From Catajapyx aquilonaris (taxonomy: Eukaryota), in contig JYFJ02000077.1 in assembly GCA_000934665.2 (NCBI GenBank), forward strand, positions 62,001 to 126,000: 64,000 bases of DNA, given 5' to 3'. Within the stretch, counting starts at the first letter, position 1, and every line of letters starts with the position of its first letter. This document shows positions 1 through 64,000 of this stretch, in pieces. The notes below the pieces were generated by a model. That model did no database searches and was not told the DNA's origin. It was given only the letters and a program-made list of their open reading frames with translations. Both the position numbers and the translations under genes were made by a program.

Positions 1-437
1 GAAGTGTGCCGTGGCACAAAAAAAGGTGCCGGCCACAAAGGCACGGAATGCCATTTCCCAACGTCGATAACCGATATGAGGGTCAATGACAGTTGTTGTT
101 CAATGTTGCAATGTGCCTGAAGGTAGACATGTCCCTCTCGCAAAACTTTGTTGTGCCATGTCTTATTATCTGCCCTTATACTCCACAACAAGCTCGCAAA
201 ATGTCCTCTGACATACTTATTCCCTGACGCCTATGTCGCAAACTCACCATAGCCTTTCAACCCGTCTTTCTGCCAGAATCTGTATCTCAATTTATTGGCC
301 TGCTTCCCAGTATGCTTCGACAACATTCCGTAACGCCATACTCAAAGGGTCGAGGGGGAAGTCATAATCATGTCAGTATCATAAATGCACACAAGCCGTA
401 ATAAGCAGTACGTAAGTCCTATTAATTAATCTTACAG

Positions 438-741
438 CCTGTTCATGTCGGCATATCTGACACTGGGATTCGAGTATGCCGCCGAACTGACCTACCCGGA
501 ACCGGAAGGCACCACCGGAGGACTGCTAAACGCCTTCCTGTACCTATTCTCCGTGGTGTTCACCAGCTTAGGAGGCTACATCCTGAGAGCCAGAGGAAAC
601 CTAGCTTCGAATCTCTTCTGCTGCGGGATCCTCCTGGTCGGTCTCCTGGCCACCGTCCTGATCCGACCGGACCTAAGACGACAGGCCGAGGTCAACAAGA
701 AGGCCGCCGAGGCTGAGAAAGGCAAAGAGGAGAAGGTCTAA
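438..741 (+). CDS. FLVCR-family (SLC49A, MFS) transporter, copy 1; last exon only, 5' part outside the window
   Basis: Acceptor cttacag ends at 437. Translation GFEYAAELTYPEPEGTTGGLLNA...IRPDLRRQ is the FLVCR C-terminal motif. Stop at 739-741. Confidence 0.9.
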
Positions 742-2117
742 AAGGGCACAATATCAGTAGCCAGCACGGTCCCAAGCTGGCCTTGGTACAGAATGAATGC
801 TTCTTGAAGAAGCGCAGTGTTGAATGGTCGGAGGAAATTGTTCCTCATTGGGGAGACTCAACTGGACTATGTGGTCAAGGTCAACACTATTTTAAATACA
901 TTGCAGAGATATAGGACTGGGGGCTTCTTCCAGGCAGTGATAATAACGCAGCCAGTGAGTTGGCACAAGTGGTAATATAGATAACGTATCGAGTAGTTCC
1001 TTGAATGTTGTCGTTCGGATTTTCCAGGTGTTCGTTATTGTTATTTTTTGTGTTCTAAATTTTTGGAGAGATCCGAATGGCAACGTTTTTTTATAGCAAT
1101 GTACAATCAGTGCAGTATTATTTGTACAAAAGAGTACAGAGATGTATACCTTCGCTGGTCGAAGATTTTGATGAAATATTTTAAAGGGTACAATGGCCTG
1201 AAGACGATTAGTCACTTTTTTACAATTTGGATTATTTCCTGTACCTTTCAGAACACACTGTACAGAAAAGTATACAAGTGCTTAATCCAAACCAAATCGT
1301 TGAACTAAACACTTCTTTCACTGTCCTTTTTTTCATTTTTCTATGTATTGATGTAGTTTTATAGGCTTGTCATTTTCCTATCAGTACTTGACATACTGGA
1401 AGTTTCCTTTTAGATCGGTACTTTCTTACCCCGATTCTAACTACATTGTGTAACATGGAGGCAATAGGGAATGACTAAACAGTAAATACTCTACCATTGT
1501 GATAATACAGTTTACTCTTTTATAATGCTGTACATATTCAATAACTCCCTGAAATACTAGGCTAATAATAATCACATTTTTCTCCATAAAGACTGCGTTT
1601 TTTGTAAAGTGAGAAATTTTCTGTACTGTGCTTTGTGTATAATGCACTTATTAAAAATTGTTGAAATAGAACACGTCCTATCACGAATTCATACCCGACC
1701 AGGTCGCCAGAGGTGAATGTCCGACAGTCACTGAAACACTGATTAGATATCGTTTCGACTCCTGCTTCCATATTCAGAACTTTCAGTCTGGGTTTTGAAG
1801 GTACACTAAAAAGAGAGGAGGAACCCGTGTCGTCACCAGCTAGATTAAAGCACATGTAATGAGATATTATTAGACGAGTATAGAGGCCGCCGCTCAAGGA
1901 AGTTGCAAGGTAATTGAGTGACGGACCTCGACGTATCTGCAACATCCAAACAGCGATCAACATAAAGGTAAGGATTAGTCGTGAGTGCGTCACGTGATCA
2001 CAAACGTTCACGACCCCTCCAGTGTTTATCAGTCATCAGCATCGTTGTTTTCACTGGGTTGGGAGGATAGGGCTATTTGTTATTATTTCCCATTCAGTTA
2101 CCCCAGAGTCACGCAAA

Positions 2118-4544
2118 ATGAACGGAACAACAAAGGTGGAGGAGAACGGCAATGTCGAAGTCGTCCAACCCACAGCGACACCAACTTTTAAAGTGTACAA
2201 GCGACGCTGGATTATGCTGGCGCTGTTTTGCACTTGCGATCTGTTCAACTCGTTTCACTGGATCGAATATTCTGTGATAGCTAACATCATCTGCAAGTAT
2301 TATGGCGTGTCTGGTCTCGCGGTGGACTGGTTGTCTGTGGTTTACATGCTTACGTACATCCCATTGGTCATACCAGCGACATACTTCATGGAGAAAAAGG
2401 TACAATTCTCGATTTTAAAGATGAAGCACTCTTTGGACCTTTAGGAGTTACAATCACCTGTTGGATATCACTGCACTGTTACGCAATAGAAAAATTACAA
2501 TCGCAATGTCATAGTTGTCATAGTATTATACACGTGGTAATAAACGCGCATGCACCTTGCATTTGAGCGTGTCGTGGATGATTGATTGATTATACTTTTC
2601 ATGGCGCAACAGCAGCTGTAGCTATACTGCGCCAGAAACAAAATTACGAAGTTAAGTTGTACAGCTGTTAACTTACATTACACATAGGAGACAGAGGTGG
2701 ATATACATTATGTAATACTGTAATAATCATCACGTTATATGAGCACATACTGACATTTTACAAAAAAATTCATTGCAGGGTTTGAGGATTGGAATGCTGC
2801 TGGCCGTCCTGGGAACAACAATAGGCAGTTGGATAAAGGTTTTCTCAGTGTCACCAGACAGGTTCTACGTCACCTTCATTGGACAGACAGTGGTTGCCAT
2901 AGCTCACGTGTTTCTCTTCGGAACACCTGCCAGACTGGCAGCAGAATGGTTTGGACCCGATCAAGTGTCCACGGCATCTGCCATTGGAGTTATTGTCGGG
3001 GAAGTAAGTGACTGTGGTGAGGTTGAAGCGATACAGAATGTGCTAATTAAAGGCGTAACTCATTCGCGATGTAGGGATTATGACGTAATGGCCTATACTT
3101 AGCCGAATGTTTGCCAAAGTGATAACTGCAGTGCGATAATGCAGCTTGCCCGCTTTACATTACGCATTACAGGGGCAATCGTGCTCCAAATATTCACCTC
3201 ACTATTCCTATTACACAATGGATTAATATGATGCCTCATGATAAATATTTCTTTCAGTTTGGTGTCGCATTGGGGTTTTTGCTTCCACCTATTTTGATAG
3301 GAAATCACGACAATCTGGACGATATCGGTTCTGACCTTTCAACAATGTTCATCGGATGTAGTGTTCTGCCCACAATACTACTGGTTGTCATGTTTTTAGG
3401 TATTGTATCTTTGCTCATAATGTTCTTCATAAGTGCAAACGACAAAAGAAGTAAACCATTTTAATTTCTTTCAGTTTTTCAAAAGTCTCCCCCAACTCCA
3501 CCTAGTGCAGCTAGAGCCAAGGTAGACAAGAGCCTCACGACAGTGTCCAGCTTCAAGAAGTCGCTTCGCAAACTGATAACCAACAGAAACTTCGTTTTGC
3601 TATTGTTTTCTTACTCTATCATTGTTGGAATGATGGACAACGTGTCTACTCTCCTTAATCAAGTCACTCTCATCTATTTTCCGGTGGGTTGACACCCTAG
3701 GCAGATATCTCTTTATTGGTCCCATTCCTCTATGCAGAATCACGAAGAGGATGTAGGACGCATGGGTGTCACCAGCATTGTCAGCGGATTTCTAGGATCT
3801 TCGCTGCTGGGGATGTTTCTTGACAGAACGCACAAATTCAGGTACCGCACACGTTTGCTTGCACTTTGCACCTTTCACATATAACGTCCAGTCCGTAAAT
3901 ATGGCAAGATCTGCCACAAAAATACTGCACGCTTGATAATATCTAAAAACTATATTGAATTTTGTTCTACTGTAGAAATCTTTCACGCATTACAAGTGTT
4001 TAATGATCTATTGCAGAGGAAGCTCCATCCTTGTGTATATTCTCTATGCTGCATCCCTTTTAAGTTTTACATTTGCATTGTCCGTGCAATGGCTACCGCT
4101 GATGTATATAGTCATAATATTTATGGGGTAGGTGACAACTGAAAATTACTCACAAGCTGTTCTATCTGGACGCAGTAATAACGAACCCCTTTCCTTTCCA
4201 GATTTTTCAGTACTTCGTACTACTCCTTTGGTTATGAGTACGCAGCTGAACTGACTTATCCTGAACCTGAAGGTGCATCGTCTGGTCTCCTGAATGCCAC
4301 TACCTTTCTGGTTGGATCCCTTCTAATCAATATATCAGGTTACATCCTCCACAGCTGGGGAGACAGAGCCATGAACCTATTCTGTGTGTCGATGCTGTTG
4401 ATAGGCTTAATATTTACTGCCTTCATTCGCGAGGATTTGAGGAGGTATAAAGCTCACCAAGAAGGTGCAAAGGCAGTACAGCTAGAAATTATGGTGAATG
4501 GTAATGCACCAGAGGATAGATCTCAAACCGATAATCTTCTCTAA
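2118..4544 (+). CDS. FLVCR-family transporter, copy 2 (7 exons)
   Basis: Exons 2118-2399, 2779-3003, 3258-3399, 3475-3683, 3738-3841, 4017-4127, 4202-4544; all GT-AG and frame-consistent. Motifs KVYKRRW, WIEYSVI, ARLAAEWFGPDQVSTA, STLLNQ, DRTHKF, EYAAELTYPEPEG. Confidence 0.92.
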
Positions 4545-4978
4545 CTTTCTCAAAGCCTAATTGCATCAAATGTTCGCATGATCTGTGCATTATTTGTACT
4601 CTGGTATTGTATTTTGGTCACATGTGTAAAAATAAAATATGCCAAACTAATCAGTAATGAAATCACTGCACATACTAATTGAGAAAATGTGTCCTGTAGT
4701 CCCCCGGATCTTATGACAACTTGGCCCGTACAGTGAATCCCAAAAGAAATATGTTATGGCCTCACAAAAACTCGAACTGATGGAGAAAGAAATGAACTCC
4801 CCAACACCATGACAAGTTCATCAGAAATTTGAGAAGCAACCGCAACCTACTCAAACTCATCGCACATTTAATGACGAAAACTCATTGTAGGGGCCCACGA
4901 GTCAAAATTCCAGTTCTCTTGTCCAAAATAACACGCGACATGACAGGTATAGTCTACTGATTGAGTGTTGTACGTGTA

Positions 4979-5076
4979 CAGGGTTTCCGACCATGGGTGT
5001 CCCATCTCAATAAAGGCTTCACCAGGCAGCCCCTACACACCCTAGAAGTCTGTCCCGAATTACAGGAAACACCCTG
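4979..5076. mobile_element. Small Tc1/mariner-type MITE remnant
   Basis: TA-CAGGGTTTCC ... GGAAACACCCTG-TA: imperfect terminal inverted repeats flanked by TA. Confidence 0.5.
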
Positions 5077-6247
5077 TATAAACCAAACCAACTCTCCTTA
5101 CCCCTTTCCAATCACCCGAATGAAATAACTTAATATATTCACTTATCAGTTAGTCATCCTTCTTTACCTGCCTTTCCCTTTGATGTGTCGTAGAAAAATT
5201 GGCTAAATTCCTCGCGTGATTTCTTCGTTTCATGGTCATGAGCAATATGTGGTGAGAATGGGAACCGGCTCTTATAGGAGCCATAAGCCTGCTGGTAAGG
5301 TCTGGCAATTGTGTGTGAGTGATACAGTATGCAGTGTATTGTACGTTATACAGGGCTGCTTTGCAAGCATGAACACCGTCCAGTTGCAACATACAGTATG
5401 TGGAACTTCTGTTCGAGTCATGTGTAAATGGAACATACGGTGCTGTAGAGGGTTTTGCATTTGCCGGGAGAGCCCAGGCGGAATTGTTTCTACATTGGAA
5501 TTCCTGACGTATTGTATTAGCACTCTTCTCAGACGTTATAGTATTCCTTGCAGCGTAATATTAACATGTTGCACAGCTAAGCATCAGCGAATGCAACGGC
5601 ACAATGGCACAGTGCGGTGTGCGTCATGGAGCCGACAGCACTAGCACTTGGTCGGAGATAAAGTTGGCAAGAGATCTAGTGGTTCAGTGTTCCCGTACAA
5701 TTAGAACAAAGTGCTGGCCATTCCGGATGTGTGCTGTGGTGTAGCGACAAGATAACCATATTATTTTCGAGATTATTTTGTAAACTTGCTGCTATTACTG
5801 TACAACTGGTAAGCTATAGCGAGACCTTTCTCATGGCTCGCACATTTTTTGATCCTCATTAGCTTTGCATGGAAATATTTCTAATTTATGCATAAACAAA
5901 AGTTAACGGACATATTCCGAATTGCAGCAAAGGTCAGCTTCAATCGCAAAGATTCGTAAACAATGAATATGTCACCATAGGACTTGGGCTCTGAGAACAA
6001 CGATTGTATATTTTGTGTTTCCTCCCACTGAACCCTGACCTTGCAATAACTTTAACTTATAGTGAAATTTTAAAGAACCTTTGCCTTATTTAAGTGCACC
6101 ATAACGAGTTTAATTAGTCGAGGATACTAAAATCATCAAATCATCAAATCATCAAATATTATACATCGGTATGGATAATGCTTGGGGCGTTTAATGTGCT
6201 TTCCATGAAATTGCTTAAATCACAGGTACACCTGACCAGGATACACA

Positions 6248-9213
6248 ATGGTGAAAAAATTTCATCCGTCCGAAGTCCTTATGATGGACGCTGAGGTCAA
6301 AGTGTACAAAAGAAGATGGGTCATGCTGGGACTGTTTTCCCTGTGCAACATGTGCAACTTATTTCACTGGATCCAATATTCAGTTATAAATAACATTATC
6401 TGCGAGTATTACAATGTCTCCGCATATGCTGTGGATTGGTTATCAATGATCTACATGGTGATGTACATCCTGTTGGTCATGCCTGCATCATACTTTCTTA
6501 ATCAAAAGGTAGGTCTAATTAATCAACAACAAATTTAATCATATCTTGCAAAGACCATGCAGATTTACTTTACTGCTTGCTTGCCTGCTTGCTTGTTGTA
6601 AATTTATGGCACCTACAGCTTTCTATCTATAGCAGAATAATTACTGGGTTAGCAAAATATATATTTCTTCAAGTTGGATGAAAGTTTTCAAAAGTAACGA
6701 GTGACACTGAAATGTTGGACTTCCTTGCACTTCACAGGGTTTGAGATGGACAGTTACCGTTGGAATATTAGGAACAGCCGTAGGAGGCTGGATCAAAGTG
6801 TTTTCAGTGAGTCCGGACCGCTTCTATTTGACTATGATAGGCCAAACTGTGGTGGCCACGGCTCAGAGCTTCCTTTTTGGCATATCAGCTCGTCTGGCAG
6901 CTTGCTGGTTCGGTCCAGATCAAGTTTCAACAGCATCCGCTATCGGGTTTCTCTTCGGAGAGGTATGCAATACAGTGAAACCTGTACAATGTACATAGAG
7001 GAAGCGCTCCGTTCCGAGGAAATTTTCAGAAGTTTCCGCTATGAACTGGTTTCACTCTGTGTTATTCAAGTGCTGTATCTATTTAAAGTGACTCAGTTTA
7101 TCCAACTCTCCTAAATGGTTGCACTCAAAGTGATACAATAAGTAACAGTCTGGACCTCTTACCACTGCGTGAGAGTGTCGGTTCGCTAAGCCTGAATGAT
7201 TTTTTGTGTAATTTTTTGAAATAGTTTTCTTTTTATGAGCTAATGAAAACCTAACAGAATAAAATAATAAATACATGTATCTATTGCATCTATGTAAGTG
7301 TTCGGTAATTGCAATTTTATGTCTAAATTCTAAGTTCTAAATTATAAAGTCTGACATTGTAATCGTTCAGGTGACCCCTATGGCGGCGCGGCAAAATAAT
7401 AGTAGGCTATATGAGTTTTATTGCCCTTTCAATGCAGCCACGTCGACTATCTATTAATAACTGAACAACCGCATTGTATGAACAGAGAGCACTTCCTGCT
7501 GAGTAGTAAAAAGTAATAAGCTATGCTCACCGGTTATTGCAGTGCAATTATGCCGAAAAGCAACGTGGCACTATAGTCGCTGATCGTGTTCTGGTATAAT
7601 ACGTCTATGCAGCATTAAATAGTTCCACAAAAAATGAGTCACTTTCCTACGGTATACAGACGCAGTTCCAGTGGTGCTTATTATTCATCCCTAGTATTTA
7701 ATTCATGTACATTAATGTATTCATGTATCCATTTACAGGTGGGTGTTGCATTAGGATTCGTTATACCACCTATAATGGTAGACGCTCACCCTCTTCAGGA
7801 GCAAGTTGAAAAAGACCTCAGGTTGATGTTCTACTGTGGAAGTTTAATTCCGACAGTATTACTCGTTTTCGTACTCATATGTAAGCAAGTTCTGCAAACA
7901 ACTAAATCACTGAAGCTTAATGTGACTAATTTCTGCCGTGTGCATTAAGGTTTTCGAAGGGCCCCACCTCGGCCTCCCAGCATTGCAGCGGCCACAGCAA
8001 ATGAAATTGCATCAGCAACTGACACTGCCAGTTTCAAGACGTCTTTAAAGAACATCATCTCAAGCAAAAACTATATATTTTTACTCCTCGCCTTCTCCAT
8101 CTCCAACTCAGTTCTGGATTCCCTCAACACTTTACTCAACAGTTTCATACTGTCACATTTCCCGGTGAGTTTCTATTAGCAAAAGACACAAGACCCGACA
8201 AAATAATTTAGAACTCTACGCTACACTCCACATATAGTGCACACTTCGTTGGCAAGGTTTCATTGAATTGTAGATTTGTGTCATATGTTGCATTGGAACA
8301 TTTCAGACAAAAGAAGAATATGCTGGAGAACTTGGATTGCTGAGCATCCTGACCGGATTAGTCGGGTCGTTTCTGTTTGGCTTGCTGTTAGATAAAACGC
8401 ACAAGTTTAGGTAAAAGTTTAATTGATTTTATCATCTGCATGGAGTAGACTACATGTTATGAATTGTGGAATAAGGCGAATATAGCCATCTGTTCTTGAA
8501 CAGTGTAACTATTTGGGATGCAATAATACTGAAATAACAGTTGCACTGCTTCTTTTCAAGGGCCACATCAATATTCCTGTACGTCCTACAAATTGCTTCA
8601 TTCGTTGCTTTTGGAGTATTCCTACAGATGGAAAATATTTTACTGGTGTACGTAATGATGGGTCTTCTTGGGTAAGTGACCAACGATTCTGGTGCAGTAC
8701 AGTGTCACACTATACACACACGGAAAAGGGATGACTTCCTAGAGAACCTGTGACAGTATTGTAATTTTAAAAAGGCCGGAAACTGACTACCGGAAAATAT
8801 CACTGGTTTTTATTTAGGAAAGACCTTTCCTAAATAAAAACCTCGCCTCCACTAGTGAAAGATCTTAGATCATTGTAGTTTCGACATTAATTTTATGTTT
8901 TGCATGTTCTGCTACTAATAACTCCATTTTTCACAGAGTTGGAAGCTACTCATTTTATACCGTATCATACGAGTATGCAGCAGAATTGACGTATCCTGAG
9001 TCGGAGGGGATATCGTCTGGAATCCTGAACGCCGTCATGTACTTCATGGGGATTGTGCTAACTGTTGTGTCTCGCTCAATTTTACACTTGTTCGGTGACT
9101 TTTGGGCGAACGTGTTTTACGTGTCGTGGTTGTGTGTCGGCTTCATATTTTGCCTTTTAATCCAAGGAGATCTGAAGAGGCAATATGCGCAGAACGGTTT
9201 TTATACGTCGTAA
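6248..9213 (+). CDS. FLVCR-family transporter, copy 3 (7 exons)
   Basis: Exons 6248-6508, 6738-6962, 7739-7880, 7950-8164, 8307-8410, 8561-8671, 8937-9213. Same intron positions and phases as copy 2, and the same motifs. Acceptor at 6225 suggests an upstream non-coding exon (possible donor at about 5808). Confidence 0.92.
8806..8842. repeat. Short hairpin palindrome in an FLVCR copy 3 intron
   Basis: ggtttttatttaggaaag-ac-ctttcctaaataaaaacc, 18-bp perfect arms. Confidence 0.8.
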
Positions 9214-9622
9214 ACAAAATAAAAGAATTATTTATTAGCTACTCTTGTTCACTCGATTGCCCTGTCGCGCTGTCGCCTCCATTATCCTATAGGTGCTGGT
9301 GCAATTTGCCTCTTGGCGCCGAGTTCACCCAAGTGTTTATTGCAAGGTCAGGCTATACGGGAAAAGGTAAACAATCCCTGATTGCTGTATGTCAACTGCA
9401 TCTAAAGCGGACGTGCTGCCCATGGCATTATTTTGCTCTTCAAACAGCCACCGATATATATTGTTCATTGACATTCATTGTTTTATCAAGGTTGGTTTCC
9501 ATACAAACTCTTGTTTGTTGACTTGGTGTATTTTCATTGTGACTTGAAATAATGCTTGAGCATGCAAAAACCACAGACAGTGACATTGCACATGTCGTTT
9601 ATTAACTTTGTTTCCTTACGCA

Positions 9623-12600
9623 ATGGATATACATGGTGATGACTCAAGGAGATCGAGCAGCGGTACAATCAGCAGCAGCAGTGACAGCCTTCAAAGAGAA
9701 GCTTCAGGTTGTATTTGCTCACTAAAACAATAACCTTCATCAACTTTCAATGTTCAGCTTAATTTCGTTCACACGGCTTAGTTAAGTTATTTAAAGCGCT
9801 ATGGTGGTGATAACCATTTATAACTTACATATTGGATATGCCGTCTATTCGATTCAGTGTGTAATCAAAGCTAGATAAAAGGTGAATTAGTTACATTAAT
9901 AGGTGGGCGTGTAGCAAAATTTACGCCACACACTAATCATTGCGACATGCTTGGAGACACAAGAACAGTATTTCGCCAGAGAGCAGCAGCACCACTTCCC
10001 CAGATATGCAATGCATATCGGTATATTACCGTGCATAATGAAAATAATGTCTCATATTCACGACTTACGAGTATAATGCAGTATATTGGACTTTCATAAA
10101 TGTGTATATCTTCTTTACTTTATCAATTGTTATGATCCATCACTAATTTATGAACTTGCCCACTTATTTGCAGGATCAAATGGCCGCCGTCACCGTCATT
10201 ACCATCACCATCGCCATTCCGTTATTGACCAATGTAAGAAAGTGAATCATGCCTGGCACATTATGACTGCTCATTTTCATATTTTCATATTTTGTGACAG
10301 CTACACCTCCTACCGAGCGGGTTGCATATCTTCTGAGAGACTATGACAGCGTGTGCAGCACTACGCATCCAATATTTTCAGAAATTGATGAATTGGTCAC
10401 CACCGGAAATAATGAGCTAGAATGGAAAGAAACCGCCAGGTATTTCCCTTTCACACTTCCATCTCCTCGTATATTTGTTACAATTTTTATTAGGTAGGGC
10501 TATTATATACGGTAGGACAAAAGTCAGCTAAAGTCCGGTATCCACGTACAAGAATCTCGCATACGAGGAGCTGCGAGGAGCCAACTGTGCATGCCCAGAT
10601 ACGAGGAAAGGGGAAAAAGTAGAAAATTTTCAACTTTTTCCCCCTTTCCTCGTATCTGGGCATGCGCAGTTGGCTCCTCGCGGCTCCTCGTATGCGAGAT
10701 TCTTGTACGTGGATACCGGCCTTAAGATATGTATCCGTGTAGATCTGAGCTAATTTCTGTTCGACCTGGGTATATACTGCAGGTGGCTGAGGTACGAGGA
10801 AGATGTTGAGGAAGGAAGCAACAGGTGGTCAAAACCTCACGTGGCAACGCTCTCACTCCATTCCTTGCTGGAGTTGAGGTGTTTACTGGTCAAAAAGACC
10901 ATTATTCTAGATATGGTGACGAATTCTTTAGAAGACCTGCTGGAGCAGGTCATGGATGACATGGTCGCTAAGAAGCTTTTGTCAGAAGAGAACAAGGATC
11001 ATGTTAGGGCCGCCATCTTGCACAAAAAGTCCGGTAAGAATCCCTCCCAATATGTCAGAGTTTATGTTCAACATAATCATTTTGCAGAAGCGTGCAAAAG
11101 AACGATCCTGAAGGATTTTCCTACCACCTTGCATAGAGAATCCAGCACTATATCTCAGTCCAGCAGCGTGATAGAAAGAGGTACTTTGGCAGTTTTCTTC
11201 CAATTCCGTTGTAATTCCACAGGAAATGCATGAAGTTCTTTTTTCCTTCCAGAAACATTTACCTCTATGACCAGGCAGGAACTTCCGGTTAGTAGTCTAC
11301 TCGACACCAAACTAAGATCCCCAATTATTTATACATAAAGTGCTATCTGCGTATCAGCGTATGGAATTCTTCCATGCAGCATATTTTGTGGACTATAAAG
11401 TCGCAAACGTGCTTACTTCTGTACCTACCACACGTTACGACATTCCCTTGGCCATGCTTCCCTTTCAGAACGCCACACTCATGAAGCAAATTCCTCCAAG
11501 AACTGAAGCCTCCAACATACTAATTGGGGAAGTAGGCGTTTTGACCAGACCCATCTCTGCTTTCGTGCGTTTAGCAGAGGGAGTGAGACTGACCGGCCTC
11601 ACAGAGATCCCTGTCAATACACGTTTTGTGTTCATCTTACTCGGTCCCGTGGTCAGTTAGACTTTCCATGCCAACCTTCACAGATTGAAACAAAGTCTAT
11701 GCTGTAAAACTTTTGTAAACAATCTGATTTAGGGTGGAATTAGTCGATATCATGAAATAGGACGTGCAGTGGCTACCATCATGACAGACGACGTGTTTCA
11801 TCTCGTGGCTTATAAAGCGACTAATAGAGAAGACTTGTTGGCAGGATTCGACGAATTCTTGGATTCGGTGACTGTTATTCCTCCGGGTGAATGGGATCCT
11901 TCCATCCGAATCGATCCTCCGGAAAACATGCCTAGAAGCAACTGGGTAAGTTTATTAAAACCATAATGTATGCTTATTTTTATGAAAATAAAAGAATGGA
12001 GCCTTCCTTTTAGCGATTAAATAAATACACAAACGAAAAAGAAGTAGACGAAGAGCTTGCGTCAAAATTATACAAGGATAAATGCGGATTATTTCTGAGT
12101 GGTCATTTCTTTGGAGGCCTTGTGAACGACATCAAGCAAAAGCTTCCTTGGTATGCCTCCTCCACAATACTATACAGTATATCCAGCTTCATACAAATTA
12201 TTCCAATTTACAAAACGTCGTTTCAGGTACTTGTCCGATTTTAAAGATGGATTTTCCATACAATCAATCTCGACAATCATCTACATGTATTTTGTATGCT
12301 TGACTCCAATCATCACTTTCGGAGAGATACTGGGAGATTTCACAGAGGGTCACATTGCTTCCGCCGAGAGCCTCCTTGCAGCTGTAATATGTGGTGTGAC
12401 ATATGCTCTGACATCAGGACAACCGCTTGCTATCCTGGGAGAAACTGGACCAGTTCTGGTTTTCGACAAAATGTTGTACCAATTTTGCAAGTAAATATTC
12501 GATTCAATAACAGCAGGATAATACTGTACAGTAATCTACGAGGTTCGATTGTTCAGTTTAAGCTTACTTTTTTCCCCCTTTTACAGAGATCAGGAATGGG

Positions 12601-15189
12601 AATACCTGCCATTTAGACTTTGGGTGGGTGTTTGGATCGGATTAATCTTGATTACCGTCGTGGCATTTGATGGAGTTGCTTTCATCAGCTTCATCACACG
12701 ATTTACAGAAGACACTTTCACGATGCTTATTGCGATCATTTTCATCTTCGAGGTAAGGGTGACATTTTTGTGGCGGGCTCCATTAAATTAGTAGGCTATA
12801 CCAATAACAATCCAAATGGTGGAGAAGAGTCAGCATAAGGTGATATCGTAAGTGAAAATTGATTAGCTCGCTTTTAATGATCCTAAACCATCCACAATGG
12901 AGATGTGATAATGAGTAAAAATTAATGTACAAACATATATCAGTAGATAAATCTTACACGATCGCTAGCGTTGATTGGAAAAAAACAATGCGGACATTGC
13001 TTCCAGGCCATCCGTAATATCAAGGATATTGGAGACAAATATCCCGTGATGCCCACTGATAATAAATATGTCAACTGCACCTGTGCTCCTACAAATAACA
13101 CCCGTTCTCCCCAAGATACATACTGGGCGGAAGTGCCACATCACGACTGCATTTGGGTGATAAGACTTATTCATTCAATTTTCTAGTTCAGAGAATGTAA
13201 TCTTCCTTAATCCTGCTTTGGCTTTCCGCAGAAATATAACGGCACCATGATAGGAGAAGACTGCAAATATCACCCTGACATATTCCTCCTGTCAGTAATA
13301 CTTGCATCGGGAACCTTCCTCATATCAGTCTGCCTGAAATATTTTCGCGACACCCCCTTTTTGTGTGAGAAGGTGCGATTTCTGATCAGTGACTTTGCAG
13401 TTGTCATTGCCATCGTAGCCATGACTTCGGCGGATTACTTTATAAGAGTACCCACACCTAAATTGAGCGTAAGTTGACGTCAAATTCAAGTTCATGTGTG
13501 GTGTCAAACTTGGATAAAATGTGCAGGTACCAACAACATTCCGTGTGACTAACCCATCACTGCGCGGCTGGTTCATTTCTCCTGCAAGTAATAATCCCTG
13601 GTGGACTCCTCTAGTTGCTTGCATCCCGGGCCTGGTCGCCAGCATTTTACTGTTCATGGACCAATGCATCACCACCCTGATGATCAACCGACGACAATAT
13701 GCTCTGCAGGTATGACTAGTCAGCAGGGTGTGAGAATAAGTGTGTCCGTCACGTAATTTGTATTTCAGAAAGGTTGTGGATATCATTTGGACTTGTTCAT
13801 ACTGGGTTTCCTAGTCGTAATTTGCTCCTGCTTGGGCCTGCCTTGGTTTGTAGCTGAAACTGTTCAAGCTCTCAATCACGTGAATGCACTGAGAGTCCTC
13901 TCTATCTTCAATCCTCCTGGGCAGAGTCCTCTCTTTATAGGAGTCAGGTATTGCTATTACGTAGTTACAATGTTGCATTTTACATGGTGGGGCAAAATCA
14001 TAGGCTCTATACCAAGCGTTGTTGGGTTGATTAATACGAAAGCAAATTTAAAGTAAAAATATTTCATTTATGAGACAAACCCTATAAACATGCTTCCTCA
14101 AAACCAATATGTAATTTTGCTCTCATATATTCTGCTTCACTTTCTAAACGCAAAGACCACTGTCAAATCAAAATCCCACCTATATTATTCACTATTGCCA
14201 TCTTAAAAAATTTAACAATATATTACCAATACTGTACAGTTGTACAGTACTACAGTACTACTTTAAGAAATGTGTTTATTTCATATACGTGTATATGTGA
14301 ACATTGTATCTCATCTACAGAGAGCAACGTTTGACAGCTTTAGTGACATTCATTTTCATAGGAATGTCGGTCTTGATGGTGCCTGTGCTAGCAATCGTTC
14401 CACGACCTGTCCTCTATGGAGTTTTCTTTGACATGGGGGCTTCTGTCCTCACAGAAATTACCTTATTTGAAAGAGTATGCATTATGATGATGGTTCCTAG
14501 GTTGCAACCAGACCTCATGGTCCTTCGAAAGGCACGTAAAATCATGTATACATCACATGCTTTGTGCTACCTGAGTATGTGCTGTATCTTTGCAGGTTAA
14601 GCTATCTAGAGTGAACCTCTTCACATCAATTCAGATGGCATGCTTGGCAGTGATGTGGGGAATTACAAAAACTCGAGTGTTGTCCATGTACTTTCCGTTG
14701 ATGGTAATGTACTGCATTGGATCTACATTATTACCCTCGTCTTAGAGTGGGTATTTTTGAGTGTAGTAACAATAGTGTGCTTTAGCTTATAGCAATGGTT
14801 GGAATGAGAAAACTACTGGATTACGTCTTCACTGAGAAAGAACTAAAATACTTAGACCATCTTATACCTAAAAAAATGGCAAGAAAGGGAAAAGTGGAGG
14901 ATGCTCCCTTACATAATGTAGTAAGTGAGCACTATTATAGGCATACGTACTAATGAAAACAATAGTCTTGATATTATGTATATGTGACTTGTATTTTTTC
15001 CAGGAAAACAAGAAACGTATTGAATGGGCAGATATGCAAGGAGCGTCCGTGTGTGGCATGTCCAGTACTGTCAACATAACTGATGAATTAAATAGCACTC
15101 ATATCTGGCAACATGTGAAATCAAGCATGAATACTGATCCTTCAAAGATGGATAGCCACGTGTTCTTCAGAGACAACGAGTCACAATAA
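9623..15189 (+). CDS. Divergent SLC4 (NDAE1/NDCBE-like) bicarbonate-transporter family paralogue
   Basis: Exons 9623-9707 (tentative start), 10174-10233, 10301-10439, 10783-11033, 11088-11180, 11253-11287, 11469-11651, 11733-11945, 12014-12150, 12227-12490, 12587-12752, 13007-13156, 13232-13468, 13527-13709, 13769-13947, 14321-14531, 14596-14703, 14786-14920, 15004-15189. Motifs [56 protein letters not shown]. No stops or frameshifts seen. 5' end uncertain; there may be an extra exon near 9900-10020. Confidence 0.9.
10532..10722. mobile_element. Near-perfect foldback MITE (PIF/Harbinger Tourist-like)
   Basis: Inverted arms of about 89 bp (AGTCCGGTATCCACGTACAAG... / ...CTTGTACGTGGATACCGGCCT), short loop, TAA on both sides (10529-10531, 10723-10725). 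Confidence 0.85.
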
Positions 15190-16126
15190 ATATTGCAGCA
15201 AATGCACAGACATTAACAAATGGCGCGTGAGCTGGCGACAGGGTGCATCAAGCTCCACAGAAATTACTTCAGATAATGGAATATATTTTCATGTGGAACC
15301 AATGTACTGTACCGCTCTGCATCTTATATACTGTACACCGCACTCTTGAGTCTTTATTTCAAGCCTAGCTTCACTCCAACATGATTATATTCTGCAATTA
15401 TCCACATCCGTGTGTAGAAAACGCCGTAATAATTCAAAAAAATCTTGTAGTATCCAGGATAAAATTAAAATCAGTAGACGTCAGGTTGTCAGCCAAGAAG
15501 TCCCCCTACCCTTGCCCCTACCGCTACCGGCCTACCCCAACGCAGGGGTGTGTTGCGGGTGGCCCACGTAACTTAGGATGACTGTTGCGAAGAGGCAACC
15601 CCTGCGCCTAAACTGGTCCCCTATGCAGACAATGCAGTGATACTAAATGTAACAAGATTCAATGCCAATGACACGGCCTGTTCATTCGAAGAGTATGTCT
15701 CACAAGTGCAGCATGCAACTTGACCTTCACGGTGACCCCGAGCCATACCGGTATATCAGGTCCCGTGATGATGACAGTAGTTGTTGTCGCCGTGCTGCTT
15801 GCCAGGTTCGTGCGGTCTGTCTACGGTCACCGAGTCACTGCGTCTGTGTCCACCAGCCTGGCAGGCAGACAGCGAAGACCACCAGACAAGTAGGCTGCTC
15901 GGACCACATCAAAATACGGGACACTCGTCGCAACTACACATGTCCTGTCCGCCATCATGGAATTTGGCGCCAAATATGTCACCAACACACCTCGCACATA
16001 CTAATTCCTTTTAACTCACTATAAGCTCATTTAAAGTATAATATTTTGATCTGATTGAAACAATTCTTAGAAATGGTTATCATGTCGATTTAATATCACC
16101 AAGTATGATTCTGGCAACTTGAGAAC

Positions 16127-16180
16127 ATCATGGCGGATTAAAACATGGCGGCGCCCAGCAGCCACATTAAAGATGGCGTC
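16127..16180 (+). promoter_or_regulatory. Three YY1/Pho-like ATGGCG motifs at the RMDN1-like start
   Basis: catcATGGCGG, aaacATGGCGGC, aagATGGCGtc; the third overlaps the inferred start codon at 16173. Confidence 0.5.
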
Positions 16181-19100
16181 TGCTGCTGGGTTCATTCAGC
16201 ATTTGGCCAGGATTTCTTATCGGGAAGGATCTCGCCTGGCTGGCCGGATCATTCGGACCAGGACGAGTCACAGGACGAAGGTGGTCCTTCTAAATTATCT
16301 GCAGGAAAAGGGTGGATTAGGTGTAGGCAAGGAGAAATAAAGGAAGGTTCAGATCGTGACTCACCCTTTTGCCTTATTTGTTAGGGCAGATCTCACAGTC
16401 TCCTACTCACACGAAAATGACACGATAACTTGCTCGAAGAAATATACATAATCATGTAAAACGTCACAACCTAAGCTCCACAAAGTATAGCCTACCCCTA
16501 TTGTACAGTACGCGGTAACTAGCAAATGTACAAGGCAGCAGGGCCATTATATTTATAAGGAACCACAGTCATTCAATTCAATTTGACGATGGTATTATTT
16601 TCTCGTATGACAGTGTGTCACCATCCAATGTCGGCAAATGGCATATTAATTAAAACAGCTGTGATGTTGCTGGTGACCTATTTTTTTGTTCTGGCATTGG
16701 ATTTATGAATGGAGTCACTTTGCTTGAATTTTTGCATGAAACTCTCAAATTGCCTATTCCCTATTGCTCCTGAAGTGTGTGAATAAACTCGGGAAACCTT
16801 CAAGAGCTGAGGGAAGAGGGAACAAGTAAATATTATACACAAAGAAATCAACATACATTGCCTCAGGTACACTTCCTTAGAACAGTTAGAAGTTGTATCA
16901 TTAATCATGTGTGTGTATATTGCTTTCAGATAAAGTCAGAGGATGCTGTGAGCTTAAAGCAGGCACCAGTGATGGTTCTTATGACAGCCGTTGCAATGAC
17001 AAGAGGCTTCTCTCTGTTTAGCTCCAAGGAAGAATTCCCCAAGAAGGATGGGAAAGCCATAACCCTCTCCAAGGGACGGGTGACAGATATTATCAAGAAA
17101 GCAGACGAGTACTATGATCAGAGTCAACCCGAGGCCACCTATGACTTGCTGAAACCCTTGGCAGTGAGACACTATTTTATTTCCACATGAGGCATCAGTT
17201 TATTTCTCTTGATAGAAAGGGATGCTGTCAGTATTGACCCCAACTTTAACGTTTTTTGAGGACAGGATTTAAAAGGTGCAATAGTTTACTCCAGAAAGCT
17301 TTTTAACCCACCAGACCCATACCAATGTCATTCACTGTCATAATAGACCAGACCCCCAACCTCCAAGAGTATATCACATTGCCACGTACCAAATCTCTCT
17401 CCCCTGCCGTGCTTGTGTATCTATTCTTTAAATCCTACCCCTGATGACCTTAGGCACATGACACCTGAGAACTTGCCTGCTATCTACTAATTGTAATGTA
17501 ATAAGTTATACTTTGACATGGAAACCCACTCCAATAGCACAAGTGCAATTCAAATCCATCTGCTCACATGATGCAACACTTCCTTACTAATTTCTTTTAA
17601 TTTCCTTCCAATGATGCTAAAGGATAGTGAGGTATTTAATCATTTTCAGGCTGTGATTAGTCACTTGCTAATTAACCCATGCAATTTTCCAAAGGAGACG
17701 GGATTAGATGAGGTTCTGTGGCGTTTGGCCAGGACTACGTACGAGCTTTCAAAACAACCGCAGCATTCTGCAGAGGAAACAAAAGCACTTGTGTTTGAGG
17801 CTTTTGAGTATGTGCAAAAAGCACTCGCATCCAACCCCTCCAGTTCTCCTGCGCACAAGTGGATGTCTATCCTTCTGGACAAGTCAAGTGCCTACCATGG
17901 GATGAAAGAGAGAATTACCCAATCACCCAACGTCAAGGAACACATGATAGTAAGGGAGTAATATTGCATGATGTGTTGCGGACATGTCCTTCATTCTCCC
18001 TTTCTTACACAGAAAGCCATGACTCTGAACCCTCATGATGCAACCACAGTTTACCTCTTGGGCTACTGGTGCTATTCAGTGGCAGACCTTCCATGGTACC
18101 AACGGAAGATAGCCTCAGCTGTCTTTGCAACTCCACCCGAGTCCAGCTACTCAGAGGCCCTCAACTACTTCCTGAAGGCTGAAAATATGGACCCTTACTT
18201 CTACAGGTATGTGCAGACAACAAATCTACGTGGGTTAACTTGGAACCTTACTGTACTGGAGCATTACTTTTAAACGTTATCTACAGCTTTCCTGTTACTT
18301 CGGAAATCTCCCAAATTTACTTATTTCTCGCAAAGTACGACGATTGCAGAAACTGCGTGTGGCATGGTTCTCAAGGTTAATATTCTGTATATTTTAACGT
18401 ATTTCATAACTAAATCAGCACAACAATTGGCCAGCAGTTCTCAAATTTTGAGTTTTTTACAGCGATCTTTTTGGAAATATTTAGGAACTTCTAGAGGAGG
18501 AAAATTGTTCCAAACACATTCATAGTATTTTTAATGAACGTGTAAGTGTAGCTGTTATTATTTTGTAAAATATCTTTTCCTTATCTTCAGAGTACGTGTA
18601 AGTGAAAATCTAGGCGATGGCCTAACGGTTGGCCAGTAGTACATGAATTTCAAGTTATTACCTTTGAAAATTAATTTAGGGACTTCTAGACAAGGAAAAT
18701 TGTTTCCAAGATAATTATGTATGTTATGTTTTCCATGAACGTGTAAGTATAGATGTTATTATTTGTAAAATATCTTGTAATTATCTTCCTAATCTAGAAG
18801 TCCCTAAATTAATTTCACCCAGATTTTGGCTTGCATGTACAGTAAGTACTGTACATGCAAGCCGAAATCTAGGTGATGGCAGTATAGCTATACTCTGTGG
18901 CGATCCTTTCGGAAATTAATTTAGGGACTTCTAGATTAGGAAAATTGTTCCAAACACATATATAGCGTAGATCACGAACGTGTAAGTATAGTTGTTATTA
19001 TTGGTAAAATATCTTATTTTTTATCTTCAGAGTACATGTAAGTTTTAACAGAAACGAAAATCTAGGCGATGTGGTATAGCTGGTAGCGAAGGAGTTAAAG

Positions 19101-19716
19101 GCCAAGAAAGCTTTGTCGGGACCACGTGGGTGAGTTCGGCATTTGTCCTCCTCGCCTGACTTTAGTGCCGCCTGGTGGCGAGACCTTTGGATAGTATAAA
19201 AAGGAAGGGGACGTCTGCCCAAAGAGAGACAGGCTCACTCTCTCTCCTGTATCTGTTCACTCCTGCAATACTCTGATTTAACCTCCTACTGGACTCTTAT
19301 TCCCACAGCCTTTGAGCTAGCTTGGTCTAGGAACCAGGTTTGGGGTTCCTCACAGCTTCACAGGCTTTGATACGAAGTCCTTGTAGCTAGTAAGATGCAT
19401 GTTAATACTGTATAACAATGACATAATAATTTGGAGATGTGCGAAACATTGCTTGCATTCAATGTGTCAACCAAAAATTTCCTTGCGACAAACCCAGAAG
19501 GCCCTTCCAAGTTTAATTATTTTTGCATGGTGCCATTTTTACAGTTGTGTTGTTGTTTTCAGCATGAACCTTCTAATGATCGGTAAGAGCTACCTGAAGC
19601 TGGGGACCAAGGACAAGGCAAGAATGTACCTGACTGTGGCAGCTTCATACATACCGAAGACAGATGAAGATCGAGATGCTACTAAAGAAGCAGCAAATCT
19701 TCTACGTACATTATAA
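16173..19716 (+). CDS. RMDN1: Regulator of microtubule dynamics protein (RMDN1/FAM82B-like, TPR fold)
   Basis: Exons 16173-16280, 16930-17163, 17695-17949, 18013-18206, 19563-19716. Motifs EVLWRLAR, AHKW, LGYWCYSVADLPWYQRKIASAVFATPP, FLKAE, FYSMNLLMIGKSY. Arg-rich N-terminus resembles a mitochondrial targeting peptide. Confidence 0.9.
18455..19098. repeat. Three degenerate ~200-bp tandem units with an internal inverted segment (RMDN1 intron 4)
   Basis: Unit tttagg(g/a)acttctaga..ggaaaattgtt..gaacgtgtaagt..gtaaaatatctt recurs at about 18480, 18675 and 18920. An inverted copy lies at about 18785-18816 and a palindrome at about 18816-18876. Confidence 0.8.
19114..19354 (+). mobile_element. Probable solo LTR (Ty3/gypsy-like)
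   Basis: Begins TGT and ends ACA. GCTT direct repeat on both sides (19110-19113, 19355-19358). Internal TATAAAAAGG at 19195 followed by a pyrimidine-rich tract. No clear AATAAA. Confidence 0.6.
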
Positions 19717-20533
19717 GGGTATGAGGGTCTCATAACAAGCAATAATACTGAAGTATTTTTAAGTGATATATTTTGATTGATCATGTATTGGGGGAACATG
19801 CTGAAGTATTGAAATATCTGTATTATAATTTTTTCACATTTCAATGAAAGCTGATCACAGCCATATGACAAACAAATATAACAATCCAGGGATACAGGAG
19901 AAGAAATTACGACACAAAGATGTACAGTAATCAAATAATCATTGGGTTCCAATTTGCCCTGTTTTGCCAGCCAATTTCTTCTTGCCAGCAAATATAACAA
20001 GCAGGATTGGAAACCACGGGTCTTTGTGGAATGTATTAAAAACAAAAGATTTACATTGTGATGTACAGAAAGTGCAAATAAAAATTTCCAATACCTATTA
20101 ACGTGACATAAATACTTTGTGAAATACTTCGAAAAATAGTTTTCAGTCCTAACCAAACAGGCTAGATGGCAGCGGGAATAAAATCTTTGGCAAACTGCAA
20201 AATAAAATCTCTAAAAGATATTTTAACAGTGATGTGTAAAATCAACCTGAAAAATGGGAATAAAAACTAAGCTCCCATTTAAGTAAACTGTATAGGGAAG
20301 ACAAATATCTCCTTAGGAGAGAAAAAAATTAGAAAACTGCACATTAAAAATTTTTAAAGACGGGTATGCTTTAGTGATTCTGCGATATAAACTTTCACTT
20401 TTTACAAATAGTACGCAAACATGTAAATTTGGGCAGTAAATGGATAATTTTGGGGAGTGACAGGTGACCAATTTATTGTCACCACTGACAATAAATGGCT
20501 ATTATTAATCTCACTGAATCATTAGTGAGCACC

Positions 20534-23500
20534 TTACAGCCCACCACCACTCCTCTCAACAGTGATGGCCTTTTTCCTCTTCTCCTGCATCTGCATCTGC
20601 TCCTCCATTTCTGCAATCTTTGCAAATCTTGAATGGACCACGGAACCAGACTTTATGGCAGACATCATCTGCAGGAAGAGAATGCAGTGTTATCATATTG
20701 ACAGCATGCAGAAATGTTTATGCACTTGCAAATGATCATTACAGGCTGCATAATGCAAAGGGACAGAGCAAATGGTAAGATATGAACCTTGCAACAGTCA
20801 TGCTAACAGTAAGGAAAAAAGTCTGACAATTAAAAATTGCCTGTAAAAAATATTTGTTTTCAAAATGGCTACTGACTTTGAAAGAAATATGCACAGTAAA
20901 AAGCAGAAAATAATAAATTCTGTAATTGCTATTTGACAAGTCTGGGCATAGCACATTAAATTTTAAGTTCAATCTTCAAATAAGAATCAATGCAATAAAT
21001 TAAAAAATGAATTTCAAATAATTGCAACATATAAAGAGGGAAACTTTGTAGAACATAACTGCACCATCAAATAATTGTGCTGCAATCTTACTGATGTACA
21101 TAAACTTGTATATTAATGTCACGATGTAGCACAAAAAATATGATGGTACAGTGTGTCCTATTCCCAAAATGCTATATAAAAACATGCACATGTGGGGACA
21201 GAAAACAGGCTTGGAAGTAGCTCATAAATATGTTAGAAAATATAGTCATAGGGTAAAGAACCAAGACCACTGCAAACCAAACCACCAAAAGTAGTCCTGG
21301 AATGAAAAGGATTTAGTTTCCTCGATTGCTTCAAGTCCTGAATGATAGGGTATGTGGGTTTGGTGGAGTCACCCATCCCCTAATCATCTCATGCAAAAAA
21401 AAGAGGAAGAAAAGTCACTGGTGTATACATAAGCCTGAACACAATTAACTAGCTTATTAGAGGTCCCAATTTTCATACAAAATTGTAAAAACATGTAAAG
21501 GGAGCATTTCAAAATTAAAATGCTGCAATCCATAGCAAAAAAGCACATGGAATGTGCAATACCAGCTCTTCTGGCTGCAGTAGTGTAATACAGTGACAAT
21601 AGCAATACTCAACTGCACACTGCAATTTTGGCTTTTTTTAAAAAAAAGCCAGCAGGTCACAAAATTGCAAATCTGGGGCTACCCACGTATTACATATCCC
21701 TACGTTTTTAGAAAATCATGACTAATAGAAGTGTCTCTCTCTTTACACTGTAGAACTTGTTTCTGGGTGCATTGTGCTACTGAAAGTAGCACATAAATTC
21801 TGGTCTTTGCCCTTGTTACTGTTTGATTTGCTGTCCCCCACAATGACAGTAATAACAAGGGCTAACCTGGGGGCTGAGAATTTACCTTCAGTGATAGTGT
21901 GATACGAGGCATAAGACAAGCAAAGTATAAAGCAATATGACGAGGGATTCAAAATCAAAAGTAGTACTGTGTAATTTATGAATCAGGTGATTATGTTACA
22001 TTGATGGAATGCAAAAGATATAAGAGCCCAATGTTTTGAAGATCAAGAAGGGTAGTTGGACAACAGACATGCCACGAGACAACTCAAATAACAAAAGCCA
22101 AATAAGGGAACATCCAGTCTTGCAAGTCCATCTGAAAAATCCCAAATTTCAGGTCTACCTCCAGGTATTCTTCCAACTCGACCTGTCCATTCATGTTTGT
22201 GTCAAGTTCCCTCAGAATCTCATGGATGGTCTCACCAGACACGTTCTCTCCCGCTTTCTGAAATCACAAGCACCCCCCACACGTTTAAGCAGCTCAATAA
22301 AAGTTTTGATTTACCTGGAGGAATGTGGAGAGATCTATCTGCCCATGACAGTCAGGGTCCACTTCATTCAGCACAGTGTGCATGTGAGTCGTGCCAAGGT
22401 TCTTGCCCTCCTCTACCTGAACATTGTATCATTTTTTGTCATTATTTAATTTTGTTTTGGTAGTGAAATTAGCAAATATTGGAAACACAGGAGTTTCCAA
22501 AGTCAGTGAATGTCATACTGAAATCTACCTATAAAAATAGTGGAAGATGTAATGTTGCCAGTGTCAAATGCATTTTTCACAAGATCCCTGTTCAATAAAT
22601 TTCCAAGTTAAAAACTGACTTCACTGAATTGCTATGAGCACATCCAAAAGGAACATCTACAGCATGTGAAAATACTAGCATGTACCCGCTTGCTTGTGGA
22701 ACTACAAGGTTGAAGGTCAGTAATAATCGGGTGTTGTTAATATTGGCTATCAACCCCTGCAAGTTCATGTCCAATAATTCTGACACCCTATTACTGTGTT
22801 GAGAAGGTATTTTCACATGTAAATGTTTCCCTGTGTTGCATTTCAAGCCTGTGTGGCATAAGGAAAAGTTACAACATAATGTGGCATTGGCAAGCTCGAG
22901 TTAAATTACAACTTTATACCTGCAATAATGATTCTGTATAAACAAATTCGTGAATGTAAAAGGACCCATTTAGGCTACCGAGTATTCCAGATGGATAAAT
23001 CATTAACTGGGATCAGGTAAGTAAGGTACTTAAAAGCCTCCCATATGCTGCCACATCAATGGCACGTTCACTGTTGTTCTCAATGAACCAGGAAGATTTT
23101 TCCTAATTGTGTATCTACAGGATATCTAACCAACATCAACAGTGCAGAAGAAATGCGGACAGACATGACTCCTACAATTAATCGCAAAGTGGGCTGCAAG
23201 TTCTACGGCAATAATAACTTTCAAATATTCTTATAATCTGCAATCACTTTTGTAAACCTGCAAACAGACTAAATTTTTTCATAGCAGAAATTGTCAGAAG
23301 AAGCAAGAAACAAAACATTATCCATAGACTGACACAATGGTACAGATCTCTTCATAAGATTGTAATAACCTTGCAAAATTATTTCACAAAGCTCAAGGAG
23401 ATACATTATGGTGCAAAATTTCTACATTAACTTAAATTCTGACATTTGTTGCTTTTGAAGGAAAAAAAAAAACTATCAGCATTCTGCAGCATATTCTTAC

Positions 23501-26500
23501 TGCATAGGAGGACCTACATTATACCAAGGTTCTTCCAAATGTCATGGATAAAAATTATGGAGTTTTAAAAAGAGTTTTCAAGGCAGAATAGATATAGCAA
23601 ATAAATTTTTTATAATCCAAGAAAGTTTTCCTCCAAAACAATTAAGTTCTTATTCTGCCATGGAGTTTGGTTTTACTAAATTAACATGACAATTGACCAA
23701 GGGCAAAAGTACAAGAGTTGATTTCCTGAACCATATAATTGTTATGTGCAGGTCTTACCATCATCACCCATTCACTCACCTGGAAGCTGCGCCTGATGTC
23801 ATTGATTGAGATGTATCCCTTGCGGTCCTTGTCCAGAGACTCAAACCTCTTGATGTATGATGCAATCTCTATCTTTGTGAGATTGATGGGGAGAGAATCC
23901 CTGCAGGCTCTATTCACATTCTGGCCCATTTCTGCCTTCAGGAAATCTTGGGCAGCCTTCAGTTGCTTCTAAAATCACAAACGGAAGAACACCAAAATGT
24001 ACGCCCTAGATCAACAATCATTCTCACCTTCTTCTCTGCATCATTCCACTTGAGCTCTTCAGCCATAATTCCAACAATTCTGTCAAGGGTCTCCTCACAT
24101 GCTTGGACATTAAGGAACGCAAAACGGATCCTTCTAGCAATGACATCCACTGCAGTCATGGCGTACTCCTTAACAGAGTAGCGGACCTCTGCATCAATGT
24201 AAGGAAATTCTTCATGGAGGCGACAACCTACGACAGGCCATCTTTTCCCAGTCATCCCAGCTGACTTGGCCACAGAGAAGGCCCGGTCCCCATATGTGTT
24301 AGCCAGATGTTGAGCCACCTCCGTCTCCAGTCCAAAGTCCTGCACCAGTCGAATGAACATGGTAGGTGTCCAACCATGGGCACCTTCCAAAAGCAAACCA
24401 GCTGTGCGGCACTCATGCAGAGGTTTCAGGTCACATGCTACAAGTAGGCATTTCTGACATAAGTTATACATAGTAAATTATACGTACTACAAGGTACAGA
24501 GTTAAGGCATTATTATTGTTCATTCAACTCTTGCAAGCTAATACTAATCACATCAATTTTCAAACAGTAGTGTATATGGACCCTACGGATCCATAAGCTT
24601 GCCCACAGTAATCCAGAGAGGTATTGGTGCAATTGCAGAATTGTTAGCCTCCGACTTCAATATAGTAAATTATTTTTATGTTCATTATTCCCATTTTCGA
24701 AAAAAAGAAACGGAGAATTCACTACTAAATGAAGCGCAGAACAGTAGTAAAAAGTAGTGAATTCTTAGAAGGTACCATGTCTTAAGTTTTTTAAAAAGCA
24801 CAGGATTATGTTGTAGGTTTCCACACTTCCACATTTATGCAGAAAGCAAAAATTTCACCTACCATACGTAAATTATGTCAATAAAATTAACTGCTGCCCT
24901 ATATTTATCCACGCAGAAATGTATTTTTCGCACCTGCAGATATTTTCAAACACCTGTGCAGATGTCAAAAATTTATAATTAAACAAAGCAAACTTTATGA
25001 AAAAGTACTTTAAAAAGGAATGCAATATGCACCTTTGTGACAATTAATTGTAGTATTTACTTTTTATGTTAATGACTTTGGCACCCCAGTTTTTTGGGAA
25101 AAGCCGTGATGAATATGATGATGATGACTTTCATTATAAGCCGCACTGCATCAGTTACCTTTTAATAACATCCCTTTCTCATGTTATAAATTTCATTAAC
25201 ATAACCACAACCAATATTCTGCAAAAGGAAAAGGAAAAGGAAAAGAATTTTAAAATGGCACATACCAATTATAGCCTCATCAATGGTGTCTTTGGCCATG
25301 CTTCTGTAGGTAGTCCACTTCCCACCAGCAATTGTGACCATCTTATTGTCAGAAACATGTACAATGTGGTTCCTGGCAAGGGACTGGGTGTCTGTCTTGT
25401 TTGGATTGAACACCAGAGGCCTGATTCCACTCCAGGCAGACAGAACGTCTCCTCTGCGCACCTCTAGGTCAGGGCTCAAGTAATTCTTGATCTCTTTCAA
25501 TATGAACTGGATATCTTCCTCTGTTGGGGATGGGTGGTGAGTCACATCACACGGGGTGTCTGTAGTCCCTGCTATTGTCACCTTCTGCCATGGGAGGAAG
25601 AAGATCACACGGCCATCAGATGTGGAAGGGTCAAGGAGCCCCATCTCTGCAGGGCTAAACAGGAAAATGGGAACATCATTATGTTTTTAAAAATAATCCA
25701 TCCTTCAGTAAATAATCTGCCATGTTGAAATTAACAACAATTACTTTTTGAGAAACCCTGCTGGAAATGATCATTAAAAATTACTTTAGGAGATAAAACA
25801 ATGTCTGGTGTAATAATATTCAGTCCACAAATCAAACTCTGGCTCAATTGAGTAATGATTCAGATCTTTCTAAAACTGGTCCCAACCTGTAATATCCAGG
25901 CAGAGTGATATGTACACCAGCACTGGGTGCACAGATCTCCTGAACCTTTGGGTCATCCATCTTCCTGAGAGAGTCTGTGAATGGCCCTGTGGCATTGATG
26001 ACACATTTTGCCTTCACATCCCATTCCTTCCCTGTTATCTCGTCCCTCATACGAGCCCCACAAATCCGCTGTCCATCAGGAGTCTTGCACTTCAGGAGGC
26101 TCGTGACCTTCACATGGTTGGCTATTGTAGCTCCATACCTTGCGGCAGTCAGGGCAATTGTTAGGTTCATCCGCGCATCATTGTGCTGCCCTTGAAAATA
26201 TATTTGAGGGGTCAAACATCAGAAAACATTCACAACAAAATGCAGATGTTCATGAACTTTTGAAATTAACTTCCCTGCTCTAGCATGCCTTTGAACAATA
26301 CATGATTCACCGCATATTTTTCTATTGCCTTCCAAACAATACCAGTAACAAAGGAAGGCACTGATTTCGACTTATTTACAATCTAGATCCAAGTCTACAT
26401 AAAAAAACATCCCATCCTTGGTCTGTATTTCAATATGCAAAATATCAAAAACGTAATTTAATAAAAATAAGGCAGTCAAATTTCCTTTATTTGAATATTC

Positions 26501-29437
26501 AGGTTACATTTTAAAAAATTAATTTATTAATTAATTTAAAAAAAAACTGTTGCAGATCAATGTGAAGCAATTCACCTAACGGTAAGACCTCCCTAGATGC
26601 TAAAATAATTTCCATTGATGCAAAACATCTCTGGCACATATCCCACATTTTGAATCCTTGTGCCCTAACAATTCCTCACCTAATGGGCCCACATCATCTT
26701 CTAAAAAGCAACTAAACTAAGCATCCTCACTCACCATCATAATAGACGAGAGCCCCACAGAGCCTGTCCCCACGAAGCATAGGGAACTTCTCCAGGGCCT
26801 CTGCTTTGGGCAGATAGTAGGAGGACTTCAGGCACTTTGCTCCAGCCACAATGTCATAGGCCTTGATCCCAACCCAGTAGTATGGTACCTGCCACCACTT
26901 GTACACTGGAAGCATTATGGGCAGGGGGTAGGAGAGGTGGGGGGCAATCTCCAGTAGGTTGGCTCTTTCAAACAGAGCCTCCTTCACCATGTTGTACTGC
27001 TCAACATCAAACTGCATGATGGCCTTCTGCAAGTAGCGCACTCCTCCATGGATCAGCTTGGTGCTGCGGCTGCTTGTCCCAGATGAAAAGTCGTCCATGT
27101 CCACCAAGGCCGTCTTCAGGCCTAAATGGCAAGCAACCTCTCACATTTGGGAAAACTATGTTGCAAATAAACTACAAAATAAAAAGAGAACTTCACTGAC
27201 CCCTGGTGACAGCATCAACAGCACATCCTGCCCCAGTAGCCCCCCCTCCAACTACCAGGACATCGAAATGGGTCTTTCGGAGGTTCTCCAGGTGTTCGGC
27301 TCTACTTAGCAGAGGTTGTGTTGGGCGTGTCTTCATGCGATCAGTAGCAGTCACATGGACAAAGGTTTTCTGGAGGAAAAATTACCATAGTAGTCAAAAC
27401 CAAACTGTTAATTATGTTAGCGTTTACTAATACAAAAAATCATCACATAATATAAATTCCTGTAGTGAATGTGGATTCAAAATTCACAATGAAATGAGGC
27501 AACAAAACTTAGGGAACTATTAGATTTGTGCAAGATGTATTTGAATACCTCACGGGAAGAACGATCAAGGTTCACCTCAGGTGAAACTGAGATATTCAAA
27601 TTTCAAATTTCAAAGGCCCATATAAGGTACTATAGAGTATAGTCAATCCTACTTTCGGGGCCTTCCATAGTGACCTATGATCATTACTCCATGACCACGA
27701 CCACGGTCTTAGAAGAATAGGTTTGGACACTCGCCACCATCTTGCATGCCACTAACCCATTCAGTATTGGCACTAGTATATCACCTTGTGGAACTCGCTG
27801 AGTGATAGCGACTAGCGAGCCTGATGGTACTATCAGTCCAACAAGAATTGTCGCAGCGGCAGCGCACGAACTACAATCTACGAGCACAGGTATACGAGAG
27901 ACTGTAGTTCGTGCGCTGCCGCTTGCGACAATTCTTGTTGGACACCAGGTACAACTATGCACCTTGGTGTATCGCTATCGGTAACGATCGGTAGCTAGGT
28001 GTTGATGCATAGTTGTACCGTCAGGATCGCTAGTCGCTATGACTTGGCGAGTTCCACAGCGTGATTCCATTGCAGATATACTATAGCGCCAATGCGGGAA
28101 GGGCTAATGGCACAGCTGTTTATATTAGCCTGGGATAGAAGTCTCCAGAGGCTGACCACGACCAAACCATCATATTCTATGCTAGTGAAACTGTCTTCTG
28201 AGATGTGGAACTCATTTTTGACTAAAAGTGGGCCTTGATCGTTCGAGGTCTTCATTTAGTTTTAGAAGACTGCTGATGTGTGAAGTGTAGTCATTTCTGT
28301 CTCTTGTCATGTCAGTTCTATTCTAAAAGATAAATGCATTTTATGAAACAGATTGTGTGAGCACTGAAATTATCTAGCTTATACAAGGTCAGTTTTTGTG
28401 ATTAGTCAAAGAGATAAAAAAGCTATGCCATGTTGAGCTTCTCGCTGATGGCCAGTTAAAATGAAATCACCAAAGTAAAGCATACAAACACGGGCGGCAT
28501 GGTGGTCTAGCCGTTACGCCGCTGGCCAGCCAAGCGGGAGGCCGGGGTTCAAATCCCGTCCCCGTCACCTCTGCTTGGCCGGGTCTTTTTCCGCTTTTCA
28601 CCCGACATGCCGGAGCAGAATTGCACTCCCTTCTCTGCTCGGGGCCAGGAGAAAAGGCCTGGTGTTAAAGAATGTCAGAAATGGCTATCGCACGGCGCCC
28701 TCCCTTGGGAACTTCCCCTTCCCCCCTAAGAGGGCCACGAGCTCTATCACGGGGTAACAAAAAAAAAAAAAAAAAGCATACAAATGACTTTCACAAAGAC
28801 TCTGTTGTGTACAGCAGCACCGCACCACAAAAAAACAAGGATGCAGTGCACATTATGGAGGTTACATTATAATGATGCACTGCAATATACTATTACAGCA
28901 TGTCAAGGTAATATTAATTGAAAATAATATTTATTACTTGAATCGTAGTTCTCTTCACACTAGTCCTAATAAACAATGTGTAATGTATGGAAATACTGAA
29001 GAATTCCAGCGAATACATCAATTTGTAAAAGGTAGCTCTATGTCTACGTGTATATGCATTCAAAATTTTCATTACCATGACCATTCCTGTATTTCACTTT
29101 TAATGGTCCAGATGCTGTTACTTCAAACTCTAAAAAATCAATATAGGCATGTCTCAATATTTTTGCTTTGGAAAATCTTCCACAGTTTTTACCAAGTGGT
29201 AATTACAGGTAGTCAACTTCACTCAATCTAAAGTGCACACCTCCTAACCACAAATGCCAATCACATTATAATTCACAGGAGAAATTTAATCATGTGTATA
29301 TTTGCAAACTGCTGTGAAAGAAATCAAGACCTCTAACTGACCTCTGCATGCCGATTGCTGTTGAGGTAATAGTTGGCAACATATGCTGTTCCTCCCAGTG
29401 CCACTGTCCCGATAAAAATCTTCCTTATGCGCGACAT
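20534..29437 (-). CDS. GPD2: Mitochondrial FAD-dependent glycerol-3-phosphate dehydrogenase
   Basis: Exons in transcript order: 29437-29342, 27369-27201, 27121-26735, 26190-25887, 25654-25266, 24437-24028, 23968-23780, [22416-22315 and/or 22257-22159], 20668-20534. Motifs DVLVVGGGATGAG, SSGTSSRSTKLIHGGVRYL, YYDGQHNDAR, AGGKWTTYR, EF-hand region, C-terminal VERSGGGL. Acceptor at 29495 implies an upstream UTR exon. Confidence 0.96.
22159..22257 (-). CDS. GPD2: GPD2 EF-hand 2 exon, canonical variant
   Basis: ttcag|KAGENVSGETIHEILRELDTNMNGQVELEEYLE|gtagac; 99 nt, phase 0-0. Confidence 0.9.
22315..22416 (-). CDS. GPD2: GPD2 EF-hand 2 exon, duplicated degenerate variant
   Basis: gttcag|VEEGKNLGTTHMHTVLNEVDPDCHGQIDLSTFLQ|gtaaat; 102 nt, phase 0-0, open frame, aligns with the neighbouring exon. 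Confidence 0.75.
27748..28112. repeat. Nested multi-arm inverted repeat (foldback element) in a GPD2 intron
   Basis: Outer arms about 27748-27830 / 28015-28112; inner ~40-bp stem about 27836-27876 / 27903-27943; a third stem ggtacaactatgca / tgcatagttgtacc. Confidence 0.8.
28489..28772 (+). mobile_element. tRNA-derived SINE with A tail and target-site duplication
   Basis: A box TGGTCTAGCCG (28503), B box GGTTCAAATCC (28546), unrelated body, A-run at 28759-28775, and AAAGCATACAAA at 28477-28488 and 28773-28784. Confidence 0.9.
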
Positions 29438-31339
29438 TGCTGCTGCTGGTCACTCAGCTCTCTCTCTCCGATGGATCACCTCTTCCTCAAGTGGCCTGAG
29501 GTAAAGAGAGGACGAAAGGGTCGTTTCAAGACAGGCGGCAAAGGCCTGGCACTGGCCCCAAACTAGGGATCCAGCTATGGTCTAAATTTGGAGCATGGTC
29601 AAGTGCACAAAAAGTGAGTGCCAATGACTTTTGTTACACTTCCCCACATTTTTATGCCTACATCTGTTACTACCACTTTATTGCCCATGCAAAATTTTAC
29701 CAAAGGGTCATTTGTCACACCTAACTGGCACTCGCCAATTTGTGGTGAAACAGTTTCAGCAATGTAATCCCATGGTTTTTCACTCTGAAGGTGCATGCTA
29801 CAACCAGGAAGCATCAGTTACCTGTAGGTTGTAATAACCTGCAGTCGACACCTCGTTAGCAGTGTTAACTCATTCGTCACGGACTGGTTAGCGCAACTAC
29901 AGTCGAGTAAGTTTCCAACAATACCAGGTGGTGTAAAAGGTGCACCCTTATGCTTATTGTGACTTCCTACAACAAAAATGACCCTAGTTGATTTTGGCAA
30001 TTTCAGATTCGTTACAAAGACAATCCCTTGTTACTTTTTGAATTTCATTAACACTCTGCTGATGCTCATCATGCAGGCCAGGTGACCCACCAGCTATCAC
30101 TGCAACATGGGTTGCCTGCCGTGTGGCTCACCAGCTTGTCGAGCTAAAGAGAAAAGCTCTTCTCTACAATGTAACTGAAACGTCTAAATTCAACTAGACC
30201 CATTTTGTAAATTCACATGAAGCCTAAATTCAAGAGTAAGTGTGCACACATCGCACCACCTGCATAACCAGGTTATAACCCACTGACGTAACATTATGGC
30301 CCAGTTGCATCAATGCATTATTATTATTATTATTACAAATATGCATTCACATCAAATACACCATCTCTATTTCAATTGATTGCATCGTCCGCTATTGTCT
30401 GCCAACAGCCTGTCCACTGGTCATCACCTGCCAGACACGTGCATCCTCTAATTAACTATTTACCAATTAGCAGGAGCCTGCCAGTGCTGGTCCCAGCATC
30501 ATTATGTACCTCTCTCTGTGTGACTCCAATGTCCGCCTGTGCCCGACCGTGCCTAACCCATCAAAGCAAATCCGGATGCGTCTGACTCGGACTGTGTTTG
30601 CTTGCCTGCTTGCTGTGCGCTATGACGGGTCAGATCAAATTGCGTAACCGCCCTTCATGGCCGTGTATGTACACCACCCAGATCGTCCGTCGTACAGCTC
30701 GGGTCTTGCCCTACACTCGATGATTTTTTTTTTTGTTTGCCGATTGTTGCCGCTCCCATTGTCGGGCGGCGCTGTTACCCCCCAATGGACACACCACAAA
30801 TTTTATATTTAAAAATATGTATATTTATAGCCGGCATTTTTTTGTTATTTGTGTATCGCACGGGATGACGGCGTGCGGTTACGTAACACCGCCGGACAGG
30901 TGGCGCGGCGCGGGCTTTTCGAAACACCCGCCGCGCCGGGTATGCAAATGCCCTGTTTTATTTGCTGTTTTATGGGCATGTAGCAAAGCGGTTGCATTAT
31001 CGGTATTAATTGGGCGTATAGGCATGTGCCGGGGAGGACAGCACAATGTGTGTGTGTGTATGTGTGGCTGAGAGTCCAATCCGCCCACGGCCGGATCAGG
31101 CACCAATAGAGCCGCCGACCCCGAATGACTCGGATGGCATCAATCACTTAACCAGCCCACTTCACTCTATCTCTGCTGATAACAACAATGCAAGAAGCAA
31201 ACGTTGCGTAACTCGGGCGAAGGTATGTGGTAATTGCAAGTACTTCAGATCCGCATCCGCAATTTGGGGAAGGGAGGGTCATAGACATATTTTAATGTGC
31301 TAAATAGTACATGCGGTATCACTCGGTCCCGGAGTGATC

Positions 31340-31640
31340 ATGGTTGACGTCAGGTGGTGACGAGCATTGCGCAGTCGGGTGACGTCACATGCGTCAAACG
31401 TGCGGCTGCGCGTCAATGTCGCACCTCATGTCACCACATTGATCGCCGGATAAACTGCGATTCGAGAAAATATATAGGGAAAGAGAAATATAACATGCAG
31501 AGCCGGAGATTTTCACGTGGTGAGAAAGGGGTCGTGAAAAGATTCGGTTTTTACCTAGGTCTAGACGTGGATTTATTTAGGGAACTTATCTTATTATTAG
31601 GACCCGGTTCACCTTGAATCCGCGCCGGCGCGATTCATGC
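31340..31640. promoter_or_regulatory. CpG-rich putative promoter region upstream of GPD2
   Basis: Two full CRE palindromes TGACGTCA (31345, 31380), E-box CACGTG (about 31513), GC palindrome tgaatccgcgccggcgcgattca (about 31615-31637), possible minus-strand donor at about 31554. Confidence 0.4.
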
Positions 31641-34600
31641 CGAGGTTTAAAACGCTTTTAGCAAAGCGGACACTTTGCGCTCATTACGACACTACCATGC
31701 CGGCCTGCGATCCCGGCATATCGTGATTCACGTGGTGATTGCAAACCATGCCTTTGTCCAAGAGCTAATGAGAACCATAAAACATCCTCAGATAAAAAAT
31801 GAGCGCGGTCAAAGTCGACCAGCAGTAAAACCAGAATATCTTCAACCTGTTACCGATCGTGTTTCATTCTTTGTTGTAAGGTCATAAACCGAAAGGGGGT
31901 ATATAAATGGGTGAAGTATTGCCCTCAAGACCTCATTTCTCTCACTGGAAGGCGAATGGCAAGTGTGATACTCCGCAGCCCCCGCTCTCGAAATACACGC
32001 CCCATGTGATTAACTTTATACATGTTATGACTTAGTAATTACTCAGCAACCTCCTGACAGTGTGGGCGTAGTTTACTGTTTCCAGCATTGTATAATCGTG
32101 TAATATTAGGAGTCGGTGCAAACATGACCTATATATACGACGCCACCACAGTGACGCCCACAAAACTCTTTTAAAAACATTTGCAGGAAACAAAATCGTC
32201 GCTGATATTACGATAAAAGCTTCCATCATGTTGCCCTGACACACACTGACAGTCATAGTCATTTTTTATTGTTTCATGCCGTGCAAAATATCTGGCCAGA
32301 TTGTGCACTGTATCTGTCTCCCAAAATCTAAATCGATACTTCACAACTGTACGGTACTGACGACTCCAATGCATGACCATTTATCGACACGAAATTCTTC
32401 CATGCCAAAAAAAAAATCCGCCAACGACCTTTCCCATGCGTGTTCGACTCTCACGGTATCATATCACCAAAAACTTCCGGTCAGCAGATAAACCTTAGAG
32501 CCTGATATTTTTAAAATTCCAATTAAACCGGGTTATGCAACCAAAAACCGGAGGTCATGCGCCTTTGGTACTGGTACATCCCAAAGGTGACCGGAGACAC
32601 CCGGAGAAAGTAAACTCAGCGCAGGAGATCGATAGGCAACCCACCCGACACTCGAGAGGTGGGGGTTGGTACTGGGGAGGCGGGGGCGTTCAAAACCAGT
32701 GTATGTGTGTGTGTGCATGTGTGAGAGGGGGAGACCATGGCTGCTCAGTGGAGGATCGGACATCGGTCCACCACCACCACCCAACATTGCCGGGAAACAC
32801 AAGCGCACACCTTTTCACTCTAGTGTCCTGTGCCAATTTTCCACCAATTGGAGGAAAAACACTAAAGGAGGATTTGTCTCCCGGTGATGCCAGACCAGGT
32901 AGGGGTTAGCTAAGAAAATGGGCATGTAGCCACACACTGACCTTCAGTGCTGTTCTTGGACCCACACGAATAGTGCGTCTCGGTTTGAGCTTCTTGGAGA
33001 GAGTTTTATTTCGCACGTTTTGTTCAGTTTTTGACATGTAGGGATTTGGCGAGTGCGTGGGGTTGTCAAACATATCGGAAGTCGGAAAAAGGTCACGGTT
33101 TGGCGAACATATGGTGAAGCAAAGTCCAGAGATAGCGGTAATGTTGGGGGGGTTAAAGGGTGTGATTTTTGTGTGATTGATAACATGGCAATTGCGTGGG
33201 GTTTTGCTTACTACAGGATGAAAACGCCGGGTAATCACGGAATGTGTCGCATATGTTGGAGGTAAGAGTGTATATCCTTGTGTATTGCCAATACCAGGAA
33301 CAGTCCTGTTGTATTCGATCAATAACAGAAACGGATATTAAAATATTCCGCATCATGCATAAATATTGTGGCCAGATAAGCATGATAAACAGCTATTGTG
33401 TTTAGGGCATTACTCATTAATTGCGGTTTACTGAGTGATAACCGGTTATTTACACCGTTCGTGAAATTCGGAAACATTTATGTGGTATACTTCTGACACG
33501 CAAATACTTGTCGTCAAAATGCCGGTATCCTGACGCCACACAACCTTTCGTACATGAATAATGTAAGAGTTATATGGGAAAAGAGCTTCACCTTGTGAAT
33601 GTACCGACTCCGTTTGTACAGCTCCATAATGCATTAATTTGTCACACACTTTTTTTTTTGGCCAAGAGTATACTATAATAAGTGGCATATGTTGGCCCAC
33701 CAGCTAAATTACAATTAGGTCAACCATCGTATCCAGTGCGGTCCATAACTTGAATCATCTGCTGCCCAATATTTCCACATCGCTCCCTCATCCCCGCAAT
33801 AATGAACGTCGAGGGTACTCCTCATTACCATCAAGTATTCCAAAATTAGCATCGGGCTGCATGGCCTGACAATCTTTACACACCGCATAAAAAGTAGGTT
33901 GTATACTCCCAGGCATGTAATTAGTGTACCACTAAACTAATTTCCCGCGTCAATAGCTAACCTCCAGCACTAAAAGTCAATATTCTCAGGGTCCGCAGCA
34001 ATATTGTTTCGTCCTACTTGCTTGCTTCCTACCCCATCAGCTGACTCTGTGCCCCTTGCAAACGCAGTTGGCATCCTGAAGCTTCTAGTGTACAGGAGTC
34101 AAGTGACTTATATACCTTTTTTGCATCGCTGCGGTTCTCATGGATGGAAAGGATTGCGTTGTCACGTTCCTACGCACCGATCGCCGCAAATGTGAGGGAC
34201 CTTTTGTCTGTACGTCAGCATATGTGTAATGCTTTCAATGCTCGTTTTTTTATGAGGTGGGCTACCTAATACGCACGTGGAGACTTCTTTATAGCTGAAC
34301 TGATCATTAACTTTTATTCGAGTGTCTTTGCACTCACTTCCTTGTACAGGGTGGTTCAGTGACTTCCTCCAGTATTGGCTGGGATTTTAGTACGTGTCGT
34401 ATGCGTGTCCAGAAGGGTCTTTGACCGCAGGAGACGGTCAAAAGTCAGTATTTTGCTTCGTATTGGTAATGCGGAACTTGATGCGCAATGTAATGAGAGA
34501 ATGGGTTCTGATTTCGGTAGGGTTCAAGTGGAATGTACTCATAAATTAGCAGTTTCACATTTCTGTTTTTATATGGTAATCTAGTCTGGCAAATCACATG

Positions 34601-37600
34601 TTAAAACAATCCTCTCCGTTTTTCATGTTTAATTAAACAGTTGCGTGAGGCTGCCGTGTAAAACCACATGGAATATACACGCTGCAAAATGTGGTATTAT
34701 CGTTGGCATATGTAGACATAATTATCATCACTCAGAAAAAACAAGCACACAAACGACATCTCCATACCAATAGTTCCAGCCAACAGTTGTCACTTTTAAA
34801 ATATACGGAGCAGATATATCAATCCTTTCTCTTTCAACCTCGCACCATAATGTCAGTGAGTCGACACACAAAAGCCTACGCAAAGTCATTACAGTCCTGT
34901 ATTAGGGACGAGTACGTATAAATATTTATCTACATTTGAAGCCACCGTACATAGAGCCACACCGCGCATATAGTATTCATTACAAAGTTCCAAAATTAAT
35001 ACGGATGTCGCACGTATAACCACATCCTGTTGCCCCCATTTAAGTGCATATACAATAAGACGGAGACGCAGCAGCTGCTGGAAAAGCAACTGTTGCACAA
35101 TTACGTCAGTGACTAGCTTCCTAAAGACGACCTCAGTTGTCTTGGCCACCGTGTGGTTAATTTCCTTCGACACGTGGCGAGAAGACGGATCATGCCTTCA
35201 ATCATTCTTCTGACGTCTTATCCTGTGGCAGCTGCAACCAGCTTTGCACATAAAGGGCTCTCAACTAGCTATTGATTGAAGAACATGGATTGAGAATTAT
35301 CAGGCATAACCGGGCGAGGTTATTTTGATTGCGGCCTTCGATAATTCATGCCTGCACTTGACCCGACCCTTTCGTTTATTCGATCCAGAGTTCATTATGA
35401 ATTTTGTTGAAATGTGAGCTATAGGCGTGTTAAACGCCTGTCATGAGGTTCACGTGTGGTTAATTATGGCCCATGTAATCTTCGTTTTTAAATTACTGTA
35501 ATTGCTGCCGGTAGCAGGTTTATGAATTCACAACATTGTTTGCCAATTCGTAATCCCCACTGAAATTATGTCAAATTGCTATGAATATGCAGATGATAAT
35601 AGACTACTCTAGTCTGGATTTATGGAACTTAATACACTGCACCATTGCAAGCATTGTTAGCGTCAAACAACTAAATAGTGTAATGCCAACCATTAACATG
35701 GCGCCTAGTCCAAGGCCGCAGTTTCGTCACTTCATGAGATGTGAATTACTAAATATTCTAGTAGTCAAGGCCATTGGGTGACTTTGCAAGGAAGTACAGC
35801 ACTTTTTATGGAAGTTGTGGTCAATATAGCACTGGGAGTTACGCATCTTTTAATCAAACAGGAAATACCGGTACGTATGGCATAACTTGTGCTTTTGACA
35901 GTCAGCATCACACAAAAAGCAATGCGAAATAAATATTACACATATGCATTCCTCGATAAATGAAGGTTAATTAAGTCAGCCAGACCTTTCATGCACAATA
36001 TGAAATCAATCACTATTGCTTCTCTTAGACTCGCCACTTACATAATGCGATGAAGCTGTGCATTCAGGGTCGTGACGAAAAGCTGCGGCTATACATACTA
36101 GTCTTTTAAAAAAAGCAAAGGCATATGAAAGAGCCCGAGGTAATTAGTATTCGTGAGAAACTACTACGCAAGCGCGAGTTAGTTCCTCTTACGCCTTGGA
36201 ACTACAATCAAGAGAATATGTCACGTGAAGCAAACAGTGCTGAGACAACTACTTATGTCGCCCGCTTTTCCATTGCAGACCTTCCATGAGACGCCCGAGT
36301 GACTTTCTGTCCTAAAGAGCCTCTACCAGAAAGCCTACACACTACGTACTGAAGACTTGTGAGATTGTGGGAAAAAGTAAGTACATGCAGTGATGCACTG
36401 GAAGGGAACAATGTTGCTTTATACTGTCGGCTCAGGCCGGGCACCTGCTCATACAGTATTATTATCATAACGGGCTATCTTTTGTTTTGAAGCACAACTT
36501 TAGATAAAGTTACTACGTCTGGTCCGGGTATATCTGAGACATTTCACAGGCTAGATAATGGCATTACGTCTTGCCTCGAACATTATTCTTGATATGATAT
36601 GTACAAGTATAGGCTATTTCAACTGGGGCAATGTATTACATGGGTTTTACAAGGTTCACGTAGAAGATGAACATGCCATAACTGTAGCATATGATAAACA
36701 CAAATATAGTCTTATACAGGAGGAAAGTATAGTAAGCAAAATGGCGTGGTTTGTTTGAAAACGCTACCCTCTTCCGCTAATGGCTTATTTCACTTTCCTG
36801 ACAAAGGCGGCTACCTTTTCCATGAGATCCATATTAGGTTTCTCCAATATAGAACTGCGGAATTGCCTTTTCACATCTGCAAACAATACTTCCCCGCTTT
36901 CAGTAGGTTATATGGCATCCCTATACTCGATATGAACATTGAGCCCAGCCTCGTGGCAGAGTATATATAGTCACGTACACACAAAAATTCCAGGTTTTTC
37001 CCTCTCATGATCTTTTTAGCACACGTTCCAGATAAAAATGAAAGATCATTTTACATGCAAGCTCAAATTGGGAACTTCCCAAATCCTCTGAATGTAAACA
37101 TTTTTAGCCCAGTCCGGATTCAGATTACCCATCTGAAACTCGGTTGAATTCACCTTTAGAACCCATCCATCAGTTGAACCTCTCCTAAATCTACCCACGG
37201 GTCGTTCCCACCCGCAATTTTAAATACTGGCTGTGGGTGGCCGTGCGCTATCACTGCTGCTGCGGAGGTTTGAGCCAGAAGTCAACATTTGATTACCGTT
37301 TGCCTGAATGGTTTTAAATCAGCCTTAACTCTTTCTGCAAATACACGCCAAATCCGGTGTACACATTGTTACCAAATCCGGAACCATCTCCATAGATTCA
37401 GCATCCTCCTCCATTTGAAAGAGACTTCAAGTCACGTCCATGCTCTCCACCACGGTCAATTGGATAATGCCAAAGGTCACAATGCACTTGGTTAGGGTTG
37501 CCCCCCACTCTCCTCCATGATCATTTGGCAAAGGGTCATGACTTGTCAACCGCAGATAACATGTCCGCGTATCGATCAGAGCGAATGAGAAAAGTCAGAT

Positions 37601-39820
37601 CTAAGATGACGGAGTGTCAGCGAATTGGACAGAGTGTAGGTGTCTAAGTGTCCGTCTTTTTTATACAGAGTTCCACTAATAAGTGGATCTATTGCCTGGT
37701 TTTTATCGTAAGGAGGTTGTGTACGAATACGAAGAAGGGCAGTCGAGAACAGGCACTATCGCTAGTCTTGTGAGTGCTGTGCACCTGTATGATTCCAATT
37801 CCGACTATCACGATCTCTAGACCGGCTCGAGTTAACAATGGGTAAGTATTGTACATTCTCATTTTTTGAAGAGATTGGCATAATTCCAGTTGTTGAAGTA
37901 GTGTAACCACATAAGAGGTCATCGGTACGTTTGGCAACGAACCATGTCTCAATGAGATCGGGGCGGGAAGTATTCCAAATTCGCGACGGTTTTTCACGGA
38001 AACTTGGGCATCCGCTTTGGGAAAATAGGTTTCGTGACTATTACGGAATAGGCTGACATGATCCAAAGCAGATATAAAAGGAGGAAAAATATTATAGGAG
38101 TAGCTTTCCCTTTGGTTGGGAGAATGGCCAAAGATCAAACTGGATATATCCTGGCCTTTATGTACTCCGGGCAATTTTCCAATACACCTGTGATTCACCT
38201 ATTTTCATAAATTTTGGTCACTGATGGCCCAAAATATTATCACTGTAGCGCGCCAAAAACTCAGCGCACATGTTATATATTATTCAGTATGTAAATCAGT
38301 GATGCCTGTAAACTATTATGGTGTCCCTTCACTTACTGCGTACATAGTTCGGCTATTAATAAACTGCTGCATTTTTTAGCTATTCCCGATACGTGTGAGC
38401 ATTGCAACAATAATGTAACACAGGCTATTAATTATGTTTGTTACCTCCGGGCAAACACAGGTTCACGTGAGCTTTTAGTTGCTTGCCAATTGCTATATAG
38501 CTTCTGATGACAATAGTGGTGATGTGAACTAACGCACATATTCATATAAAGAGTGACAATATTACGTAACGTGTCCATGCAGTATATGCCATATTTTATT
38601 ACCAGAGAAAATCTTGTTTCCCGGATGCAGGTTACGAGTTATTGTTGTGCTCCACTGACAATGTCGGTGCCTTTTGTGCTGGGTTGACATTTTTGGAGTC
38701 AAAAAAGACGATATGGTACCGATATGGTTGCATGCGACAGTTGCCAGGAGTCACGGCCAACTTGGCCAAGGTGAGCAACTCCCAGAGCCTCTAGAAAGAA
38801 TGCCATGTGAAGAGAGGTGACAATGCCCTCTACGGAACGACGTCAAGCACCTCGATCACGCTTTGGGTTTAATTAATTTCGTGCTAATTTTTTTGCAATA
38901 ATAAATTAACGTTAGAGGCCCAGTAAGGTTTATCCTCACACGCAAAAACAACTTGCGAACAGCCTGTAACGTCTCAGAAAAAGTCAACAAGTTAGTATTT
39001 CATGAGATGGACATTCCGGCCATATTGTTGTTTACGCCATCCGTTAAAAAATACTATCCTCCACATGGTGTTTGCGAAGTACCGAAGCAATTCAAGAAAC
39101 TCGGACAACAGGCTCATATTATGCAACGTGGACAATACCATCTTCTGGGACGTACACAGCATGTACCATCAACCTTGAACTAAAACGTCTGCGTTGAATA
39201 ACTCCGACGCTGAAAAAAATATCATAAAAATCTGAGCGATTTGTCCCCATAAACCGGCAACGTCGTCAGACGATAGACGCCGGTTTTGACGTCACTTGAC
39301 ACGTTTTGAATGCTTCTGAAGGATACTACAACCAGACCCGGCCCCGGATTATTCCTTCTTGAGGGGTTCTCCGGTCTTTTGTTACAAGACCCAAAGTACC
39401 GTAATATAGTCCTCCGAAGGGTCCGCTGGGGGAGACAACAGGAACTTTGGGATCCTTTTTCTGCAGAGACCTTGACGTTTTTCAGAGGAGAAAATGAGAG
39501 TTCCTGGAGTATAACTCTGTCTCTGATGAAAGGTGGAAGGAAATGGGGCCTCACAAACGTCAGCGAAAAGTTAGGTAAATAATATACTCAAACCTATGTA
39601 TACTGTACATGCACGATGTGTCACTGTAGCAAAATGTCCCTTATTGCTAGCAAATCGGTCTAAATTGTGGAATTTGGGTCTGGTGAAAGTTTACCACAGA
39701 ATTGTCTCCGGCTGCATGCACACCGACATGACATATAATTTTCACTGTCAAGCTACGTGTGTCGCTTCATACGTTTCGCAAAAATGTCCTCGTCCAGTAA
39801 TGCATTGATGTAATCTCGGA

Positions 39821-39856
39821 TGTTGTACCCTGCAGTATATACTGCAAGGTACAACA
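39821..39856. repeat. Short palindrome
   Basis: tgttgtaccctgcagtatatactgcaaggtacaaca, one mismatch. Confidence 0.7.
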
Positions 39857-42800
39857 GTTCAATACATCCGAGCACAGTGCAGGATGTTTCTACATATTGG
39901 GTCCCTTCAAGTAGTGACTATACGTATATCAGAAAGCTTTCACTGAAGTAGTGGGAAAGGTCATGGGAAACAAGTGACACTTCTTGTTGGCATCTTGCAA
40001 CTACTCAAATCAAGCTTAGTGACAGGGAATGTCCAAGGGATAATAACAACGTAAATTCGATGTGCACCTGGCCATAAATCGCGTGTATAAAATGGTGGTA
40101 ATTTTGTACCCCATCGGATGATAGTCTAATATTGCTGTTAATTTTCATAATTTCAACATTATTAACCAATAGGTCTCGCGAATGAAGGAATTCACACTTA
40201 TGCAGCTTCATGTCAATAGTTTCAACATTGCTTTGTGTAATTATTCAGTTTGAGTGGCGTGCAACAAAGGCAGCACATGGCGATGAAGGTCAAGAGCAAT
40301 GCCTATGGATAATGTCTCTGGAAAATCGCTATTTTAATTCCACAGATGTATCTAGACTGTTCCAATAATATGCAAGTGGCTATTTCAATTTTACTCGACT
40401 TTAACCCCATAGTCGTTCAAATGATAACAATATTATTGTCGCTTTACCGCCTTTTTCCTCGACTCCAATAATGAGCAGATATACCGTGGTCCTATATAGG
40501 TCTTGAGTAATGAGCATGCAAGGGGCAAGTGATGCACGTCATCACATCGGAATGACAGATAACGTGATTACAACATTTGCCGCCATCCAATAGTACTTAA
40601 CAATAGTGCTGCAAAACATTATTTAGTAACAATTACGTAACAACAGTAATAAAATCATAATTATTTAACTGCGGTTTTAGTGGACATCCCCAGAACCTAA
40701 CTAGTACACGATTTTTCATCTGTCGCGTTGATTCGCAATAGCCGGTAATCGCACAGCAAACAAGTGCCCAGCAAGGACGTTATGAATGATGAATCTGCAT
40801 GTGACGCACTAATACTATCTGCGTCCTTGTCACATTTCCTTCAAAGACCAGCTGTTAGGTTCCCACCTCCTAATGGGTGGCCTTTCCAGGAAATGAGTCG
40901 ACTTTGACCGCACAAGTCTACCGGGTCTCCATGTATCAAACAGTCCTGATGACATCAACCTCTCCAGAGCTGAAGCACATACGTGACAACGTGGTCAAGA
41001 GCACGTTTTAAAAATAACACGTGTGTGACCATGAGCCAATCACATGGATATACAAATGATATTGTCCCATCATGACCTTTGACTGCATTATTATTTAGAA
41101 CACGCGAACATATCGAACAAGTGACTGGAGAATATCGATCTCCAGTCAAATTTACACCTGACTTGATTGCCAAGTGACCTTATTTCAGACTTATTTTAAA
41201 ACCCTCCACAGATGCGGAAATGACGCTCAAATATAGGAATGCAGGTCAGGTCAAGATTCGCAGAAATCTCATCACCGCCATGTTATTTCTGCAAAAATGG
41301 GATCTCTCTCCCACGCGGTGTCAACTCAAAATAATGCTTGAACTGGAGTGACCCCCGTGCCTTGGGTAACACGCACACTTATCAAGTCAACTCCCCCGCA
41401 CAGAATGGCTTCCAAAGCCTCGGATTTTGTCATATTGTCACACAAACCACGGTACGGTGCTGTCCTCTGACGGACACACCCGACACTTGGAATCGCGTTT
41501 CTCCTTTGGTAGGCCTCCAATTTTGGTGAGGCCTACTTTGCAAGTGACACGTGTGTCATCGAGAGGGTCACCAGGATGTTGAATTTTGGATGACCAGAGG
41601 TAATTTTATCAGTTGACCTTTGATGAAATAGAGCCGATGCTAATGCTTGCATCATATACGCGTTTGACCTTCAGTAATCGACTTTAAATGATTGTTTTGT
41701 TTTTTGATGTCCCGAGACATATGTCTGCACTGATTTTTAAGCAAACTGACGGTGCGGATTTAAAATTAAAATTAGGATGGTGATTGAGGGCAATGCCCTG
41801 CTGTCTCTTCCTAGAAGGAAAACTAGTGTGATGGAAGTGCGATGTCCTCTGATGCACTTCCTCCTATAAGGTTTCATCACATGAGGGAAGGCGCCTCTAA
41901 TCGTGAAGCTTTCACCAATATGGAATCAAATTAACGAGAAAAAACATGGATTTGGGAGTAAATTATAACAACTTTACAACCTTGAAACCAATACATACAT
42001 TTCGCGATACTTGTTCGACTGGACCCAAGTGTCTTCCATCACCAACTTTCCATCAAGAGCGTCCTTGTCTTTTAGTATTATTAATCGTGACAGCTGTAAC
42101 TAACCCTTTGAAACCTGCCATTCTTATCCCCTCTTAAGAGGCTCAATTGGTACACTTTCTCTCGCACTATCTAAAAAAGTGGCATGCCAAAAAACGGTTT
42201 GGGAAACCGCAGCCCAGGGGTAGTCCATAAATACCGCATTTGGGAATGTAGGTCGTCATCATCTGGCATTATCTCGCCTATAATCCGACTTGTATTAGAA
42301 GGATCAATTACATCAAATTTTAAGAAAGTGGTTATGTATTGTAAATAACTATAAGTGCATACAAAATTTAGTTTCCTCTCACTTATGTCGATACTGATAC
42401 AGGATAGATATAGAAAATGAACAAATATTAACATATCGGTTTTTCAAACTACAAACTGCCCCCTGAGTAAATACTCGTTATTGTGATAACTGATAAAACC
42501 GTGAATAAATCTGGAGTAAATATTGGGTTCCGAAAGCTGCCAGCTGCAATCGTTGTTTCAGTCTCGTACACCTGCGTTGGTTGCGCATATACAGCGGTGG
42601 GTGTGGTTCGGGTCTAAAGTTCACATGTTGACCTTTCCATACAGCCTACCTACTGCTGTTTGATGACGTCAGAATGCCACGAATGTCATTAGTGTACAGA
42701 AATCAGTTCAGATGTGACATAATGAAGCTGTGAACAGCACAGTCTGAGGCATTGATGTTTACCACAACCAATTCGTTACCTGGCTTTTTTACTGCCAGAC

Positions 42801-45510
42801 CAGTACCGTTAGCTTTATCGGTATCTAATATTAGCACAAGACTATAAGACACACTGTGCACATGTAGAAACTGCGTAGAGTGACGTCTAACTTACAGCTG
42901 CAGCAGCTTGAGCAAGCAGCACAAATTGGCCGCTATTAAATGACAATTAGCGGAAAATAAGGGTTAGACAGGCACTTTCTGATGCAAAATATGCAAGACG
43001 AGAAGAAAATGTCTGGCTCGAGTTTGTTGTCATGCCGTAAGATGCAACATATTAAAATCTTGTAACTGCTCCTTAAAAAGTAACAGTAATATATCTTACT
43101 TTTTCTGGAGGCTTCCTGTAGCTATACACAGGGCTCCGGAACCTTGGTGAAATTAATTTTCTAGAAGAAGGAGCACTTTCATATTTGCTAAGGTATTTCG
43201 TTTCGCCTCGTAGAATGATTGACGTTTCTCTGAGAAGAATTTGAATTCACTTGTGGGAATGGCAGGGATGGAAGTTGGCCAACTGTCTGCAACCTCTTAT
43301 GAATATGTATACTCGCGCTTTGAGAGTAACATATTTTCATCCCCCTTTTAAAATGCGGAGTAGCATGCTTTCAAAATTATTTTCTACGATACTTCAATGA
43401 TACCAAATCATGATTCATACCAGTTGTTCCTGGCACGAATCGAAGGCGTGCGTAATACAGTCTGATTAGAAACCTGCGAATGCCTTTTTTATTGTGTGAG
43501 CGCATGATTGGCACAGTACTTAACGACACGAAATAAGTTCCGCACTATGTCTGCGCTGAGTCAATCTCTGACCACAAGAGTTGCGCACTCCTATATCTAT
43601 GACTGCATGAGAACATATATTTCCTCGTACCAAGATGACTTGAGGGCTAGTCACTTACGGCTAAGAACGACACCGGGGATTTTGCAAGATAATTTCCTTT
43701 GATTAGATGTATAGCAGATGGCCTGTTGCGAGCACTAGGTTCATTAATGTGTGGACAATTGGCCACTTTCGCAACATTTAATATCCATCTTTAACTACAT
43801 AAATTAGTCCATAGCTACTGTTTAATGTTTCAAGGAAGGTCAAATCAACAATATTGTGAAACTTATAATTAACGGCTAATAATTCTCCACGGGAAGCACA
43901 TACTACGCGACATCTTCGTTTTTTGTAGATATTTACAGTCCCACTGCCAAGGTTACATCCTCGGTCTAGGCATGCCTCAGAGGTACGATAGTATCTACCA
44001 TTCAGTGTGCATGTCATACGGATAATTATTACGACAGGTGCTCCACATATACAGTATGCAGAATTATACGTATAGGCTACCAAGTGCTGCATCATTTAGC
44101 TTTATAAATGATCTTTTAAAAGCACCAAGGCCTGCATGTGACGTAGGTTCTGCAGACTGGTCCCTTTCCGATTTTTTTTATTTTTATTTTACGAAAGGAA
44201 TCCACAGGAAACTGGATATATGTAGTTGTGTAACACTTCCTTGGGTGGTTTTGCGCCCTCCCATATTTAGGGAGGGAATATGACGTAAATTCCTAGAAGC
44301 AATGGATACTGGATTTGAATATGGCGTTTCGATCGTTGTTGGACGACTTTGTGACGTTACATCTGCTCCGTCGTTATAGGCAATAAGGCAAAACTCAATC
44401 AGCTGTTCTGAAGGTCGCATAATGATCCCTAATTGGCCATGTTGATTGGCGGAATACTGAATGTTGAAAAGAAGGGGCTTCCATCCAGGGTTATTTAAGG
44501 GTCTCGCCCCTGACCTCGCAGAGCTAAACTCGAGAACTGTGAAATATTAGCTGTGTATTAGCCACGTTCGGCAGCGTGGAATCTCCAAATTGTGCGTGGC
44601 ACATGTTCAGCGTGTATAGGTATGATGCGTTGCCAAGTCCGGCAAGCACAGGAAGGTGATATGATGAGAAAGAACGAACACTTGATAATAATTTAAAATG
44701 GCAGATATTCGTAGCGAGCCTATTGCCGTCAGGAGTAATTTTTATTATGCATGAATATGAGATGCAATTTTAAAATTTTAAAATTTTAGCAATCATTTGC
44801 TTAGTAATCATCTCTTCAATCAAATATCAACATAAACACCAGCAAAATGAACACCTTTGCATTATACAATAGCCTCCCAGACATTTCGTGACTTGTCACC
44901 AGTCGAATGTCTCACTCGGCTCATTGTCGTCAGAATGTTTCATTTCACAAAGCAGGACTTTCTTTGGCCAGACCCTTCTTGACGACAATCGCGGAACACT
45001 CGTGGTCCGTTTTTCTTGTCGCAAGCCCCTTCTTTGTCCGTTGTTTCGCACGCAAAAAAAGGCCGGGTGTGCCTCCAAAGTGGATGGATAGATGGATGGT
45101 TGGATGGATGATGAAGTAGGGTGAAGGGAAAAAGAGGAGGGGGAATCCGAGGGGAGAGGGGAAAGGAGGGGGAATATGCCGGGGAGGGGTGGCAGCCATG
45201 GAGAGCTGGAATGATTATCGGGAGGGTCTGGCAGTTGGAAAGCGAGCGAGTATGGCGGCGGACTTGCGCAGGAGAGCCAACGTAGGAGGCCCTGTTGCCT
45301 ACGAGGGCCATCATCCAAGGTGAGGTGGTTGCTGCTGTTGACCACCACAGGACAATACATCCGTCCAACGAACGAGGAGTGCCTTCGGACCACTGGGCTT
45401 CCCCTAAGCAGCAGACCGCAGTCCTCATCAGAACATATTGCCTTATGATCACGTGTAGTGATGTGCCGGATATAGTGTAAAACTAGTTGACAAAAGAGTT
45501 CCTATAAAAT

Positions 45511-45671
45511 ATGACAAAGACCAATAGGAAAGGACCGGGTCGCTGGCGATCTGGACCGGCCAAAGATGAAGAGACAGTGCCCCTGGCTACTCCGGAAGAC
45601 ACCAGGGATCTGATGAGACCTAGGGTGGTTCGATTTCAGGATGGAACTACCATTTGGAGCCGAAGTACTTT
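45511..45671 (+). CDS. Probable first coding exon of the NDAE1-like gene
   Basis: Open frame MTKTNRKGPGRWRSGPAKDEETVPLATPEDTRDLMRPRVVRFQDGTTIWSRST ending at a strong gtgagt donor in phase 2, matching the phase-2 acceptor at 51121. Confidence 0.6.
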
Positions 45672-48600
45672 GTGAGTATTGACAGCCACGCGACTCAGGG
45701 TTGTTGGCCTTTTGTGGGCGGCAGGAAAAGAGAAAAACTTGGGCAATATCTTCTAGAAAAGGTTTTGACGTCTTGATGGATGCGTCACTGATCTTGGGCC
45801 TTGATAATACGGGTACACATATTCTGGATGGTGTCTCTACTTTCGACAGCCAGAATCAAAGTTCACAAACTTGACCTTAAAATGTTATCAACCCTTTGGG
45901 CCGGCACACACCGAGGAATAAATTTTTAATAGACAGAGCGTGTTCAGTTTTAAACAATTGTTGCCGGGCGGACACATTAACAACGTCCTGTATTACGCAA
46001 GTACCAGTCCAAAAAATTGTCTCTCAATAATTTTCGGTCATTCACTACACGTAAAAGGGATGCAATTAATGGACTCAGAGGTAGACTTTCCGACAGTGAC
46101 CAATGCCCTTGTTACCATTCCGGTGACAATGACCATAAAAGGTCGAAATGACAAGAATCGGGGTGAAGACTATGGCAAAGACCTACTCACGCAGTGGTCA
46201 CGCACATATCCATCTAATTCATTGAGGTTGGCCCAAACTGGTCTCCAGGGGAAAGTGTGAGAGGATTAGCTTGAATTATTATCACACGTATAGGGTGCGA
46301 GAGGTATGTAAAAAAATTAAAACCGGTACGTAGGTCATGACGTCAGAGCACACGTGCTTGTCGAGTGACCGCGAAATAAATTTTTGGCCCCTGTATATGG
46401 AATATGTCTCAATTCGAGGGGGAGTTGGGGAAATACAAAAGACGTGGTCGAAGAGAATATATACTGAGATTTCCCTGGAAGCTTTCCAACGAAGTAGACG
46501 GCGCTCAAAAACTGTTGTCCTTGTCCTTGAAGGAAGAATTTCTTGGGAGACAGAACTGAAGGAGGAAGACTTTTTTCACAGGGGTGTTATGTGGAAGAGA
46601 GAGAAAAAAATTGTTTCGGGAGAGTACCTCCTTGATTGCCCATTATTTCCTGATATTGTTGGGGAATTCGATGGTGATATTTCTTATGATATTGCCTAGC
46701 ACGCAACTGTCTCAAGGATATTCCAAAACGTCACTTGTTATACTCGACTTGGCGCTACATGCCACAAGAAATGATAAGTTTTATTGTTTATATTGCAGTT
46801 GCTATTTCTTTCAATGACATTTGAATGAAATTTATAAAAATAACCTAAACGAATTATAATATCAAACGAACTTATTGCATACCATGAACCGGTTGCACTA
46901 GAGTCGACTAGACTCTATACAGAATAATTATCCTAATCAAGTCTAAAATTGGCTGCGTAAAAATAGTCAACAAGTGTTGTCTCGCTGATACAATAATGTA
47001 TGAAGCTTATTCTTATTTTATCTTTAGCGATTCCAACGTCCTGTTGCCTAAATTGCACACACCTTAAACTTTTCCAGGAATTCGACATCACATTTTATGC
47101 GTAATGTTACCCAAAATGCAATAAAGCAACGTTTGACGTCTGGTTTTTAAGCAACATTTAGGTAGTGAAATTTATGCGTAATTGTGTCAGAAAACGTAAC
47201 GGTTGAATAACAGGCATTACCTTAATATTGCTACACTTACACTTATGCACAGCATTGTGTTATCCGTCACAAACACGCACTCTATACCGTCATGCTGCTG
47301 AAACGAGGTTAGTGGGTCATATCGTTTCGCGAATTTTATTATTACGCCCACTTACGTACCTAGCTCAATGCAGGTATCATCAGACACGGTGCAAGAAAAA
47401 TCGCAGTTACTTCCTGTTACACCACAGCATCAATCTTTGGTCCAAAAAAAAACCCCCGCCAATATATCGTGAATCAAAGTGATGTTAATTAATTGGAACT
47501 ACCAGGAAAATGCCGGCTGACTTCTGCGACAGGTGCGTATGTGGGGGAAAAAATGGGGAACGTTGACCGAGAGTGAATCCCACGAAATCCAGGTACCTAG
47601 AAAAAGCCAGTGACTTCAACCATGAGAGGAGAAACGTGCAAAAAAATACGAATAATATGGTATGCAATCAGATCCATCCTCTATCATTATTAATATGGTT
47701 AGTCATCCTATTATCTCGTGCGTAACTCCAGCAGGTGTGGTATTCTATAGGGATTTCCACCTGTCCGGAAATTCCAGTTTGCCTTTGTCCCAGACTTTTT
47801 GTCCGCCACAATACGTGAGCTCCACAAAATATCGGATGAGATGATGCTTTTCCAGCACCAAAAGAGAAATCAGTGCCAACACGCCCCTGTCCTTTCTTGT
47901 CAGATGCAGGCGACCCTTACTGAATATTCTATAAACCACCCAGAATTCTAAATGAGAAATGTGCAAAACGATATATACGGGCGGACGATCCTGTAAACGC
48001 CCCCACATTACGCGCGCGCAAAAAAAATGGCCTTCGCATGTAATATTTTTCTTATGGCTATCTCCTTCCAACGAGCAAGCCGGAGGAATGCTCTTGGAAA
48101 TACAATTCCTGAAATGGCTCTTGTGGTCTTACGAGGAATTTGGCGCCATGTGTTGAATGCATGATGTGAAAAGCTTAAGAATTTTCAAAGGCGTGGTATA
48201 TTCTCACAGTGAATGTCCAGCATAATGTTCCGGGCGTAATTGGTAATTGTGCTGGTAGCAAAATGAGCTGAAGTTGAATTTTGGCACTTTTGTTTAAAAC
48301 AATAGCCACTTGCATTATGAATAAATGCCTCTCAATTTTATTCATAAAATATTGTAATTACCACATGATGTGCAAGTTTCATTCAAGTCATAATTATTTT
48401 AACTACCGGTATGTATAAAGTATCTTGCATAATGATTGTACTTCCTGATGATAAAAGCATTCATAGAACTTGACTCATCATTATCTCTCTTGCCATGTCG
48501 CAGATTGTTTCTATAATAATCCTAGGTCTGGAAGTTTTCCACACTTCAGAGTACGTGCACCTCGCTTTGTGTGCAAATTCTATCGGAAACCTTTATCAAA

Positions 48601-51120
48601 CTACTACATCATGTGAAAGCCAAAACTGTTTGGCAAGTTTCACCCCACTTCCGAAGACGTGGAAATACTTTCACACGCTATTACTTTGTTGAAAACTATT
48701 CTCAACCGCTTCTAAACTAGAAACCTGTCTAGAGGTGATGTTGGAATAGCAACGTTTACGTCAATTCGCCAAGAATAGACGTTCTCTCTGTTTGGAAGCC
48801 ACGGTGACTACATCCGGGCATATGAGAATATCCCTCCGACATTGATGTCAACGTACTTACGTCGCTGCGTATATACGAACAGGATTTATTTTTTTATCCA
48901 ACCTGAACTTTGCTGATATCTGTGTAAGGCGTGTAATTCCCCCTATAAAACCGGCTCTTTTTTTCTAGTTTTATTGACGCCACGTATACGTGGTACGAGC
49001 CTTGTGTTTCTAAGGCGAAAATGCTGTCCAAGGGCTTTAGGTTTCCAATGCCTGACCTTGGTTGAAGGAAGTTAGGGGAGGCTTGAAAAATTGGGGTTGG
49101 TAGTTTCAAGTATGGGTTGGGGTTGGTCGTTCCAAGAGCAGATGGTCAGGGTTGCATGCTGGGAATGAAAAAAAGAGGCAACAGTTGGAATAACGTACAC
49201 GTATTACATATTCTACTTTTGCACATGCGTCTTTGAATTACAATGAATTCAAAAGATTGGGATCAAGTTGAAGTTTTTTTCGAAACGTTTTCTAGGAGAC
49301 GGTTTTGCTCGGCTATTTACAATCCGGTGAAAGACAAGTGACATTGTGTGGTGTCCAAGTAGGTCAAATGCAAGGAACGACCTCAATTTGGCACCCAATT
49401 GCGTCATTTTGTAGGTTGATAACACGTCGGAAATAAAGCCATCAACTTTAAGCTAAGCCAAATAATGTAGACACACAGCCCAAATGCGGCTTACGTATGT
49501 GAATATTTAACGCTCTATGCTTATATAACAGCACCTGCTAATTAAATAATCCACCGTAAGGTTGGCACAAAGTCATTTCAGAATACCATTACTAGGACTG
49601 TGCCTATTCACTACAGTTCTGCTTTCATTGTTTTTAAATGATTCAAATTAAATTTTGCGACCCGACACTAAATCATCACCTGAAATAAGCAATCAACAGC
49701 CATTCAGTTCAATTCATTGACCCGATCCGATTACGATTCCACTTCGCGTTCATCCCTGATTCATTGCTCGAACTTGGTAAATAGCAGGTTTGTGACGCGC
49801 CTAAATCCATGGTATTAGCCTGTTACCACGATTCTAGAGCCAAGTCTGAGGTCATCCACCTCAACGGCTTCTTTCAAGTGCCCATATGCGGACTTTAGCA
49901 AGGACGCTTCAAATAGTCATTCTAAGCAAAGGGAGGTGTGTGTTCAGAATTAATTCGAGTCTTGAAATAACCTATATCACGCGCCATGTGATTCACACTT
50001 ATCACCAACATTGCGAAAATACAATATCACTCGCGAATTTCGACGTCATATTATGCGCTGGGGAAGTCTGCAACAAAAGCGCAACAGTGCAATATGGCAA
50101 CGCATCCCGGAGCAAACCACCAGAATCGATCTATGGTGGCACCAACATGGGCGGCTTTTCCTGAAAGTAGTGCAGAGTGATTGACTGGCTTTTGAGAGGG
50201 TCTTTTACTATAGGAGATTGAGACACGCGACATTCAACATATAGAACTCATTCATAACAGACCAATGTATGTTTGGAAATATGATGATTTGGCATCGTTG
50301 CTTCGTAGGACCGATAAAAAAGAACAGATTTTGGCACAAGTTCTTGGACGCCGTCAGTGATGCTTTTGACTCCGGTCTGTTCACATGGTCGTCGGTGACC
50401 CAATGGAAATCCCCGCATTGTCGATCGACCGGTGTGGTGTGTATAAACGTTTTGCGGATTTCGTATGAGCTGGACGCAACATGTAAGTTTGCAAATTTAT
50501 TATACCGGTACATTAAATATAGCAGGGCAGCTGATATGATTAAGCTCATTGCCAAGTTCAAGAGGGTGATTTGTTGCTGTTCAGCTTATCAGTCGCTATT
50601 CGGTGTCTATCAGTAAATAGCAGAGTAAGCTTGATGGATTTAAAACAGGCGCCGCTAGGGTGGCGCTCACCTATGTTTTATAGTCGTGTCACCTACTTCT
50701 GAGCCCACATTTTAAGCTTTATTTCATTAAAATTGATCCCCGCAGTGGCCCCCACGGTATTGCTTACCAAAGTTCAGCTGGCGCTATACCAACCCTCCGC
50801 AATAACAATGCTTTCCAGCCCCATTATAGCCTCATTTCGGACCGCCTCCTACATTCAGGCCTGTTTGTCCAAACCCTGAAGGTTAATCGGGAAACAATTT
50901 GAGAATTAGGCGGTTGTCAAGTTTGTTTGCGTCCTGAGTTCTCCTATTGAATGCATTCACCAAAAATGGGGGTCTTTCAAAGTCAACAGGATCCGGATTC
51001 CGGACGATGAAGTAGAATGGTTATGGGGTTACTAATTGGAAATAGTGCGTCAGTAGGACTGGTTCCAGATTGCTTATAAGTGAAGCTGAACACTAAAGAT
51101 GGTCTATTTCTCTTCTGCAG

Positions 51121-54100
51121 GCCGTGGGTGATGGAGCCTAATCCAGGTGACGAGGAGGCACCCAAAGACCCGGGTGCCCATCAGACTCACCAGAGCTACA
51201 CAGAGCAAGACTATGAAGGTAAGAAAAATAAAAGCTATTGTATGACGCACCTTGTTAATATAAGTAGTCATTAGTAGATGACGTTACAAAAGTTATTTGT
51301 TAAAATGTACTGTACGTCGGTTCAAAGAGAATCACATATTATAGCAGCTGCATATTAGCTGAGTATGTGGTGAAAAAATAGTACGTCACAATGCGACAAA
51401 TGACATACTAACCTTGCAAACACTGGCGTTGATGGCCATGAATATGTGCATATTAAATGAGTTGATTCTAAATTACGTTGGCAGATTATGATTATAAATT
51501 AAGATGAATTCGGTCACGCTTTCGCATAATATGTGTCCAGGCGCAGTAAGCTAGTGTGATCAAGTATGGATTATGTGCCGACTTTTATATGCCGCACTCT
51601 AAGCTTTGTTTAAAAGTACGTCAAGGCTGATCAGTAATTCTGATTGAGGAAGACTTGATTAGCTGCTGGAATCTTTATAGGCTAAATATGTAGGTGCGAA
51701 AAAAACCTGACGCAAGTGTTTAGCAAGGTCGGTTAGTGATGTATTAAAAAGATACAGGCCTGGGTTACCCCCATTGCCAAGTGGCCGTGAAGGCTGAATA
51801 GAACGCAAAATATGCAGATGTCGAACCTAATTAAAATATTTAAGATGGTTAAAATATGATTACAGGGCATCGTGCGCACACAATGTATGTGGGAGTTCAT
51901 CTCCCTGGACATCGACGTCGCTCTCATCGTCGTCATCACCACCATCGTCATCACCATCGCAAAGAAGACGATGAAAACGATAGGCCAGGTATGACCTATC
52001 ACATTTTCTCTCTTATTTCGTGTCCTGTTCTTTGACAATGTAAAGTGAGAGTTACTGTCATATATGTTCACAAATATTTCTGTATTTTTCCTGTGCCTTC
52101 ATTTTACTTCCTACTCGCGAGCAATAGAACCGTCGAACCCGCATATTTAAAATCGTGCAAATGTTTCAACTCTCTAGATTAGTTACGTTAAAGGCTCCCC
52201 CGAAATACCATGACCACGCTGAATTATTGTGTATTTGGTGTCCCGAATTCATTGAGCAAACACCAGTCGTATAATTATAGAAACCGTGGGGGTACGGGTG
52301 GAGCAAGGGGATAGCATCTGAAAGGACACTAAATACCTGGAGACACGTGTTGTTTGTAGTAGCAAACACCGCCAGTTATGACCACAGTTGCGAAATGCGT
52401 GGGATTTATTTTCCCGTGGTTGACGTCGGTATACGCATCTATTCCCGCCGGATGCCTTTTGGCAACTATCTGTGGTAAACATTCGAGAGCGAGATGCGGG
52501 CCGTAATATTGCATTTCAAATCCCGCCCCATTGTCAGCGATACTATACACTATCACAATACTATCAATCAAACGTGGGCGCTAAAACTGAAAATTTGCCA
52601 TTGACCTTACAGCACGATCAGGTTGTTTTGACTGAAGTGTTACCTAAACTAAAGTGGGCGATATCATCAAGATTCTGATCAATCAACCTTCAGCATCAAA
52701 CTTTACATAATAGCCCTTGGAAATTTGGTTGTTTCCACAGCCAACGAAGCCTTTACCTAACCCTCTCGGCGAAAATGGCTCCCTAGAACCGCATTACTCA
52801 GGCGTTAGGATCAAATTGATCGAAACTGAGGCGCCCTCTAGACGGAGGAAAAGAAAATTAAAGATTTGTTTCTAGAACCTCACCTGACCTACCATTTAAA
52901 GAGAGAAAAAAATATCGGATTAGTTCGCGTGCGAGATAACTCCCATAACGCCCCCAATAGATAACCCGGAGACCTGTGTTCTTTTTTTTCTTCTTTCTTA
53001 TACGCATTCTACCGGTTGTCGCAACGACCTTGGCCCAAATGCCACCCACACTGCCAAAATTTGGCAATGTTGGCCCCTTCCCACCGGCGAATCGATTCGC
53101 CGGTTTAGTTCGTCAGGAAGGGTTTTTATGGCGCCTATGCGCAGCAACCATGTTACGTCAAAATTTCTGTGTTGCGCAATTAGTTTGAAACTTACTCCAA
53201 ACAATAATTGTCAATGTAATGCCAACGGGGAATTTTCATCGGAAGCATTATATTCACTTTCCAGGCCAAATCTCGCCCTTGCACCGAGTCCCATGTGTAG
53301 ATGGAGAAGGGAATGAGAAGCAGTGTAAGCATTAGGCCTTGTCTGCCAGGATCTGTCCTCTTCTCTATGCCTCCGTCTTGCACAGCCGAAAAAAAAGAAC
53401 ATACATCTCTTTCACTGCATGACGACAACGTCTGAGCATGTGCTTGCATTTTCCTCCTGTGAAATTTCTTGCACGGTTATTTACCATTTTTTTGGACCAA
53501 GAGTTATAGGTCACATCATTTGCGTTGGAGGTGTAGCATAATATTGTCACGGACATATTATAAAGTCATGGCCGGAAGTATATGTGGTGTAGCGTACATC
53601 GCTTTTTGTTTTCGTGTTGATTGCATAATGAAGGGAATATTGAGCTGTTAGATAGACTTCGTGTTTCTAGACTTTTCGCTTCAGCTATATCACTGTTGTG
53701 CCGGTCAGATCTAGAAAAAATATAGTCCCTGACTCCATACGTGTATTATCGTTCATGTAGGTGACCATGTAGAGGATCTTATTGTTATTGTCAATATTGT
53801 TGTTAGGAGCAGGGCTTGACATGGCTGATACTAACCGGAACATCCGTTCACTTTCGTATAACTTTAAAGCTACCGTACTGTGAGTGTTCAGGTACGTTCC
53901 GGTCCATATCAAGCACTGAATAGATGTTTCTAAACATATATAGCATTCACACGCTGTTTCCACCTTTTTGCTTATGGGCTGTTACTTTTTTTCCATATTC
54001 CTGTTTTATGATAGTCACCAAATCAATGTCACATCACCACTACAGAAAACTTGAGTGTTCTAACATTATATTTTATTGCCACAGGTTCAGCATAATTATT

Positions 54101-57100
54101 ATTTCTCCTTTTGTTGCAGTATATAGTGTAGTGCAGTCTTTATAGCGGAAAAACACGTTTTTTGGCTATACGTATGGTGTATATTTTCAGGCGACGCTTT
54201 TAATTTGCAACTCGATGCCTTTTTATGAATATGGCAATACACACACACGCCAATGCCATTCAACGTTGATCAGCTTCTGTCACTAATTTATATTTTGACT
54301 TCTTTATTTATGTTTCATGTTGCAGTTACTCCTCCTGCTCAACGAGTGCAGTTCATATTGGGGGAAGATGCCGCTGATATCAATGGCTTGCATGAATCTC
54401 ACCCACTCTTTTCCGAAATGGAAGAATTGGTACTGGACGGAGGAGAAATGGAGTGGAAGGAAACTGCCCGGTTAGTTACCGTAATAGCAATGTACCAATG
54501 TAAGTCATCGGCCGAATGGGAAGCTATAATGTCCTTTCAAAGCGCCATTATTTTGGTTTCCCGTTTTTGACCCCTGTTCGTTTCGTCCAAACCACACTTT
54601 TTTCCGTTTGCGCTTCATTCTCGGAAAAAAAAAACTAATGCAGAAGCGATGTGATGTCACATTCACATTACCAGGGGGTGAATGGACTTTTCGAGTCGCC
54701 GCCATATTTGTCTGGTTGCCTGATCCAACAAAAATGGCCTCAAAAGATTGGCTATAGCTGATGTAATGGCTTGATCGATTTGACGTCACACCATTTCCAT
54801 AATTTCTCCTTCCAAGGAGAGAGAGAAAGAGAGATCATTATGAACAGTATTGTTTCGTTCATATGTTTTTCTGCTTTCACCCGCTTTGTTATCCATCCAC
54901 ACTCCCTTTCTTCTGCTAAGTAGATCATAGTTCACATATGCATGTTTGGACTTTTCACGTAAGCAACAAAGTCAAAGTTGTACACCACCGATGGACTGCA
55001 GTGTTTCGATCGTCATTTTCCAGGTGGATTAAATTCGAAGAAGACGTGGAAGAAGGTGGTAACAGGTGGTCAAAACCACATGTGGCCACCCTGTCTCTTC
55101 ACTCCCTGTTTGAACTACGAAGTATGTTGCTCAACAATACCGTCATGCTGGACATGGACGCATCATCTTTAGATCAGATAGCAGATCTGGTTTTAGACAA
55201 TATGATAAATTCAGGGCAGTTGGCAGCGGAGTCCAGGGATAAGGTCTTGACTTCAATTTATATGCAAAAGCCAGGAGATGAAGCACAATGCTAATGGCAA
55301 GTGCTTGTTTCAGATTCGAGAAGCTCTGCTACGTCGCCATAGGCATCTTCACGAACGCCGCAAAGAAAACAGCTCAAGTAACATGTCTCGGTTACCAATC
55401 ATCCGTTCGTTAGCGGAAATTGGAAGAAGCCACTCTTCTTCAAAAAGTAAGTGGAGGGTCTTTTCTATGGCTATGAGTAACACTTTCGATTCTTGGCTTG
55501 TAGGATATACAGTAGTACAGTATACCCGGTACTTTTGGTTTTGCATGGGCGCCTAGAATCTCCCACGATATTGTGCGGTGTTCTGAAAGAAGGACGTATG
55601 TATCTTCATCGTCTGCAAGTTACAACGCTAAACTCTGTTGACGACAATAGCAATAGATCACTACTGGCATAAAGGCAAGGAACAATATATCACTGTAGCA
55701 GGACAGAGTGACTTGTGGACGGTGGTTGATATGTGCTTATTTTAGGACACACTTAATATTCAACAGCACGGACACGATTATACACGCTTATGTAGGAAAT
55801 ACGTATTTTCTATCAGCGCAGAGTAGGCAAAAGTGAACATATTTGTGATGTCTGGGATGACTTGCTGCATTGGTTCATGTGTAGATAGTTTCAGGTGTGT
55901 ACTTATCTCTTAATCCCCATAGTCCACACAATCTCATGATGACCCCCGCTCTCGGTAGAGAGCAGGCCATACGCATTGATTTGAATTTTCCAACATAGTC
56001 TACTTACATTAGCTCATAGCAACATCAGGTTTGCTGTAGTTTTAATCACGTCACTCCATCAAGATGGGTTCGTCATATGTCACATTCACACATGCCCAAT
56101 TATTATAGGTACAGTAGTATTCAGCGTGACCACAGCTTCACCCAAAATCGTAGAGTTTTATTTTGTTTATTTATTGTAGTGTGAGGCCTTTGTAGGAGTG
56201 TCCCAAAAGTTTGTAGCAATTGTATACAGCCTCAAGATAAATCATTGTTTTTCATAGTTGGGCCAATAGGTCATGTTTTCAGTACACTGCATCAGCACAT
56301 CAATGTAGCTGTCAGGTGGAGCAGATCAACAAGTCTGCTTTGGAAAAAGTGTCCCTGCTGCTCAAAGGTACACACCTCAGGTATTAGTAACTGGGATTTT
56401 CAAATCCATTGGTTGAACTTTGTACTGTGCCTTGATCCAGCGGACTGAAAGCAATGTTTGCTCCCCCTCCCCTGCCCTCCCCCACCCCATCTAATCTAAG
56501 CAAATGTGAAGGAGGTTATCAAGACAGCAAAATATGAATTAAGGCATTGTCTCAGATAATGTTCTTGAATGACCCCAGCCTGTAGGTAGATGCTGCACGT
56601 CTTCCTCCTAACATTATCGACTAATACCATCTTCTGCCCCCACCCTGCGAAGCAAGTACTGACAATTGCATCAGTGGTATTCCGTGACAAAGGAAACTAG
56701 TCCATGTTTTAAAAAAACAACTGTATATAAGGTTGTGTTTACTTGCTTTTATCACGCAACAGGCAGTGGCTCTCTTGCCAAGGGAATATGCGCGTTACAA
56801 ACGTAAGAGCCTCCAGCCTCTATACAAAATGTGACATCTCTCACAAATGGAAAGATCCTGTAAGTCTTTCCAGTTGAATGCAGTCACGTGATACGGATGC
56901 CTTCGCGTTCATTTCTGATGGAAGGCAATCACGTGAGGCATGGAAGGCACATTTGGTGGAGAGGCTGTTCAACAATTTATTTCACTGAGGAAGTTTATAA
57001 TTTTCTGTTCAGGTTGTTGCTAGCATCATGACCTAAGGTGAATTTTAATAGTGAACTTGGATTTGAATATTAGGGAAAATAATGCACACTTTCTGGTGAA

Positions 57101-60100
57101 CTTCACTTTTACCTCTGAAATTATAACTAGCAACGACCTCAGAAATATTATTCATATATTCAGTCACCTTAACCTTGAACAGTTTGTTTCTCATGATTAA
57201 AAATCCAGTAATGCGTATCAACCCTGTTTTTAACGGAATTATTAACGTGTTCAATAAGGAAATGCAGAACAGTTTCGAAGGTCACGAGATTCCACTTATT
57301 TGCACGATACCGCTCCGGTGGGAACTCATTTGGGCCATTCGTGTGTATACTGTCGAGTCTTGTCCCTTCTCACGTGTGTGTTGACTATGTATATTTTAAG
57401 AGTTTCGTTGTTGCAAAATAAATGAATGAAGCAGACCAGCGCTAATGGATAAATGTTCCTCTTCAGTGGAAGACCCTCCAGGGGTTCCAGCTTCACCTGC
57501 TCCAGCACCTTCCTCTGCTGACACCTTAAATGAGCCTCCCAAGTTTGGCCGGTTACTTTCTGTGCCTGGTACTACACTTGGTACAGTAACAGCTAGCAAG
57601 GAAGCTCGTTATTTATTTATTTTTATTGCTGTGATTTAGATCAGCCTAATGGTTTCTTTTGAATCAAGACTAACGTTCCAGTCTGCTGTCCTTGGGAATG
57701 TTCACTTAAACGTTCAGTTTCCTGGGGAAAGTGTTTTCTTTTTGAGCTGTGCTGCTGCAACTGTATGCAACATATTTCATGACGTATTTGATGTGCAAAT
57801 TTCTTTTCTCCCCTCATAGTTTAAACTTGCTCCTCCGTTTTGAGACTGTCCTCTCTTGAAACAAGTTCGTTTTGCATGCTTAGTGATCGAGAATTTGCGT
57901 TGTTTCAGCAGCCGAAATATTACGCAATCACATATCATTCGATTAGTGGGCTAGCAACGCAAATTCTGGATCATCTGGCGTCGCATTGCGTGACCAAACT
58001 ACAAATTGAATGGACTTCCTATTGGAGAACATTATTCCAGAGGTATTTCCTGACTTGAACCGGAAATTAGTAAAGCTTAATGCGTTTTAAAGTTATGTTC
58101 ATACTGACCACCGATTCATACAGAGTGTAATCTTGAATTGTGGTTACACCACACCTATTGGTTATGATTATGAAAACAAATCGTGGAATCAGTGACATTG
58201 GCCTTTACGAATTTTCATGCTTCCCAGTATACTGACTATAACTTAATAAGTAATGGACAAGCTCAAACACTCATTATTATACTAACATCATTATTCGTTT
58301 TCCTGTTGTTTCTTAATTATGTTTCACTAATATTAGTTGCGGGTTCACGTTTTCTGCCCTCGAAGCAGACTGTGAGAATGTTCTCTGTTAATTTTCTGTT
58401 TTGGCATAATAACCTGCTGGATGGAACCCGTATGATTTTTTTGGACTTCTTATCACACAGCAGCTGCGTTTTGCTCCTAGCTATTAATATCTAGGCATCA
58501 CAAATAATGTTCCTGTTGATAATATTAATTTCTATTTATTTAGTATTACTTTGACTTGCATGACGCTCAAGTATGACTCTATTACCTTTATACCTGTGCT
58601 TTTTATACCTTTAAAAAATCAGTGCAATGCAGACCAATAATAGGCATGTCCACATAGGTGGAAAGTGTGCTTCTCATACATGTATGCTGTATATAAGGAG
58701 TCCCACACAACATAATTCATTGTGTACGGCAACGACTAATGTTCAATTAAATATTTTAGTCGAAACCTATTTAGTGCTGCATATCTTTCTAAAATATTAT
58801 ATAATTTATTGTCTGGGACACCTGTAAGCTTTGATAGTGCTTGAAAAGGATCCTAGTAATATTCAGCATAAAAATTAGCAATGCCCTTTGAAAAAGTGGG
58901 CAAAGTTGCACGTGGTATGACAATATCTAATTGTAACTTCCACAACGCCTGATTTTGCAGTACATCAATTTAATCACTTCATAATCAGGCCTATTTGAGG
59001 CATTTAGCTCCTGTAATACTGCAACATTTGCCCTGGGTTCTCATGCCAAGTGCCCTTCTAGGCACACCCAGTGTACCAGACGGTATGGAACACAGCCACA
59101 GCGGAGCTTCCATTGGTCATGTCGAGAGTGGCACCGGCCTTGCAGAGCAAAACGGGGACAGTGGCCACCAAAAAGTAAATATATTATACCGTCGTGTCTA
59201 TAGCTGACAAGTTGGAAGTTCTTACAAATATAATGCACCCTGGCAAGCGAGGAAATGTCACACCACATATTTGTGAATTTATCATATCATAATTTCCATT
59301 TACTGACAATGTTCCTCGCCACCTTGGCGCAATTCAGAGCCAGAAAATCCGACTTGAAAAGCTTCATGAATTTCACCTGGATGCGAAAATTCTCTTAAAG
59401 ATTGGACTGCCTGAATCCTTCCAGGGCAACACTCACTTCATGAGGAAAATACCGCCTGGTGCGGAAGCCTCAAACATTCTAGTTGGAGAAGTGGACTTTC
59501 TGGAAAAGCCTCTCTCCGCATTTATTCGCCTAGCCCACGCCACGACGCTTGGGGATCTCACTGAAGTTCCTGTACCTACTCGCTTCCTTTATATTTTACT
59601 TGGTCCATTGGTAAGCTTGTCAAACTAAAGTGGGTCCAACCGCAGAAAATCTTATCGTAAGTTTCTGGGGATGCCTGCAGGGAGGTATTTCGAGATACCA
59701 CGAGATTGGACGAGCCATGGCGACCCTGATGTCGGACGAAGTGTTCCATGACGTGGCGTACAAAGGGAAGCATCGTCAGCACCTTCTGGCTGGTGTCGAC
59801 GAGTTCCTCGACGCCGTCACTGTTCTTCCGCCGGGAGAATGGGATCCTAGCATACGAATCGAGCCACCAGCAGCTATTCCGTCTCAGGTACGTCGACACG
59901 TACTAACACGTTTCATTGCAGGGCAATTATTATGTGGGTAAGTTATCCCTCTTTCTGATGTCCGTTTGATTACAGATTCACTGTAAAACGTAGCATTATT
60001 TGGGACACCCGCGGTTTCGCATATCCTGTGAGTGCCACAACCTGCAGCACATTCCCCACATGTGGTGGTGGCACTCATAGGATATTCGAAAGACGCGAGT

Positions 60101-63100
60101 GTCAGCAATGGGCAGTAAGTTCTTTGGCCAACAGTAAAAGTCGCAGAAAATGGACCTGTTCAATGCCACAGGCAATTTCATTTTGTGGTAGGCCTATTAA
60201 ATCGAATCGGCTGACATGGAAATGTATTTATTGAGAAGTTACCAATATATACGTACAGTATATTCACACCTGATATCCATTACCCAGATGTCATTGTATC
60301 TGTGTTTAGAAGTTGTGTTTTAAAAATTATGACCGAAATATCTTGATGACGAGAACTGGAATTCTAATGCTGTATATTTCAAATTAATTCTTTTTATAAA
60401 CGAAGGTGAAGCTTGTCTCTAAAGGTAGGCCTATTCTTTCACATTACTTAGCATAAAATTATGAAAATATATATGAGTGAAACTGCACAAGAACGTTAGA
60501 AAACTAACTAAAACAAGTGCGCAGTTGGATTATTCGAAATTCCTACAAAAATCTGAGATTACAAGAGAGTAAAATACACTCAGCCTCCCATGGGAAATCC
60601 TCATGAGTCTAAAATAATTTGGATACAGCTTTGTATATTCCCACTGATTGATTGCCAAATCCTGTCCCATGAGGAGCTAATTAATTACGCCAACTTGCAG
60701 GATCCCCGGAAACACCCAGAGAAAGGCAAGGACGAAGGCCACGAGGAAGAAGACGAAGAGAAGCTGAGGGCGATGTCTGGACTGACCCGCACTGGCCGTT
60801 GGTTTGGAGGCCTCATAAATGACCTCAAGCGGAAAAAGCCATGGTAAGTGTCGCATTCTACCCACTGGACCCTCCAAAAGAGTATGGGAAGACGAAACTA
60901 TGGGACTTCCCATTCAAATTTTCAGGTATTTCTCGGACTTTAAGGACGCCTTGTCCACTCAGTGCATAGCCAGTTGGATTTTCCTCTATTTTGCGTGTCT
61001 GACCCCGATTATCACGTTCGGAGGTCTGTTGGGAGAGGCCACCAAACAGAACATGGCCGCCATCGAATCTTTGGTGTCTGGTTTTGTGTGCGGAATTGGA
61101 TATGGTTTCTTCTCTGGACAACCACTCACTTTGCTGGGCTCCACGGGACCCGTACTGGTTTTTGAAACCATAGTGTATGACTTTTGCCAGTAAGTACCAG
61201 ACAACTCATTTTCAGATTGGTGGGGACATCAACTGGCAAAAAAAACACAAATGATAAATTTCATTGCAGTGGGCAAGATTGGGATTACTTGTCCTTTCGA
61301 CTGTGGATAGGACTGTGGATGGCACTGATTCTACTAATATTAGTTGCTCTGGATGCGAGCGCTTTTGTGTGTTACATCACTCGTTTCACGGAAGAAAACT
61401 TTGCCACTTTAATTGCCTTCATTTTTATTTATAAGGTGAGCGCCTCTGCTGTTTTAATAGGAATTAGTTACTCACAAAATCTCCTTTTTAGGCTGTGGAA
61501 AAAGTGGCAATGATCGGATATAAGCACCCTTATAATGTGCAATCTGACGTTGAATTTTATTCAAGCTGCAGTTGCTCACCCACAGAAAACAGCACGGGTG
61601 TGGACTACACCTTTAACTGGACTACCGTTCACAGATTGGACTGTACACCTGTAAGTTCTGTTCAGCCAGACACTGACGATTTATTTTCAGTAAGAAAAGC
61701 TCGTTACTGACATTCTTTCTCCCCGTCATTGCAGAAATACAATGGTACTCTCGAAGGAGTTGGTTGTGACTATGAGTCTGATGTGTTTCTTATGTCAGTT
61801 CTTTTGTTCATGGGAACTTTCTCTGTTTCCATCATTTTAAAGGACTTTAAAAATTCGTCCTTCTTCCCAACAAAAGTGAGTGTGGTCAAAAATGATCGGG
61901 TACCTCTAGCCTTGTCACCTTTGTTATCTGAGCTGTTCTTCTTGCAGATGCGCGGCTTCATCAGCGATTTTGCAGTCATCATTGCTATCTTCTCCATGAG
62001 CATTTTGGACATGTGCATGGGCATCAGCACTCCAAAACTCCAGGTACACAGTCATGTTATATTAGAAGTGCTTATTCAGCAGGATAATCATACATTTATG
62101 ACATCATCTGGTAGGTTCCTGAAACTTTGACACCGACTGACCCTACCAAGCGCACCTGGCTCATTCCTCTTTTTGGACTGGAAGGGAATAACCCCTGGTG
62201 GACACCACTCATAGCTCCTATTCCAGCACTTTTGGCCACAATCCTTATTTTTATGGATCAACAGATAACTGCGGTCATCGTCAACAGAAAGGAGCACAAA
62301 CTAAAGGTAGTGTATTGATATTCCTTCCTATTGTGTGGGTTCTTACTAGCATTCTTGGATTTACAATGAAAACAGAAAGGCTGTGGGTACCACTTGGATC
62401 TCTTTATCTTGGCCATCCTGATCGTCATATGCAGCATTATGGGTTTGCCATGGTTTGTAGCAGCTACTGTACTGTCCATAAATCATGTAAATTCCCTCAA
62501 GATGGAATCAGAATGTGCAGCTCCAGGTGAAAAACCCCAATTCTTGGGTGTCAGGTAGGAAAATATTTTTGTTATTATTTTCATAACGCTGTTTTGAAAG
62601 AGCTGCGCCTAATCATAGAATTCCACCTCCAGGGAACAACGTGCCACACACATCTTAATATTCCTCATGATTGGATTGTCTGTCTTGTTGACACCTCTTC
62701 TGAAACACATTCCAATGCCAGTTCTCTTTGGAGTATTCCTGTACATGGGAATTGCTTCTCTAAAGGGACTCCAGTTTTTCGACAGACTCTTGATCATGCT
62801 CATGCCTGGCAAGTACCAGCCGGACTTCATGTTTCTGCGGCAGGTAAGGTCTGCCTGAATCGAAGGCCGTCATAAGATCTTATGATCGTAATTATTCTGC
62901 AGGTGCCTCTGAGACGAGTCCACTTCTACACTTTAATCCAGCTGACTTGTCTGATAATGCTTTGGGTCATCAAGTCATTCAAGCAAACATCCATCTTGTT
63001 CCCTCTTATGGTTTGTGGTTACTACCTTGTGAATTTCAATCTTATGAAAGAATTAAAGTAATCACATAAGTGTACATCTTTCAGCTGGTGGTCATGATTG

Positions 63101-63687
63101 GCCTGAGAAAGTTACTGGATTTTGTTTTCACCCAACGAGAACTAAAAATCTTGGACGACATTATGCCTGAAACGACAAAGCGCTCAAAGGCAGAGGCGGG
63201 AGTAAAGGATGATGGGGATGAGACACCCTTCCCTGGGGTATGACTGATTCTTGAATTGATGTGACAAGTGGGTGAGACATTATGCTAACATTATTGAATG
63301 AACATACAGAACCCGTCTGATAACAATGTGGAAGCAGGAGGAAATCTCAAGATTCCATTAGCAAATGGAACTGTCATGAACATCCCCATAAATATATCTG
63401 AAGAAGTAAACAAATCGGGAGTCTGGCACCAAGTCAATACTGGAAACAAAGAAAACAAAGAGAAAGAGAAAGATAAGGACAAGGAAAAGAAACACTCTAG
63501 GTAAGTCCACATACTTGAAAGTATGAGTGGTGTGTAAATGTGTAAACTGTCTTTCAGTAGCAAGTCTAGAAAACGTGGAAGCAAAAAAGATGCCGTGAGT
63601 GAGGACGAAAATAAAAGGCTATCAACAATGGCAGAGGAAGAAGAAGATGATGGAATTACTATTAAGGTAGCAGAAACGAAGGGGTAG
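51121..63687 (+). CDS. Ndae1: Na+-driven anion exchanger (NDAE1; SLC4A7/8/10-like), canonical copy
   Basis: Exons 51121-51218, 51866-51988, 54326-54470, 55024-55243, 55314-55446, (57467-57568/57580), 59062-59174, 59425-59610, 59681-59887, 60701-60843, 60926-61189, 61270-61435, 61492-61650, 61735-61875, 61948-62043, 62115-62306, 62376-62554, 62633-62843, 62903-63010, 63085-63237, 63310-63500, 63558-63687. Motifs [11 protein letters not shown], poly-His/Arg, [41 protein letters not shown]. Confidence 0.95.
57467..57580 (+). CDS. Probable cassette exon in the NDAE1 N-terminal cytosolic domain
   Basis: cctcttcag acceptor; open Pro/Ser-rich frame [34 protein letters not shown]; phase 1-1 with two possible donors (57568, 57580). 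Confidence 0.6.
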
Positions 63688-64000
63688 TGCACACACGAGA
63701 GTATTTATTTGAAAGGCACTCGGACAGACTGACCCACTGTATTCTGGTGATGCGATTCTTCCGTGGGTGGATTTCTTTATACATATAACTACTATTTCTG
63801 AATCATTCCTGTACTCGAAAAATGTCATTCTCCTTCAACTAAAAAGAAAACTAAAAAAAAACCAGAAGGTTAACAAGACTCATATACAGACTATGTAGAC
63901 GTGATGACCATATTTATTTTGTATAGGTAACGTGTAGGATTAGTCGTACACTTGAAGCTCAAAGTTTATTATTATGTTACAATACTTGCAAAGGGATAGA

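Follow-up and report, generated by a model that had tools for sequence, protein, structure and literature searches.

The transport mode of SLC4 proteins has been explained by a few residues of the central ion site S1: Arg together with Glu gives anion exchange, and Asp together with Na+ gives Na+-coupled carbonate transport. Cryo-EM has placed S1 of NDCBE at G536-P540, D800, T804 and V844-V848 (Table 2 of the review PMC13263692, which, like PMC8478935, PMC9959716 and PMC5539350, is cited here from parts of its text). The N-termini of TM3 and TM10 form the anion site (PMC8478935; PMC13263692), as a preliminary description of the locus studied here had held. Anion binding is chiefly by backbone NH groups, the hydroxyl of AE1 T727 also binds the anion, and the central Glu of AE1, with a computed pKa of ~6.8, serves as H+ site (PMC13263692). 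PMC9959716 describes an acidic residue at this TM8 position (AE1 E681 / NDCBE D800) as conserved without exception throughout the family. Na+-coupled members are recognised by Asp rather than Glu in TM8, Thr four residues on, a TM10 Thr and no Arg at the AE1 R730 column (PMC13263692), and their S1 composition, G-S-T-G-P and V-A-A-T-V-L/I-S, is described as nearly identical within the subgroup. NCBE binds Na+ through the carbonyl of A876 and the anion through T878; NBCe1 Ser484 is named among the residues in ion coordination. The exchanges S667C, A976C, L979C and S980C alter the function of NBCn1. In NDCBE, A846C alters function, and S537C, L849C and Y913C leave it unaffected (PMC8478935). The SLC4 transport modes described in the cited part of the review do not include an anion-independent cation or cation/H+ carrier (PMC13263692).

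BTR1/SLC4A11 and Bor1 are members of the SLC4 fold that left Cl-/HCO3- chemistry. BTR1, which moved from bicarbonate to H+/NH3-related transport, has LTTAP in TM3 and two His in TM10 (PMC13263692), and ScBor1p Q396 is homologous to AE1 R730 (PMC9959716); the cited descriptions of both proteins contain no Glu at the TM3 or TM10 helix ends (PMC13263692; PMC9959716). The UraA/SLC23 nucleobase:H+ symporters belong to the same 7+7 fold superfamily. In UraA, uracil is contacted by acidic residues of TM8 (Glu241) and of the TM10 N-terminus (Glu290) and by backbone NH groups at the TM3 and TM10 ends (Phe73, Gly289), and proton coupling runs via Glu241/His245 (PMC5539350).

We analysed a window of 64,000 nucleotides from Catajapyx aquilonaris that holds two SLC4 genes, a canonical NBC-like copy and a divergent paralogue (Table 1). 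The spliced model of the paralogue has no internal stop and consistent phases, with 15 GT-AG introns and one GC-AG intron; the junctions 11180/11341 and 14893/15004 are uncertain. Two alternative GT donors for the GC-AG intron, at 14535 and 14545, are in frame yet break homology. Three exons match positions 26-294 of the Pfam profile PF07565 (Band_3_cyto), each above cut-off, and eight exons in order match positions 18-550 of PF00955 (HCO3_cotransp), seven of them above cut-off individually. The exons tile the two domains with contiguous profile positions, PF07565 lying 5' of PF00955 as in the SLC4 family. The paralogue keeps 105 of 122 family-conserved columns (range in other members 81-122); four of the 17 missed columns fall in an exon missing from an early model, giving 105 of 118 covered columns, or ~89%. 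The absence of internal stops, the 16 retained introns and these conserved columns do not fit a processed or decaying pseudogene. The gene is thus intact, as had been claimed; the span first assigned to it (12421-14460) lies inside the gene and comprises only its core.

The paralogue falls inside the pancrustacean NBC-like SLC4 clade with a support of 97 (FastTree). Its terminal branch measures 1.21 vs 0.37 for the canonical copy, about three times longer, and relaxed constraint also fits this length. The nearest named sequence is the crab protein Portunus trituberculatus "sodium bicarbonate cotransporter 3-like" (XP_045135614; 47% identity); identity to the canonical neighbour is 46%, and most intron positions are common to both copies. 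Between the two, synonymous differences are saturated (pS 0.80) and pN is 0.34. Solved chains of the NBCn1/NDCBE/NCBE type (9ovr, 7rtm, 9mix) are the best PDB matches for every exon tested, while BTR1 and Bor1 are far more distant (E-values 1e-10 to 1e-3 vs 1e-28 for NBCn1). With the NBCn1/NDCBE/NCBE type the paralogue shares both Pfam domains, their order, the tree clade, the TM8 Asp and Thr, the TM10 Thr, the T-G-P helix end, the lack of a TM10 Arg and a Cys-rich, glycosylatable extracellular loop 3. The best explanation is a complete, long-maintained and fast-evolving duplicate of a pancrustacean Na+-coupled (NBC/NDCBE-type) SLC4 gene. The paralogue has lost several charged loop residues that are otherwise conserved, and its net charge over the whole domain (+1; canonical copy 0) is not unusual.

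Table 1. Features of the two SLC4 genes in the window, with residue counts at the same column across the family sample.
Feature	Position	Strand	Description	Family residues
Divergent SLC4 paralogue, whole gene	9623..15189	+	17 exons, 1044 aa; ATG 9623, stop 15187-15189	
Exon for TM1-TM3	12227..12490	+	PF00955 18-104; gap-free alignment to NBCn1 597-683	
TM1 Glu 481	12324..12326	+	Replaces second Gly of TFGG; NBCn1 G628 column	G152 A16 S8 E1 T1 (n=178); other Glu is P0114
LGETGP	12435..12452	+	Canonical copy: LGSTGP, 61134	
TM3 Glu 520	12441..12443	+	GAA; NBCn1 S667 / NDCBE S537 / NBCe1 S484 / AE1 F464 column	S119 A18 G18 T7 Q5 P5 C2 L2 V2
FTEDTF	12702..12719	+	Canonical copy: FTEENF, 61385	
Glu, end of TM5	12750..12752	+	NBCn1 E738 / NDCBE E608 / AE1 E535 column; canonical neighbour Lys	E66 K22 D14 (of 116)
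MDQCIT	13656..13673	+	Canonical copy: MDQQIT, 62253	
TM8 D-Q-C-I-T	13659..13673	+	Na+-site Asp 765 (13659-13661) and Thr 769 kept; Gln to Cys at 767	Asp column D68 E11 N4 M1 (n=84); Gln column Q63/82, Cys 0
FVAETV	13847..13864	+	Canonical copy: FVAATV, 62454	
TM10 E-T-V-Q-A	13856..13870	+	Glu 811 (GAA 13856-13858; NBCn1 A976 / NBCe1 A800 / AE1 T727 column); Thr 812 kept; Gln 814 (CAA 13865-13867; NBCn1 L979 / NBCe1 I803 / AE1 R730 column); Ala 815 (Ser column)	
Arg 869	14403..14405	+	Replaces Met of P-M-P motif before TM12	M47/70; other Arg n=1
VFFDMG	14421..14438	+	Canonical copy: VFLYMG, 62733	
TM12 Asp 878	14430..14432	+	Replaces Tyr; NBCn1 1043 / NDCBE Y913 column	Y49 F13 L3 (n=65); acidic 0/65
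Paralogue intron	14532..14595	+	GC donor (AAG|GCACGT) required for homology-consistent junction; Pfam profile continuous 488 to 489	
Canonical NBC-like SLC4 gene (comparator)	51119..63687	+	61% identical to Portunus XP_045135614; 5' exons near 51119-51230 and 51859-51993 from tblastn matches only	

The preliminary description had compared ten motifs of the two genes, and all of them, together with the three codons it quoted, were recovered in frame at the expected places. Its helix assignments agree with solved structures, since the paralogue exons align gap-free with full-length NBCn1 (9ovr_B) and with NBCe1 (6caa_A). From these gap-free alignments, the paralogue probably adopts the 14-TM, 7+7 inverted-repeat fold with short TM3 and TM10 half-helices. 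Gene integrity, family placement, column identity and residue uniqueness were determined directly in this work; the S1 membership of the columns and the side-chain contacts to ions are taken from the literature. Asp 765, the acidic residue at the centre of S1, lines up with an Asp in NBCn1, NDCBE and NBCe1, and retention of the Na+-site residues (TM8 Asp and Thr, TM10 Thr), suspected earlier, is borne out by the alignment. The TM10 Gln lies at the position of AE1 R730 in an equal-length match to 4yzf_A 698-750, which makes it equivalent to the borate transporter Gln as well; both placements agree with the preliminary description. The Asp formerly assigned to a late TM occupies the TM12 Tyr column. 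Two further exchanges, TM1 Gly to Glu and Met to Arg before TM12, had been missed. The Glu at the end of TM5 belongs to a column listed as part of the entry site S2 (Table 2 of PMC13263692).

In NBCn1 numbering, the paralogue has Glu at S667, A976 and G628, Gln at L979, Ala at S980, Cys at Q932, Asp at Y1043 and Arg at M1034. It carries the D-x-x-x-T and A-x-T-V patterns and the Arg-free R730 column of Na+-coupled members; their canonical S1 composition is replaced by G-E-T-G-P and V-A-E-T-V-Q-A. With AE1-AE3 it has in common the fold, the I-T-T-L pattern that follows the acidic residue of TM8, and a polar side chain at the R730 column. Where these exchangers carry a TM8 Glu and a TM10 Arg (PMC13263692), the paralogue has Asp and Gln, and with Gln instead of Arg the positive anion anchor is missing.

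We compared the columns with 181 other SLC4 sequences. The paralogue has the family-majority residue at 10 of 12 S1 columns, and both exceptions are Glu (NBCn1 S667 and A976 columns); in the membrane domain outside S1 it agrees with the majority at 262 of 486 columns. Among uncharged columns, acidic residues were gained at 2 of 11 in S1 and at 7 of 373 outside it (p = 0.024 in a post hoc, one-sided Fisher test). No acidic residue occurs at the TM3 column in 178 family sequences, and among metagenome loci none has Asp or Glu in the TM3 motif, vs at least 119 control loci with other residues. At the TM10 column, ~71 validly aligned sequences contain no Glu and one real Asp (P0097), which is also the only acidic residue that sampled Na+-coupled members have at the columns of the paralogue's acidic changes. 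Two apparent Glu at this column were misaligned junk. The Glu pair of TM3 and TM10 is present in no other sampled SLC4 family member.

Judged from its sequence, the paralogue is a real, new and unusual form within the known SLC4 family, and any function assigned to it is putative. We tentatively favour, as a possible reading, that its S1 has been re-engineered and that the duplicate works as a cation or cation/H+ carrier instead of a (bi)carbonate transporter. The scaffold for Na+ binding has been kept in TM8 (Asp and Thr), in TM10 (Thr) and at the helix ends T-G-P and V-A-x-T-V. Around S1 there are other exchanges, namely the TM1 Glu, the TM12 Asp, the Gln at the AE1-Arg730 column and the Cys adjoining the TM8 Asp. 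The tethered Glu carboxylates would occupy or repel the anion position. S1 would then have about three negative charges; its ligands might be cations, either Na+ (one or two) or a divalent ion, and/or protons, with no base anion taking part, and the protein would be an elevator-type cation or cation/H+ carrier. The narrower proposal, that the two tethered Glu replace the carbonate ion, so that a former Na+/base carrier would now work independently of anions as a cation (Na+ or divalent) or cation/H+ carrier, seems to us somewhat unlikely. The title of a paper on AE1 R730C speaks of a "cation leak", a possible precedent for point changes in S1 that open cation routes in SLC4. It is reasonable to infer that two Glu disfavour (bi)carbonate, as first proposed. 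We likewise infer that their side chains are oriented to S1, that the anion is no longer bound and that the substrate is a new one. Published data lend the orientation indirect support: AE1 T727 at the TM10 Glu column and the two NCBE ligands that flank it, NBCe1 Ser484 at the TM3 Glu column, and the effects of S667C and A976C in NBCn1; the silent exchange S537C in NDCBE, at the TM3 column, speaks against it. Both Glu might instead be turned out of the pocket, carry a proton or form pairs with Arg 869 or the TM13 Lys.

Such a neutralised or averted pair would suit a paralogue that is still a Na+-coupled base transporter, with the Glu only tuning properties such as its stoichiometry, its dependence on pH, its coupling to H+ or its choice of anion, much as AE1 uses Glu681 for H+/SO4(2-) cotransport. 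Every residue named as a ligand of Na+ or of the anion in the NDCBE and NCBE structures is kept (TM3 T-G-P, TM8 Asp and Thr, TM10 Ala-x-Thr-Val), and both the backbone character of anion binding and the protonatable central Glu of AE1 speak for this reading. The silent NDCBE exchanges S537C, L849C and Y913C show that a relative accepts substitutions at three of the columns altered here. Against this stand two added carboxylates in a site that already holds Asp, the TM1 Glu and TM12 Asp besides, and the absence of either Glu from every sampled Na+-coupled member. At the TM10 column, A976C and A846C impair NBCn1 and NDCBE, and the AE1 residue T727 touches the anion (PMC13263692). We consider continued base transport unlikely.

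Transport of a neutral or weakly basic polar solute (for instance ammonia/ammonium, urea-like or boric-acid-like) strikes us as improbable. The Glu would here accept hydrogen bonds, and transport would be coupled to H+ or Na+, by analogy with other branches of the 7+7 fold. The acidic uracil ligands and proton coupling of UraA, the Gln shared with Bor1p Q396 and the altered chemistry of BTR1 speak for it; the likeness is limited to single columns, however, the remaining S1 is of the NBC type and not of the Bor1, BTR1 or UraA type, and the sequence names no candidate solute. The resemblance to UraA would be a functional analogy only, a sequence relationship not being expected. Rather unlikely, too, is a paralogue that no longer transports, be it a regulatory or heterodimerising subunit, a sensor on the SLC4 fold or a very recently dead copy still without stops. 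The long terminal branch, the GC donor and the lost charged loop residues are in line with it. A search for an orthologue or second copy with the same Glu residues found none, so that conservation of the Glu over time can only be assumed and a very recent loss of function is possible. On the other hand, the 1044-codon frame has stayed open across 16 introns despite saturated silent sites, where by a rough estimate 0.1 neutral substitutions per site would already produce about a dozen stops. The conserved columns are largely kept, and S1 is better conserved than the rest of the membrane domain.

In the paralogue, the Na+ half of S1 is kept and the anion half appears filled with protein carboxylates, which makes the gene informative whether it encodes an active carrier or an ordinary NBC. 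If active, it would test whether Na+ binding and elevator movement need a free anion, and whether few substitutions can switch the fold from anions to cations or protons. Arthropod osmoregulation and acid-base physiology would in that case also gain an ion-transport activity not recognised so far. Should the protein be an ordinary NBC, S1 would tolerate a much larger negative charge than present models allow for.

The divergent SLC4 gene (hereafter the paralogue) lies in a stretch of eukaryotic character with short introns. It was modelled by choosing GT/GC-AG junctions that kept the frame and gave the best fit to a guide protein, and the 5' region was read directly. The spliced model runs from the ATG at 9623 to a stop codon at 15187-15189 and comprises 17 exons with 1044 codons and no internal stop, so that the preliminary description was right to call the gene intact. 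Fifteen introns are GT-AG and one is GC-AG. Taken in order, the exons cover Pfam Band_3_cyto (26-294) and then HCO3_cotransp (18-550), and the profile positions continue from exon to exon (104/105, 358/359, 488/489, 523/524); this backs the model, its GC-donor junction included. This donor (AAG|GCACGT; junction 14531/14596) gives the homology-consistent splice, and GT donors at 14535 and 14545, which also keep the frame, would change the start of TM13. Two junctions (11180/11341 and 14893/15004) fall in poorly conserved parts of the protein and are uncertain for that reason. The motifs quoted in the preliminary description hold, but the true extent of the gene and the GC donor had been missed. 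The gene is compact (5.6 kb, introns of 58-466 nt).

The canonical copy, an NBC-like SLC4 gene, occupies about 51.1-63.7 kb of the window. It is about 12.6 kb long with one intron of about 3.8 kb, and its introns 55244-55313 and 61876-61947 have no counterpart in the paralogue, where exons 10783-11180 and 13232-13468 read straight through the two positions. Since unrelated RMD1-3-like and GPD2-like genes lie in between, the two SLC4 copies are neighbours, not strictly tandem. Upstream of the paralogue (window 430-7000), frames matching MFS_1 suggest that a major-facilitator transporter gene may be present in tandem copies.

A six-frame motif scan recovered every peptide of the preliminary description in frame on the forward strand where that description had placed it, and located the canonical counterparts near 61-63 kb. 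The codons for both glutamates and for the TM10 Gln were likewise confirmed. Alignment columns were set by gap-free alignment of the paralogue to full-length solved chains (see table).

Features in the window and alignment columns of residues in the paralogue
Feature	Position in window	Strand	Aligned column or remark
Three open frames	430-738, 4182-4541, 6711-6995	+	all match one shared region of the Pfam MFS_1 profile; scores all below the Pfam cut-off
RMD1-3-like gene (regulator of microtubule dynamics)	17572-18270	+	between the two SLC4 genes
Mitochondrial glycerol-3-phosphate dehydrogenase (GPD2)-like gene	23684-27140	-	DAO, DAO_C, EF-hand; between the two SLC4 genes
TM1 Glu481			NBCn1 G628
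TM3 Glu520	12441-12443 (GAA)	+	NBCn1 S667 / NBCe1 S484 / NDCBE S537
Glu at TM5 end			NBCn1 E738 / NDCBE E608
TM10 Glu811	13856-13858 (GAA)	+	NBCn1 A976 / NBCe1 A800 / NDCBE A846 / AE1 T727
Gln814	13865-13867 (CAA)	+	NBCn1 L979 / NBCe1 I803 / AE1 R730
Ala815			NBCn1 S980
Arg869			NBCn1 M1034
TM12 Asp878			NBCn1 Y1043 / NDCBE Y913

The central ion site of SLC4 transporters, S1, comprises G536-P540, D800, T804 and V844-V848 in NDCBE (PMC13263692). The paralogue agrees with the family majority at 10 of 12 S1 columns, the two exceptions being Glu520 and Glu811, and at 262 of 486 membrane-domain columns outside S1. Uncharged columns turned acidic at 2 of 11 positions within S1 and at 7 of 373 outside it (Fisher p = 0.024, tested post hoc). 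The Na+-site residues are retained, as had been proposed: the TM8 Asp and the Thr four residues on are both kept, and Cys replaces Gln between them. The TM10 Gln had been likened to AE1 R730 and to a Gln of borate transporters; the alignment places it in the R730 column and PMC9959716 agrees with the borate-transporter match, and neither the accessible text of the AtBor1 paper (PMC11494103) nor a literature search yielded anything on that Gln. The residue list as first drawn up stands but lacked the TM1 Glu, the Arg before TM12 and the TM5 difference. At the TM5 end the canonical copy (61433-61435) and several pancrustacean relatives carry Lys and the paralogue Glu; vertebrate NBCn1, NDCBE and AE1 have an entry-site Glu in this column (E738/E608/E535), which counts E66, K22 and D14 of 116. 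It was also considered whether the TM13 anion-site Lys (NDCBE K970) has been lost; this idea was dropped as ambiguous, because a one-residue insertion adjoins the position (window 14650-14670); HMMER aligns a Lys of the paralogue with the NBCe1 Lys.

How unusual these residues are was judged from a family alignment with 181 other rows, including every fetched protein, and from an exhaustive representative search (1712 matches at E<=0.001, of which the best 150 were inspected); each representative stands for a 50% cluster, so that an orthologue of the paralogue could hide inside one. In the alignment, the TM3 column was acidic in 0 of 178 proteins (S119 A18 G18 T7 Q5 P5 C2 L2 V2) and the TM12 Tyr column in 0 of 65; the TM1 column held one other Glu (P0114) and the TM10 column one Asp (P0097, from a transcript-like contig). 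Glu at the TM10 column in rows P0096 and P0063 was dismissed as belonging to misaligned, frame-shifted tails. When metagenome DNA was scanned for the TM3 motif with Asp or Glu at this position, nothing matched; with any residue allowed at least 119 loci matched, the position being S in 44, G in 31, A in 28 and another residue in 16 of the matches listed. Queried with the TM1-3 exon (longer and near lengths) and the TM10 exon, a word index of proteins gave 1, 1 and 12 relatives, each of which carries the canonical motifs; blanks from this index are weak, since it also missed a 67%-identical crab protein. At the AE1-R730 column, Glu occurs in Lingula anatina XP_013390286 (P0076), and Gln in row P0050 and in P0092, a Parastrongyloides protein. 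A limited search for a prior description in the literature on crustacean SLC4 paralogues found no acidic-pocket SLC4; the accessible text of a copepod genome paper describes SLC4 family expansion only.

Structures and mutants of relatives bear on these columns. In AE1 the T727 hydroxyl coordinates the anion (PMC13263692). NCBE binds Na+ through D831, T835 and the A876 carbonyl, and the anion through T878 and the amides of T878-L880 (PMC13724665); the column of Glu811 is flanked by A876 and T878. NBCe1 Ser484 is named among residues for ion coordination and I803R blocks function (PMC5834491), NBCn1 function is altered by S667C, A976C, L979C and S980C (PMC12606367), and A846C lowers NDCBE activity (PMC8478935). 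According to the same report S537C, L849C and Y913C do not lower it, which is evidence against an importance of these side chains. Because of these structures and mutants, the TM10 Glu very likely touches the ion position; the TM3 Glu lies near it, with a less certain role for its side chain. We propose that the Na+ half of S1 is kept and that the anion half would be filled by the protein's own carboxylates, each placed at the positive end of a half-helix dipole. Together with the TM8 Asp they would bring about three negative charges into the site, and the TM1 Glu, the TM12 Asp and the TM5 entry-position Glu (Lys in the canonical neighbour) would lie close by. From such a site one would expect repulsion of CO3(2-)/HCO3- and a preference for cations or protons. 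The best-supported reading, which we infer tentatively, is a cation or cation/H+ carrier. A base transporter that still works, with modified pH or stoichiometry behaviour, is possible but doubtful. A neutral-solute carrier using the glutamates as hydrogen-bond acceptors has a precedent in UraA Glu241/Glu290 (PMC5539350); we consider it improbable.

That the copy is non-transporting or very recently inactivated is unlikely, and the relationship of the two genes bears on this reading. They share 46% identity over 960 aligned residues. Portunus trituberculatus XP_045135614 is the nearest database protein to both (61% canonical, 47% paralogue), and the canonical copy is 57-58% identical to Daphnia and Artemia proteins. 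A FastTree phylogeny of 49 rows places the paralogue within a pancrustacean NBC-like clade (support 97), where both copies sit in an unresolved polytomy, so that the duplicate may or may not be specific to this lineage. Its terminal branch is long (1.21; canonical 0.37, median 0.7). Silent divergence between the two genes has reached saturation (pS 0.80; pN 0.34); the duplication is therefore old, and for the same reason no dN/dS ratio is given. At silent saturation, a frame that stays open this long over 16 introns argues strongly against any loss of function that is not very recent. Of the 122 columns that reach >=90% conservation in 43 full-length representatives, 105 are kept by the paralogue and 118 by the canonical copy (other members 81 upward), and 4 of the 17 that the paralogue misses fall in an exon absent from the early model used for this count.

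Taken together, domains, tree position and Na+-site residues identify the paralogue as a member of the Na+-coupled branch of the SLC4 family, with an S1 that, judged from sequence, is unusual and testable. It departs from the canonical S1 composition of that branch. Consequently, its substrate should not be assumed.

Follow-up and report, generated by a model that had tools for sequence, protein, structure and literature searches.

Alpha-actinin occurs as Ca2+-sensitive non-muscle and Ca2+-insensitive smooth-muscle forms, and a duplicated exon pair of the P/Q-type Ca2+ channel is numbered 37a/37b. According to the papers concerned, the EF-hand exon pair of alpha-actinin alters Ca2+ sensitivity (PMC9177970, PMC7969005, PMC4435478), and EF-hand-like duplicated exons change the Ca2+-dependent regulation of the P/Q-type channel (PMC9177970). 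The closest analogues of the exon pair treated here are that of alpha-actinin and exons 4a/4b of vertebrate OGDH, which give rise to Ca2+-insensitive and Ca2+-sensitive E1 of 2-oxoglutarate dehydrogenase, and whose exclusivity is imposed by distant branch points that fall under a steric threshold of ~50 nt (PMC7969005, PMC9177970). [quoted passage not shown]

The window, by which we mean the whole 64,000-nucleotide (64-kb) stretch of Catajapyx aquilonaris DNA that was analysed, carries a GPD2 gene on its minus strand with two adjacent exons for the same EF-hand segment, a divergent exon A upstream and a canonical exon B downstream. The features referred to below are as follows.

20534..27354, minus strand: mitochondrial FAD-dependent glycerol-3-phosphate dehydrogenase gene (GPD2/Gpo1), homology-mapped extent, the first coding exon or exons lying outside the map
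27354-27199, 27134-26730, 26203-25889 and 25659-25249, minus strand: tblastn match blocks of P0089/P0022, 5' part of the gene
24444-24022, 23968-23780, 22416-22315 or 22263-22156, and 20677-20537, minus strand: tblastn match blocks of P0089/P0022, 3' part of the gene
23969..24027, minus strand: constitutive 59-nt intron (joint 23968/24028, skipping 59), the size control for the spacer between exons A and B
23780..23968, minus strand: EF-hand 1 exon, loop DKDRKGYISIND, ending ...INDIRRSFQ, 5' splice site CAG/GTGAGT
22417..23779, minus strand: intron 5' of exon A, 1363 nt, GC 0.347
22315..22416, minus strand: exon A, divergent EF-hand-2 exon, 102 nt, phase 0-0, loop DPDCHGQIDLST
22258..22314, minus strand: spacer between A and B, 57 nt, GT...AG ends, GC 0.404, a potential short intron
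22159..22257, minus strand: exon B, canonical EF-hand-2 exon, 99 nt, phase 0-0, loop DTNMNGQVELEE
20669..22158, minus strand: intron 3' of exon B, 1490 nt, GC 0.360, GT..AG on the minus strand (CT..AC on the plus strand)
20534..20668, minus strand: last coding exon, MMSAIKSGSVVHSRFAKIAEMEEQMQMQEKRKKAITVERSGGGL then stop, ending VERSGGGL; the spliced contig described below runs on through it

The identity of the gene is evidenced by collinear tblastn exon matches of P0089 and P0022 along the window (58-80% identity), including residues 39-592 of P0089, the catalytic part, whose window exons are 65-80% identical, and by a C-terminal EF-hand pair followed by the conserved tail ...ERSGGGL. A homologue search over 1807 candidates retained 901 proteins at E<=0.001, which bear the names glycerol-3-phosphate dehydrogenase, mitochondrial, or glycerophosphate oxidase 1; PF01266 and PF16901 are assigned in the precomputed annotation of these homologues, not of the window exons. 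Overall, the window protein is 67-72% identical to those of Daphnia, decapods and insects. The EF-hand 1 exon matches Pfam EF-hand_6 (21.6 bits, E 1.6e-4), and the spliced contig has joints at both ends of this exon. A PDB sequence search returned four bacterial GlpD/GlpO sequences, which end short of the EF-hand region, and no eukaryotic GPD2 structure with EF-hands.

Re-reading the minus strand bore out the description in an earlier note on this DNA of two adjacent open exons of 102 and 99 nt, 57 nt apart, in phase 0-0 and with splice sites, as well as its estimate of ~1.4-1.5 kb for the flanking introns (1363 and 1490 nt). Exon A encodes VEEGKNLGTTHMHTVLNEVDPDCHGQIDLSTFLQ and is preceded by ttcAG and followed by GTAAAT (5' splice site CAG/GTAAAT), while exon B encodes KAGENVSGETIHEILRELDTNMNGQVELEEYLE and is followed by GTAGAC (5' splice site GAG/GTAGAC). 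The proposal that they are homologous versions of one GPD2 segment agrees with tblastn, in which both match EF-hand 2: exon B at 69% identity to that of P0089 (E 1e-10, search with homologues) and exon A at 43% identity to the A-type EF-hand 2 of P0022 (E 5e-4 in the 64-kb window). The two share 10 of 33 residues and, being adjacent, similar in length and equal in phase, have the arrangement of a homologous exon pair. The polypyrimidine tract of the exon A acceptor is weak, with 8 pyrimidines in the 20 positions before AG against 15/20 at each of the acceptors of the EF-hand 1 exon and the last exon, which fits a regulated exon.

In a canonical EF-hand, the loop spans 12 residues: positions 1, 3, 5 and 9 supply oxygen ligands, position 6 is Gly, position 8 is hydrophobic, and position 12 is Glu or, rarely, Asp. 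The earlier readings of both loops were reproduced from the sequence, including the difference between a canonical loop B and a loop A without the acid at position 12 (Glu in B, Thr in A). Loop B agrees with the canonical pattern at every position, and exon B is matched by EF-hand_7 (22.4 bits) and by the single-loop Pfam models EF-hand_1 (20.3 bits, E 3.7e-4), EF-hand_5 and EF-hand_6, the single-loop scores staying under the whole-protein cut-offs owing to the shortness of the 33-residue piece. Loop A departs from the pattern, with His at 5 and Thr at 12, and keeps an EF-hand-like form through Asp1, Asp3, Gly6, Ile8 and Asp9; exon A is matched by EF-hand_7 alone (13.1 bits, E 0.13), with no match to the single-loop EF-hand models. 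Scored with type-specific HMMs, exon B reaches 70.6 bits against the B type, and exon A 32.0 bits against the A type vs 25.6 bits against the B type, a margin of 6.4 bits.

Of the 46 distinct A loops, 42 have Asp and 4 have Glu at position 12, where 73 of the 75 distinct B loops have Glu; the A-type loops also keep Gly6, and 36/46 carry Glu at position 9. Thr12 is peculiar to the window, being absent from all 46 other distinct A loops, whereas the loop start D-x-D-C-H-G is common to window A and the A exon of a Schistocerca cluster. The conservation of Asp12 and Glu9 in most A loops suggests that, across arthropods, the metal site of these loops may have been retuned and not lost. It argues against the label "Ca2+-insensitive", which the earlier note had attached to exon A, as a general reading of the A type.

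Transcript evidence from this animal comes from a single public run, X1, in which a spliced contig (record 1; 2738 nt, depth 72.6) has the joints 20668/22159, 22257/23780 and 23968/24028, all GT..AG on the minus strand. Joint 22257/23780 skips 1522 nt, removing the upstream intron, exon A and the spacer together, and joint 20668/22159 skips 1490 nt; these are exactly the junctions 23780-22257 and 22159-20668 that had been predicted from the sequence. The dominant transcript of this run uses exon B and skips exon A, B-only being the sole form seen in this species (one run). We infer that X1, a run of unrecorded kind, is RNA, from the depth of the spliced contig (72.6 vs 2-6 for intronic contigs); the spliced contig could also be a processed DNA copy. 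None of the contigs of run X1, which as contigs drop rare variants, includes exon A, none has a joint 22315/22257 across the spacer, and none covers the bin 22318-22454 that holds exon A, a gap that is uninformative on absence.

The earlier note inferred mutually exclusive exons, while allowing for joint inclusion; strict mutual exclusivity is not supported by other arthropods, in which A-only, B-only and A+B models occur, along with decapod forms that have neither exon. At least as annotated, A and B are alternative and not strictly mutually exclusive. Policing of the reading frame by nonsense-mediated decay was rejected as a source of exclusivity, since 102 and 99 are both multiples of 3 and all four combinations are in frame. 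Steric hindrance by the short spacer, of the kind seen in OGDH and alpha-tropomyosin, is probably not involved, as 57 nt is not obviously too short in a gene whose 59-nt intron is spliced in the contig; together with the annotation of A+B in relatives, this leaves a steric mechanism of the OGDH type unsupported in GPD2. The range of 54-59 nt given earlier for constitutive introns held for that one verified intron, spliced in the contig, and not for another short intron of the gene, which is 79 nt. A scan of this sequence alone for docking and selector sequences found 25 inverted-repeat pairs in 3251 nt, none of them long or strong. The best that involve the exon unit are I9 (18 nt, 78%) and I3 (21 nt, 81%); I9, in which the spacer start at 22295-22312 pairs with 21952-21969 downstream of B, would loop out B and is AU-rich and at chance level. 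No convincing docking/selector pairing was present among these inverted repeats.

Whether the pair exists in other arthropods had been left as a question, and it proves to be widely annotated: in branchiopods, malacostracans and at least 10 insect orders, database proteins contain the A-type exon upstream, the B-type exon downstream, or the two together. Classification of 261 collected proteins, a sample biased by the searches, gave 137 B-only, 49 A-only and 27 A+B forms. A-type forms occur among crustaceans in Daphnia, decapods, a stomatopod and an amphipod, and among insects in Odonata, Orthoptera, Timema, Hemiptera, Hymenoptera, Coleoptera, Neuroptera, Trichoptera, Lepidoptera and Diptera (Bradysia). 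Isoforms are listed in RefSeq for Tribolium (X1/X2/X3), Schistocerca gregaria (X1/X2), Bradysia coprophila (X1/X2), Daphnia magna (X1/X2) and in the Penaeus, Procambarus and Macrobrachium sets, these arthropod A/B isoforms being automatic annotations. All four combinations (B, A, A+B and neither) occur in the decapod RefSeq sets, the decapod forms with neither exon being P0302, P0310 and P0317. A+B RefSeq isoforms are annotated in Hymenoptera (Cotesia, Leptopilina, Fopius, Microplitis, Vespula, Vespa, Apis cerana, Xylocopa, Bombus) and in Tribolium castaneum, Coccinella, Macrobrachium, Procambarus and Penaeus, and A+B occurs in one assembled sequence of a transcript-type catalogue (P0014); A lies upstream of B in every A+B model. 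The A-only proteins P0022, P0008, P0307, P0142 and P0046 come from contigs of 2.3-3.5 kb, too short for introns of this size, and are taken to be cDNA-derived. A read-through model of the A-B spacer fits P0127 (Arctia) alone, with 28 residues implying ~84 nt; P0123 and P0124, which have no GT codon at the start, were left out of this ruler.

Judged by these annotated proteins, the A/B pair is an old arthropod splice choice, found across Pancrustacea and not special to this genome. Over 25 distinct A/B pairs (300 comparisons), the A exons averaged an identity of 0.55 and the B exons 0.826, and A was the lower of the two in 297/300. B-type loops are nearly invariant, and A-type loops evolve faster. 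Our literature search found no description of alternative EF-hand exons in GPD2/Gpo1. The available portions of PMC11677483, PMC11481726 and PMC6556048 mention the enzyme and the exon types separately only, and the gene is absent from the main text of a prediction of mutually exclusive exons in Drosophila (PMC3228551), whose supplements, outside this check, may list it. The pair is annotated in many species yet apparently never studied.

We posit, with a probability of about 60%, that the window holds tandem homologous alternative EF-hand-2 exons of GPD2/Gpo1, in which the intact exon A is live, is included in some tissues or stages, and alters the Ca2+ response. Exon A would be a maintained alternative exon with a weak acceptor, included only in certain tissues or stages and either replacing B or standing alongside it, phase 0-0 throughout keeping every exon combination in frame. 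Its inclusion would replace or supplement the sole canonical Ca2+ loop with one whose position 12 is Thr instead of the bidentate acid. Little or no Ca2+ binding is then to be expected of the A isoform, and the drop in its Km for glycerol-3-phosphate in response to Ca2+ should be lost or shifted. In other arthropods, exon A would be less likely to provide a dead site than a metal sensor that has been retuned, one that binds Ca2+ less tightly or is occupied by Mg2+.

A less probable though serious alternative is that exon A, once alternative, has become a relic here: in this lineage splicing would no longer include it, it would have begun to drift, with loss of the position-12 acid, and B would have become constitutive. 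The sole transcript seen skips A, its acceptor is weak (8/20 pyrimidines), its Pfam EF-hand support is weak (13.1 bits, E 0.13), and a homology search with the 44-residue stop-to-stop frame around it gave one candidate and no scoring relative; Thr12, found in 0/46 other distinct A loops, means that this exon could be decaying. However, the frame is open with both splice sites intact, the module's typical hydrophobic and Gly6/Gln7 positions have been retained, and single-run contigs routinely miss alternative exons with weak acceptors. The GC content of exon A (0.529, next to 0.476-0.506 in neighbouring exons) is reached by none of 2649 intronic windows of 102 nt (maximum 0.471), so any death of the exon would have been recent. 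The same exon-like composition shows exon A to be more than a chance open frame flanked by chance splice-like dinucleotides: although open windows of 34 codons are frequent in the two flanking introns (432/2649), alignment to EF-hand 2 at exactly the homologous borders (E 5e-4 in the 64-kb window) and 32 bits against the A-type HMM effectively refute that reading.

It is improbable that A, when used, is mainly joined to B by splicing of the 57-nt spacer, giving three EF-hand-like repeats and no exchange. The spacer is within the working range set by the 59-nt intron spliced in GPD2, 102+99 nt is frame-neutral, and 27 of the 261 collected proteins, RefSeq isoforms and P0014 among them, are A+B; yet run X1 has no 22315/22257 joint, A-only proteins outnumber A+B in the biased sample (49 vs 27), and many entries are automatic gene models whose RNA support is not inspectable. 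Still harder to credit is an origin of window A as an independent, lineage-specific duplicate of B with no orthology to the pancrustacean A exon. An AU test leaves a clade of window A and window B unrejected (p 0.736), with the caveat that the constrained tree had a higher likelihood than the free one, so that the free search was poor, and window A is only ~4 percentage points nearer to A types (mean 34.5%, maximum 42.4% identity) than to B types (mean 30.4%, maximum 33.3%). Against this, the order of A before B, the borders and the phase are those of all A+B models, and A and B share only 10/33 residues, which implies an old duplication. Window A also has A-type states at two loop positions that played no part in the A/B sorting, namely Ile at position 8 (Leu/Met/Ile in 39/46 A loops, Val in 73/75 B loops) and Ser at position 11 (Gln/Ala/Ser in 43/46 A loops, Asp/Glu in 73/75 B loops). 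Its nearest neighbours are all A type in a tree of 135 distinct 33-residue units, a tree of low resolution (6/132 inner branches well supported) and with a long-branch warning for window A with P0022.

Beyond the preferred reading of a live alternative exon, arthropods may routinely make a second GPD2 form with a conserved non-canonical loop in place of the only canonical Ca2+ loop. If true, splicing would determine how the glycerophosphate shuttle is coupled to Ca2+ signals, a parallel to the vertebrate OGDH isoforms, and two natural isoforms differing in 33 residues would offer a testable handle on EF-hand control of the catalytic domain. A more speculative extension, which we regard as rather doubtful, is that an ancient splice module predating the branchiopod/malacostracan/hexapod split sets the metal sensitivity of the shuttle by tissue. 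The B form would be Ca2+-activated, the A form would have a shifted Ca2+ threshold or be Mg2+-bound, and A+B and neither would be further states; in this lineage, the A loop, with the position-12 acid lost and with Cys-His at positions 4-5 as in the Schistocerca-cluster A exon, might yield a Ca2+-blind isoform responsive to redox, pH or transition metals. The added value of this particular window is modest, the pair being already in public annotation and the canonical form alone being shown to be expressed.

In comparison with known systems, the resemblance to the P/Q-type Ca2+ channel is limited by the fact that the latter is an ion channel that senses Ca2+ via calmodulin and not through a direct enzyme EF-hand. 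Alpha-actinin likewise has tandem alternative exons encoding part of an EF-hand; unlike GPD2 it is a vertebrate cytoskeletal protein, and its regulation by PTB and branch points is known. OGDH is also a mitochondrial dehydrogenase, and its Ca2+ activation is switched by which of two tandem homologous exons is chosen, with a short intron between them, one of which carries an acidic Ca2+ motif, although the enzyme is a different one and its motif, DADLD, is called EF-hand-like. With the RefSeq arthropod GPD2 or "glycerophosphate oxidase 1" isoforms, the window differs in the Thr12 of exon A (Asp or Glu elsewhere) and in the 34.5% mean identity of this exon to other A exons, and agrees in the gene, the EF-hand 2 segment affected, the upstream position of A, the length of 33-37 codons, and the pairing of a canonical, nearly invariant B with a divergent A.

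The two alternative EF-hand-2 exons of GPD2 (Gpo1) form a real, ancient alternative-exon module, with a functional meaning that is plausible and apparently new to experiment. A search with a 172-residue frame just upstream of the pair gave, out of 1807 candidates, 901 homologues at E <= 0.001; those listed (120) come from arthropods and other invertebrates and are named mitochondrial glycerol-3-phosphate dehydrogenase or glycerophosphate oxidase 1. tblastn with two homologues placed collinear GPD2 exons on the minus strand between about 27354 and 20537, exons A and B each aligning to EF-hand 2 of GPD2 homologues:

23968-23780, minus strand, EF-hand 1 exon, loop DKDRKGYISIND
22416-22315, minus strand, exon A (upstream, divergent), 102 nt, peptide VEEGKNLGTTHMHTVLNEVDPDCHGQIDLSTFLQ, ttcAG before and GTAAAT after
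between exons A and B, minus strand, spacer of 57 nt with GT...AG ends
22257-22159, minus strand, exon B (downstream, canonical), 99 nt, peptide KAGENVSGETIHEILRELDTNMNGQVELEEYLE, GTAGAC after
20668-20537 plus stop, minus strand, last exon, encoding MMSAIKSG...VERSGGGL

On re-reading of the sequence, all coordinates, lengths, phases and loop sequences that the earlier note had assigned to the two exons were right. The pair is flanked by introns of 1363 and 1490 nt, and the two peptides are identical at 10 of 33 residues. Outside this segment, identity to Daphnia, decapod and insect GPD2 is 67-72%, indicating an arthropod with no close relative in the compared set. In the EF-hand 1 loop, position 5 is Lys and position 12 is Asp, which makes the exon B loop the sole canonical one and its exchange the most direct route to altered Ca2+ control. 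A PDB sequence search found no eukaryotic GPD2 structure with EF-hands. Elsewhere in the window, the open frame 61711-62127 (plus strand) matches the HCO3- transporter integral membrane domain (PF00955, 72.1 bits, E 5e-20), identifying by sequence a bicarbonate transporter (SLC4-type) gene near the right end, and the frame 17572-17958 (plus strand), which may be an exon of a neighbour gene downstream of GPD2, weakly matches 'Regulator of microtubule dynamics protein 1-3' (PF21033, 20.8 bits, E 2.4e-4, under the family cut-off).

Exon A is more than a chance frame, even though 34-codon open windows are frequent in the two flanking introns (432/2649). Its GC content is 0.529, compared with 0.476-0.506 in the other exons and 0.347 and 0.360 in the introns, and none of 2649 intronic 102-nt windows attains this value. 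Exon A also aligns with homologous borders to the A-type EF-hand 2 of the database GPD2 protein P0022 (tblastn, E 5e-4) and reaches 32.0 bits with an HMM built from A-type exons. Its donor is good (CAG/GTAAAT) and its acceptor weak, with pyrimidines at 8/20 positions before the AG versus 15/20 at two constitutive acceptors, while exon B has a middling acceptor (10/20) and a weaker donor (GAG/GTAGAC).

Transcript data came from one public run, X1, whose type is not on record, compared as contigs over 20400-24480. One 2738-nt contig (depth 72.6) is spliced at 20668/22159, 22257/23780 and 23968/24028, all three joints carrying GT..AG on the minus strand, and low-depth contigs (2-6) cover parts of introns; from this depth contrast we infer that X1 is probably RNA-derived, though the spliced contig may instead stem from a processed DNA copy. 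Exon B is spliced in and exon A skipped in this dominant transcript, so exon A is not constitutive, and two of the junctions predicted in the earlier note (23780-22257 and 22159-20668) were matched exactly. The canonical form is the only one seen expressed in this genome, in one run. The contig differs from the window at 24085 (A>G) and 24118 (C>G; plus strand, depth 72.6), and X1 thus represents a different individual or haplotype of this species.

Across homologues the EF-hand-2 segment of the C-terminus takes two forms. The B type is nearly invariant (e.g. ...GEQLHEILREIDTNMNGQVELDEYLQ), and the A type is exemplified by beetles (SLGMKLTDDEIHHLLSDINVTYNGQLELADYLQ), Hymenoptera (...DLSYNGQLELQDYLQ), Lepidoptera (...DVTYHGQLELQDYLQ), decapods (...DVHKHGQVEFPDYVQ) and Daphnia (...DLRLNGQTDLSEFIQ). 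An A-type profile added many more: of 8000 candidates scored, 261 had E <= 0.01, 120 of which were listed. Separately, a collection of 261 GPD2 proteins gathered from all searches was classed by form, giving 137 B-only, 49 A-only, 27 A+B and 14 proteins of a single undivided type, besides 21 without anchors and 4 of odd length; this collection is shaped by the searches used and is not a census. RefSeq treats the forms as isoforms of one gene (cluster listings).

Annotated A and B forms of GPD2 in other arthropods
Schistocerca: RefSeq isoforms X1 and X2, both 723 residues
Bradysia: RefSeq X1 = B, X2 = A
Daphnia magna: RefSeq X2 = B, X1 = A
Cotesia, Leptopilina, Fopius, Microplitis, Vespula, Vespa, Apis cerana, Xylocopa, Bombus, Tribolium castaneum, Coccinella: A+B forms, 752-760 residues
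Macrobrachium, Procambarus, Penaeus: B-only, A-only and A+B each annotated
Macrobrachium, Procambarus: also forms with neither exon (proteins P0302, P0310, P0317)

A precedes B in every A+B model. Several A-only proteins are encoded on contigs of 2.3-3.5 kb, which can hardly contain introns, and we therefore infer cDNA evidence of A-only mRNAs in other species. In protein listings the undivided type (DLNKNGQVEL...) is the sole form seen in horseshoe crabs, spiders, three myriapod-like proteins, bivalves and Lingula, which would fit a duplication no younger than the ancestor that branchiopods, malacostracans and hexapods share. Annotated isoforms of bivalves (P0282, P0283, P0285, P0286) and of Procambarus (P0015, P0313, P0318) diverge as well in the tail that follows EF-hand 2, with alternative last exons in place of the MMSAIKSG...ERSGGGL end, which makes the C-terminal regulatory region a hotspot of splicing over and above the A/B pair. 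An Arctia plantaginis model (P0127) reads through from A to B with 28 extra residues, the first Val and the last Gln, which implies that in this moth the spacer is about 84 nt long; a short spacer may be conserved.

The A/B duplication is old whether or not exon A of the window is orthologous to the pancrustacean A exon. Orthology is favoured by its position, order, borders and phase, and only weakly by its sequence: on average it is 34.5% identical to A types and 30.4% to B types, the HMM margin for A over B is 6.4 bits, and the nearest neighbours are all A type in a poorly resolved tree with a long-branch warning. A clade uniting the window's own A and B exons is not rejected by the AU test (p 0.736).

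For loop statistics, the distinct units were sorted by type: 46 were A, 75 were B and 12 were undivided. Since B was defined by Asn3-x-Asn5-Gly/Ala, its positions 3, 5 and 6 are circular and the others are not.

EF-hand-2 loop residues in A-type (of 46) and B-type (of 75) units
Position 1: A, Asp only 25; B, Asp 75
Position 6: A, Gly 43; B, circular
Position 8: A, Leu, Met or Ile 39; B, Val 73
Position 9: A, Glu 36, Asp 7; B, Glu 75
Position 11: A, Gln, Ala or Ser 43; B, Asp or Glu 73
Position 12: A, Asp 42, Glu 4; B, Glu 73

In 300 comparisons drawn from 25 distinct A/B pairs, A exons average an identity of 0.55 and B exons one of 0.826, A being the lower in 297. Together with the loop counts, this indicates that A is faster-evolving yet clearly constrained, acidic positions 9 and 12 included. 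When Asp replaces Glu at EF-hand position 12, the affinity for Ca2+ falls and Mg2+ is favoured, and we thus take the A type generally to be a putatively retuned site rather than a dead one. The window's exon A loop, DPDCHGQIDLST, agrees with the A type at positions 8 and 11; its Thr12 occurs in none of the 46 other A loops, and Pfam single-loop EF-hand models match exon B, not exon A. Ca2+-binding deficiency of this animal's A isoform is a straightforward prediction. The loop start D-x-D-C-H-G also occurs in the Schistocerca-cluster A exon (DTDCHGKIELAD), which may reflect shared ancestry or coincidence.

The weak acceptor of exon A suggests default skipping, with inclusion that would depend on activators. 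Policing of the choice by reading frame is ruled out, 102 and 99 both being multiples of 3. Steric hindrance, demonstrated for vertebrate OGDH exons 4a/4b (PMC7969005), is unlikely here, because this gene splices a 59-nt intron (joint 23968/24028) and its relatives have annotated A+B forms. Complementary intronic elements were sought around the pair; the 25 pairs obtained are weak and none is persuasive. In one AU-rich inverted repeat, I9, 22295-22312 (spacer start, just past the exon A donor) is 78% complementary to 21952-21969 in the intron downstream of B; pairing would loop out exon B, and I9 is no better than other chance pairs of the region.

A full-text literature search, with supplements and subscription journals outside its scope, found no description of the GPD2 exon pair, which may already be in print in those sources. 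By mechanism the pair resembles the Ca2+-sensitive/-insensitive exons of OGDH and the EF-hand exon pairs of alpha-actinin and the P/Q channel (PMC7969005 and PMC9177970, whose main texts do not mention GPD2). Its likest known counterparts are the same GPD2 A/B isoforms, automatically annotated in other arthropods.
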